From Antedon mediterranea (lineage: Eukaryota > Animalia > Echinodermata): a stretch of 64,000 nucleotides of DNA. The position numbers were made by a program, and so were the translations under genes. Of the stretch, positions 1 through 64,000 are shown piece after piece (positions within the stretch are counted from its first letter, which is position 1; each line of letters starts with the position of its first letter). The stretch spans positions 27,587,648 to 27,651,647 of the forward strand of contig NC_092673.1 of the NCBI RefSeq assembly GCF_964355755.1, read 5' to 3'. The notes under the pieces are model-generated. The model ran no database searches. It was given only the letters and a program-made list of their open reading frames with translations, and was not told where the DNA came from.

Positions 1-409
1 GTTAATAAATATGTATTATAAAATAGTTTACAATTGCAAAAACTATCATCATAATTCTATTTAATTTGACATGTATCATGTCTATTAAATCAAGTCTTAT
101 TTAGTATGTATACATCCGCCCTTATGAGGGCGGGCATCACTCACTGGAGCTCTCTGTTACAAATTTCTCATGCAAAAATCGCGGAATACTCATTCTTGTG
201 ATATATATTCTTTGGTAATGTTAAGTGACATTTTATATTTAGATGTCTACCGCTCCCGCACAACTTATGTAGCCTATAGGTCTTTAGTACAGTAATAATA
301 ACAAAAATACTACTGTTCATGTACCTACATTATCCATAAATGTACCATGCAATGATTGTTTATCGAGAAAATAACCTAGGCCTCTGACGCGGAAGTCCGA
401 TATCAAATT

Positions 410-1050
410 CAAATTCAAATATTCTTTTATTCATCCTCAATCATGAAAATATACAACAACAATATATGAGAACATAAAAAAGATGAAAAGGAAACACATA
501 AAAACTCAAAAAGAGCTTGATTAGTTGTGTCCCCCTATGTCCCTAACTAGCCTAAAAAACTAAAACATAAATAATAAAAAAAGCTAAATCCTGCAACAAG
601 TATTATTTTTTAAATTATTTGTAAAATGATAATAAATGTTCTTTAAACAATGATTGAAATATATATATTGATTTGGTACTTTGTAGTTCGTAATTCAAGT
701 CATTCCACATTTTGGGTCCCACACATGACACAGTAAAACTAGTAGAAGTACGATTACGTTTTCTGAGTCTCATTTTGTCTTTAGATCTTGTATTATAATT
801 ATGGTAAGAACCATTTTTAATAAAGAGCGATGAAAAACGCACGTCCTGATTAGTAGTAACATTATACATGAAAAGCCCAATTTGGTACTTATTGATATCC
901 GCAATTTTAAGAAGTTTATATTTATAGAAACATTCAGTCATTGAATCATTAAACTTTGACCATGTTTCAGCTCGTAATGCCCTTTTCTGGAGTTTAAATA
1001 ACTCATCTAAATAACTTGGAAATGTGCTACACCATATTATGTTGCATATC
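410..1050 (-). mobile_element. 5'-truncated non-LTR retrotransposon (CR1/L2-like LINE) 3' end remnant
   Basis: ORF 615..941 and upstream sequence give LINE ORF2 C-terminal motifs (LFKLQKRALR..., IGLFMY, HNYNTR, GPKMWNDL). A short-repeat tail (ttgaat)n lies near 405-420. Confidence 0.7.
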
Positions 1051-1494
1051 TCTGAATCGAAACAGCCGAGCCTGCTGTAGCTGCTTATATAGCTGTGATG
1101 TGAACTAGGCTGGCTAGCCTGGCCAACAGCGACCGATTGTGGAGATACATTTTTAGTAACTCTTTTAAAAGTTGCTAGGACTGGGAAGGTTGGAATGATC
1201 CACGCCTCCCTACGAAATAGACCAACTTAAGAATATAAAATTGAACAGTTTTCTCACATCCTGTAATACATTATTATACTATAAATCATGAATTGTGGCT
1301 AATTCTTTAGGCCTACGATAGACAAAATAAAAAACGCACCGTAAAAACTAATCTGTAACCATGTGAATGACATAATCTAATACACGGCAATTGACGAGTT
1401 AATATTCCCAATATTGTGACAAATGTCTGTACCCTCGTGACAGGGTACAATATAACAGTACGGTAATCACTCTAGTAGGCTTAGGTATAACCTC

Positions 1495-2860
1495 GGTGTC
1501 TACAATATGTACCCCGTGACAGATTGCACCCCATATACCCCTAATATAACAGTTAATAGGCCTACTATCGTAGGATACAATATTTTACGGACTGTCTAGA
1601 ATATTAGGTACACCCGTGACGCACCCCCTATAATATAACAGTTAATAACTATCTATTAAAGGGGTGCAATATATTATGGGCTGTCTAGAATATTAGGTAC
1701 CCCCGTGACAGATTGCACCCCTATATTATAACAGTTAATAACTATATAGTATAGGGGGTGCAATATATTACGGACTGTCTAGAATATTAGGTACCCCCGT
1801 GACAGATTGCACCCCCTATATTATAACAGTTAATAACTATATATTATAGAGGGTGCAATATATTACGGACTGTCTAGAATATTAGGTACCCCCGTGACAG
1901 ATTGCACCCCCTATTATAATAGTTAATAACTATATATTATAGGGGGTGCAATATATTATGGGCTGTCTAGAATATTAGGTACCCCGTGACAGATAGCACC
2001 CCCTATATTATAACAGTTAATAACTATATACTATAGGGGGTGCAATATATTACGGACTGTCTAGAATATTAGGTACCCCCGTGACAGATTGCACCCCCGT
2101 GACAGATTGCACCCCCTGTATTATAACAGTTAATAACTATCTATTATAGGGGTGCAATATATTACGGAATGTCTAGAATATTAGGTAACCCGTGACAGAT
2201 TGCACCCCCTATAATATAACAGTTAATAACTATATACTATAGGGGGTGCAATATATTATGGGCTGTCTAGAATATTAGGTACCCCGTGACAGATTGCACC
2301 CCCTATAATATAACAGTTAATAACTATATATTATAGGGGGTGAAATCTATTATGGGCTGTCTAGAATATTAGGTACCCCGTGACAGATTGCACCCCCTGT
2401 AATATAACAGTTAATAACTATATACTATAGGGGGTGCAATATATTACGGACTGTCTAGAATATTAGGTAACCCGTGACAGATTGCACCCCCTATAATATA
2501 ACAGTTAATAACTATATACTATAGGGGGTGCAATATATTATGGGCTGTCTAGAATATTAGGTACCCCGTGACAGATTGCACCCCCTATATTATAACAGTT
2601 AATAACTATATATTATAGGGGGTGCAATATATTATGGGCTGTCTAGAATATTAGGTACCCCGTGACAGATTGCACCCCCTGTAATATAACAGTTAATAAC
2701 TATATACTATAGGGGGTGCAATATATTACGGACTGTCTAGAATATTAGGTACCCCGTGACAGATTGCACCCCCTATATTATAACAGTTAATAACTATTAG
2801 GGGGTGCAATTATTACGGACAGGTTGCACCCCCTATAATATAACAGTTAATAACAATATA
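1495..2860. repeat. Tandem array of ~14 x ~94-bp units, each containing an internal hairpin
   Basis: tctaga recurs at about 1595, 1684, 1778, 1873, 1966 ... 2736. The unit is gtaccccgtgacagattgcaccccctatattataacagttaataactatatattatagggggtgcaatatattatgggctgtctagaatattag. Confidence 0.95.
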
Positions 2861-3632
2861 TTAGGAAATTGAGAATATAACTAGTTGTTGTGACATTATC
2901 TTTAAATTAAAAACAATACAAGATTCAAATTAGAATAAATGTATACATTATGTGGCCAATGTTAATTATGAAAGTCAAAAAAAAAGAAAAAAAACTGTAC
3001 AAAAATATTTTATTATGAAAATTGTATGCGTCGCGGATGACGGCAAATGGAAATGAGTTTTAAGAAGGTTTACGTATTGTAATATTTCTCCTCATTCAAA
3101 AGAGATTTTAAAATTTGTTTTGTATTATTATGTTGCCAGATAGTTGTTTTAGATGACTGACTGTTAATTATAAAATTTTAACTGCAAATTTATTAATAAA
3201 TATGATTTATATGTCGTTACGGACGGGACATTTCTAACGTCGCGGACAGGACACTTTTGTCCAGGTTAAACAAAATTTATAATTAGTTTTTTCTGAGGTT
3301 TTTTACATCAATTTACTCCTTTATTTACAAATCAAAATATAATTCAACCTTTGAAACACTGTATAAAAGTTTATGTCAAGTGAAAATATTAAAATTCATA
3401 AATATGAAATATTTATTTATAAAATTAATTATTCAAAGAGTTATAAAGAGAAGCAATATTGTTAAATGCTATCAAAATAATATTTACACTAATTTAAAAG
3501 TTATGCTTGGCATATTACACAAGACTTCAAGCTATTAACACATTTAAGGAGAATCTTTAAAAATTGTCGTTGGCATTTGACGTCTGAATTTGTTAGAAAG
3601 TGGATCCAAGTTGCATCCTTGCTTGGATTTAA

Positions 3633-5233
3633 AGGGGGATTCTGGGTTTAAAATTGCTTTTAAATATCGTTTATTTATTAAATAAAAAATATTATAACAA
3701 TATAGACATGTCAGAATGAAGAAGTAATAACGAGAAATTAAAAAAATTAAATTTCATATACATTTTAGGGTAAATTCATGGAAAATCTGTTTTTCAGCAG
3801 CTTAGGGAAGCTCATTAATATTCATGAGATATTCACAAAATCACGTCATCAGTGGATTCCAAACTCGCAACGTCAAGCTTGTACGTTGTGTTCTCTCTCC
3901 TCTGTCAAACGACGACCACCCGATCATTGTGAAATACATTTTTTGTAGATTTGCTAAGCTAGGCCTAAAGTGTGTAATAATAACAGTAGTAGCATATATT
4001 TATTTGACATTTAATGAAATACAAAATTTAGTACAGATTACGGAGTCATAAATTATACTATTTTTATACCTCGAATTAATAATAATAGTACAGATTGTAT
4101 ATCGGCTTCACGTACTAGGCTAGGCCTAGCCTAAATCATTTTATTCATGCCGGGGTGAGAGCCATTTCTGACTAGGGATTCCATGCCACGATGGCTACGT
4201 TAAAACATTGGGGCCATCTTTCATGGGCCTAGCTAGCCTATTACTAAACGATTGGCCCATAAATAACAAAACTCAGTGGATTCCAAACCCATCCTATCAA
4301 CCAAACTCCTAAACAATCTAAACCTAAAACGTTCTACAAAAATCGGCTGTAAATATTGAGGCAAAACAAGGTCCGATCGCCGTCCGCACGTATGGTGTCC
4401 CGATCGTCACCAAAAAATCGGATATTGCATCAAGCAAGTAGACCGGTAGTAGGAAGGAGACCTAGCCTAGCCTAGCCGATCCGGCCCAGTTAAAAATTGA
4501 GCTAGCTAGTGTAGTAGACCCTATGCGAATTGATACTACCAGGCCTTTTACTTAGGCTACACTTGTAAAAATTAGCAATACTGTACTTATTTTTACAAAT
4601 ATTCCAACTCTCTCATTCGAGCTATATTATCTATACCATTCCGGTAGGTTGAGTCGACCTTCAATCAAATACTGTACATCGTTCATGTTGTGATTATAGA
4701 CGGGGTATACTCGACCCGACCAGTTTGGTATTAATTGTATACTGTATCTGCTTATCACGTGACGATGCCAGGCATGGGCAGAGAGAGCACGTGTATCGTC
4801 GTCTCGCTCTCCTCGCTCAGGAATGTATACGTTACGCTTCATTGATTTTGAAGGCTTTCCCCTAAGTCAGTGCGAAAATCGGCAAACGTAAAGTGCAAAC
4901 TTATCTAATTTTTCACTGTTTTGATGGATTTTCATAGAAAATTGACTTTATAAATGGGAAGACCGACTAAAATTACATCAGATAAGTATAATTTTACAAA
5001 AGTAATTGATATGGTTAATGATAACGAGTCGTCGGAAGATTGACCATTTCACAAATTTCCTATTCTGTAACCACAGTGTGATTTTGCCGTAGCTGCACTT
5101 GTAATCTGGCCTCATTTCACAGCCTTCGTTCTGCTTCACTGGGCGCTTATATAAATTGAAACTTTTACCGTTCAAGAGACAAACAAATATATTTTACATT
5201 TTTTACTATTCATTTTAAACCCGGAACCCCCCT
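3633..5233. mobile_element. Non-autonomous DNA transposon with TTAA target duplication (Kolobok-like)
   Basis: Terminal inverted repeats agggggattctgggtttaaaa / ttttaaacccggaacccccct, flanked by ttaa on both sides (3629-3632, 5234-5237). Termini begin with purines; no transposase ORF. Confidence 0.75.
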
Positions 5234-7859
5234 TTAATGTTACTGTAAGGCCTACTTCTATTAAACTTCAATCTTAATTATTTAGTATCTGATATTTAAA
5301 GATTCTTGGTTGCAAATTCACAAAATCTACAAAGTGATGACCACACCCAATACTCCCTTTCATACTTGTCATGTTGTTTTGGATTTCGGTATTGTTCTTT
5401 TGTGGATTGTTTTTTTAAATACAGACCACAATATTTTGTGATTAATAAACAGCAGTTAACACCTTTGTACAGTACTGTCCAGCCTACAGTACAAAAACAC
5501 GTTTTAATTCTTAAAATAATGCCATCCCATTCCTAACAAAAATTTCCCATCCGTAACATTCACTAAATTTTGATAGTAATGTTTTTTATATTAAAAAAAA
5601 CTTGTTTAAATCTATTGCAATTGAAAAATTAAGAATTAAATAACAATTTTGGAGCCATTACTTCAATAAACACAAGTGAGGAAAAAACCTCAATCGAAAT
5701 GTCTCAGAAGTAACAATTATGAATTTTGAAATGCAAGTATGAAATTAATAAACAATAATAAAATACTGTACTTGATTATGAACAATTGGAGCTTACTGTG
5801 AAATAAAAAGTTAACTACAGTATATTTATGGGGAAAATGTTAACAAGATGCATGGTTTTATTAAATGAAAAGGATTTAAATGATATGTCCTGTCCTTAAC
5901 AAAAATGTCTGTCCCGTTCCTACAAAAAATGTCATCAATATATTTTTTGAAATACGATATGTTCACCAAAAGTTTCAAAATATTTGTTTATAATGTACTG
6001 CATATAGTTTTTAAAAGGAAAAAACAAAAATATTAAATTGTGGTATCAATACGTTAACTGAAATGTAAAAAACACCATAAAACTACTATTAAAATGTCGT
6101 GGATGGACAATTATGAATTTTGAAATGTATATATAAAATTTAATAAACAAAATATGTGTTATAAAATGCTTGAATATGTACAATATAGGGTCATAGTGTA
6201 ACTACGCAATTTTTGGTTAAAATAATTATCTGACGAGTAAAGAAAATTTCGCTGGCGGGGCCGGGAATTGCCAATTTGCCGACAAAATTGGTGTCATTAT
6301 CTGTACATACACCTGATCAATATAATGTTCTAGGATTGCATAGTCATATTGTCTTATATGGGATAACGATGCAAAATTAAAATCAAACCAACATTCTGTT
6401 ACTATGTTGTAGGCCTATTCATATTACAATAAAGAAAGAATTAGAAAAATCTGACTTGTTGTTTCGAAATATAGGGTCTAAAACATCGCCGAAAATGATC
6501 GTTTTTAGCGACGAAAGAAGTAAAACTATTTGCGGCCTCAGTCGACAATTCTATTAACTACGCCATTTTTGGTTAAAATAATTACATATAATTACGTTTT
6601 TTAGTCATTTATTTTATATATCACCATTGGAAATATCAATAAAACATGTTATTAAATGCTTATAAAATATATAAAGTTGTTTACTTAACGGAATTCGGGC
6701 AAATTCATTGCTCTAACTTTGTGTAGTAACGATCAGAGAGATTCATGGTACACGCGCGAGAGAGAAAACATTCCGCTGCGGGTGATTCGCGTCCACCAAT
6801 CAAATCAGCCAGAATCCAAAATCATTCAACCGTGAGCAATGCCAATCGCGAGAAAGCTCAGCTTTGATTGGCTTAAGATGACATCATATCACAAAATGGT
6901 GGTTTTGTAGTTAAGCCTCACGGAATATTCTGTTCCAAAAATGAAATACATGGATATTTTTTATGGTATGTGTGCTTTTTCTTCAAAATTTTTAATAATA
7001 AAAGCCTCATATCGAGAAAATATAATAAATATATCTTTAGACAAAAAAGCACATGGCATGTGGAACTATATAAATCTTAGCGTAGGAAGACATACAAATC
7101 CCAGGTCATGAGAGGCTCAACTGCAAAAACAAGATTGAATAGGGTAAGGTCAAATACTTTTGAGTAAATTTCAATCTACCGCGTACGGCCGTACGTACGT
7201 GCTAGGTAGTACGATATTTTGACCACATTTTTTACGTGTTTCGTTAGATGGAATGAAAATAAAAAATAGTTGTTCTGAAGGGATCAATGATATGATATGT
7301 AAATAAACAAACACTAAAAAGAATTATGTTTACAATTCAATTATTGTCAGAATAATAGTTTATTTTTTTCCCCGGCACCTTTGTTTGCTGACGGACGCGA
7401 TGATGTGCCGACGGACACAAAATCAGGGCCGGCCCGCCCCCCTCCCCTACTGGATACGCCACTGGTCAGCTTATACGCATGCGCAGAGAGAGGGATTTGG
7501 AAGAAAAATGAATACGCATGCCTATAAGCTCATGTTTTCAATTCGCGCGAACAAATTCGCCTAGTGGAAACTCGGCTTTAGTAGCAAATTAAAAGGTGTA
7601 ATGGTGGTTACATTCAATCCTGTAAAGAAATGATGTTAAACATATGACGTAATTTTTTGTCTTTTGTGAGATTCACTCACTTTTATTTCATTCTTTACAA
7701 TTGTTACAATAATCTATATCAATTTTGTTTCAGTAGAAAACTATCTCTGCAGCTTAAATTTTTTTTTTTCTTATTTTTAGTATTTTACATATATAAAAAG
7801 TTAAAGCATTTAAACAATAGACAAAAGTTATATAAAAGTATACATCACATAATATAGGT

Positions 7860-8650
7860 TCAGAATTGCCATTACAACATCACAAAATAAAATATACTAT
7901 AACTCATATAGCACCAGTAAATAAAACTAGTAAGGTATAAACCATACTAGAATACTAAGTATTGTGTCGTAATAATATTTTCTCGTGTTTTTAGCCTGTT
8001 ATTGTTTAACAATTATACATTTTTACATTGCTAAAATAATATTTTTTACCTTTTCCCATTTTTTTATGCTTTCCTCTCTTTTATACACTATATCACATTC
8101 CATTCTGAATAGAATTCCTTGTTTAAAAGATTTCCATAAATTAAAATAACTTTTATTTGTAACATCAGCCAGTATCTTTTGCTTATAAACCGTAAAAGCA
8201 GCAAATGTATATATAAAACCAGTAAGAATATTTCTTGTTCCAATTACCAGATTTTGAAAAGACATGTTTATATGATTGGTACCTTTTAAAACAATCTCTA
8301 TTTTTGTCCAAAAACCTTGAATAAATTTACAAGTAAAAAACATATGCTCATCATCTTGTACCTCTCCACATCTACCACATATATTAGTATCTTTTAGTTT
8401 CCAGATAGACAACCTTTTGTTTGTTGCTAAAATTCTATTTAACAGTTTGTAATTAAAGTGTATTAATTTTTTATCTTTCATTTTACAAACTTTAGATAAC
8501 CAACATGACTTCCAATCAATATTCAAATTATGAAAATATTTTTCCCATTTTCTTTGACAAACCGGCGGGACAAAAATTTCCTCCACAAAACAGAGATAAA
8601 TACTCTTTGTTGTGATGTCCTTATATCTATTCTTAATGACATATGACGTA
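7860..8650 (-). mobile_element. L1/Tx1-clade LINE ORF2 3' fragment (zf-RVT region)
   Basis: ORF 8023..8724 has KSIY...W...W...FNYKLLNRILATNKRL..W...CGRCGEVQDDEHMFFTC..W, the CCHC zinc-binding region following RT in L1/Tx1 elements. The N-terminal ~25 aa of the ORF is the antisense of the FMO pseudo-exon. Confidence 0.8.
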
Positions 8651-8690
8651 ATTGTTTGACTAATAAATTGATTTCTATTTTGTATAATAG

Positions 8691-8995
8691 TTACCCCCAG
8701 TCCCATACCAAGACGATTTAGCAAGTGACATTGGAGTGAAGCCTACACTCAGTTATTTTTAACGAATCCTAATCTTGCTGTGAAAGTGTTCTTTGAATTG
8801 AACCAGCATTACCCTTCGTCTTACAGGCTTAAAGGACCTCATCACTGGTCTGGTGTGAGACAAACTATCATGAGAAGCGAGAGAAGTACAAGCAAAACGA
8901 CAGGAATGGTTCATATAAACACACATATTATCCTATTTATTTATCTCTTTTCGTTTCTTTTGGTTCTAATAATTTTAATGAATTGTACTAAATAA
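8691..8995 (+). pseudogene. Degenerate terminal exon of an FMO paralog
   Basis: After an ag acceptor at 8689-8690 it reads LPPVPYQDDLASDIGVKP, then a frameshift, then LFLTNPNLAVKVFF..YPSSYRLKGPHHWSGVRQTIM and a hydrophobic tail. It is colinear with exon 6 of the intact FMO (ISHLPYQEELAGDIGARPSYALFLTDPKLAAKVFFGPAYPSSYRLQGPHQWPGARKAIM). Confidence 0.85.
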
Positions 8996-9682
8996 TTACA
9001 TTTTAAAATTCTAATGTTACGGTACTTAATGTTATGATGTGCATTATGATTGAAGTGGAACACGTCTTATCAATTTAGTATTTATCATTTTATGAATGAT
9101 TTATAACCAGATAAAATAAAGTATTTTTGCAGTTTTACAAAACATAATGCGTTCGTATCTTGTATCTATTGTGATCTATCCCGAATCTTCCATGCATTTT
9201 ACGTTTCTGATTATTCGTCTGTTATTCGGTACCTATAAGGCGATAGTTGTCTTTGACAGCTCTTGTCTCTCCTCAGTCCTCCCCATTGTAAGTATCACTG
9301 AAAGGAATATTTCATTTCATTTTTCATTTCTTTATTCGACAACAAGCGGTCCAGGGGTTGCGACAGCAACAGAGCGCCATAACACATTTGTGTCCGCAAC
9401 CCCTGTAACATACAACTTAATACAAGTTAAAAATGAATATAAAATATACAGAATATACAACAAATTTAATTAATTATATAAATATATCTAAAGTAATTCT
9501 GTAGCTTTGCCGCGCGCTATATTTCAAAAGCAATAGTATCGAAGGCATGCGCAGTATTGTTTTATTACAGTATGTTATTTAAATTATCAACACGGTACAC
9601 CTGAAGTCATGTTCACGGTTGACTGATTTTTTAAATATAATAAATATTCACCGGTGTGCGTTGTTAGTTTAAAGATCACAAA

Positions 9683-12600
9683 ATGGGTGAGAAGCGTATA
9701 GTCGTGATAGGGGCTGGAATAAGCGGTCTTGTAGCCATTAAATCATGCCTAGAAATGGGCTTTAAACCGTGCTGTTTTGAGAAGCAATCGTCCATTGGTA
9801 AGCTTGCCGTATCATACGTTTTGATACCTATTTTGATAGTGGGCTGTCTAGATTAGGCCTACTCAGTCAGGGAGGGGTGCTTATCCGGATGTCAAAGCTT
9901 TACTTATGGCCAAGAATTGTAGGCTATGCAATACGAGTCCAAGGATCATTTCATACAATAGGAATAAAAAAATACTGTTTTATTCTCTGTGATCATTGGC
10001 ATGTAAGATGAATATATGCCTAGGTTTTGGTTGTTCTGTATTCCACGATTGTATCACCGCGTACGTTTCATTTCGACTCAATAATGTCATGATAGGAAAC
10101 TACTGTACAATGATTGCAATTACCTTATTCTACTGTACAGACATAATCGGAACAATTATGCATTATCTCCTTTAGCTTTATGCATGTTTAAATTCGTAAA
10201 GCAAATCGCAATAATATATCGTGTGGTCAAAGAAAATTCTGCCTTTGCACGCCGCCATGTGTTGTCAGGGCAACTAGCAGGGTAACACAGGTGAGGTAGA
10301 AACGTGTCTTTATTATGGAAACAGCGTGCAATTGTTTATTATATTATCGTTTACCTTGGCGTACAGCGTAGCATATTTATACATTTTGCGGGTTGTGCTC
10401 ATGTATTTATTAAAATTAATGCGTTCAATAACATCTGGCTGCTTTTACGAAATTCCTATTTGTCTTCCAGAATAGTAATGGTTTGGTTTGTCATCTTTTT
10501 CAGGTGGAGTATGGGTCTACGATGAACATATCAACAGAGGAGAGGCTAGTGCCATGTACGATAACCTAGTAACCAATACCAGTAAAGAGATGATGTGTTT
10601 CAGCGACTTCTCATTTCCCGAAGATTATCCGCCATATTTACTTATTCATCACGTGATTAAATATCTACGCGATTACGCTAAACATTATGACTTAGAAAAG
10701 TACATATGTTTTGACACAGACGTCACGGGCGTCAAACCGGTAAGTGACAGTGCCATAGTTGGACAATGGAATGTAACAACCAGAAGCCTAGAAGGTCAGG
10801 CCGTCACGACGGTATTCGATGGTGTGATGGTTTGTACTGGAGTTCATTCTAATGTAATAATGCCAACGTTTCCCGGAATGGATGAGTTTAAAGGTCAGGT
10901 GGTGCACAGCAACGCTTTTAGAAAAGGAGAGACAGTTAGTGGAAAGAATGTTTTAGTTATTGGTAAGTTAGGGTATACATTTGATTTCTTGTCTTTATCT
11001 GATGAAATTATTACAGTTTTGTCATCAGCCACGTCCACAGTGATTATTTAAGATACTATATTGATGACTGTAATGCTCTGTCTACACTATCAAACTTTAT
11101 GTGACAAAACATGTGATGTGACCATATATGGACATGATTGTCATATCACTACCGTATTTGGGCATATCACGGGTGTCACGAAACCTAAGACCACGAAAGC
11201 TAAGACCCCTAAGACCTAAGATCACGAAAGTTAAGACCCAAGACCTAAGATTACAAATATTTATCTTTCGCACCTGCCTTGTATTTTAACATTTATTCTG
11301 AATACCACACCTTAGAATTGGCACTTTCATGAAAAAGAATCACATAAAAAGTAACAAATACATTTTTAAATTGATGATTTTACAGACGTTTTTCTCGCAC
11401 ACAAAATGACTAGCCTACAGTACAGTAGGCCTACCCCATGTTCAATGTTTTTGTTTCTATGGAACGTCAAAAGAGCAAACATTATATAGAGGGCTGAAAA
11501 CTCTGTGGAGTCCATCTACAGTGTGGATGGAACAATGTAAAATTAAAATTGTAATGATAATAGTATAATCATGCAAGTACGAAGAAATAAATACTTGCAA
11601 ATAAATTTTAATTTAAAAATCATGATAAGTTTTTTTTTGTTTCGTTTTCTTTCTGTTTTTATACTTGTACTATTATTGTTGCTCTTTTGGCGCTCCATAG
11701 AAACAAAAACATTGAGCATGGGGAGCTCGAGGAGTTACATTACAGTATACAAAGAAACACATCTGTAAAATCATCAATTTAAAGGATTTATTTATTTGTT
11801 ATGTGTTTCTCCTTCTGAAAGTACTTATAAGTCCTAATTTTAAAGTGTGGTGTTCAGGATAAAGTTAGTCAACAAATTTGGAGTCAAAATACAAGAAAGG
11901 CAGGTGCGTAAGAAAAACATCCTCTGAACCAACACAATGGAGTAAATATATACCAACAAACAACCCGTCAAGTTTGTTTGCTGTAAAGAAAAAATATACA
12001 TTTACTCAACGGGCGAAAATAATGTGAGTTTATCTATGTTTTGCGGTAGTATTAAATTATATTTATGGTAATAAATTAAACCTACTGTGTTTAAAATTAT
12101 GTATGGATAAACAAGTATTGTTTTTAAGCTGTAGTATATCTTAGTATTTGTAATCTTAGGTGTTGGGTCTTAGGTTTCGTGACACCCGGCATATCACTAC
12201 CATATTTAGGAACTTAACAAACTAGTTTGATAGTGTAGACAGAGCTTAAGTTTATTTGTTTTCTTTTACTTTACAGTTATTATGGAGACTTCCCAATGAA
12301 CATTCATTCTAGTTGCATTGCGTTTGAACTACAGTGTATGTGTCATTTTATTCTCATCGTTGCATTAAAATATTTTATATAGATATTTTTAAATTTATTT
12401 GTAGGTGCGTCTCATTCGGCAGGCGATATATCAACCCAGTGTAGCTACTATGCAAACATGGTATGTATTAATTTTTTCATATTGTATATAAACACAGTGA
12501 CTCACCGTGTTCTTATTTTCAGCACTAATAGCTCGTACTGTCTTTGCAAACGTTACGTAAAAGCCAACTCAGACAGCGTTGTACGAGGCCCGACGAGGAG

Positions 12601-14479
12601 TCGTCTCGTCGGCAGAAAATTAAACATGTTTAAAGTTCTCTCGAAGCTTAAAACCCATGCCACGTCTGGATTCAACAGCAGTGAAGAGTCAAGACGGCTT
12701 GTCAGACCTCGTCGTAGTACGACGCGGTCTGAGTTGGCCTTAGGCCTAATTCGATGGAAATAATCATATTTTTTATAATTTTGTTGAAAATGTGACCGTT
12801 TGTGGTATATTGCATTCACTGCCTTAAAATCGCTTCATTCTCTGTGTCATTTCTCAGACATATATCTGTATGCGTAGCGGTTGTTACCTACTTTCTAGAC
12901 GAGGTCCTAAGGGACAACCGCTCGACTCCTTAGTAAGCCGAGGCACATTACACGTACCGGAATGTATACAAGCAATGGTAATCCAACGAATGTTTGAATC
13001 TAGAGCAGACTTTGACAGTCTCGGTGTCCGATCAACCAAATCGATTTTTACTGCATCTAAAATTATGTGCGACACATTTCCGGATCGGATCATGAACGGA
13101 ACGATTAAAGTTAAGGATAACGTTAAGATGTTTACGAAGACTTGTGTAAAATTTGTAGATGGAACATACATTGACAACATTGACATCGTAATCTGTGCCA
13201 CTGGATATCGCACTACTTTTCCATTCCTCGATCCTGATATTTTTGACGGTAATTTTAATAATTATCCGGTATTTTTGGATAGGCCTACTTTTTGAATAAA
13301 CAGTAACACGTGCAATGTTAAAGACAGTTGTCCTATTTGGAACACGACACATTGTATTTATTTATTTCAACAATATATCGTTGATCATTAGGAACAATAC
13401 CTTATGACAAGACATAAACATGAAAAAATTAAAATAGACATCATAACCGTCTACAGTAATGCTTATTTAGTGAGTACCACAACTGCTGTTTTGGCAATTT
13501 TTAAAGTATCCACTTTTTTGATATGATACAGCCAGCAGTCATTGAATGATTTAAAATAATGCTACTATCACATCAATTACTGTAATAGTTTTTTAGGTTC
13601 ATTTATGCGTCTGAAGATTGAAACAAGTGGAGAGGAGGCTCCTCTACTCCCCACCCCATGAGCTACTTGCTTACCTATTGCAACTGCATCACTATAATAA
13701 GTATATTACTGTTTGTATTGCAGACACTAGGTTTGAGCTGTATAAGCATATTCTATCTCCTAAGTACCCTACTCTTGCGTTCATCGGCATTATTAGTGTG
13801 TTAGGAGGAGCTACATCACCGGTGGCTGAGCTGCAAGCCCGCTGGGCCACTTCCGTCTTTTCCGGCAACTTGCGAATTCCAGAGTTACCGACTCGACAAC
13901 GTGATGCCAAACATCGAATTGATTCTCTTATCAAAAGGCATGGCTTCCTAAAATTAGCTGTAAGTAGGTGTATATATTATAATACAGTTATATTGTTTAA
14001 AATATAGCCTACTGTACAGTACTGTGACATGCTATTGAAGATGAGAATTTTATAAAAAAATAAACAGTTATGATGCAATTGCAAATAGTTTATTTCAACA
14101 ATATTGCTAATGTTACTCCTTTTACGGCATTAATTAATCATATACATGACGTTTATTTTAGATTTCACACTTACCATACCAGGAAGAATTAGCCGGTGAT
14201 ATTGGTGCTAGGCCCAGCTATGCGCTGTTTTTGACCGACCCAAAGCTTGCTGCTAAGGTGTTCTTTGGACCGGCATACCCTTCGTCGTACAGACTTCAGG
14301 GACCACACCAATGGCCTGGGGCGAGAAAAGCTATCATGAATGCATGGGAAAATACAGTAAATCCAACAAAAACAAGGCAACTTGATGTGCAAAATCACGC
14401 ATCCATATTCAAACCACTTCTCGTGGTCACCGTTTCTTTTTTGATTATGTTTATAGTATATTATATTAGCAATTTCTAA
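9683..14479 (+). CDS. fmo: Flavin-containing monooxygenase (FMO family, class B flavoprotein monooxygenase), 6 exons, ~524 aa
   Basis: Exons 9683-9797, 10504-10962, 12405-12460, 12858-13248, 13724-13959, 14162-14479 all have GT-AG junctions with consistent phase (1575 nt). Motifs: FAD site VIGAGISG, GGVW, TNTSKEMMCFSDF, FMO signature FKGQVVHSNAF, NADPH site GASHSAGD, CATGY, AELQARW and a C-terminal membrane anchor. Confidence 0.95.
11075..12246. mobile_element. Harbinger/PIF-like MITE (gctctgtctacactatcaaact family) in FMO intron 2, split by a nested element
   Basis: TIRs gctctgtctacactatcaaact / agtttgatagtgtagacagagc with TAA flanks; same family as six other copies in the window. Confidence 0.8.
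11171..12187. mobile_element. Foldback/Mutator-like non-autonomous element
   Basis: Termini gggtgtcacgaaacctaagacc / ggtcttaggtttcgtgacaccc; 10-bp direct repeat ggcatatcac on both sides; subterminal (taagacc)n repeats; long internal imperfect inverted repeats. Confidence 0.75.
12561..12740. mobile_element. Small MITE in FMO intron 3
   Basis: Inverted termini aagccaactcagacagcgt / acgcggtctgagttggcct. Confidence 0.6.
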
Positions 14480-14807
14480 AACATATTGAGACTTTTTTAT
14501 TACATGGAACGCTACAGAATTTATATATTTCTATAATTGTTTATTTTTATATTATCAAATTCCTAAAAACCGTTAACAGTTCGTCATTCCATGGAGGTAC
14601 CTCCATGGTCATTCAGTCTTTGTGTATTAATAATCTGCATATTTTAAAAACACCTTTGGATTTTAAATTTATAAAATGGATAGATTGATATTGATCAACT
14701 TTACTTTACTGTGACACTGAAATCGGTTTTTATCCAATTCAGAGCGTTAAGTACTTTAAATGCACGTTTCACGTGACGGGTTCATATTTAATATTTACAA
14801 TCCGTTA

Positions 14808-14940
14808 AGCTTCGGTCCTCCTAGGACGTAAGCGCAACATAACACAAGTAGTTGGACCAATCACGACACGATGTATCACCATCTATCGCATCGTGAGTGG
14901 TCAAATTATTTGTGTCGCGTCCTACTGACCACTCTTAAAT
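14808..14940. mobile_element. Palindromic MITE-like repeat with paired CCAAT motifs (related copies at ~26074-26195 and ~27050-27130)
   Basis: Shared core ttgaccaatcacg...gtgattggtcaa in inverted arrangement at three sites. Confidence 0.55.
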
Positions 14941-15759
14941 CTAAATGCCACACAACGTATTTACCGTAATAATGGCTAAATATGGCGTCTGCAATACCTG
15001 GATGAAACAGCATTCACAATGCCTTTGTAATGTTTTGCACGTAAATCCGGTTATCTGATCAGAGAGGGTTTCTTTATTTCCATCAAACACAAGAAACATC
15101 AAACAAACATCAATTAGGCAAGTAGAAATTTGAGATTAGGTACAGATTAATTACTTCTGAATTATATTAATTCTGTAGTCTGCTAAATTGGAGTATTCCC
15201 ATTTCACATTATCTACCTCAAATTACATTAATGGCAATATTAAAACAAAGTGTATGCATTCATAGTTATATTAAAGAGTGTATCGCTTTGTGCACTTTCA
15301 TTGTGTTATTGTATTTCATAGTTTTCCATCAGAAAAATTTAGAAAAAAAGCACGGTCATGGTGATGTACTATTGCCAGATTTTGTTTAGATTTCTTAAAA
15401 GGTTAAAAGTAATTTATTAAATTGCTTTTGAAATTAGTTTAGTACGACCTATATTATCATTGTTCCAATTGTAACGGAAGGTTCTTCATGTACGGTAGTC
15501 TTCGAGGAAAGAAAATCTCGAATGACTAAATACAAGGAAGACAGAATGAATGTTTCAAGTTGCATAGGCACTGTATTTGTTGGTTTATTTGTTATAAATA
15601 AAGCTCTACAATTATCGTTAGTTTACTTGTTCTTTATTCGTTGTGTACATGTGCTCTTACTATAACATGGAATCATGGGATGTCCCAAAGGTAGACTACA
15701 GATGGCACCAGAACTATTAAGATGATCATCAACAGGCCCTGCATCACCTATTGATGAAA

Positions 15760-16156
15760 TTGTCTTTTTTGATGTTTTTTATTCGGCATTTGTTGCTGTT
15801 GAAAATGTGTTTGTGGCTGTTATAATCGCGTGCACCCTTAGGTTATGGAAAAAACAAAATATTTTTATTTGTTCGTTAGCATTGTCTGACAAAATCTGTT
15901 CGTCTTACTTTTATGCGTATGAATTCGCAAATGTACGCATTTCAACACGATAAATTAGGGTTACAAACGCTTTAATGCGGCATAGGAACCACGTCTGTTC
16001 TAACGCTAGGCTCTATTGCCATTGACCGAGCCATCGCTCTTGTATGGGCACCATTTAATTATGACTTTATCGTCACAGTTAAACGCTGTATTATCGTGTG
16101 CGCTTTGATATGGACAATCCCATCTTTGTTGTATGCCGCAATAGTTGTGACTTAAT
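15760..16156 (+). pseudogene. Class A (rhodopsin-like) GPCR pseudogene fragment, TM1-TM4
   Basis: Reads SAFVAVENVFVAVIIAC..LWKKQNIFICSLALSD (TM1 N, TM2 LAxxD), then a stop and frameshift, then SVLTLGSIAIDRAIALVWAPFNYDFIVTVKRCIIVCALIWTIP (DRY-like motif, TM4 W). It terminates shortly after. Confidence 0.75.
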
Positions 16157-17019
16157 ATTAGTAAGAAGATAAATATTTTGGCACATGGCGTTTCATACGT
16201 ATAGGCCTACTATTTTGAGATTCAAACTGTATTTCGGGCCCGATTTCAGGTTCAGACAAACATCGAAAAGCCTCGAAATAACTACAGACTTAGAGCAAGT
16301 CTATGGATGGTACTGTATGCCCGATATACTTTCAAGAATTCATACGAAGATCATGATTGGGATTATTTATATAAGATAATGTAACACTCTGACCATCAGG
16401 TCAACAACCCCTTTTCACTATTTCTCCCTACTCCATCTATTAACATTCCTAGTGGTTTCTTCCTATCCCTAGGTACTCTTTGTTCACTATCCTATAACCC
16501 ACATCCTTAATCAATTACTGTTTCCTCATCATCATGGAATGTTCCCTTTACTAAATAGTCCCTTCCCAGTACATGCATATTAATTAGGACCATTCCTTAA
16601 ATATGAATGTATACTGGTAAGAAAAAGAAGAGAAAGAAAAGAGAGCTTGATAGAATAAAACGTTTATAAATAGAGAAGAAAACGTATGTGATATAGCCAG
16701 AACAGACTGTATTGTATTTAGTATTGAAATAAAACTGTATCTGGACAAAACCATAATTACTGTTTGTACATTCTGTGACTGTGTGAAATCCTGCCGCTGA
16801 GACTATATGATATAGTAACGGATACACTAAAATACCACCGTTACAATAATATAAGATATACAATTATTTATTTGCGTTTTTAATTAAAATGTAGGCCTAA
16901 CCTGTCACATTAAAATGTGTAATACTAATATAATGTGTCCATTGTAACTGGAGCTATTATTAATATAATTGTACACATGTATTTTATAATAAACAGTTAA
17001 CAAAAAAAACAGTAGAATA

Positions 17020-17344
17020 TCTAATATGGTCTTGCGAGAAAACTTCTAAATTGTGGGACGATGTGTTTGATTGGTTCAGGAAATTAGACATCCGTTTTAA
17101 AATAGATTATATAGACATATGCTTTGGTATTTTTGAATACAAATTTACAATTTTATTAACATGTTTTTTACTTCTTACTAAGAGATATATATATATATAT
17201 ATAAGTGCAAGATTTATAAAAGTCCTCTTAACTTCAATCACGTTAAGGACTGGGTACTTTTTACAGAAACTGTGGAGAATAATATTGCAAAAAATAGAAA
17301 TAAGTATAATGTACAGTCCATATCAAAAAAGTATTGTAAACTAA
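17020..17344 (+). mobile_element. Degenerate L1/Tx1-like LINE 3' remnant
   Basis: CEKTSKLWDDVFDWF...ICFGI...LLLTKRYIY resembles the post-zf-RVT C-terminus of L1/Tx1 ORF2; it is frameshifted at a (TA)n tract. Confidence 0.55.
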
Positions 17345-18219
17345 ATTAAGGAATAAGAGTTGAAAATGCAAAACTTGGTAATCGTTACTGACAAGGGGTT
17401 ATTATAGCCTGGTTTAACTTAAGAAATGATTATGATGAGGATTTGTGGTATATCAAACATTGAAAGAGATAATGAAAAAAGAGAATGACGATTGAGATAA
17501 TGTGACGTCCTCAAACGTCTTTGGTTTTTCTTTTTGTTTCGTTCTGTTAAGTGTAATGTTTTTTTTTTGATAAAAGGAGAAAAAAAATTAAAGTTTTTGA
17601 AAAAAAAAACAACAAAAAACAGTGGATACACTAAAAAACGAAGCATTTCTTTTCGGTCATTTGTATTTTTATTTTAACTCTCAACAACTAAACATTGTTA
17701 ATAAATAAATATTAATTATATAATTTACCTTTAATAATAAATAGTATATTCATGCTTTAACCCTTCCTAAAATCTAATTTGATTACAAAACACAATACTA
17801 AACACATGCATGCATTATCATGTACATTATCTAGAGTTTGTGTATGATAAGCATAGTTAATGGCTTAGCCTTAGTTAAGTTACCCGCTAAGTTGGCTTAA
17901 TTGACGAATATTAACGCTAACTTTGCTGGCTGAGTAACCAACAACTTACCTGGTTGCAACTAACCCTTACTTGCATTGAATCACAAACATTTTTTAGTCA
18001 CTTTATAACTGTTTAGAGCGTCTCTCTTGGATTCATTTTACCGAAATTTCATACCATTTCTAAACATTTTCATGTATGATTAAACAACATTTTTACATTT
18101 TAGTAAATTATACCGCAATCATTCGGTACTACTTCGCAATTTTCACCAGTTCTCTTCGTTTTGTGTTGTTTATTTAGACTATGTGTTTTTTAAACACCAT
18201 TAATGTTTTTTTAGCTAAC

Positions 18220-21200
18220 TTACTGTGGTAGTGGCAACACCGTTTCATTGTTTAAAGACTTTTCTAGCAAAAGCTTAGTGGTTATACCTCCTAAGATATC
18301 AAGTTGTGAAACAACAACATTTAATTCTTTACTAGCCCATGTAACCATTTCGACTGCCATCAGTGAGTCGACTCCGTAGTTGATCATGGGCTGGTTGATG
18401 TCAATAGTTCCCGCGTCGACGCACAACAACGCACCCAATTTCTGCTTAACGCGCTGTTCTACATCTTCTAAGCTTAGTGTACAGTCGGTCTTTGAAATGT
18501 TGTCGCTAGCAGCCATGTGTTTGTACTTCATGTTTTCTTTGTAGCTGAACATTTGTGTTGCTCCCCAATCCTACAATTACAGAAAAAAAGACATAAATTA
18601 CGATTAGGCATACAGACAAAATATGAACATTTTATAAATGAAAAGGAATGTTAAAGGAGAAATTTAAAAGTCGGCATAATAACGTACAGTAGACTATCAT
18701 CAAAACGCTGTGATTATTTTCTATCATAAATTATTTAAAAAAGCTGTAATAGTGGATTAATATAACTTACCTGATTGGCAAGGCAGACGACAGCTGGAGA
18801 ACTTGTTGATTGGAAAAGTGATCCAAATACTTCTAGATATTCGTCGATATGAAGAGAGTGATGTCCCTTTAATGCCAGACTGTGTGTGACCTCAGCTCGG
18901 TTTTCGAGAAATCCTGCACCTCTAACGGGTCCAATCTGAGCACTGATTGCAGGCAGACCGCTAACTCTTCGTTTTTCAGCGAGTGAATCAAGGTATGTGT
19001 TTGCTGTAATGTACATTGGTTGAGATGCATGACCCCATGTAGCTGTTACAGATGATAAAGTGAAGAATACATCTAAGTCGCAGTCTTTAGTGTAAGCATC
19101 CAGAAGCTTGGCACTGGTTGCTTTTGAATCAAGAATTTTATCGGTTTCTTCGTATGTAAGAGATTGAAGTGACTCATCGGCGATGTATCCGGCTAAATGT
19201 AATACACCTTTAATGGCTGGAGCTCTTTTCACTTTTAGATCTTCAAACATTTTTTTAATGTGCTCTGATTTACTAACATCAGCTGCGAATTGGTATACTG
19301 TGACTCCTTTCTTTTGAAGGTACTGAACGGCCCGTCGTCCAGCTGCGTTGCGACATCCACGACGAGACACAATTGCAAGATGCTTAGCACCTTTGTCTGC
19401 CATCCAGCGGCACATTGCAAGACCAATTCCACCAAATCCGCCAGTGATGATGTAAGTTGCATTGTCCTTGAAGATTGTAGAAGATTTGTTTACTCTGGGA
19501 GGTTGCATGTTTTCTGGGATGTTGAAAATCATCTTTCCAATATGTGAGCCTTTGGCTGTTCTGGCAATTACTTCTGGGTAATTTTCAATAGATGACACTT
19601 CAAATGTAACCGGTTTCAAGGAGTTATTTTCAAATAGTTTAGATACTTTCTGTAAAAGAATTCTTGCTTTTGGTTTTTGAAGATCCAGCATGAAATCGAT
19701 TTGACAAGAGAGGAATGATTTATTCTCAAGAAGAAGTTGCATCTCAAGATCCGCATTCTTCAATATGTCACGTTTACCAATTTCACAGAAACGACCACCA
19801 GGAGCAAGGCACTTGATACCCTTAGTCAGCAGATCACCACCAAGAGAATTCAACACAACATCGACACCCTTTCCATCTGTCCACTTCATTACGTCATCAT
19901 AGAATGCATCTGATCGTGAATCCGAGACATATTGAATGTCATGTTTTTCTTTGAGATATTGGCGTTTCTTTTGAGTTCCGGCTGTACACATTATCTTTGC
20001 ACCAACCATCTTTGCAACTTGAATAGCACTCAATCCAACACCTCCACAAGCTGAATGTATTAAGACTGTTTCACCTTCTTGTAGATTAGCACGCTCAACG
20101 AGGCTGTGATACGAGGTAGCAAACACGATGGCGATACCAGCACTTTCATCCCATGATAGATTTGATGGTTTGGCGACGACAAGATTAGCATCGCAAACAA
20201 CGTGTGAGGCAAAGCAATGATCACCAAATCCAACAACCTCTTCACCTTCTTTAATGTGCGTCACTCCTTTTCCAACCTTCTCAACAATACCACTCATTTC
20301 AAGACCAAACTTTCTGCCGCCTTCTGATACCAATTCCTCAAGCATACCAAGTGCCATCATCACATCCTTAAAGTTCAATGCTGTACTCTTGACACGGACT
20401 ACTACTTTACCCTCTGCTGGTGGTGGCAATTGAGGTGTATATGAAACTCCTAAATCATCCAAAGACGCGAGTCCGCCGTCCTGTGTTAGCTGCCAATATG
20501 GTGTTTTGACATCAACAGCATCATTCTTGATCTGTAATTTTGCAAGTCTTGGGTACAGATATGTGTCGTTACGGATTACAATTTCTCTTTCTCCCTCTGG
20601 CTTATTAATAATATACTTCATTACGAGTGCAGCCTGAACTAGTGGTGCGTTATTTGGATCGGCATCGATAGAGAATATGGGAGTTTCAGATTGATTAGTG
20701 ACTGCTCTAAACAAGCCAACAGCTTTACTAGCCTCAACGTTAACACTGTCTTTGTTTCCTCCTGCTGTTACAAGCCAAACTCTGCTGAAACTTGCTGGAT
20801 TTTCATCAATGTGTTGAAGGAATTTGAGAAGTGAGTGGCAGTTGCTATCAGACTCACTCCATACATAAACAATCTCTTGAGGTTCATCAGTCGAACGTTT
20901 CATGACAGTGGCTAATGATTCGGATGTACAACTAGATGTTTTCTGGATGGCCTTTGATAGTTTTGTCTCCCGATCACATATCAACGTGTATTTTTGTTGA
21001 GTGGGTTTAATCTGCCCGGTTTTGAAGGATGGTTTTCTGGCAAGGTACATGCTGTGGAAAAACTCTCCAGATGTTGTAGCGGTTTGTACATCTACAAATC
21101 CGTTGTCGATCATGCAGTCTGCCCATTGCTTCTTCGAGAGCCAGCAGTTGCTTGTTCTGAAATCATCGTAAACCCAGCAGAGGTCAAGAGATCCAAAGAC

Positions 21201-24200
21201 AAGTTCAGAAATGAAGTGTGTGTTGGTAGCCTCGTACATCAGGAATAAACCGTCATCGCAAAGAAGATCCTTTACTCGAGACAGTGTATCATTGATGTCA
21301 ACAACTGAGTGAATTGTATCCATACATACAATAAGGTCTACGGTGCCAGGTGCAAATCCTTGTTCAACCAGATCTTTTTCAATGTCCAGTTGTTGGTATT
21401 TAACAAATGGGTAGTCAGCAAGTGTACTCTCAGCATGCATGAAAAAGGTGACACTAAGGTCAGTGAAAATGTACTCAAGACGACGGTCATCTCCAAGTTG
21501 TTTTAGTGGTTCCAAGACGTATTGTGCCAATCCACCCATTCTTCCACCGATCTCTAAGACTCGTACAACCTGTTTCTTTTCAGCTGCCATTTGAACAGCT
21601 TTGTTGATTACTTCTGTTCCGGTTTTGTAAAAAAGCCTTGTAGTTATGGAGTCAATAAAGTAGCTTGGAAGACACTCTGGTCTGAAGAGAAGTTTCACTG
21701 CACTACCTGGGTTTACCAATGTCGTAGTAAAGTTGTCACCCAGACCTCTGATCATTCCTAACTCATGTTTCATCTCTGGAACTTGTTCGTCGAGTTCGTT
21801 CAGCTTCTTTTGGATCATCTCATAAGACAATGGATTGGATGTGTTAGCAGCAACATTGTTCAGGCAATTTAGATAACGAGGGTGAACAGCATATTGCTTT
21901 GGATCAACGGTGTTCAATCCATGACAAATATACGATGTACAAACTTTCTTAATATCATCTACATATTTCTCAACCTTTGCGATACTTTTCATTTCATCAG
22001 GATAACGTGATTGTAGGTTCTTTTCGTCGAACACTTGGTTTAGGATTGATGTATCGTTCATGCAAGATTCAAATGGTTGCCAAACTGTTTCATACAGACA
22101 GTCATCGATGTTTACGTCGGTCTTGACGCCGTCGATTGTCTTGAATTCAACTTCGTAAAGGTTGACTAATACATCTCCACTTTTTGAAACAATTGTAATA
22201 TCCCCTGTCATCGTTTTACTATCGCATTCATTAACTTTAGCGTATGCAAGAACCTCTTCGAATGGTTGGAGTTTAGGCACTCGCATTCTGATGCTCTTGA
22301 TTCCAACGGGCAGGTAAAGAGTTGTTGTATCACCAACCGCACGTAGTAGAAGTTGAAAACATCCATCTAGTTGAACTGTTTGTATGCGTTGTTTATTATC
22401 TTCTGGTGCGATCAAGGTTCCAATAACTTCGCCGTCACCAACGCAAACGTCAGAAACAACCTGGAAAGAGGGGCCATAGTTAAGACCAAGTGATGTAAAG
22501 CTGCTATAAAATTCGTCCTTATCTTGACGCTGAGAACATCTAGCTGAAACGGCATCTATGTCGAAAGGTTCCACTTTTGTCTCTGTAATGGATCGTGGGA
22601 TTACACTTTCACTGAAGATAAGTTTATCGGATGAAATCTCAACACGGTTGCCAGCCTTGGTACAGTTCAACTCAATGTAAGGTGATCCATCAACGCTTGA
22701 ATCGTTCCATGTGCACACACGTTTAAATGATACATTATCCAGATTTGGGCACTCATCTGCTTTGAAGAATGACTGTAGCGCATACTCTACATAACCGGCG
22801 GCCGGGAAGACTACCTTATCTTTCACTACGTGATCAGCAAGGAATGGGAATGAGTTAAGAGATAGTTTGCCAAGTTGACCTCTGTATGTTGGGTCATCAA
22901 TACCAAGACGCTTCTTGTAGGTATGTTCTGGTTCTTTCCAGAATGATGAGTGTTGCCATGGGTATTTTGGTACATCCACCCATTTACCATCGCCGTTGGT
23001 GATATTATTCCAATCCAAGGTTACTCCATTGATGTATAGTTGCCCAAGTGCGTTAAGTGCAGCCATTCTGTCATCATCGTTTCGTTTTCCTGTTGCTACC
23101 GTAACGATATCAGTTTTCCCTTGATCTTTTGCGGTTTGTTTGACGGAAGAAATGAGTGTATTAGAAGCAGCACATTCAATGAAGACATTGGCATCAACAT
23201 CTTGAATAACATTCTTAAGAGCAGACTCAAACTTGACAGTGCTTCTGATGTTTTTCCACCAGTACTCGGTACCAAAATCACCATCATAGATTTCACCAGT
23301 CAAAGTAGAATAGAATTTGACGTTGCGGGTTCCTGCTGGTGTGATAACAGCTCCTCTCATCGAGGCACGGTATGGCTTCTCCATAGGATCCATGTAAGGT
23401 GTGTGGAAAGCACATTGCACACGGAGTTGTTTAGCTTTGATGTTCTTATCATTGACTACAGCTAATATACTTTCTTCAGATCCTGCCAGTGTTAGTGAAC
23501 CAGGTGCGTTTTCAGCAGCTATGTACAAATCGTTGTATTTTGAGCAAACCTCTTCTGCTTCAGCTGTTGTTAAGCGAACGGCAACCATGCTACCTGCACC
23601 CTTGAGACGTGCTTGATTTTTGCTTCTGTAATAGATGACTTTGACAGTTTCTTCTAAGGTTAATCCTCCACTGGCGTATGCAGCAGCAACTTCTCCAAGA
23701 CTGTGTCCAACAACTACATCAGGTTTCAATCCCCAACTGCGCCATAATTCATATAAACCTATCTGCAGGAAGCATATAGCAGGCTGGCTAATTTCCATAT
23801 CGTTGATATTTTCCTCGTTGACCATATTTGCACCTGTGTTACCATTGAACAATCCCTTAGATTTGACCAGCGACCATCCGCTAACTTTACAGAATATGTC
23901 ATCGCAGGTGTTGATAACGTTTCGGAATGTTGGTTCTGTTTTGTAGAGTTGTCTTCCCATATTCACCCATTGCTGTCCTTGTCCTGGGAAAACGAAGCAA
24001 ACTTTATGTGATGGGTTATATGTTGTTCCAGACCATATTCCCTCTCCGTTTTCATTTGTGGTGAACTTTGTCAGTCTTTCTCTGAATTCCTCTCCTGAAG
24101 ATGCGATGACAGCAAGTCGGTTTTCGTGGTGCTTTCTGCGAGTTGATTGCCAACCGATGGCGTGTGTGGCGTCTTCAGATGTTTCAAATTCCATCCATTT

Positions 24201-26314
24201 TGTTGCTACATCTTCTAGTGCTTTAGATGACTTTCCAGATAGTGGGACTAACACAGGTTTGCCCTTGGTCTTGTCATTACCAAACGACCACCCAACTGGT
24301 TCTTGTGCAGCTTTATCTTCTGTCTCTGGTGCTTCCTGTAGAATAGCATGAGCCAATGCTCCAGCAAAGCCAAAACTGTTAACACCAATTATTCTCTTCC
24401 CTGTACGTGGGAGTGGTTCAACCTCAGTCTGTACTTTCAGCTTCCAGTCGTCTAAATGAATGTGTGGATTTGCTGTTGTGTAGTTGATGTTTGGTACTAA
24501 TGATCCTTTGTTTAGCATCAGTGCTGCTTTTATTGTAGCAACAGCTCCTGCAGCACATTCACTGTGACCAAAGTTTCCCTTGACGGATCCAATCCTCAGA
24601 GGCTCTTTACGATGAGAACTGAATGCTCTTCCGATAGCTTCTGCTTCAATTGGGTCTCCAACTGGTGTACCAGTACCATGAGCTTCAAGGTAATTCACAT
24701 CAGCCATGTTGATACCAAATCGTTTGTATGTTTTTTCCATCGTGTGTTGTTGTGCTACCATCGAGGGCATAGTAAGACTCTGACTGTAACCGTTGGCGGC
24801 AATTGATATTCCGACGATAGAAGCATAGACGTGATCATTATCTTTAAGTGCTTGGTCTAAGGGTTTAAGAATCATAGTACCCCATCCTTCCCCTCTCACG
24901 TAACCTTTGGCTGAGGCAGAAAATGGACAGCTTTTTCCATCTGGTGAAAGTACGCCAAGTGCACTGAAGGCAACAGATGTTTCTGGAATAATTAAAGCAT
25001 TGGCACCAGCAAGTACGGCAACATCACATTCCTTCCTTTGAAGAGCGGAGCAGGCGAGCTGCATAGCAGTCATGGAAGATGCACAAGCGGTGTCTACAGC
25101 AAAGCTAGGCCCCTTCAGGTTAAAAGCGTATGATATCCTGTTTGCGGCCACGCTATGTGCAGCACCCGTCAACATGTAGGCGTTGATCGTTGAAGTATGA
25201 CACGTCTGTATACTGTAGTCCATCAGTCCAATGCCAACGTACACACCACACGTAGACTTCAATTCATCGGGAACAATTCCGGCATCTTCAAAGGCTTCGT
25301 GGGTAACCTCTAGTAAAATTCTCTGCTGGGGATCCATCGATGATGCCTCTTTTGGTGAAATCTTGAAGAATGTGTTATCGAACTGGTCAATTCCATCGAT
25401 GAATGCACTTCGCCTGCACACCATCTTGCCTTGTTTGGTTTGGTCACTATCGTGGAAGGTGTCGAGTGACCAACGGTCAGATGGGATCTCAGTTACGCAA
25501 TCTCTGCCATTTCGAAGGACCTCCCAGAAGTCATCTGGTGATGTCACACCGCCAGGCATTCTACATCCTGTAGTAGATTCAATATTTAAAACATTTAAAA
25601 TGCTGTTTACAGTTAAGAATCCGTTGTTAATTATAGTTCAGTTTATTGCATATATTCATTATAGCAAATGCTGGTTGGCGCAAATTAGAAGGAAATACAA
25701 AATTATTCATGTAAGTTATACAGTATCTAAGCCAGTGTCGACAAATATTGGATTGACAGATAAGTAAGGTATGGGTATACAAGCCAGAGTTCTTGAACGA
25801 AATAAATGAATTAAATTGAAATAGGCACAACATAATTTGTAACTGTAAAATCACTTAATGTTCTATAGACGACGATTTGGTTTAATATTCCTAAAGCTCT
25901 GTCTACACTATCAAACTAGATTGACAAAAAGTGTAATATGCCCATATATAAGCACATCACATTTTATGTCACATAAAGTTTGATAGTGTAGACAGAACTA
26001 ACAAAAACATTTGTATTAGTACTTGCTTATTTATTTTTAAAAAGAATTATTGTATAAAAAGTAATTTTTCTAAAGCTTGGTTCCCACTTGGTAAAGTAAT
26101 TTGACCAATCACGACGCGATGGATCACCCGAACTGTCGCATGTGATTGGTCAACTTACTTGGTTATGCCTAGTCGTTGCGTTTTGGGAACCAATATTAAC
26201 GAGTAGATGCCCTCTAAATAGGAGTTCTATAAATTAGTAATAAAATATCTGTAACTTACCCATGCCAACAATGGCGACTGGGCGAAAGTAATCGTTTCCA
26301 TTTCCAATATCCAT
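18220..26314 (-). CDS. pks1: Iterative type I polyketide synthase (animal PKS, echinoderm pigment PKS1-like; KS-AT-DH-cMT-ER-KR-ACP), 3 exons, ~2400 aa
   Basis: Exons 26314-26260 (MDIGNGNDYFRPVAIVGMG), 25567-18771 and 18570-18220 have GT-AG junctions in phase. KS: DTACASS, EAHGTGT, KGNFGHSE. AT: FPGQGQQW, GHSLG, AFHT. DH: LADHVVKDKVVFPAAG. MT-like: LEIGGRMGG. ER: LIHSACGGVG. KR: YIITGGFGGIG, GHASQPMYITAN. ACP: YGVDSLMAVE. No TE. The gene symbol is assigned by architecture only. Confidence 0.93.
25894..25998. mobile_element. Harbinger/PIF-like MITE copy in PKS intron 1
   Basis: agctctgtctacactatcaaact ... agtttgatagtgtagacaga. Confidence 0.8.
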
Positions 26315-27284
26315 GTTATTTTGTTGTTAGTTGTTACTTCTTTACAATCTTTAAAAAAAAACATTTTATATTTTACACTATTATGCCTATATGCTTTTGT
26401 AGAAAAAAAAAAGATAGAATAAAATAAGTAATCATTACTGTATCTAACGGCAAATTCCGTGCTGGAGTATCTTTTTTTACACGTGGCTCCTGTAACCTTC
26501 CATGATACAGCCATCACATGAGCTTACTGTTTCATGGAATTTGCCTATGATACAGGACTATTTAGATACAGATACATGTCATATGTGGAGATACAGTACT
26601 GAGAATTGGGTGCATTGGATGCAGTATAATAACTGAAAGGTTTATTAATTGTTCAATAATAGTTTTAAACTTTACATTGATAATGCATAACGAAGAGAAT
26701 TAAGAGACCGGAAGCATACAACTTTATAATAATGAACATTTCACATTATTCAAATAATTTACCACTAAGAATGCAATTAAATTATTCATAACCATAAATT
26801 TAAATTTATCTACGATATAGCCTAAATATTTGTTTTTGATTATGGAAGTATTTGATTCAATATATTAATTCATTAGTTAAAATAAATAAATAATATATAC
26901 AGTATGGGCTGTATAGATAGTTGTTTCAGAAAAAAAAATAAAAATTAGTATTTGACATAAATTATAGGTATTAGATACTGAAATTAATAATTGGCGTAGA
27001 TTTATGTTTGCTTACGTTGTCAATTAGTTGCTCCCACGCAAGGGCTTAAGCCCACTGTAAGTAATTTGACCAATCACGGCGTGGTTATTGTGACTGTCAT
27101 TTGTGATTGGTGAACACATTACGTTGCGCAGTGATAAATATGCTTTATACACACATACGTCATTTCATTATGTAATTATTTAATGTTGTGCTATTTATAG
27201 AATAAAATTATGTTCAGTCATTATATATCGTTAGGCAAAATAGTTCGTATAGTTTTGTCAATTTTGACAACATATTCGTTAAAG

Positions 27285-27655
27285 TGGCGAGTGAGTGGCC
27301 GAGCGGTTAAGACAGTGGAACCGTAATTACGTAGCCATAACATCGGCAAGGGTTCGAGGCTCCACTCACTCCATGGTTCTGGTGGTAGAACGAGTCTTCT
27401 CGGATAAGGACTATAAACCGTAGGTCCAGTGTACACATAGCTCATGCGCACTTTAAAGAACCTAGTACATCTTTCGAGACGAGTAGGGGGTTACCCCGGT
27501 GTACTAGTCCACACAAACACAGCCACTGTCACACACAGCCACCGTGCAAATTGGGACTGGACCGTTTTAGAGGTGTTTACCACCTGTTGGTCCCGATCCT
27601 TCACTAACTGAGTTAGTGAGAAGTCGAATAAATAAAATATAAAAATAAAAAATAA
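27285..27655 (+). mobile_element. tRNA-derived SINE with Deu/Nin-like central domain
   Basis: A box tggccgagcggtt, B box ggttcgagg, then ggataaggactataaaccgtaggtcc...ttaaagaacc...gagtagggggttaccccggtgt, resembling the deuterostome SINE core, and an A-rich tail. A decayed antisense copy lies at ~55700-55870. Confidence 0.75.
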
Positions 27656-28492
27656 CTTAGGTAGCCTATAAAAGGTTATTACTTTATTAATTACGGTACT
27701 ACCGTACCAGCATATGCAAACTGTCAGAAGTTAAGACGTTTCTTGTTTTGTGTGGTTCATTTTGCGTACTTAAAACAACAGTTATGACTACCAGCACATC
27801 TATTATACATACTTAGTTATGTATATTTACATACTTATTTTTACCTGTGTACATTTGCATTATACATAATATAACAATCCTATACACTATAAATAAATCC
27901 TAGAATAATATGATTAAGTATATTGCCTGTTCGGTACTAATTGATTAATTAATTAATTCCTTAGTTGCTGGTTTTACTAGTAAACAATCGTTCAATGTGT
28001 ATACTTGTTTACTTATGGTATATCTATATACCTATCATGTAGTCAAATGAAATCATCATTTTAGAGAATTCTGAACATAAAATGGTAATCATTACTAATA
28101 CAAATCAATTGGTTGCTTGTATAGTAAATATTTGCTTATTTTTTTCTTATTTTTCTTACCTAGATGATTGATTGATTGATTGATTCTTTTATTTTTTCAC
28201 ACAACATTCATAAAAATATAAATAAAAAATTAAGTACAATAAAGTGTGAAAAACAGGGTAACCACAAGCAAGCAAAGCTTTTAATCTGTGGCACCCTAAC
28301 TTAAAATATAAATTTACAAATATATTACAAAAATGTTTTCATGTAGTAAATAAATGAACGAAAATACAACGTACTATAATATAATATATACTGGTGCGCG
28401 TCCGTACAACTGAGGACTAGTGCTGTTCCGCCGTACCACGCCGAGAATGTTAGAGAGTCGCTATCCAATCAAGTTCGAACAATACCATGAAA

Positions 28493-28564
28493 GCCCCAGT
28501 GGTCTAATGGTTAGGACATCTGCATATCAAGCAGGCGGTCCGAATTCGAGTCTCGGTTGGGGCG
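28493..28564 (+). tRNA. tRNA-Asp-like sequence, anticodon ATC (probably repeat-borne pseudo-tRNA), copy 1
   Basis: Cloverleaf: GCCCCAG/TTGGGGC acceptor, GTC-TAATGGTTAG-GAC D arm, TCTGC-ATATCAA-GCAGG anticodon arm, CCGAA-TTCGAGT-CTCGG T arm (1 mismatch), followed by a T-run. Confidence 0.55.
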
Positions 28565-28862
28565 ACTTTTTCTCATTCTCACAGATTTCCTCATCTTTAT
28601 CGTTTCAAATTAATTAATTAAATTTCAGTATATCACCGGGCGGTTTAGAATTAATGTTCTGTGCCTGATTTGTTTAGGCCTATATATATAAAAGTATCTC
28701 TTCTGAGATCCCGCCTCGTGAATAAAAATACTGTAAGATGAGGGCGTATCAATTTGATCTCTGGTGCGCGTGCGTACAACTGAGGACTAGTGCTGTTCCG
28801 CCGTACCACGCCGAGAATGTTAAAGAGTCGCTATCCAATCGAGTTCGAACAATACCATGAAA

Positions 28863-28934
28863 GTCCCAGTGGTCTAATGGTTAGGACATCTGCATATCAA
28901 GCAGGCGGTCCGAGTTCGAGTCTCGGTTGGGGCG
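28863..28934 (+). tRNA. tRNA-Asp-like sequence, anticodon ATC (probably repeat-borne pseudo-tRNA), copy 2
   Basis: Same cloverleaf with a perfect T arm CCGAG-TTCGAGT-CTCGG and one extra G-U pair in the acceptor stem. Confidence 0.55.
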
Positions 28935-29041
28935 ACTTTTTCTCATTCTCACATATTTCCTCATCTTTATCGTTTCAAATTAATTAATTAAATTTCAGTA
29001 TATCACCGGGCGGTTTAGAATTAATGTTCTGTGCCTGATTT

Positions 29042-29072
<31 letters not shown>

Positions 29073-29109
29073 CTTCACAGTCTCAGAATATATACGAAAA
29101 TGTAATTAA

Positions 29110-29298
29110 TTAAGTTAATGTTAGACATATTTTACAAATGTTGTTTTCGCAAAGATATGCTGTTTCTTTATAACTATTAATGCATTTAGTTAGTAATAGT
29201 TTTTTAAATATTGATATATTTTTACTCTCTCTTATATTATTTCTTATAAGTTGATTCCATAGCTTAGGTCCTCTATATGCTATACTTTGCTGACCCAT
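29110..29298 (-). mobile_element. CR1/L2-like LINE extreme 3' fragment
   Basis: SIAYRGPKLWNQL...SKNISIFKKLL is the typical LINE ORF2 C-terminus. A (tgat)n-type tail at ~28160-28300 appears separated from it by the tRNA-bearing repeat. Confidence 0.6.
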
Positions 29299-30694
29299 TA
29301 AACAAATGATTTCATTATTATTTTATAAATTAATGTGCCGCTCGAGTTATCTCCAAGTAGTAGGGGTGTGATTTGATTTGAATTTATTAGGAAAATCATC
29401 ATAAACAAGACATAAGTGGTAACATAAATTACTGACATTACAAATAAATACATTTATAATAGATTTTCCAGGATAGCCCAAAAAGCTATAAGCTTATTTC
29501 CATTGGGATCCTTTTATAATCTAAATATAAATGTTACAAAGTATTGTATTCAATACTTTAAAGCTCAGGTACAGGCATGAATTTTAAATATAATATTTGG
29601 TTAATTGTACATAAATCAAATATTTGTAACAGAAATCAAGACGAAAAAACATGAATTTCCCTTAATATGGCCAAATACAACATTTTGCAAAATTATTCCA
29701 TAAAAACCAGGAAGACCTTTTTTCAGTAGTTAGGTAGTTAACTTAATGTAATAACATGTCTTGTGACTCCCTAGAAGGTGAAAAAAGATGGTGGATATAC
29801 GGTGAATAATTTTTGCTATAGCATGAAAATAAAAATTTGAAGTTGAATAAAAATTCCAGAAATGTAATATTCAAGTTATATTACCTATACTTAGTCATCT
29901 GCTAAAATTTTTTACCACACTGTTTATTTTTCGTAGCTTTTTAAAATGCCTCTCTATTTACAAACTTTGTGTACAAAAGAATAGAGATTTTACTGTGTAA
30001 TTTGAACTATTCCCCCACTGATAAGAAAGTGCTTATTTTCAACAAGCTCGTGTAACACAAATAAAATCCCAAAAATTATGAAACATAGGGGAAACTATAG
30101 ATCGATAATTATTGGAATGTATGATCAATAGAAATGTTTTGCCTTTAATGTAACAACAACAATAATGGGTGTCTAGAAAACTCAGCTCAGATCTCAGATA
30201 TATCTGACTTTTCTAGATCTAAAAAAAGTCAGATATCTGAGTTTTCTCTAGATCTAGAAAACTCAGATATCAATATCTGACTTTTCTAGTTCCAACAATA
30301 ATATTTAAAATAAGTTAATTAAAAAGACTTAATTAACTTAAAATTATTTGGTTGAACAGAAATTCAATTTAACAGATTTCTTAGAATTACTTTTGTTTGG
30401 GGGTTGGTCGGTGTGTTAAAACATATATTATTTGGTTCACTTAATTATTAATGACGTCTCCTTTGATTTCCCTAAAGCAAAAATATAGTCAAATTGGTTT
30501 CCAGTCAATGGGTTTTTAGTTGAATTTTATCGTTTATTTTGTCACTTTATATAAGTGAAAACATTATTTGTTAAGGTTTTTTACTACCGAAGTGATTAAC
30601 TTTGTTAAAACAAGATGGCCTAAACGAAGTCTTATTTATTAATTTTCATTTTTCATATTTGTGAGAGATGATACGAACATGCATTTGATACAAT

Positions 30695-31010
30695 AATTGA
30701 AAATCATTAATTAAAGCCTAGCTTTAGTTGTATTATGTTCAAAATCTATTTACACTACTACTTGTATTCAGGCACATGGATAGAAATTAACTCTTTTTTT
30801 CTACTAGAAAACATTTAGTTCAAAATCAAACTCAAGCAAAAACAATAACTGAAAATCATTAATTGATTTGAAATAGGCCTAGCTTTAGTTGTATTATCGG
30901 TTTTTATCAAATACTATTTACACTACTACTACTGCATCCAGGCACATGGATAGAAATTAACTTTTTTCCTACTAGAAAACATTTAGTTCAAAATCAAACT
31001 CAAGCAAAAA
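30695..31010. repeat. Two tandem ~165-bp repeats
   Basis: gaaaatcattaatt...gcctagctttagttgtattat...caggcacatggatagaaattaact...caaaatcaaactcaagcaaaa is duplicated. Confidence 0.8.
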
Positions 31011-33609
31011 AAAAGCAAGCAAGCAAATTTGTTAACAATTAATTGATTTTTCAATTAATTTGCAGGCATCAAGTACTTAATAGTACTAGACTAAAAGTAG
31101 CTATAAACAAAATATAACTAAGAAAACATTAACTAGTTTTTAACTACTTACGGTATGAAAAACTACTATATCGAAGGGTAAATTTCGAGCCCTGGACATG
31201 AGTGAAAAAACAATTTATACCCAAAAACATTGTTCATGGCAATATTGTGTTTTAAATTGTATACCAGTCAATAAAAAATACATAAGTGGTAACATAAATT
31301 ACTGACATTACAAATAAATACATTTATAATAGATTTTCCAGGATAGCCCAAAAAGCTATAAGCTTATTTCCATTGGGTCCATTCATGAGTGAAAAAAACA
31401 ATTTATACCCAAAAACATTGTTCATGGCAATATTGTGTTTTAAATTTTATACCAGTCAATAAAATATTTACAATAAATCAAATAGAATTAAGGGAAATGT
31501 TAAGATAATTTTTCAAAAGCAAACAACTTAAATGATTATATTAGTAAATTAAATTTAAGAAATTGCCACTGACTATGACATTTTTTAAAAAGCAAACAAT
31601 AAACAATTTTAGTAATAGTAAAATATTTCAGAAATTGCGACTGACTAGTTATGACATTTGTTTTAAGCAAACAAAAACTAACAATTTGAATTATATATAG
31701 TAAAGTATTTCAGAAATTAAGACTGGCTTACCGGAATAAAATACTGTGGGACGTACCAATGGTGTAGCACAAGCAAAACTTGAGGTAGGTATGCGATTAT
31801 CCTCCAACAACGCTAAGTATTTAAGGACCTCCGTCGCAATTATACTTTCAAATTTTAGCCCGCTTATTCAATGTTAGAATAACATGTATTATTTTGTGAA
31901 ATTTCCTGGTACAAAAAATAACTATTACCGTACCGTATCTATTAGCATATCCGTCTAGTTAAATTTACACACAACACAAATAGGTTAAGCTTCCAAGTTT
32001 ATTCAGAGTATCCATATTTAACAATACAAAATATTTATTTCTACTGATACTGTACAAGCAATGCTAAAAACTACTAAAGCTTAATAATAAACTACATTGT
32101 GGCCTCTTGGGGGCTACCACTCATATGACATCGCTGTATGAAAGGAAAAAATTATATTATGTAAAACGATCAAAGTAAGAATGTTCATTGTTCTCCTATT
32201 AAAGGCACTAAGGGCATGCCATAAATACGCTCGTTTGGATTAAGTTTTTGTTGCTAAATTCATCGTTTATAACATAAATTCGGATGATTTTTGCTATAAA
32301 ATTTGGGTTTTCATAATTAATTAACCATTATCTATTATCGTTTGGTAGGTATTTGCAACATTCTGAGTTCCTTTTGTTTCCGTTTTGGTGTTTATATAGG
32401 AGACCATCCATACCCTTCGCGAGCGTGTACTAACGCCTCAAATTGCTTAGCTTGGGTAGTCCCCGGAACTCCACCCCAAACTCCTCTTTTACTTTCGCAA
32501 AAATGCTCTTATTTATTATCTGTGATTCTTTTCTATTCCCTGCCATCCTTCCCCGTACTTTCTCTCCCCCGTACTTTCTCTCCCCCCACAACTGAATAAC
32601 ATATCTTGTGATTTCATTCATCCACATACATGTTCACTTCTTCGTTCGACTGTCAAAACCACGAGGAAAACACACATCGTATGCGACGGTATCTGACCCG
32701 GGGTCACAACTGTCAATCAAATAACCGTTATTTCGTGTTGCAGCTAAGAATTGCTCAGCGATAACCGGTTAAACGGCGTTCTAACAACGATTTAAATTGG
32801 TGTTTTTAACCGGTTATTTTGCGCTGCCTTTTAACCGGTTACCACAAATGTGTCCTGTTTCTGCTGCCAAGAAAATGGAGTTAATTTATTCACACTGATT
32901 TTAATTTATTCACACCGATTTTAACCGGTTATTTTCTATGCAGCAGAAACAGGCCCTGGGCCAGTGTGTTGTCACAGGAGCCAGTAAATCAAATGGTTGT
33001 TATTAAGTATATCGGTAAGGATGTAAGTGACATCCGTTAGGTAAGTTGTGGAATTTGGGGGCAAAATAATTCCCCAGAATTATACCAGCCAAATGAGCGA
33101 ATAAAATGAGTAGAAGCCCCCAAAGACAGTATTTTAGTTATAATAATGTATATTATTTTATTGTTGCTATTGTGGATGAGAACGGAGACATAGAGGGTAT
33201 TGGTGGAAGATGCGCCCAGATAATTGGATGAAGATCCAATGGGAGATAAGCGCTCCCCTAGTTGAACATGTGTATTTGGATGAAGATCCATTTTTTTTTT
33301 TTTTTTACATGAAGCAACAGCAGGGAGGCCAAGATAATAGGATGAAGATCCAATGGGAGGAAAAGCACTACCCTAGCCGAACATGTGTATTAGGAGATCC
33401 ACTTTTTTTTTTTTACAACATGAAGCAGTGGCAGGGAGGTCTTTGAGAATTGGATGAAGATCCAATGGGAAGGTAAGCGCTCCCCTAGTTGAACATGTGT
33501 ATTTTTATTGCTTTTTTTTTGAAGCAGCAGCAGGGAGGCCTGAATGAAGCAGTGGAAATGAGCAAGTGGTGTGAGAGAGGTGAGGAGGAAGGAACGGGAC
33601 GTTCTCACA

Positions 33610-34585
33610 TGTCATTTTGAGCTTCTTTAACTACTTCTAGATTTGTTCTGATGTACCTAATATAGCAGTTGGATGTCCAACGACCCATTGTTTTAATAAC
33701 ATGATCCTCCACTCCTGCAGCCGCAGCTGATGTTGCCGCCCCTATTCTAAACGAATGTCCGTGAAAATGTTGGTAATGACCACAAATTGTAGTATATCAT
33801 GAAGCCAGGATAAGAAAGTTACTCGTGATAAGGGCTCCGTACTAGATTCGTTCTCTAGAAAAAGTGGCGCTAGTGGAGATGCCCCTTGTCTTAACCTAAT
33901 AGCGATGTAGTTAGACATCGTTCGAACGGGACTTAAATTATCGTTTTCGGAAATAGGTATTTCTACCCCTGTTCTAAATGGGCCGGTTTTAGATGCCTTT
34001 AAACGAAGTAAAAAACATTTTGACTCGGGCTTTAATGTAACATCATTAATTTGTAGGTATGCACCTGACCCTCTTATACTTGTAAATTAAAAACCCATAG
34101 AAAGCTAATTTAAAAATACATTGTAACATAATATCTATGAAAGGTGTAATTATTGTCCTACCAGCAGAAAGTATGGCGCACATATCGCTCAGGATTGCTG
34201 ACGTTATCGGGGCGCGTTTTGCCTTACAGGTGTTTTGCGACTTCTTAATCCCTCGTAACACATAGTGGAGTCTGTTTTCCCCCACTGTAACATCTCGTAA
34301 ACCTGCTTTAATATAGTGGAAACGTATTCCCGCCAGATACAAGTTAATTGTTTCAAATTTCAGATCTAGCGCTTTTTGGCAGTGGGTAACAAAGTATATA
34401 AGTTGGTCCTCGTCAATTAGCGGAAGTGTTGCTTTCTTTACTGGTACGCCTGACATGGTCAAGAATGTTAGGAAACACCGCAATGCAGATTTATATACTC
34501 TCTTCGTAGAATAAGAAATAGAGTTGTCCCATAACTGTTCAACTTGTAGTTTCAATTCATTAGAAGCTCTGAATGGTGTACGCAT
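33610..34585 (-). pseudogene. DIRS/Ngaro tyrosine recombinase (disrupted)
   Basis: STKRVY...YLAGIRFHY...LRGIKK...RAPIT...LAFYGFL, then a break, then LKASKTGPFRTG...GHSFRIGAATSAAAAG...IKTMGRWTSNCYIRYIR. Confidence 0.85.
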
Positions 34586-36150
34586 GGTGTCGGAAGAGCA
34601 TTGGCTGTTGGTACAAGCCGTCGAAATTTCTGCATCTGGTGGCGAGAAAGAGCATCAGCTATAACGTTATGTTTCCCTGCAATATGAGTAGCGCATATAT
34701 GATAATTATGGATAGCAGAATGATATGTTAGTTTCCTCATCAATTTCATAATATCAGGTATTCTGGACCTACCCTTGGAGACAATTTCAACCGTGGCCAT
34801 ATTATCGCAAAAGAACATTATTCGTTTCCTAGACCAATTATTACCCCATAATACACATGCCATGACGATGGGATAAAGTTCAAAGAACGCCATGGACGTC
34901 TTGTCCGTAAGGTATATTTGTGGGAAATTTCCCTGAAACCATTCGTTCCGATATATACCACCAAACGATGTGCGTGTTGCATCGGTGTACAGCGAAATGT
35001 CATTAGCAATTGTTATGTTATCATTTAAAAAGAAAGATACACCATTCCAGTGTTTTAAAAACAGGGACCACATCGCTAAATCGGCCCTACAATCTTTGTT
35101 GATACGTATATGATGGTGTAGTTTCTTGACTGTAGTTGACAGGCTGATTAAGTGCGATACAAATGAACGGCCAGGGTGTATGACCCTACAAGCAAAATTT
35201 AGATGCCCCAAGAGACTCAGTAATTCTCTTTTTGTACAGGAGGCACGCTTACTGAATTCCGTTGTAATATTTTGAATTCTAGCTATTTTTTCTGTTGGTA
35301 GTCTCGCTTCCATGTTAATCGAGTCGAGGTATATACCAAGGTATTCTAACGACGTAGAAGGTCCTTCTGTTTTCTTTTCTGATAGCGGAATACCAAGGGT
35401 TTTAAACATATCCAGAAAACGTATTTTGGTTGACTGTGCGTTTGCCGTCGGAGATTCAATTACAAGAAAATCGTCCAGAAGATGAAGAATATTATGAATG
35501 TTATAAACATTGGAAGCTATCCAACAAACTGCTTGGGATAGTGTGTCAAATATTTTTGGACTTGAACGACAGCCAAAAACATGTTGTTTAAAAAAGTAAT
35601 AATTGTTCGTTCCATTTAATTCCATGGTAGTATCTGAGTCCGGGGTGGATGGGTATTATTTTGAATGCGTCGGTTATATCTGTTTTTATCAATAATGCTC
35701 CACGACCCTGATTTTTAATAATTCTAATAGCGTCGTCTATTTTGACGTATTGTAGTGAATACTGCTCTTTATCTATAAGTTCGTTCAAGCTCGGGTTGTT
35801 AATATCATCGTGCGGAGCGGACAAGTCAACGATTAGTCTCTTTTTGTTTGAATATTTGCCTTCTGCGATGCCAATAGGGTTTATGCGATATTGATTGTAT
35901 GGAATAACGTTGTATTATATGGGCCTAATAAATATCCCTTGGTAACTTCTGTTTTTATCAATTCGGCAACCGTATCGGGTTGCCTTGTAGCCGATTTTAA
36001 GTTCTTACATTCAATCGATTGCTCTGGAAGTGATTTGATACCTGTAGAAAAACCATGTACCAACCCGTCTAACAAATAGTTCTTTAGATACGTGTATGGA
36101 CACAGTGCCATATGCTTATGTAGCTGTTCAATATTTATAGGGGTGGTTAT
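34552..36150 (-). pseudogene. DIRS/Ngaro reverse transcriptase-RNase H (frameshifted)
   Basis: TPINI, GLVHGFSTG, RLIVDLSAPH, KTDITDAFKIIP, FGCRSSPKIF, HLLDDFL, LYTDA, FCDN, NVIADALSR. Confidence 0.88.
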
Positions 36151-36257
36151 TGTTGTATCGTAGTTAGCTGTTTCGTTTAACGTTGTGCAGTGGCCCCTAT
36201 CATTTGAGGCCCCTGTCCGTTTTTTGACCACCTGCACGCTGACTGTGAGTGGCCGCC

Positions 36258-37415
36258 TTAACATAACAAGCAAATGTGAGCTAAATTGCAGTTTGTCTTT
36301 ACACACCCTCTATCACCCGTTATAATTGTTGCAGATTTCTCTGCCTTGATGAAAGACGCGTCGTCGACCATACCAGTCGTTGTCTGCGTTAGGGATGGTC
36401 GTATTCCTAGTAGCTTTCTTAGGTAAGTTTTCGGATATATCGCAGAAGGCTGTACTGTGTAGTGTGCTGCTGCAATAGTTGCATGTGTTAGGGCGACTAT
36501 TGGCAAAAATGTTACAGAAAAGCGTGTTGTTTCGTATGGACCAGTCGACAAGGACATTGTTGTATCTCAAATGTGAAGCCGCAATTAAGCTAAATTGTTT
36601 GTGATATTCATAAAAACCATTTCCAGGGTATCGAGAAGCCATGTCTACAATGTCCCTTTCGTATTTGTCGAGCTCCTCTCTCCGCTGGGGGTGGGCAGTG
36701 CATATGATATGTTTATAAATCCGAAAGGCTTGGATAAATTCTCCAATATTAAGGGATTTTGCCAATCGTGGATCGTGTTTGAACAAATTAAGTTCATCTT
36801 TATTGTCTCGGGGCGAAGCATTGAATGAAGGAATTAATAGAGAAGCAAGATTAATGTTCCTACCTGATACTATTTGTTGGCGGATTGCAGGTGATATAGT
36901 TTCCACCATGGGCAGTGATTCCGCAGCGTATCCAAACCTGGTCCGTATGTGTGTTCCTCTTTGTGAGGATTCTTCAACAACAGTTGCCGACGTACTAGGC
37001 CGTTCGAATGCCTCGACTACTGAATGGCTCCAGTGTGATGTCCTCACTTGTCGGTGCTCTAGAGCTAGTGGCAGTATTATTGATTAGTGAAGGACTACCA
37101 ACTGCCGGCTGTTGTTGAGAGCTCAGCGAACTCACTTTTTGTGTCAATGATGCCACATTTTGTTGCAGATTTTGAACTGTTGTTGACAACTTAGAAACTA
37201 AGTCTATCAGTACCCTGTTTGTAGGATTTCTACTCTCGGCAGCTTGAGGTTCAAGTGCTGGCCGAGCAATAGCGGCTTCATTGAATAAGCGCAACAACTG
37301 TGCTTTTGTGGCCTTAGATGAGTGTCCAATTCCAAGTTTCTTAAGTTCACCTTTTAGTTTCGCTACTGACCAATTATCATACGGCGCTGAGCGTTTGCTT
37401 CTTGTTGGAGCCATT
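36258..37415 (-). pseudogene. DIRS/Ngaro gag-like ORF (frameshifted)
   Basis: MAPTRSKR.. HeH/LEM-like start, coiled coil, INLASLLIP, DPRL..L.IGEFIQAF..YK, FYEYHKQFS, C-terminal CNNYN...C...C..AHICLLC zinc finger, spread across ORFs 36995..37615, 36313..37047 and 36258..36557. Confidence 0.8.
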
Positions 37416-38563
37416 TTAATAATATCAGTAAAATTAATGAAACTGCCGTTGAAGAATAATAAATGAAATTGTGTCTCGAATAAATTGATTACAGATTCGC
37501 TTGAAATGTACTGAAATACGCACAGTAAACAAAATGATACAATAAACCGTTGTATAAATACTCCAAGTAAGATGAACGTTTGGATGAAGGTTGAACGATT
37601 CCTATTATGGAACAAAGGCTATGATATGGACAATTAATAGTACTGAGATTCAAAGTAATATATCCACAAAGTATCCAAAGATTGAAAAGTTTGTACTACT
37701 ATCGAACGGCTAATTTAACAATGAAGTGTGCTAGTATGCATCTTAGTAAACAACTGAAAACACACTGAATTCCCATTGGTTGCCAATTAGAAATTAGCCT
37801 ATCCTACATTTTTTTGGTTCCACTATTAGATATACCCGTTGGTCTATAGAAATACATTGTCAATTACTGTGGTTGGAACTTTGATAAAGGGTCTCCCTTG
37901 ACTAACATTCCGTTTTAATTACCTGTAAAAACAATATACCATTCATCCTAACACTTCTATTACTCTGAAATCTACCCACATTTATATACCATATCCTTAG
38001 TTAAAAGAAAGTACTTGTGCTGTGTATAAACTATAATTTATTACTTTAAATTTCCTGAAAAAAAATATTTTTGTTTTTTTACGTAAATAAATTAATGTTA
38101 TTACATTTCGTCTGGAAAATCGTCACGAGCGAAAGTAAACAAAGATTTCAAACTACGAGTATGCATTATGCATATCCTAATTAGGATTGTTTACAACTCG
38201 TCGCGGTTGAGAAGGTGTTTTCACAATATCGCGAGGAAGTTTATGATTATGCATACAGAGTAACCAAAATAAGCGCGTTGCATTATGAGATATGTTTTGA
38301 TCGAAAACTTTGACTGAAAGTCAAAGTTATTTTTTTTTCAAAAAAACGTCTGTACTTCAGTTAAATTTCTTTTTTCGACTAATTTTTGGTGAAAGTTAAT
38401 AACTATTATGATACTTCAAATTGACCCACTTTTTTTCGAAATATTAAAAAATGTTTTTTTAGTCAAATGGACAATACATCTTTAATATTTTAATTGTTTG
38501 ATTAATAGAAAACCGTTACATACAGTCTGTTAAGGAGACACTTTTCCATGATATGAACTAGGG

Positions 38564-38971
38564 GAAGTAAATAAACTATACGGAGTGTAGAAACCACATA
38601 TCCACACGAAGCGCGTACGTACGTGCGCAGTGTAAGGTTAATAGGCTAGGCTAGTTCAGGACAATAATATATACAACGGTACAATAATTGAAACACGATA
38701 ACATACAGTAACACGTAGTAAAATATGTAAAGTTAAAACGCTAAATATCAAAATGTAATAGTGCTAATAATTAGGACAACTAATTATTATCGTAAAACTT
38801 GTATTAAAACTCGCAATGGTTTGCTCATAAAAATGTCGATGTCTTCTCGTTGAAAACTTGACGCAGAGAGAGAGAGATCGCTCGTTGCGCGTTCACTATA
38901 TTTACAACAGCAATTTGCATAACTTTACGCGTTGAGCGTACACACGCAAATATGTGTGTGAAGTTCCTACA
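38564..38971 (-). repeat. 3' LTR (truncated)
   Basis: Near-identical to 43389-43793; begins TGTAGGAA on the minus strand, next to the PPT. Confidence 0.92.
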
Positions 38972-39045
38972 TAGCTCCCCCCTAGCTCTTTGCCGCTAGG
39001 TGAGAGCGATAGAAAAAATAAGTTCATAAAGTTAGTAAAAAGTAT

Positions 39046-42000
39046 TCAGGTACAGTAATGCTCATTGAATTTTTGTGGCCAATGTACGTGTCGTCCAGAG
39101 CGAGTTTGGCGGGGTGGCGACGGTGCGATTGCAATGTGCGTCTCTGTCGTATGATGTTGCTGCCTGACTAGGTCCGTAGAATTAGTTTGATCCGTATCTA
39201 AGTAAGCCGGTTTCAGTCTATCGAGACTTACTGTGTCCTGTTTTCCTGCAAGTTGTACAACGAAAAATTTGTCGCTCCTGCTAACAACTTTAAACGGGCC
39301 ATTGTAAGGGCACTGTAGAGGCTTGCGGACTTTATCACAGCGAATGAAAACGTGTGTACACTTAGCTAAATCTGTATGTACGTGTACCTTACGAGAATTG
39401 TGTCGCGTCGGTGTTGGACGTATGTTTTGCATAATGCGCTGCAGTCGATGAATATAGTTACTAGGGTCCAAGTCAGCATTAGTGGAAGAAGGCGTAACAA
39501 ACTGCCCTGGCAAACGTAACGTGGTGCCGAAAACTAATTCTGCTGACGATAGCCCCAAGTCTTCCTTGACCACCGTGCGAAGACCAAGAAGTACTAGCGG
39601 TAAAGCATCTGACCATAGCTGAGGGTCGTCGAGGGCCTTAAGCGAACCTTTGAGTTGGCGATGGAACCTTTCTACTAATCCATTGGCTATTGGGTGGTAT
39701 GATGTAGTGTGTATGCGTTTCGTACCCAGTAAGTTCACTAGCGCATTAAACAGCGATGATTCAAACTGGCTGCCACGATCGGTAGTAATGGTCGATGGTG
39801 CCCCAAACATGGACACCCATTTACAAACGAAAGCTTTAGCGACGGTTGCTGCCGAAATATCGGGAATAGGTATGGCCTCTGCCCATCTCGTAAAACGGTC
39901 AATGCATGTCAATAGGTAGCTGTTGCCATCAGACGGTCGAAGCAGACCAACAAGGTCGATGTGGACATGATCGAAACGCGCGTCTGGTGTGGCAAAAGTT
40001 CCCAACGGTGTAATAGTGTGGCGATGTACTTTTGCCTTTTGACACTGCACTGAACACAACACTTCGCCCAGTTACGTACGTCTCGATTCATGCTCGGCCA
40101 AACGTATCGAGTACTCACTAACTTCAATGTAGCCCTAATTCCAGGATGCGATAGTGAATGTAACGAATCGAAAACGTACGTCCCTGCGCAACTCCTTAGG
40201 GACGAAAGGTCGAGGAGTGCCCGTACTTATGTCACATACGATAGTTCCATCACTGGTGGCTATTGGTGCGTCATGCAAATCAAAAGTCAATTCCTGCAAA
40301 TGACGAAGTAACTCCTCATCATTCTTCTGCTGCTCGGCCATGACTGTGAAGTCAATGACATCTGACGACTTCGCAGTAAGGACAGGTGTGTTAAAGGTGT
40401 TTTGATTGATGCGAGATAATGCGTCTGCAACTTCGTTTTGCGAACCCTTAACGTGTCGGACATCGGTGGTAAATTGTGAGATGTAATCTAGGTGACGAAT
40501 CTCTCGAGGTGAGTAGCGGTCCGAGCTTGCTTTCAGTGCAAATGTGAGCGGTTTGTGGTCTGTGAGGATGAAAAATTCCCTTGCTTCAAGCAAATGACGA
40601 AAATGTCGGATAGCAAGGTAAGCGGCTAACAGTTCTCGTCCGAATGTGCTGTACCTTGTTTCAGCTGGATTCATTCTGCGCGAGAAGAATGCGATAGGAT
40701 GCCAGACGTCTTTTACCATCTGTTGTAGCACACCACCAACCGCAAAGTTAGATGCATCAACCATTAAACATAATGTGGCGGATGAATCGGGATGTTCCAG
40801 ATAAGTTGCCTCTGCAAGTGCTACCTTAACAGCCTCAAAAGCCGTAATCGCCGTCGGTGGTAATGTAATTGATTTTCGAGGTTTACCTGCCAGTAAATCA
40901 GTCAACGGATGAACTATATCTGAACATTGAGGAATAAAACGCCTGTAGAAGTTGATTAATCCTAAGAATTCACGCAGTTTACGGACTGTGTCGGGTACAG
41001 GAAATGTTTCGATAGCTTCTATCTTGGAACGTAGTGGTCGGATACCCATGTCGTCGATATGATGTCCCAGAAATGTCAAAGACGAAACTCCCCATTCACA
41101 TTTGACAGGATTAACTACAATACCAAATTCTTCAAGACGGTCGAACAACAACTTGAGGTGAATTTCGTGTTCTTGTTCATCATTGCTGGCTATGAGAAGA
41201 TCGTCGATGTATGCGTATACAAAATCCAAACCACGTAAAACTTTATCGATGAACCGCTGGAATGTCTGTGCTGCGTTTCTAAGTCTAAACGGCATTCTTA
41301 AAAATTCGAACATCCCAAATGGTGTCGTTATTGCGGTTTTCGGCACATCTTCTGGTGCAACAGGTATCTGGTGATAGGCTCGTACCAGGTCAATCTTAGA
41401 GAAAACTTTCTTTCCCTGAAAGCGTAGCTGTGAAATCGTGAATATGAGGGATTGGATATCTATCCGGAACTGTAGCATTATTGAGGGCTCTGTAGTCTCC
41501 ACATGGTCTCCAATCACCTTCTGTTTGCTTCGCAACCATGTGAAGCGGCGAAGACCAGCAACTTTTTGACGGTTGAATAATGCCCAGCTGAAGCATATGG
41601 TCGAACTCAGCTCGTGCGATTTTGAGTTTCTGTGGAGCCAATCTCCGAGGTCGGGCAGCGATCGATGGACCTTTGGTAGTTATACGATGAGTGACATCAT
41701 GCTTTAGTTTGGCCTCTTTGAAACTCGGACGTGTAATTTTGGGACTAAGCGAGCAGAGCTTAGATGCAGTACCTTGCATACTTAAATTAGTAGTAGAATC
41801 AATTAACTTGCGGTGTTTAACATCGACTAACAAACCAAAATGTTGCAGAAAGTCTGCGCCGACAATTGCTGAGGGAACATCGGCTATAGTAAACACCCAT
41901 CTGCATGTCCGTCTAAAACCAAAATCAAGTGTTAAAGATCGTTCACCATAGGTGTTGATTTGAGAGTTTGTTAACGGCTTGCAAAACAAAATCACTTTGT

Positions 42001-42165
42001 CGCTGTTGACGGTCTTGTTTTGTTGCAGGAAGGACGCTAATCTCGGCTCCCGTATCTACTAAAAACTTTAGTCCAGTATCTCTATCATAAATGTGAAATA
42101 AGCGACTATCAGAAACGGTGCCGGACGAATTCGTCGCAGTTATTCGCCGGCTTTGGAGTTTTCCG
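39046..42165 (-). pseudogene. pol: Gypsy pol (protease, RT, RNase H, integrase), broken by several frameshifts
   Basis: [71 protein letters not shown] and GPF motif, split across ORFs 41943..42194, 41396..41995, 40135..41535, 39909..40127 and 39046..40062. Confidence 0.9.
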
Positions 42166-43024
42166 AAGTTGGGAAACTGCATGGCGACCTGCACCTACGT
42201 GCTGCCTTGCCAAACCGGGTGTGATACCAGCACTGCTCTGAGTCATTTTCATTGGTTTGTGTTCGTTTAGCGCTGGAAGAACGGTTCCGATTTCGGCTTC
42301 TGCTCCTGCTCTTATCCCGATGTTGATCGTTTGCCAAGGATGATACCATTGCAGTCAACTTGTTAATTTCAGCTCGTAGCGTTTGAATTTCGTTTCGGTC
42401 GGCGTTAGCACTTGTCGGGTTAGAGATTGCGGCTACTCTGGGTTGGCTGGGAGAAACCTCTAAAATTCTGTCGGCTAATTCCGCTATCTGAGCGACGGTA
42501 ACGTTTCCGCCTGTTGCGGCTAAAATCAGTTGCACGTTATTGGGCAATCGCTGAATGAACAACTGTTTCAAGATCGAATCCTCTAATGTGCGGCTGCCTA
42601 ACAACTGATACATTTTGCGCAATAGTTGTGTTGGTTTTCTGTCACCCAATTCCTCCGTAGTGAGCAGTTGGTGCAACCGTTTCTTTTCCGAATCGGAGGT
42701 CCGCTTAATTAACTCTTTCTTTAACTTGCTGTATGGACCCTCAGCAGGAGGAGCTAAGAGCAGATCACGTACCTCCTGGACGATCGAAGGCTGTAACGAC
42801 GCCACGATATAGGCAAATTTCGTAGCTTCCGTGGTAATATTGCGAGTTGCGAACTGCGCTTCCACTTGGGCAAACCATATCGCGGGATCGTTAGCCCAAA
42901 ATGGTGGTAGCTTGAGGGTAAATGCCGCTAAAGGTAATGCGCGTTGCGTGGCGACTGGTTCCCCAGCATTACCTCCCGCTTGATCCACAGCAACTGCTGC
43001 TTCGGCTGGAGGAGGATCTTCCAT
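42140..43024 (-). CDS. gag: Gypsy gag polyprotein (294 aa, intact)
   Basis: LKLPPFWANDPAIWFAQVEAQF, EELGDRKPTQLLRKM, SR-rich stretch, CWYHTRFGKAARRCRSPC (CHCC motif). Confidence 0.9.
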   Translation of the reverse strand: MEDPPPAEAAVAVDQAGGNAGEPVATQRALPLAAFTLKLPPFWANDPAIWFAQVEAQFATRNITTEATKFAYIVASLQPSIVQEVRDLLLAPPAEGPYSKLKKELIKRTSDSEKKRLHQLLTTEELGDRKPTQLLRKMYQLLGSRTLEDSILKQLFIQRLPNNVQLILAATGGNVTVAQIAELADRILEVSPSQPRVAAISNPTSANADRNEIQTLRAEINKLTAMVSSLANDQHRDKSRSRSRNRNRSSSAKRTQTNENDSEQCWYHTRFGKAARRCRSPCSFPTSENSKAGE

Positions 43025-43267
43025 TTTCGCCTCAAAAAATTAATAATTGTTTTAGGCCTACCTTATAATTAAAAGTAAACTGTGTTTTGTAACAGAAATG
43101 TTTTCAAAAATAGTTGTACGTAGTACTATATATATAGTACGATCAATGCTGTTTGCTGCCTCGTATACAGGATAGGCTTAGATAGGCCGAGTATCGCTAA
43201 TAATAGCCTACAAATGTTACATACAAGAAGTACAGCCTACAGATGAATACTCCACTAGTCCATACGA

Positions 43268-43285
43268 ATCACGTCGGGGTCACCA
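43268..43285 (-). promoter_or_regulatory. Primer binding site complementary to the tRNA-Trp 3' end
   Basis: TGGTGACCCCGACGTGAT on the minus strand, immediately after the 5' LTR. Confidence 0.85.
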
Positions 43286-43286
43286 C

Positions 43287-43793
43287 TTTAGGAAATAAGT
43301 AATTCGGTCTTTACTTACCCTATTTAGAATACGGTATGGAGTATTGTAGCAGTCAAACGATGTCCAAAGCTGGAAGTATCCTAGGCTCGAAGTAAATAAA
43401 CTATACGGAGTGTAGAAACCACATATCCACACGAAGCGCGTACGTACGTGCGCAGTGTAAGAATAGGCTAGGCTAGTTCAGGACAATAATATATACAACG
43501 GTACAATAATTGAAACACGATAACATACAGTAACACGTAGTAAAATATGTAAAGTTAAAACGCTAAATATCAAAATGTAATAGTGCTAATAATTAGGACA
43601 ACTAATTATTATCGTAAAACTTGTATTAAAACTCGCAATGGTTTGCTCATAAAAATGTCGATGTCTTCTCGTTGAAAACTTGACGCAGAGAGAGAGAGAT
43701 CGCTCGTTGCGCGTTCACTATATTTACAACAGCAATTTGCATAACTTTACGCGTTGAGCGTACACACGCAAATATGTGTGTGAAGTTCCTACA
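43287..43793 (-). repeat. 5' LTR
   Basis: Begins TGTAGGAA; ends in a mutated inverted terminus adjacent to the PBS. Confidence 0.9.
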
Positions 43794-44303
43794 GAGGTTT
43801 CGCAACCTTACGAATACGATAACGAAAACGGATACGTCACACATTTGTGAAACTTTTGAGCTGATCCCCATTTCATAGTCGTAAGCGTATTCGTGTTGAC
43901 GAATATCACCAGTCATCATATTCGTAACTACAAAACGAGTATAGTTTTTGATCTATTTTGCACATTTTGCATTTGAATCAGGAATGATTCATGATTATAA
44001 TATAATTATAGATTTATTGAAAGTAGGCTAATTTACTAAAGTAATTTACTAAAATGCCAAGTCAATTTATTTGATAAATAGCAGTTTTTAAAGTCCTCAC
44101 TCGCTTTGATGTTAGGCAGCCAAGCACCAAGCAACACGTACCACTCTGCACCTGCGCTTCGCTCAAATTTACCGCAGTTATATTTTGGACGGCGCCCTCA
44201 ATATTTCGTTGCCATCCGAAACAGATTTTTTTATGGCTTACGAAAAACGAATACGTGTGCGTGACGTATCCGTTGTCGTTATCGTAGGTTGCGAAACCTC
44301 TCT
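43794..44303. mobile_element. MITE abutting the Gypsy 5' LTR
   Basis: Inverted termini gaggtttcgcaacct..acgataacg..acggatacgtcac / gtgacgtatccgttgtcgttatcgtaggttgcgaaacctctc. Confidence 0.7.
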
Positions 44304-45899
44304 ATTAAGTGGTTAAATTCAACCAAAAACCCATTGGCTGGCATTGTTGCTTGAAATTAAATGTTTTTGTTGGTAAATACATTTTTTTTTATTCAATTTT
44401 TAATCAAAGTGAATATATATTAGGTGACATTGAAATGGTTTATTCAACATAAAAAATTGTAAGAATTACTGTATATTTATTTATAGGCCTATATATTATT
44501 TTATTACACATTTATAATATCAATTATTGTATAATTATTATATAAATAAGAATGATTAGGAAGGGTTAGTGCTTCCCGAAAGCTCTGCAATTTGTTTCTG
44601 ACTGTTTTGCCTTATCATTTTGATTTCGCTTTTTGGTGTTTTTATTTTCCCAAATAAGATCCGCCAAGAGTGTTGTCATTTTCGCATTTTGATTTATATA
44701 AAAATAACATTTACAAATACACTCTTAATTTTCGTTTTCAATCGTTCTCAATATTGTTCATTTTTATCGTTTACAAAAATAATACATGAATTAAAAATGT
44801 ATGTATTAGCATAATAGGAGTATATAAAATTGCACAATATACTCGTTGTTTTACTTTTGACCCCTGAATTTCACAATACCTTAAACAGAACACAAAGTTG
44901 AATACCCTTATATATTTTAAATATGTATAGGAATTCTAAATCGAAAGATTGTATTGTATAATAATGGTACCAGCAATTTATATCTACATTACCAATTTAC
45001 ATCTATCAATAGGACTTCACAGCATGTTTGCGAGGCGTTTGTGGAATTAAATCAGTTGGCACTACATATCGTACCGCGCACTGATGTAGCACCCGATATT
45101 CTCTTCACTGTATCTCAACACTCTCGCATAGCATTTTCTGTCCAGTATCATGTCAAATTCTGCAATACATTGGCACATCTGGTATCTGTAATATGTTACG
45201 GTTAGGTTAGTCTTTGGGCCTACGATGTAAAACCGATTCTCTTCACTCGAACGGTATTTTCTATTCTGTTTCATGGCAAATTCTTTAATACAATGTGACA
45301 TGTTATATGTTAAGGTTACGGTTAGGTTAGTCTTTGGGCCTACGACGTAAGACCCGATTCTTGTCACTGTATCACCACACTCGCATGGTATTTTCTGTCC
45401 AGTATCATGGCAAATTCTATGAAATTATGAAAGCGAATTCCATCATTGGTCGGATCGGTAAGCCTTATACACATTTTCAAATAATATTTAATGTTTGTTG
45501 AAGGCATAACACGTCAGTCTACGTTTAAAATTAGCGCAAAAAAGTTAATTAAATTCTGGACTGAGCGAAAAAATGCGGGTGTGCTATTTAAGAATTCATA
45601 TATTAAATATAGGGGCCTAACTCGAGGTTTTGATAAGTTTTTGTGAATTAATTCATCATACATCAATGATGCTGAAAATCAATGCCACTGTAAGTATGCC
45701 CAAATATTCAGGAAGATCTGAAAAAATTGTGTACTAACAAAGCAACAAACACAACCAAGAAAGTAGGCTTTCGTCTATATTTGCACATTTCATTTGGCCA
45801 AGTAAAATACATCTTTTTTTTATAGCGCATACCATTAATATGGATAGACAAACTAGGCCTATATAGATCATGTTTCTCATCAAAAAGAGTTATTTCATG

Positions 45900-46090
45900 T
45901 TTTAAATGTTCTCCGCGAGGAGCGAGACAGATAGCCGAGTTGTTATCCATGACACATACAACATTGAATATGGCGCCGTGGTTTTAAATGCTCTATCCGC
46001 GAGACAGATAGCAGAGCTCGTTATCCGTGGCACATACAACATTAAATATGGCGCCGTGGTTAAATGTTCTATCCGCGAGACAGATAACAG
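45900..46090. repeat. Short tandem repeat, ~2.5 x ~75-80 bp
   Basis: ccgcgagacagatag...ttatcc.tg.cacatacaacatt.aatatggcgccgtggtt.aaatg repeated. Confidence 0.75.
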
Positions 46091-49029
46091 TCTAATCTAG
46101 TAAGAGGCCCATCTAAAACAATATAGGCCTACTACTGTAGTATGTAAAAGTATGTATGTATATTTGTAATTGCACACGAAAAATATAGTTCTGTGAGAAG
46201 GTTTGTTCAGAATCTAGAACGATCACACCCGAGACAACCATCGGCAAGGCGGAATAATAACGCCTTCATAATTTACAATTGAAAACAAAATATTTCAGTT
46301 CAACCGTCGAAAGATGAGGGTACATCATTGCTATATTTGCAATTAAAATCCTTTAGTTGTAGCACGTGTGATGTGCGTGTAACAATCATGTTCATGAACT
46401 TTACCTAGTACGTATGATCAATAAACATTTATTCTTGTCAATTAACAACATACATTTATGAAGTTAACCCTAATGACGAATGCAACAATAAGATATGTCT
46501 AACATTAAAAATTAAATGTCTTTCAATTTCTAAGCAAATAGGCCTACGTTGGTTGGAAGACGCCGTGTCAATCCCGGGGGTTCAGCGATGTGGGATGGGT
46601 GTTATAACTTCACCAAGACAACAGTATTGCCTATTTTGACAGAAACCCTCATCCCATGTGCCGATGATACTGACAGCCTTTCCTAACGACATTTCTTTCT
46701 GGCGGTAGCTTTTGGTGATTGGTTATAGGCTATATACTTTGACTGAGCTTCAAGTCAGATAGTAGACGGATTCGAACCGCAACTTGGTGGTTCTTTATAG
46801 TGAGATGATTATTTAGAGACTTAGGTTAAGCAGAGACTTGTAAATTATACAACTCAAGACAAGTTAATATTTAATAAAGGTAAATTTTTAAAGCAATCGC
46901 GACAACCATCGAATCCAAGACCGCATCCATAATCTGTACACAACAGTGTTACTATTGGTCATGGAGCCGCAGGTATAAAATAAAAAGTTATTGATGTTGC
47001 ACCATAGAGATATTAGTGAACAATAATATCCCTATGGTTGCACATGCGCAATTTTAAAGAACTATTCCTATATTTCAATTGTCTTCACTTCATTGCATCA
47101 TGTAAACTATATGATGAAGTTGACAAATAGACAACAATTTATAAAATCTATTCTTCGTGTTTTTTTCATGTTTTTAACTTGATAAAATTAAAACATACTA
47201 GTTAAGACAAATTTTTCATTATTATATGAAGTCTGTTGTTTTTTTGGAGTTCCTAATTTTGTGATATTATTTATATTTTATTTTTATGTTTTGAGGAGCC
47301 TAATTCACTACACAAGCTATGCTTTTATTTAGGCTCCTCCACTTTATAAAGTTATTTATTAGTAAAATGAAATAAAAAAATGAAATGAAAATATTTCTTA
47401 CAAAAAACGCCGCTCGACAGTTTAATTATTGTTTTTACTTCATTATCGTTTTATTGATATTCTATTTAATAATCTAGGACATATTATCTTAAAATGTTGA
47501 TGTATACAGTATTATGATTGGATCAAACCGCAATCAAACACGGAGGTCCGGATCCCCTACATTTTACAGGTGCCTGGTTTTACACAACGGCAAAAACAAA
47601 AATAGAATTTTCCACGATGTGCGAGTCAATCAATAAAAAATATTAATGTTGTCGTAAATTACAATAAAATTATTGACAATTAACACAAATATCTTTTGGT
47701 CGAGTAGGCTACATCAGGGAAGGGTGAAATTCAATTCCCTATTTGTAAAAATGACAATAAATACTGTCGTATCATTAAAGTACTCGTAATATTTTTATGA
47801 TACTCTAGTATTTTATATGATATAGCGCCATCTACTCAGAGATTAGCAAATCGTATCTACATTGTGATCTCTGTATTTATTCTCTTTACTTGAATACCTG
47901 ATTAATATTCATGAGTGAATTCGGACAGCCAATCAGTGATCGATATTTTCTCAACAAGTTTAGCACGAACTGCTCCATTCATGGAAGGACAGCGTCCCTA
48001 ACAATTAAATACAAAAATTGCTAAAACTATGGGAATTATTTTGGTAAGTACGATAGCCAAAAAGATATACTATTTGTAAAATAATTCACACTGTTATACA
48101 TTAGTTGTTCCGTGCAATGAGTATTTATTATTTAATGAAAATGTTATATAAATTAAGACTTTCTCCCGCTAGGCCACCACCAACCTGTTTGAATGAGTTT
48201 ACTGCCAAGTACGTGTTATGTCATGTAAGCCTGTATTGCAGTGCGGCATCGTGTGTTATTTTCTTGATGGTTGAGTGAAGCCAAGCAATAACAGTGACTC
48301 TATAAACTTCTATTATTTTTTTTTTTTTATTTATGGTAACGCTGTCAAATAAAATATAATGCAATATTTATTATGGTAAAAATGGATCAACCTGAATCAT
48401 ACTGGGGAATTATTCAGCATGCTCTAAGTTTCAGGGGGTGGTGGGAATCCGTGGGCCGGTAATAGTAGTTCGACCCAATTGCTTTCAGATTAGATGGGCC
48501 ATATAAATTATTATTAAGCATACTAATCTATGTCCCGTATCGCCTGGTGGTAGAGTTTTATGATAATGTAAGTACATTTTTTAATAACATGCTAAATTTA
48601 ATTTTGAGTTGAGTGGTAAATTTTACATTTTTTTTACGCCGTGGTTAGGATTCCGGCACCGGAACTCAACTGCCCAGCGTTGGGGAATCCGGCACGCGAT
48701 TTTCTTATTATTCTCGATATCACTTTAAACACTTCGGTATAAATCAAGGACTTACGAAAGTTGGAAAAGCTCTCGAAAAAAATCCACAAAAGCAGCAGCT
48801 GATATAAACTACTTTAAAAAAAAAAATTTTTCTTTCTAGAAACGAGTTAAAAAATCATTTTCATAAATTGTACTCTACATAAATAATTTATTTTTTTTTA
48901 AATTTCAGACCAAGCATCCCAGTCATTCAGTGCTATAATAAACAGCTAGTATATTGATGGGCTTCCACTAATCTGATGCATCAACAAAATAGATGCTAAT
49001 AAACTACATAATTATTTGAATCTATCAAA

Positions 49030-52000
49030 ATGAAGAAACCACAGACTTTAATAATACAGCTATGCGAAATGTTTTTTCTACGGAACTATATACGTCATTT
49101 AGTACTTTTAATACTCTTGTCACAAGCATGGCTGCTGTGTTCGGGACAGTTGTCTCTGCAGTCATGTGAAACAACGGACATAAACGGTACAGTGGAATAT
49201 TTCGCGTGTCTTGGAAGCACAGAGGGGTTGGACTTGTTAAGTATAACTTCTTCGGTGGAACCGGAGAATGCTACATGTGGACTAAGCTCTGATCCATTCC
49301 GGAGAACATTTTGCACATTAGTAAGTATAGGAGTTTTTGTGAAACACAAATAAGATGATTTATAGTACTGTACACACCTGTATACAGTACTGTACAAGAG
49401 CAAAAAGCATCCTGTTTAAAATTATGCATTTTGCAAAATCATAAACACCTCCATTAAGGGGATATCTGGATCCAACAAAGTGTCCCATTAACAGAGCTGT
49501 AGGGCTATGTTTCCATATGTGTTTGATCCAAAAAAAATGACTGAGGGTAATAATGTTCAGAGCTACAGTAGAGGTTTCACAACATTAGGCGCTATATAAA
49601 TCCAGGATAGGCAGGGTATTATTATTAGGTGTTTGCTGATATTGAAACATACAGTAAATATGGCCTATCGTTTTTATTTTCTAGTAGGGTCCCCTGAAAA
49701 GGTAGATAATAGGTGTTCCCTGAACAGTGTCTGTAAGGAGATTACTGTATGTACCTGTACTCAATTGAAACACTCCATCCTGATAGGATTCAATATTCCA
49801 ACATTTATTCTGTCATCACAAATGATCATCTGTAGGCCTACAGTAATATCCTTTTGTACAGTAGGCCTACTGTAATATTATGTGTATATTGGAGAGTGTA
49901 TTTCTAAATGTAAATGAATATTTTGTGCTTTTAAATGATTTTTTTAATTTTTTATTTTTCCTAATTATTATTTGTGTAGGGCATACAGTACAGCTGTATG
50001 GATCTTCTTTAACAATAGCTATGATACACACAGCAACAGCTGTCATTCAAAGCATGATGTGTCTCTCAATTGTGTCGTTTCAATATTTAAATTCAAATAA
50101 GATTTTCTTTACTCTTATTAAATCAAAGCTACATATTATTGTATAAGGAAAATTGTGTAATTTAAAGATAATTTTGTACTGTACAGTAGTCAGAAATCTA
50201 GTGTATACTGTAGTACAGTATACAGTAGAGTATACTGTAATTATATTCTATGTGTGAAACAAAATTGGGTTTTTACACTCTTCCTTTTTTACATATATTG
50301 TATCGGGAAAATTCTGTACTTTAAAGATATACTATTGTACTGTAGTAATACATATTGTTTATTACAGTAACATCCTTTATTGAAATAAAATCTTGTAAAA
50401 CTGAGTGTATACATAGTATACAGTGATTATACTGTAATAATTGCATATGTCAAGTTTTTTTATTTTATTTCTGTACATTCTTCTTTTTTTTTACTTTTTA
50501 CATTCATTCATTGTTGGCAAGTTTCTTTATACCAAAATCAATAGATTGAAACTACTACATAGTACAGTGAACAATTTTGATTGTAAATTTAAATGAGGAA
50601 AAATAAATTGTTAATAGTTAATTTATGCATACAATGTAAAAAAACATTTACTAATCAAAAAAATTTACAATAAAACATTTCTGTCATTCATTCAGCAGTA
50701 AAAGAATAACATTTTGTTATTCTTTATCAATAAACATAATTATTACAATAAATAAACATAATTAGTTGAACCTTGCTAAAATTGACATTTGATTTAAATT
50801 TATTTATTTGTTTTGTGTTTAGAATTTAGAATTGGAGTGTTTTGAATGCGATGCTACATCAGAGCAATTATCACATCCACCACACCTAATGTACGATGTT
50901 GAGCCATCTCAAGATGCCAGCCAGAATACATGGTGGCAATCTGTGTCCTGGTATGATTATCCCGCTCCTTTGCACATCAACGTGTCCGTAGAATTTAATC
51001 ACACATACTTTTTAAATAGTGATATAACAATAACGTTCCAATCAGGGCGGCCAAAGATGATGATTCTAGAAAAATCTGCAGACAACGGGTTGTCATGGGA
51101 ACCGTATCAGTACTACGCTCAAGATTGTTCAGACTTTGACATGGTCCCGAAACTGAATACCGAGCTTGAATCTCCGACAGAGGTGATTTGCTCGGAGCAG
51201 TACAGCGGGACGCTACCCTATTCAGATGGTGTAATTGTGTTTCCTCTGCAAACACGATGGGAACTATTAACAGACAGCTTGTTAACGGAAGATATTTACG
51301 AAGCTTACGAATTAAATGAAGAGTTTCAGGAGTTTCAAAGATTAACAGATTTAAAGCTTCGGTTCTTGTATCCGGCAACTGACGGGCTAGAATGGACAGC
51401 TGAGCGTATAACGTTACTCTCGTATTACTATGCTGTTTCCAATATCAACGCATTCGTTTTGTAAGTTTGCTTTACCTCATTATTTTACTGTATTAAGATA
51501 CTTTTAAAGTAATTACGATGTGTGCTGTATTTTTTATAATTCTGGAGCCTGACTAAAAGTACTGTTACAGTACTCATAGTACAATAGTCTCAGATTTTAA
51601 AGTTTTAGAATGAATATTACTAAAGCTCTGTCTACACTATCAAACTAGTTTTGACAAAAAAAGCATGATGTGCCCTGGTAGTCACATCATTGTCACATAA
51701 ATTTTTCTATAGTGTATACAGAGCTTAATATTGAATATTCCAAGTCCTACTCAGGACTTGGAAGGTATAAAATCCAAAACCAGAATTTTTTTTAAAGAAT
51801 GTACGACAGTACAGTTTACCAATGTTTTGTTAATTATTAATTTTCAGCTGTGATTGTAATCTGCATGGTCAATTCTGTGAGGAAGATTCTGACGGAATAG
51901 TATCATGCGTCTGTAACCACAACACTATGGGTTATAACTGCGAGGTTTGTCAACCTCTTTATAACAATCGCCCCTGGCAACGCGGATCATACGTCCCGTA

Positions 52001-55000
52001 TCCTACGGGAACTGCAAACGAATGTGAGAGTAAGTTTGTACAAAAGATTTGTTTGCATACCATACTACCAATTTTTAAATCGGTATTGTACACTTTAGAC
52101 ATGCAGTGGTGTAGTGTACATAACACAGGCCCCTGGTTTAGCACTCCTCAGTGGCCCTTCAACGCTATTGGAGCCCAATTGCTTTGTGGCCCCTTAAGCT
52201 GGGAGCCTCTTGGTTTAGCCAGTGAGTGCTCGATAGCCATACTGCACCACTGTTTAGTTGATCTACTAATATTCTACAGTTCCAAAACTTTGGTTGGCAC
52301 AACATGTCTAGTTTGCTGATTGTTAAAAAATGCTCTAACACTAACAGCAAATAATTTGGAATCTCATCCCCTTTTTGCGGAGAGATTTCAGATGGTCCAT
52401 TTTGGGGGGGTTGACATACTGTACAAAAGACAAATGAAACACTACAGTATGTAGTAAACTTCATTAAATCCTTTCATTCATATTATTTTAGAAACCACCT
52501 TTGTATTACTGTTTAATTCACTTTTGCGATTATACTGTAACTATACCAAACAATCCCCTCTTTGTATTTCCTCATTCCAAAGAGGTTTTCAATGGTCTGG
52601 TGACTATTAGATGTTTTATGTTGCTATGCCTACCAATCTAAACAATGTGGGGATCAGTGCATACAGTTTTATTAGTGCCTACTGTATTATAAAGTATTTT
52701 ATTTCCTCTTGTTGATTTGTTTTTATAAGTACTAAATAAAAATTACAAATCAATGAAAGTACATCGACTACGAAAGAACATGTATTATAAGTTATAATAT
52801 ATTATTCTAAAATGTATAAACCTAATTTCTTCATTTGTTACTCCGTCAAGGAGGTTATATTTACTGTTAAAATGTGTTTGTCATTCTTTTTTGTCTTATG
52901 ATTACAATCCAATAGTAGTATTTGTCTATAAAGCTCTGTCTACACTATCAAACTAATTTAACAAAAAAACAGTGATGTGCCCAAATATGGTAGTGATATG
53001 CCCAAATATGGTAGTGATATGACATCATCATGTCCATATATGGGCACATCAGATTTTTTGTCACATAAAATTTTATAGTGTAGACATAAAAAACATGAAG
53101 TTACCTTTGATTACTGTAACTGACATTTTTATTTGTATGCTTTGGTTTTTTTTCTGTAGCCCACTGAGTGTACTCTATACATTATAGATTTAGTTTTGAG
53201 TGTAGAGATACATATTTTTGGTCATTTTTAGAGTGTAATTGTAACAACCATGCTGATAGCTGCCATTTCAATGAGACTCGTGGACATGGTGTCTGCGAGA
53301 ATTGTTACGATAACGCATTTGGGGAATTCTGTGAGATTTGTGTGGATGGTTATTATCGAAACACATCTACACCAGCATCTGATATCGATTCCTGCATAGG
53401 TATGAATACATAATTTTCATTTATTTTATTTTACATTCAGTGAATGTAGTGAAGTCAGAAACCAACATATTGGACAAAATTGTACGAAAAGTTTACTTGT
53501 ATATAAAATTCTTCATAAATAAACCTCAAATTATCTCACTAGTACTGTAAGACCTGAATATAAACAACATAGCCTTGCATAAAGAGGAATGGAATACTGT
53601 AATCCTGACGCTGATATTCATTTGTCCATGCCCAATCATTTAAAACATGAATTTAAAACACTTATATTTTGTACATAATATTGTTGACAAATTGTACTTT
53701 TTAATAACATTTATGAGATGCTTATTTTAAACCAAAGATTCATAATTACATCTCACTAGTCTTCAGAACGTGAGAACGCCAAAATGTGTTTTTAATCTCG
53801 ATTCATGTTATTGATTGTGAAATTGTTCCTTTATAAACCGTATTTGTTCATCAGACCAGGGCGTTTTCTTTTACCACTGACTAAGTACTTGCTTAATATC
53901 AGTTCTATTGATTAATTAGCAAAAAAACCTAGATATCAAATCTCGGAGTAATTTACACCAAACAGTAAATTAAAATCGTGTTACTGCAGTAATTAATAGA
54001 GTTCATTAACAATGCACAACATGTTTTAGTTTAATTAAATTCTAGCTATACCGTCTGTTTAAACATATTGGCATAAAATTTGAATAATAATTTAAAATAT
54101 ATATTAGCCTGTAAATACAGGGAAAAATATGTTATTCTTTCAATGACATTATTGTATGCTAATGCACATTGTTTAAAGATGTGTTTTCCCCCAAAAACAT
54201 GAAAAATTAAGATTAATTAAACATTTAAAAAAAATAATGTTTTCACCTATAAATTGACAAAATAAATGGTTATTGCGATTTTTTGCTTTAAATTACATTT
54301 TTTCAGGTAAATACATTTTTTTTTTTCGATCCACTTTTTGGTCAAAGTGGATAACTATTATGTTACATTAAAATGGCATATTCAACAAAAATTTTGTTAA
54401 GAATTATTTTTTCAGGGGGACAACATCTTTAAACATTTTCATTTATTTTATTGACTATCACCGTAGTTACAGTATTGTCATATTATAGAACACAAAGAAA
54501 ACAAATAAAACACAGAACAAAAACAAAATGTAAATGTTTACAGAAAAATCAAAGGAAAAAAAAACGTTTTGAAAAGATTTTGGAAAGATTTTTTCACAGT
54601 AGATGTTTGACCAAACAATACCAAATTTGATATTCATCGATCTCGAATGCCTATTTTAAAAACAGTAGAATCCCTTCTATTCAGGAAGTACCCATATTAA
54701 AGGGACACATTGTTGAAGTAAAGAAGAAAAACAGTGTAAACCTAATAGAAAATACTGCATAATGTGAAATAGAAAAGTTGAGAAAATAAAAGTTTGTAAA
54801 CAATAATCTTGCTGTATTGTAAGTAGTTAAATTATTTTAATTAGAAATTTATATTTATTCATTAACTTGTTTATATTGTTATACCCTGTACACATATTTG
54901 TTTGAATATTGTTTTGAAAAAAATGTATAATAAATATTGTTAATTTTAATTCACTTGCTAAAATAAGATTTAATTCAGGGCGTTTCCAAATGTAGTCCCT

Positions 55001-58000
55001 GTGGTCAGATGACTAAACAATGCCTTTTGATGTATTAATTATCAATATTCAATCACCATAGCAACGATTTAACTGTCATTTTCATTGTTAAAATATTTGA
55101 ATTGTAAGACCCAGGTGTGAGGTTGTGATTCGACCAGCTGGCATGACTAACCACAGCTCATTAACATATTAAGCAACGCCTAATCAATATACTATATCAA
55201 TAACCTATAATAATACCTGTTCTCAGTGTGACTCAATAATACTGCAAAACTGTTATTAGAATGAGTCATGTTGTATTTATTGTTCTATTGTTTGGGCAAC
55301 GTTTACTTGTGAAAATCATTTTTGTTTTAGGGTTGAGTATGTGAAATTCACATGTCAGACCTGTTATTATTTAGTTTAATAGGTGAATAATTTTGGAAAG
55401 TCAATCTATTTAGTAACAATCAGGCCTATTAATAATAACAATAAGCGGCGACATAATATTAATGGAATATTTGGCAAGATAAAAAAAAGTACATCAAACT
55501 AGAAGCAAGTGATAGGCATGTGCTTAACAGAATAACTCTCTCGTCAACAGCAATAACATACAATATACTGTACATAGAAAGTACTAAAACATTTTGGACT
55601 TTTTAAAGTAATAATGACAAATCTCTATTATTTTCTTATTACTGTATTAAATAACTAATAATTTTCATTTGTGTGGCTCCTTTATGCTACACTAAACCCC
55701 AAATCGTCTTAATATTTAGTGCACTGGACTTATGGTTTATAGTTCTTAATAATAAAATAAATATGAGAAGACTCGTTATACCACCAGAATCATGGAGTGA
55801 GTGAGTGACCCCTTTCCAATAATATTATGGCTATGGATTACGGTTTGTCTTAACTGGTCGTCCACTTACTAGAGCCTTTTAGCTGTCTTAACATGTATCC
55901 ATCATTGCCCGTGCAATATACTGTACAATTTAAAAACTGTTTCTTGATAAATATTAAACATGTTATTTTACAGAGTGTGGCTGTGAAGTACTTGGAATTC
56001 AAGTCAACCAAACGTCTTGTGCTCAATACCCTGAAGGCAATAAACCAATTGGTCAATGCACGTGCAAACACATGGTAACAGGGCGCTCATGCAGTGACTG
56101 TATACCTGGCTTCTTTGGTCTTGTCTTAGAACCGAACCCTGGAACTTGTAAAAGTAAGTTTTGATTTTGATCATCAACTCAAAGTTTATTTGTGATAAGC
56201 AGTCACTTTCATTTGGTATATTAAAAAATACACAGGTTTATTTTTCCATTTTTTTTCTTCATTTTTTTCAGTCTGTGTATGTAATTTGATTGGTACTCAG
56301 TTTTCTAGCAGCATATGTGCACAGGACGGACAGTGTCCATGTAAGACGGGTACAGGTGGTATAGAATGTAACATTTGTAAAGATGGATTTCACACATATC
56401 CACTTTTATATACAGAGGTAATATTTCATATGTGTCATATGTTTCACATGTGATATCTTTATTCAAGCCCATAAGTTTACCGTAACATAATACAGGCATC
56501 ATACTGTACATACAGTGCATATGTGATACTGTATTACAGAATTTGCCTACAGTATGATACTGCACATTTAATGTGTAATGTTCAGAATCAGAAAACTAAA
56601 TATTTTTGGTATATTCTATTCAGGACTGCATTCCATGTGGCTGTGACTATGGAGGTGCCATTTCACAAGTTTGCGATAAAGAGACCGGTAGATGTAGCTG
56701 CCGGTCAGGGTTAAGAGGTGACCAGTGCAATGAGATCACTCCCTCAACATACTTTGAACATTTGGACTGGAACACATACGATGCCTGGGAAGCAGAGTCC
56801 ACATGTGAGCAATGGTCGGATCTCCCTGCGGACGCATTCACCGGTAAAGGATTCCGGCGTTGTCGAATGGATCAAGATCTGATCTTCACAAACGTAATGG
56901 GGTTTACATCTTTGCCATTTGATGAGACGTGAGTTTCTGTTTATTTAAAATATTTACATAGCTTTGTTTATTAATGAGAGATTTATGGTGTCACAGTCAT
57001 GTTAGTTCTAATTCTTTCCAAAAGTAAATTTACAGACGTAGAAAATTCAAGACACAAAAACATTTTAATTTATTTTATTCCGTAAGTATATTTCATAATA
57101 TATATTGATGCCAGTTACAGTATAAACTTGTTCACTTGACTTAGGGTTTGGTATCTTGTATTGCGGTATACTTACATATCTGCGATGCCATGGAGAACCA
57201 CCGAACTTATTGTGTCAGTTGGAGGAGACAGTCTAACTACAACGGGTGATCCATGTCCGATTGCAGCACTCACCGTCATCAATACTATTGACATAGTTCT
57301 TGAGCCTGGTGAGAGAATAGCTTGGATGGGAAACATAACCGTGGATTCCTTGTTGATGGACCGTCGATGTCGCTATGTTGTGTCACTTTACTTTGGTGAT
57401 TCAGGCCCGGGAAGTGAAACCATTGATATAGATGAGTTGGTGTTACTTCCAGAGCCTGAACAGTTTTTCGTCTACCAAGGAGCAGGTAAGATAATGCAAC
57501 TATAAAAACTATTCTACTGCATTTGCTGCAGTAACTACATTTGTTTACTGCAATGATGTGTGATTATAGTTTGTTTTAATGTAGTCAGTCACTGCAGTAA
57601 TTACACAATAAAGTGTGTTAAATATTTACAAAAACAGATTTTATATGTAGTTACTACATTAACTGTAGTAGAATCATTTCTTTTCATGGCCCTTTAATAA
57701 GCTCTGTCTACACTATGAAACTAGTGTGATGTGCCCAAATATGGTAGTGATATGGCCAAATATGGTAGCGATATGACATCAATTCATGTCCATATAATGT
57801 GTTTTTGTCACATAAGTTTGTAGACAGGGCTTAAGACCATGAATCATATAATTGTTTCAGATTATAAAAAAAAATTTTTACATTGAATATTATGATGAGA
57901 ACCTGCTATAAAATACTCAATGTATTCTAGATGAATTGTATTCCGTCCAGTATATCAAGGCCAAATTTTAACCAGCCTCTAAATAAACACTTGAGACCTT

Positions 58001-59849
58001 CCAAAAAAATGATATTTACTCTCATTTGTAAAATGCATCTATTTATGAGTTCTAAGAAAGCAAATTGCATATGCATAATACAATTACCTTATTATTATAT
58101 GTATATTATGTTTATGAGTCTGTTTCTTTGTATTTATTGTGTATAACAAGTATAAAGCGAAGTGTTATATCTACACCTAATTAAATTTGAAATGTCTTCC
58201 TCTGATTGGTTAGATTCTGATGTGCAAGAGCAGTACTTTCAGTGCTTGTATGACATCGCTGAATTGGTGACACGGCAACAAGCTATTGATAATTGTGAAA
58301 GCTTTGCATTTTCGGTATCGACAGAGCTTAATGATGGCGTATTAGGTGAGATATTTTACCTTTAAAATCAATAGTTATATACTGTATAATAATATTTGAA
58401 TACGTGGCATTATAAGTTCATATTAAACACGTTTTTTAAACTAAGAAAATCAATTCTGCTTATATAATCAATAGTTATTTACTGTAAAATATTGCAAGTG
58501 TATGGTGCGGAAAAGTTAATGTAAAACAACTTATGTCTTGGCCATTTTAAAACAGCTATACTATATTTTTAAATATTGAGTGGCCTGGAGTTATTGCTTG
58601 GTGGTTAAGGTGCTCGCCTACTGATCCAAAAGTCCTGGGTACAAATCCTGTCAGATGCCAAGATTTTTTCTCATGACCAAGTATAACTCCACTCGCAAAG
58701 ACTCCCACATTTGTAATCGCTTATGGCTATCCTTGGAAACATGTCTAAATTGAGAATAAAATATAATAAATGAATAAAACAACCTACAATAATAGTTGTA
58801 TTTTAACTAACAACCTATGATTTTTTTCAGCTTGTAATTGTGACTTCATTGGTTCTCAGCTCAGTTTGTGTTCTACCTATGGAGGACAGTGCATTTGTAA
58901 GGCAGGGGTCGGAGGTCGTAGATGCGACCAATGTCTACCCGGCTTTTATAACTTTGGACTCACTGGGTGCATTCGTAAGTAGTTAACAGTAGTTAACAAT
59001 TATACTACAAACAAATTTATTTAACTTTGTTTCCGTTTTCAGAGTGCTATATAGTTCCAACTTTGTCGCGTGGCAGGAGTCACAGTTGACCTATTTTAAA
59101 ATAGCTTTGTGATTTTTATTTCCAGCCTGTAACTGCAATGCGACTGGTTCCGCATCATTAGCATGTGACTTCATTGACGGCCAGTGTCCATGCTATGAGG
59201 GTGTCGCTCGTTTCGGTGACTTAAGCACACGGAATGTAACGGATGACCTCCAGTGTCACGGATGTTTAAACTATTACTATGGCTACGATACCGGTGTTGG
59301 CTGTTTACCTTGCAATTGCAATGAAAATGGTGTTGATAATTTGCAGTGTGATCAGTACGGCATGTGTATTTGTAAATCAACGGTTGGAGGCTACAAGTGC
59401 GACAGTTGTCTTATTGGATTTTACAACTTTAGTGCAATTGGTTGCTTGTGAGTTTTAATTTCTCTATTGATTTTGTAGTGGAGCTGTAGTGGTGGTTAAC
59501 ATGCTTCCAATTCTAATGTTCTGGGTCCAATCCTGACCTACAGTCAGGGTTCAATCCTGCTCGCCAATGATGAGGGTTGCAACTGACTGTTCAGATTACT
59601 CCACTCCCTAAGCCTCAAATAAGACTTACTTTATAAGCACGATAAATTATAGTTAACATAACATAACATAACATAAATCTCTTTATTCATCTCATAAACA
59701 AACAAAAACAAGTGAGGAGTAAAACATGTTTTAAACGATGAAAGGGACCTCCAAGAAACCCAAAGGGGCTTGTGATAGGAAGCCCACTAAAACTAGTTAC
59801 ATTAATTAAGATACCTTAAAAAGAATTTTTTTTAAATAGATAAAATTAA

Positions 59850-59880
<31 letters not shown>

Positions 59881-62800
59881 GGCGAGTTTCTCAAAACAGT
59901 AGTATCAGGCTTACTATTAGTTTTTCCAACACTACCACCTAATAGTATAGGTCTTTTGCCAAGAAACAATTTAATTCTAAATATTCATCTACATTATGTA
60001 TTTGTATTACTAAAATAGGGAATGCCTTTGTGATGAGATAGGTGCTGTTGGCTTTGCATGTGACCCTATGTCCGGCCTTTGTACTTGCAAAACGTACACA
60101 GTTGGCGACAAATGTGACCAGTGTCAAGAGGGATATTTTAATCTAGATTTGAAGCACGAGGGCGGTTGTCAGAAGTGTTTCTGTTTTGAACATGGAAGTG
60201 AATGCTCATCTGCTGCTGGATTCGTTGCTGCTACTCTTACGTCAGAATTTACGGACATGAAGTGAGTTTTTTTTAATTTTATATTTTTACAAGTTTTTGT
60301 AACTTCCAGAAAAATGTCTATGTTGAGCACCATACAGAAGGGTCTGTTTTCGAAGAGTTCATTTTATTTGTCCATACAGACAAGAGCGTAAATTTTCCAC
60401 GTTTGTCTGTATCACCAACCAATCAATCTTAAGTTTGATAATATTTAATAAAAATATATTTAATTTTGTTAGCCCTGTCTGCGGAATAGAGTTTTCTGAT
60501 ACTCACAGCATTGTCATTTTTTTAGTGGTTATTTTATTTGTATCTTCATTGAGATCCAGCCAATGATACCCACAGCATTGTCATTTTTTTCGGTGCTTAT
60601 TTTATTTTGTATCTTCATTGAGATCCAGCCACTGATACCCACAGCATTGTCATTTTTTCAGTGCTTATTTTTTTTTTTATCTCCATTGAGAACCAGCCAC
60701 TGATACCAACATCATCATATTTTTTTTATTAATTTGGATTTATTTCTATGTACTTGTGTATTTGATGTTTTTCAGCCTTGATGGTTGGGTAGCCAGTGAT
60801 TCAACTGCTTTGAACCCTGACCTCGATGGCCTTCGTATATCACATCCGCCGGGACAATCAGCCTACACTTATGTCTACCTCATAGCACCTGAAAAATACA
60901 CTGGTTTTCAGCTAAGCTCCTACGGAAACACCATTACCTACTCCATGAAGCTGGACCTTGGGCCACCTGAAGAATTCATAGACAACAGGTATCTAGTGAT
61001 TCAAGGTGGTCCTGGCAACTACCCTTTGTTTTACATAAGGGATCAGTTTCTGCCAACGGAAGACCGAATGGTTTTTCAAGCTATCCTACGGGAAGAATAC
61101 TGGACATCTGACGGTAGTTCAAATCCCACTACAACAGAGTTCCAAGGTGAGTTTCTACTACTCAACATCCGCTATCTTTGTAATAGGATACGCTACATGA
61201 TTTGCTTTGGTTTTATTTGTGTTCATTTGTATATACACTACTAGTAACTGCTCTCATCATATTTTGGCTATTTTCAAGCAAGGTAATTTTTACAGATATA
61301 GATCATTCATTGGGTAATTGCCACCACACAGTCATTTGCCTATTCACTTCAATTCAATTTATTCTGGATTTTACAATGCAAACAATAACACATACATCAC
61401 ACATGCTAGACCCGGGGGACTCCAACAGAAAACTGAACACATACATCACACATGCTAGACCCGGGGGACTCCAACAGAAAACTCGATCGCTTTCGATTCT
61501 ATTACAACATTTTTAATTATTTCTTTACAGCCGTATTAGCCCAGTTGACCAGCTTACAAATACGTGTAACCTTTGGCCTGAACACGGTGAGCACTCTGTA
61601 TGATTTCAGTATGCAAACAGCAGCCATAGTTGAAGAGGGTGGTACTCCTGTTACTTACGTTGAAGAGTGTGTCTGCGATACACCTACACTCACTGGTGGT
61701 ATGTCTGTATTGTTTTATTTATTAATTATATATTTATTCGGTAGATGATTGATGTAGGCCTGTAAATAGCCAGCATTTAGGACCCTTTTTGCTCATGTTT
61801 GATCTGAGAGGCTCATTTGAGAATGTTTAATGTTTGTGTGTGTGGGTCTATATACACTATTTATAGCACTATACATGCATTTTGATGGAACAAAATTTTG
61901 TGAGACTACAGTTTATCTATACACTACATACATCACTAAACTGTTAATTTAAGTGTAATATCACATACTCAAACCAGTCCCGTTTGTGCCTAATAATCAC
62001 TAGTATACTAATACAATTCTGTGCATATATTTATAGGATTATCTTGCGAAACATGTGTTGCGCTTAACCAAAGAGAAAACCTGACGCTTGTGGCAGTCGG
62101 AGGCGATGACCCATACTACACGTGTGTGCCATGCGATTGTAATGACAGATCAACGGATTGTGACCCTCTTACCGGTATCTGTACGGAGTGTCGACTGGGA
62201 ACCGCAGGCGATTATTGCCAATCATGTGCAGAGTTTGTTCAGGAATCTGCCTGCGAGGAATGTATAAAGGATCATTATGGATTTGGAACTACTTTATTTG
62301 AAGGTGCTTGTGCAGGTAATAAGGCAAAAAGTAGTTCTACATACCTACCAAAAATAGAGTCTTGAAATCAACTAAAACTGATTTTCTCAATTTAGTTTTC
62401 TCTTTTTTAAATAATTGTTGTCAATATTTCTATGATTTACAAAGACATTGCTTAAGCTCTGCCTCCACTATCAAACTTCATGTGCCCATATATGGACATG
62501 ATGATGTCATATCACTACCATATTTGGGAACATCACACTTTTTTTTCAAACTAGTAATGTTTGATAGTGTAGACAGAGCTTTAAATTTGTTAATGACAAT
62601 AAAACAATTCATTATAATCTTTCATTTGACAGATTGTGCATGTAACGTAACAGGCACTGGTGGGATCACTGCCTGTGAAAACATTGACGGTCAGTGTCCC
62701 TGCACGGGCAACTATGGAGGCCTGAAATGTAGTAGATGTACTTATAATTACTACAACTATGGGGCAGGCTGTGTTCGTAAGTAAAAATAATTGATATCTG

Positions 62801-63848
62801 ATTGTGTAACTTGGACTAATGTTATTAGTTATGGTATTTTTTATGTTTTTGGATAATTTTACATCATCATTGTCATTTTTTCAGTAATTTTTTTTTTTTG
62901 GATTAACATAATAAAATGTATTTTATAATTATTTTGCAGCATGTCCAATCTGCTACAACCTAATTAATGATAACTACTTCACATTGGTGTCTGAAAGTCA
63001 AAATGCGACAATACGCACAGAGTATCTGACATCCCAAGATAACTCGTCCATCATTGGTCCTTTCTCGGAGCGTTTGCAAGCATCCTATGATCAAATGCTG
63101 CAACTTGTTGCTGATGTAAGTTCTCCTCAACATTAATAATCGTTTCCCTCTTACAAAGTATTTTTCTAAAGATTATATGCTTCTATGAAAGGTTTTATAC
63201 TGTAAAATTTTCCTACATAAGATTTCTCCGGGAAAAAATATATATATGACGAGATCTAATAAGATCGAAACAGTACTGTCTGCAGATTGGATATATATAT
63301 ATATATATATAAACAAATCAGGCAAAGAACATTAATTCTAAACCGCCCGGTGATATACTGAAATTTAATTAATTAATTTGAAACGATAAAGACCACATAT
63401 GCATATTCATTTTGGTAAAGATGTTGTAATTACTTTTTGAGTAATCCTGCTAACAAACAAAAAACAGACAAACATACAAACACACGTGATCGATTACATA
63501 TACCTCCGCCAAGGAGGTAAATGAACACTAGCTGTATGTATACAGTATGAATGCATGCAAAAGCAAAAAACAAACATTTAAACTCTCTCTCATTGTCAAT
63601 TTATCAAATCTTTATCTTTTCATTTTAGTCAATGGATGTGATAAATGAAGGTCAGGATGTCAACGCTGACCTCGACCAATTGAATGCAACAATGTTTGAG
63701 TTAATGGCGACCTTAGAGAATGCAGAAATGACCATACCACTTGCTAATGCCAGCGGCTTTATCTCTGTCAGTAACTATTTCCAAGCTCAATCAGCAATAG
63801 CTGTAATCCAAGAGAATCTGCAGCAATCATTTCAGATACTAGAAAATG
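49030..63848 (+). CDS. Laminin-like chain (LN - LE repeats - beta-type IV-like domain - LE - L4/IVA - LE - coiled coil), 3' incomplete
   Basis: In-phase GT-AG exons: 49030(or 49069)-49320, 50823-51460, 51848-52029, 53232-53399, 55974-56153, 56272-56417, 56624-56928, 57145-57485, 58214-58345, 58831-58974, 59126-59447, 60019-60261, 60776-61146, 61531-61698, 62037-62315, 62633-62776, 62940-63115, 63629-63848. Signal peptide, LN motifs ([27 protein letters not shown]), many CxC..G..C LE repeats, [14 protein letters not shown] (L4), CPICYNLI and then heptad-like sequence. Confidence 0.92.
51624..51725. mobile_element. Harbinger/PIF-like MITE copy (further copies at ~52932-53086, 57700-57832, 62455-62580, 63910-64000)
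   Basis: agctctgtctacactatcaaact TIR with TAA/TTA 3-bp flanking duplications. Confidence 0.8.
54177..54428. mobile_element. Short TTAA-flanked MITE (Kolobok-like)
   Basis: ttaa|agatgtgttttccccc ... gggggacaacatct|ttaa; internal sequence resembles 44375-44470. Confidence 0.6.
58581..58780 (+). mobile_element. Degenerate tRNA-derived SINE (similar head at ~59480-59560)
   Basis: tggtggttaaggtgctcgcctactgatccaaaagtcctgggtacaaatcctg A/B-box-like head and A-rich tail. Confidence 0.55.
60500..60710. repeat. Intronic tandem repeat, 3 x ~67-70 bp
   Basis: tgatacccacagcattgtcattttttt..gtgcttatttt...tatcttcattgagatccagcca repeated. Confidence 0.8.
63246..63287 (+). ncRNA. Minimal type I hammerhead ribozyme motif (5'-truncated)
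   Basis: (a)TGACGA-GATC-taataa-GATC-GAAAC-agtact-GTC: CUGANGA core lacking its first C, 4-bp stem II, GAAA, palindromic stem III acagtactgt and GUC cleavage triplet. Confidence 0.7.
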
Positions 63849-64000
63849 GTAAAATACTTTTATGTTTATTATTTGACAGACTTTCAAAGTGATTTGGACA
63901 GAAATGTAAAGCTCTGTCAACACTATCAAACTAGCGTGACAAAAAAGTGTGATGTGCCCAAATATGCCCATATATGGGCACATCGCATTTTTTTTCACAC

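Follow-up and report, generated by a model that had tools for sequence, protein, structure and literature searches.

A flavin monooxygenase gene and a Pks1-family polyketide synthase gene with intact reductive motifs converge in the crinoid Antedon mediterranea: a candidate biosynthetic pair

Introduction

Do a polyketide synthase (PKS) gene and a flavin monooxygenase (FMO) gene that lie tail to tail in a crinoid genome work together, and if so, on what kind of product? Echinoderm pigment genes have been reported as not clustered (2024 paper). In sea urchins, loss of Fmo3 gives albino larvae with altered spinochrome ratios (PMC7005274) and pigment cells express fmo2 and fmo3 (PMC7455242). The locus studied here lies within a 64,000-nucleotide stretch of Antedon mediterranea DNA (NC_092673.1, hereafter the window), for which an initial annotation, made from the sequence alone, proposed a compact PKS-FMO locus for an aromatic polyketide.

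Results

Gene structure of the locus

The FMO gene on the forward strand and the PKS gene on the reverse strand converge, with stop codons at 14479 and 18220 and a gap of 3740 bp, in agreement with the two intact genes about 3.7 kb apart that were first described. The FMO model (9683-14479) comprises six GT-AG exons encoding 524 aa with no internal stops, and the PKS model (26314-18220) three GT-AG exons encoding an iterative enzyme of 2400 aa; both match Antedon mediterranea database proteins at 100% (P0121 and P0001, respectively). The features, in window coordinates, are:

8691..8980, + strand: frameshifted remnant of an FMO last exon (tblastn in two frames; blastn 125/172 nt identical to exon 6; Pfam FMO-like E 4e-09)
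9683..9797, + strand: FMO coding exon 1, start codon and FAD-binding GAGISG (gene model, same as P0121)
10504..10962, + strand: FMO exon 2, active-site T-N and FMO motif FKGQVVHSNAF (gene model and spliced contig)
12405..12460, + strand: FMO exon 3, carrying GASHSAGD, a variant NADP-binding motif (spliced contig includes the 56-letter piece)
12858..13248, + strand: FMO exon 4 (gene model and spliced contig)
13724..13959, + strand: FMO exon 5 (gene model and spliced contig)
14162..14479, + strand: coding portion of FMO exon 6, with a C-terminal membrane helix predicted at aa 502-523 and the TAA stop
14480..15601, + strand: FMO 3' untranslated region, the stretch covered by spliced contig 3 of run X1
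15726..16152, + strand: broken rhodopsin-type GPCR remnant (translation broken by stops and frameshifts; Pfam 7tm_1 E 6e-04 and 1e-06)
17727..18219, - strand: PKS 3' untranslated region, the stretch covered by spliced contig 4 of run X1
18220..18570, - strand: PKS exon 3, ACP (Ser2353) and stop
18771..25567, - strand: PKS exon 2, KS (Cys180, GLMD at Leu133), AT (Ser641) and DH (His931), followed by pseudo-MT, ER (HSACGGVG) and KR (TGGFGGIG; Lys2167, Ser2191, Tyr2204, Asn2208)
26260..26314, - strand: PKS coding exon 1, start codon (gene model, same as P0001)

Both genes are represented by spliced contigs in a single run, X1: one of 2713 nt links FMO exons 2, 4, 5 and 6 at the predicted junctions and also includes 56 unlisted letters identical to exon 3, and another, of 7781 nt, links PKS exons 2 and 3. 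The contigs of run X2 read through introns. None of the listed runs is recorded as RNA; X1 was taken as RNA, a guess based solely on the absence of the predicted introns from its contigs; its tissue is unrecorded, and the joint presence of the two genes in it is uninformative on cell type or level. An AATAAA lies close to the end of the FMO 3' untranslated stretch, although the true 3' end of the transcript is not fixable from the contigs.

No intact gene was found between the two stops, as first annotated: among the 16 ORFs of at least 52 aa scanned there, two gave Pfam matches, and both are pieces of one broken 7tm_1 GPCR. The putative scaffold and tailoring genes adjoin with only this remnant between them, an arrangement expected of an animal biosynthetic gene cluster. 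They are the only two intact biosynthetic genes in the window; Pfam revealed no sulfotransferase, P450, methyltransferase or transporter in 107 ORFs (93 of at least 52 aa from four gene-poor stretches and 14 longer ones elsewhere in the window), a scan that short exons would escape. Neither an exact GCM-type octamer near the FMO or PKS nor upstream DNA common to both genes was found. The decayed second FMO described upstream is indeed FMO-derived, but it consists of one frameshifted last exon, and tblastn with five FMOs detected no further FMO exons in 1-8690. The remnant is an old paralogue and not a recent copy, since its best scores are to Anneissia FMOs, above that to the adjoining FMO.

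The polyketide synthase retains its reductive motifs

By Pfam, the domain order of the PKS is KS-AT-DH-MT-ER-KR-ACP, with no match to a thioesterase. Catalytic motifs of KS, AT, ACP, KR, DH and ER are all present, from which activity of these domains is predicted. The seven checks on KR, DH and ER motifs were all intact; the KR has Tyr2204, which aligns with the Tyr of solved KR domains, along with the Lys, Ser, Asn and GGFGGIG. The MT motif (LEIGGRMGG) is like that of SpPks1-like sequences, and the chain-length motif is GIGLMDY, with Leu133.

In the KS-AT phylogeny the enzyme groups with echinoderm Pks1 homologues, within a crinoid clade that includes CrPKS (support 100/100), confirming both the Pks1 family and the crinoid type of host considered at the outset. 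CrPKS, the Anneissia japonica pigment synthase (Li, Lin and Schmidt, 2024; PMC11414698), corresponds to P0005 / XP_033103353 by its residue numbering (Leu130, position 2209). It shares with the window PKS the KS-AT-DH-pseudoMT-ER-KR-ACP order without TE, the GLMD motif and 58% identity overall; unlike the window PKS, its DH His, ER and KR dinucleotide motifs and KR Tyr are broken. The A. japonica orthologue of the window PKS is a different protein, P0002 (100/100), and the AU test rejects a grouping of the window PKS with CrPKS (p 6e-06). Against P0002 the KS is 76%, the KR 70%, the ER 79% and the DH 66% identical, the KR and ER being as well conserved as the KS, whereas identity to the dead KR and ER of CrPKS is 51% and 55%. 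Sea urchin Pks1 belongs to the same family (46% identity to SpPks1), but it is reductively dead and carries GMMD where the window PKS is intact and carries GLMD.

DH, ER and KR are thus all broken in SpPks1 and CrPKS, both proven pigment PKSs. With its KR, DH and ER motifs intact, and with P0002 and not CrPKS as its A. japonica orthologue, the window PKS gives no support to a plain non-reducing quinone synthase, and the proposed aromatic pigment PKS does not hold in the non-reducing form demonstrated so far. The two A. mediterranea PKSs that were retrieved both keep intact reductive motifs, which leaves the species without an observed non-reducing PKS. The intact set occurs in 39 of the 47 family PKSs examined, among them every complete one from sea stars, hemichordates and amphioxus, and is therefore the ancestral state, which need not tie the enzyme to quinones. 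A single clade of urchin Pks1 and CrPKS is rejected (AU p 5e-47), which indicates that the dead state arose separately in the two.

These results bear on an alternative in which the genes are a functional pair, but the FMO oxygenates a reduced, non-aromatic polyketide, such as a polyene or a lipid-like defence or signal compound, and no quinone pigment is made. The intact and conserved KR, DH and ER, their ancestral character and the separate origins of the dead state would all fit such a product. The GLMD motif and the near kinship to CrPKS (KS 70% identical) speak against it, as does the FMO clade, for which the sole genetic evidence concerns quinone pigments, and we consider this alternative distinctly unlikely. 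In the literature consulted, no PKS from an echinoderm that keeps KR, DH and ER intact was shown to yield an aromatic product, and no study of Antedon mediterranea pigment chemistry was found.

The monooxygenase groups with urchin Fmo3 and Fmo2

The window FMO has the class B motifs GAGISG and FKGQVVHSNAF and the equivalent of Asn61. It shares the fold (TM-score 0.87-0.88) and the C-terminal membrane helix of the vertebrate microsomal enzymes AncFMO5 (6SEK) and AncFMO3-6 (6SE3) at 38-41% identity, from which it differs by GASHSAG in place of GIGNSGG and by a shortened SQRH loop. At the positions that confer Baeyer-Villiger activity (I60, H275 and H426; PMC9950137) the window FMO has T, K and a gap, and an FMO5-type role was rejected, with none of the three signature residues present.

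Phylogenetically, the FMO falls in an 18-row clade with urchin Fmo3 and Fmo2 (support 100/100; against seven vertebrate-like, lophotrochozoan and cnidarian rows), and hence outside the general vertebrate-like clade. Inside this clade, the crinoid, fmo3, fmo2, fmo5, asteroid and hemichordate lineages form one polytomy. It also includes Sp-Fmo5, which is not specific to pigment cells, and because the crinoid branch sits in the polytomy, the FMO cannot be placed in a pigment-cell subclade without Fmo5; its proposed pigment-cell affinity stands as far as grouping with Fmo3 and Fmo2 goes, but not as separation from Fmo5. The AU test did not reject a tree that unites crinoid and vertebrate-like FMOs (p 0.38), which shows only that the crinoid branch has no fixed place within its clade. 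The clade includes P0212, P0213, P0318 and P0319, to which both published Sp-fmo3 qPCR primers fit with no mismatches, and P0218, to which an Sp-fmo2 primer fits; Sp-fmo5-1 and fmo2-2 were absent from the retrieved proteins. The urchin clade-1 FMOs (fmo3, fmo5-1, fmo2-2 and fmo2; Perillo, 2020; PMC7455242, PMC7005274) share the G-x-x-H-S-A-G NADP motif with the window FMO, which is 45-47% identical to the Fmo3/Fmo2 orthologues. The clade containing Fmo3 and Fmo2 is the only FMO clade with genetic ties to PKS quinone pigments.

Linkage in other species

Linkage in relatives was taken as both proteins lying on a sequence of the same size within a species, a measure that does not give gene distances. 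In A. japonica, the PKS orthologue P0002 and the FMO P0126 (59% identical to the window FMO) are on one 626,149-bp scaffold, and the vertebrate-like FMO P0181 is on another sequence. Two of the three A. japonica clade FMOs are on a 100-kb scaffold without a retrieved PKS, and CrPKS is on the other PKS scaffold, without a retrieved FMO. The sole retrieved clade FMO of A. planci shares a 3.75-Mb scaffold with three of the four retrieved PKSs. Overall, a clade FMO is on a sequence bearing the Pks1 family in eight of nine other species, in six of them at chromosome scale only, which is what ordinary macrosynteny would give; the tightest bounds outside the window are 626 kb and 3.75 Mb. With regard to the microsynteny raised by the initial annotation, linkage recurs in a second crinoid and was seen at some scale in eight of nine other species, but not in D. 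antillarum, where none of six clade FMOs is on the contig of either pks1 copy. Urchin PKS and FMO genes lie on one chromosome, in D. antillarum on separate contigs, compared with 3.7 kb in the window, and the linked paralogue varies among them (fmo2 in S. purpuratus, the fmo3 orthologue in D. setosum).

RefSeq accession spacing was rejected as a proxy for distance (the two adjoining window genes are 1142 numbers apart), and the near SPU numbers of pks1 (002895) and fmo2 (002963) are unusable as linkage evidence. Metagenome scans were uninformative: with P0001, none of 23 pattern matches was a relative, and with the FMO alignment none of 68 loci (11 of them at least 9 kb) had a PKS match or HSAG motif.

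The two genes could have come together by chance, and recently, within the Antedon lineage, since the region is rich in repeats (LINE, DIRS-like and Gypsy elements) and holds a GPCR remnant. The shared 626-kb A. japonica scaffold and the linkage at some scale in eight of nine other species make it highly improbable. Old linkage without a common pathway deserves more weight: both genes would have stayed on an ancestral chromosome segment, the FMO serving another PKS product or unrelated substrates. The chromosome-scale or 3.75-Mb distances outside crinoids, the D. antillarum contigs, the differing urchin paralogues and a proven crinoid pigment PKS on a scaffold without a retrieved FMO are in agreement with it, and neighbours common to two comatulids need no functional cause. 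On the other hand, the gap is just 3.7 kb with an older FMO remnant alongside, the linked FMO comes from the clade genetically tied to PKS pigments and not from the general one, and co-location in A. japonica by chance would be roughly 0.4-0.6% genome-wide, or 9-13% within one chromosome, for assumed genome sizes. On balance we find old linkage somewhat unlikely.

Discussion

We tentatively favour, with a probability of about 0.42, a functional pair: the aromatic polyketide made by a partly reducing PKS would bear a saturated side chain, and hydroxylation by the FMO would turn it into a quinone-type pigment. The genes themselves are intact, spliced and adjoining. The PKS, with its KS, AT, ACP, KR, DH and ER motifs and no thioesterase, would reduce fully just the first one or two cycles to a butyryl-type start, extend it without reduction to at least 14 carbons (the crinoid GLMD motif) and release the chain by cyclisation; alternatively, the reduced starter may be passed to a non-reducing partner. 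The membrane-anchored FMO, using NADPH and O2, would then place oxygen on the electron-rich ring through a C4a-hydroperoxyflavin, Baeyer-Villiger cleavage being less likely than ring oxygenation. The pair may be a surviving part of an old PKS and FMO tandem array that comatulid crinoids have retained. Aromatic polyketides that begin with a reduced starter are likewise made by fungal partially reducing PKSs and by HR-PKS/NR-PKS pairs. The likeness, of early programmed reduction, aromatic cyclisation and flavin oxygenation by an adjoining gene, is one of logic only; the window PKS is of another lineage and has no product-template or TE domain.

In favour of the aromatic pair we count the state of the two genes, the FMO clade shared with Fmo3, the A. 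japonica and A. planci linkage, GLMD as in CrPKS, the KR/ER conservation and the lack of a non-reducing PKS among those seen in the species, together with the acceptance of butyryl-CoA by CrPKS and the saturated side chains of crinoid pigments (PMC11414698). Against it we count the reductively dead state of the proven pigment PKSs, the CrPKS scaffold without a retrieved FMO, Fmo5 in the clade, the crinoid polytomy, D. antillarum (0/6), the six species linked only at chromosome scale, the two of three A. japonica clade FMOs without a PKS, the missing GCM octamer and the lack of a pigment-chemistry paper.

As in the soft-coral terpene, bursatellin-oxazinin and sponge oroidin clusters or bundles cited in PMC12833800, animal scaffold and putative tailoring genes are found together here. 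Those loci concern a terpene, an NRPS and an alkaloid with tested enzymes; ours is a putative pair of a PKS and one candidate oxygenase. That paper gives nematode PKS-NRPS and mollusc FAS-like PKSs as unclustered with modifying genes. A bolder extension, which we hold to be unlikely, is that this would be the first animal polyketide cluster with a tailoring enzyme: an ancestral ambulacrarian PKS-FMO locus more than 500 million years old, tight in crinoids and loosened in urchins, where the saturated side chains of crinoid quinone pigments would come from a self-programming PKS and the ring oxygenation, so far unreconstituted for any echinoderm pigment, from the neighbouring FMO.

The PKS and one candidate FMO 3.7 kb away constitute a named enzyme pair to express, a useful and testable lead given the report that echinoderm pigment genes are unclustered. 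Attention is also drawn to the Pks1 homologues of echinoderms and hemichordates, of which a large majority have retained reductive domains (39 of 47 examined), and to the suggestion that such enzymes twice gave rise to non-reducing pigment synthases, in urchins and in crinoids.

A transcribed PKS-FMO gene pair

Splice-site modelling of the flavin monooxygenase (FMO) and polyketide synthase (PKS) genes gave GT-AG borders at every intron and no internal stops, and the two models are identical to database proteins P0121 (FMO) and P0001 (PKS), whose source is named as the comatulid crinoid Antedon mediterranea. The features of the window are as follows.

9683-14479, + strand: FMO gene, six exons, 524 aa
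26314-18220, - strand: PKS gene, three exons, 2400 aa
8691-8980: frameshifted remnant of an FMO last exon, upstream of the FMO gene
8026-8742, - strand: LINE-like RT tail remnant
618-1226, - strand: LINE-like RT tail remnant
16964-17341, + strand: LINE-like RT tail remnant
38564-43796: Gypsy-type LTR retrotransposon, LTRs of 411 bp (99% identical), gag and pol spread over several frames
33700-37620, - strand: retroelement in pieces, with RT and tyrosine-recombinase-like ORFs, presumably DIRS/Ngaro-like
49000-64000, + strand: laminin-like gene (Laminin N-terminal, EGF and Laminin B domains), extending past the window
1497-2863: tandem array of ~94-bp units; the array also matches its own reverse complement at ~71%

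The initial annotation described an intact FMO and an intact PKS converging across ~3.7 kb with no intact gene between them, and this is borne out: the stops lie 3740 bp apart and the interval holds a broken GPCR alone. In sequencing run X1 one contig of 2713 nt links the FMO exons at the modelled junctions, and another, of 7781 nt, links exon 2 of the PKS to exon 3. Transcripts of both genes are therefore present in a single library. The FMO and PKS contigs end ~2.1 kb apart (15601 and 17727, respectively). Contigs of run X2 read through the introns. The pair is genuine, intact, transcribed and partly conserved. It is a locus of two genes, with a PKS not of proven pigment type and a putative joint function.

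The decayed second FMO copy proposed upstream is indeed FMO-derived, but it consists of a single frameshifted last exon, and no further FMO exons were found in 1-8690. Since it scores higher against Anneissia japonica FMOs than against the adjacent FMO, we regard it as an old paralogue. The LINE-like remnant at 8026-8742 abuts it and may have truncated it. No additional tailoring enzymes were found in 107 ORFs scanned across the window, the remaining content being retroelements and the laminin-like gene. Much of the gene-poor 216-8642 region is covered by X1 contigs, of which two leave out 646 and 1615 bases; the contigs may derive from repeats, from alleles or from a non-coding transcript. 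A short repeat family of high copy number occurs in FMO and PKS introns (11065-11170, 12188-12256 and 25884-25999) and also in the laminin gene. Upstream of the PKS there is a 300-bp direct duplication (97%) at 28391-29060, with an extra partial copy at 63291-63392.

Linkage in other species

Shared sequence was read within each species from equal scaffold or chromosome size, in the species with both genes located; Saccoglossus (FMO only) and Patiria, Asterias and Amphiura (PKS only) fall outside the count. In A. japonica, one of three FMOs of the window FMO's clade shares a 626,149-bp scaffold with the window PKS orthologue and two further PKSs, and the other two FMOs are on a 100-kb scaffold. 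The one clade FMO retrieved for A. planci is on a 3.75-Mb scaffold with three PKSs, and those retrieved for P. flava and G. talaboti (1/1 each) are on a PKS sequence. Among urchins, the pks1 sequence carries one of two clade FMOs in S. purpuratus (fmo2, 35.9-Mb scaffold) and in D. setosum (the fmo3 orthologue), and the pks1 chromosome carries all located cluster members in L. variegatus (2/2) and L. pictus (3/3); none of six is on the two pks1 contigs (237 kb and 5.0 Mb) of D. antillarum.

Of nine other species, eight thus have a clade FMO and a PKS on a shared sequence and D. antillarum does not, and six of the eight are linked at chromosome scale only. Macrosynteny being conserved, these six cases amount to one ancestral event. 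This scaffold sharing is consistent with a compact arrangement in comatulids and a loose one in urchins. As a rough estimate from assumed genome sizes, co-location by chance has a probability of 0.4-0.6% across the genome and 9-13% within a single chromosome in A. japonica, and of 2% and 41% in A. planci. A recent chance juxtaposition seems highly improbable. Ancestral linkage of two genes that share no pathway is a weightier alternative, which we nevertheless hold to be rather unlikely.

The FMO lies in a clade that includes urchin pigment-cell FMOs

Class B motifs, a residue equivalent to Asn61 and a helix at the C-terminus are all present in the window FMO, and its predicted structure (pLDDT 83.7) superposes on ancestral mammalian FMOs with TM 0.87-0.88. 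Its NADP motif is GASHSAG in place of GIGNSGG, its SQRH loop is shortened, and it has none of the three residues described as enabling FMO5 Baeyer-Villiger activity (PMC9950137). In a 25-row tree, from which two long rows had been dropped, 18 GASHSAG-type FMOs (echinoderm, hemichordate and two others) including the window FMO form a 100/100 clade; the seven outside are vertebrate-like, brachiopod and cnidarian, with a second A. japonica FMO among them. A long-branched gastropod FMO also fell inside in a wider quick tree, so the clade may not be strictly ambulacrarian. HSAG-like or NSAG-like motifs also occur in database proteins P0296, P0331, P0341, P0346 and P0352 (one gastropod and others), and the motif clade may extend past echinoderms and hemichordates.

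Both published Sp-fmo3 qPCR primers match P0212, P0213, P0318 and P0319 with no mismatches and correct spacing; an Sp-fmo2 primer fits P0218 and an Sp-fmo5 primer P0253, in a retrieved set that lacks fmo5-1 and fmo2-2. The proteins thus named place the window FMO in a clade with Fmo3, Fmo2 and Fmo5, and not in the general xenobiotic clade that the initial annotation had set against its own proposal. Kinship with pigment-cell FMOs is seen at clade level and does not extend to demonstrated orthology, the crinoid branch lying in a polytomy with the fmo3, fmo2 and fmo5 branches (identities: Fmo3 orthologues, 46-47%; Fmo2, 45-46%; Fmo5-like proteins, 41-43%). fmo3 and fmo2 are clade-1 pigment-cell genes and fmo5 is not pigment-cell specific (PMC7455242); loss of Fmo3 gives albino larvae and reduced spinochrome B (PMC7005274).

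The PKS retains its reductive motifs

P0005 was taken as CrPKS, the A. japonica pigment PKS, because its Leu130 and Phe at 2209 agree with the published numbering (PMC11414698). The window PKS has the domain order of CrPKS and the crinoid GLMD motif (PMC11414698). Neither the DH histidine nor the KR tyrosine is intact in CrPKS or urchin Pks1, and their dinucleotide motifs in ER and KR are likewise broken, whereas the window PKS passes seven of seven checks; in an alignment with solved KR domains its KR tyrosine falls on theirs. Every check is passed by 39 of 47 family PKSs examined; in six the DH, ER and KR motifs are all broken (CrPKS, four named urchin Pks1 and one further urchin-clade protein), and two are gapped or truncated models. 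A KS-AT tree built from 18 of these 47 sequences places the window PKS and A. japonica P0002 together as a pair (100/100), and AU tests on the same sequences reject pairing the window PKS with CrPKS (p 6e-06) and a single clade of all broken PKSs (p 5e-47). Motif loss appears to have occurred separately in urchin Pks1 and CrPKS. In comparison with P0002, conservation of KR (70%) and ER (79%) is similar to that of KS (76%), which points to functional reductive domains. The main correction follows here: aromatic products are linked to an inactive KR (PMC11414698), and this mark of a plain non-reducing aromatic-pigment PKS is absent.

Both A. mediterranea PKSs retrieved, among the best 120 of 3264 matches, are of the intact type. 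The second, P0006, is orthologous to A. japonica P0003 and lies on the same 36,192,472-bp chromosome as the window genes. At least seven genes of the Pks1 family are present in A. japonica, divided between scaffolds of 626 and 565 kb (entries P0002-P0008, P0192 and P0193); CrPKS is the only reductively dead one and the only one characterised. P0008, on one scaffold, is >90% identical to P0193, on the other, so these scaffolds may represent a single array or haplotypes.

A possible two-enzyme pathway

With reductive domains that are predicted to be active, the two enzymes could share a pathway to a non-aromatic reduced polyketide, which we consider improbable; the GLMD motif and kinship with CrPKS argue for a pigment. 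We tentatively favor, at a probability of about 0.42, a two-enzyme pigment pathway with predicted product, programming and FMO substrate. The PKS would reduce the first cycle or two, extend unreduced to 14 carbons or more and cyclise its chain without a thioesterase, and the FMO would hydroxylate an electron-rich ring of the product. CrPKS yields precursors of saturated-side-chain crinoid pigments only when butyryl- or ethylmalonyl-CoA is supplied (PMC11414698), and live KR, DH and ER could make or supply that starter; moreover, the sole genetic evidence on this FMO clade concerns PKS pigments.

The literature gave nothing usable on Antedon pigment chemistry, and no report of PKS-FMO linkage was found in the mainly open-access sources, including the accessible parts of PMC11574130, PMC13419447, PMC10396339, PMC10764717 and PMC13666137. 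Known animal clusters are those for coral terpenes, bursatellin and oroidin, and nematode PKS-NRPS and mollusc FAS-like PKSs are named as unclustered (Kim et al., 2026, PMC12833800). Echinoderm pigment genes were described in a 2024 paper as lacking clustering. If both enzymes work together, the crinoid locus would be a new form of animal biosynthetic clustering.
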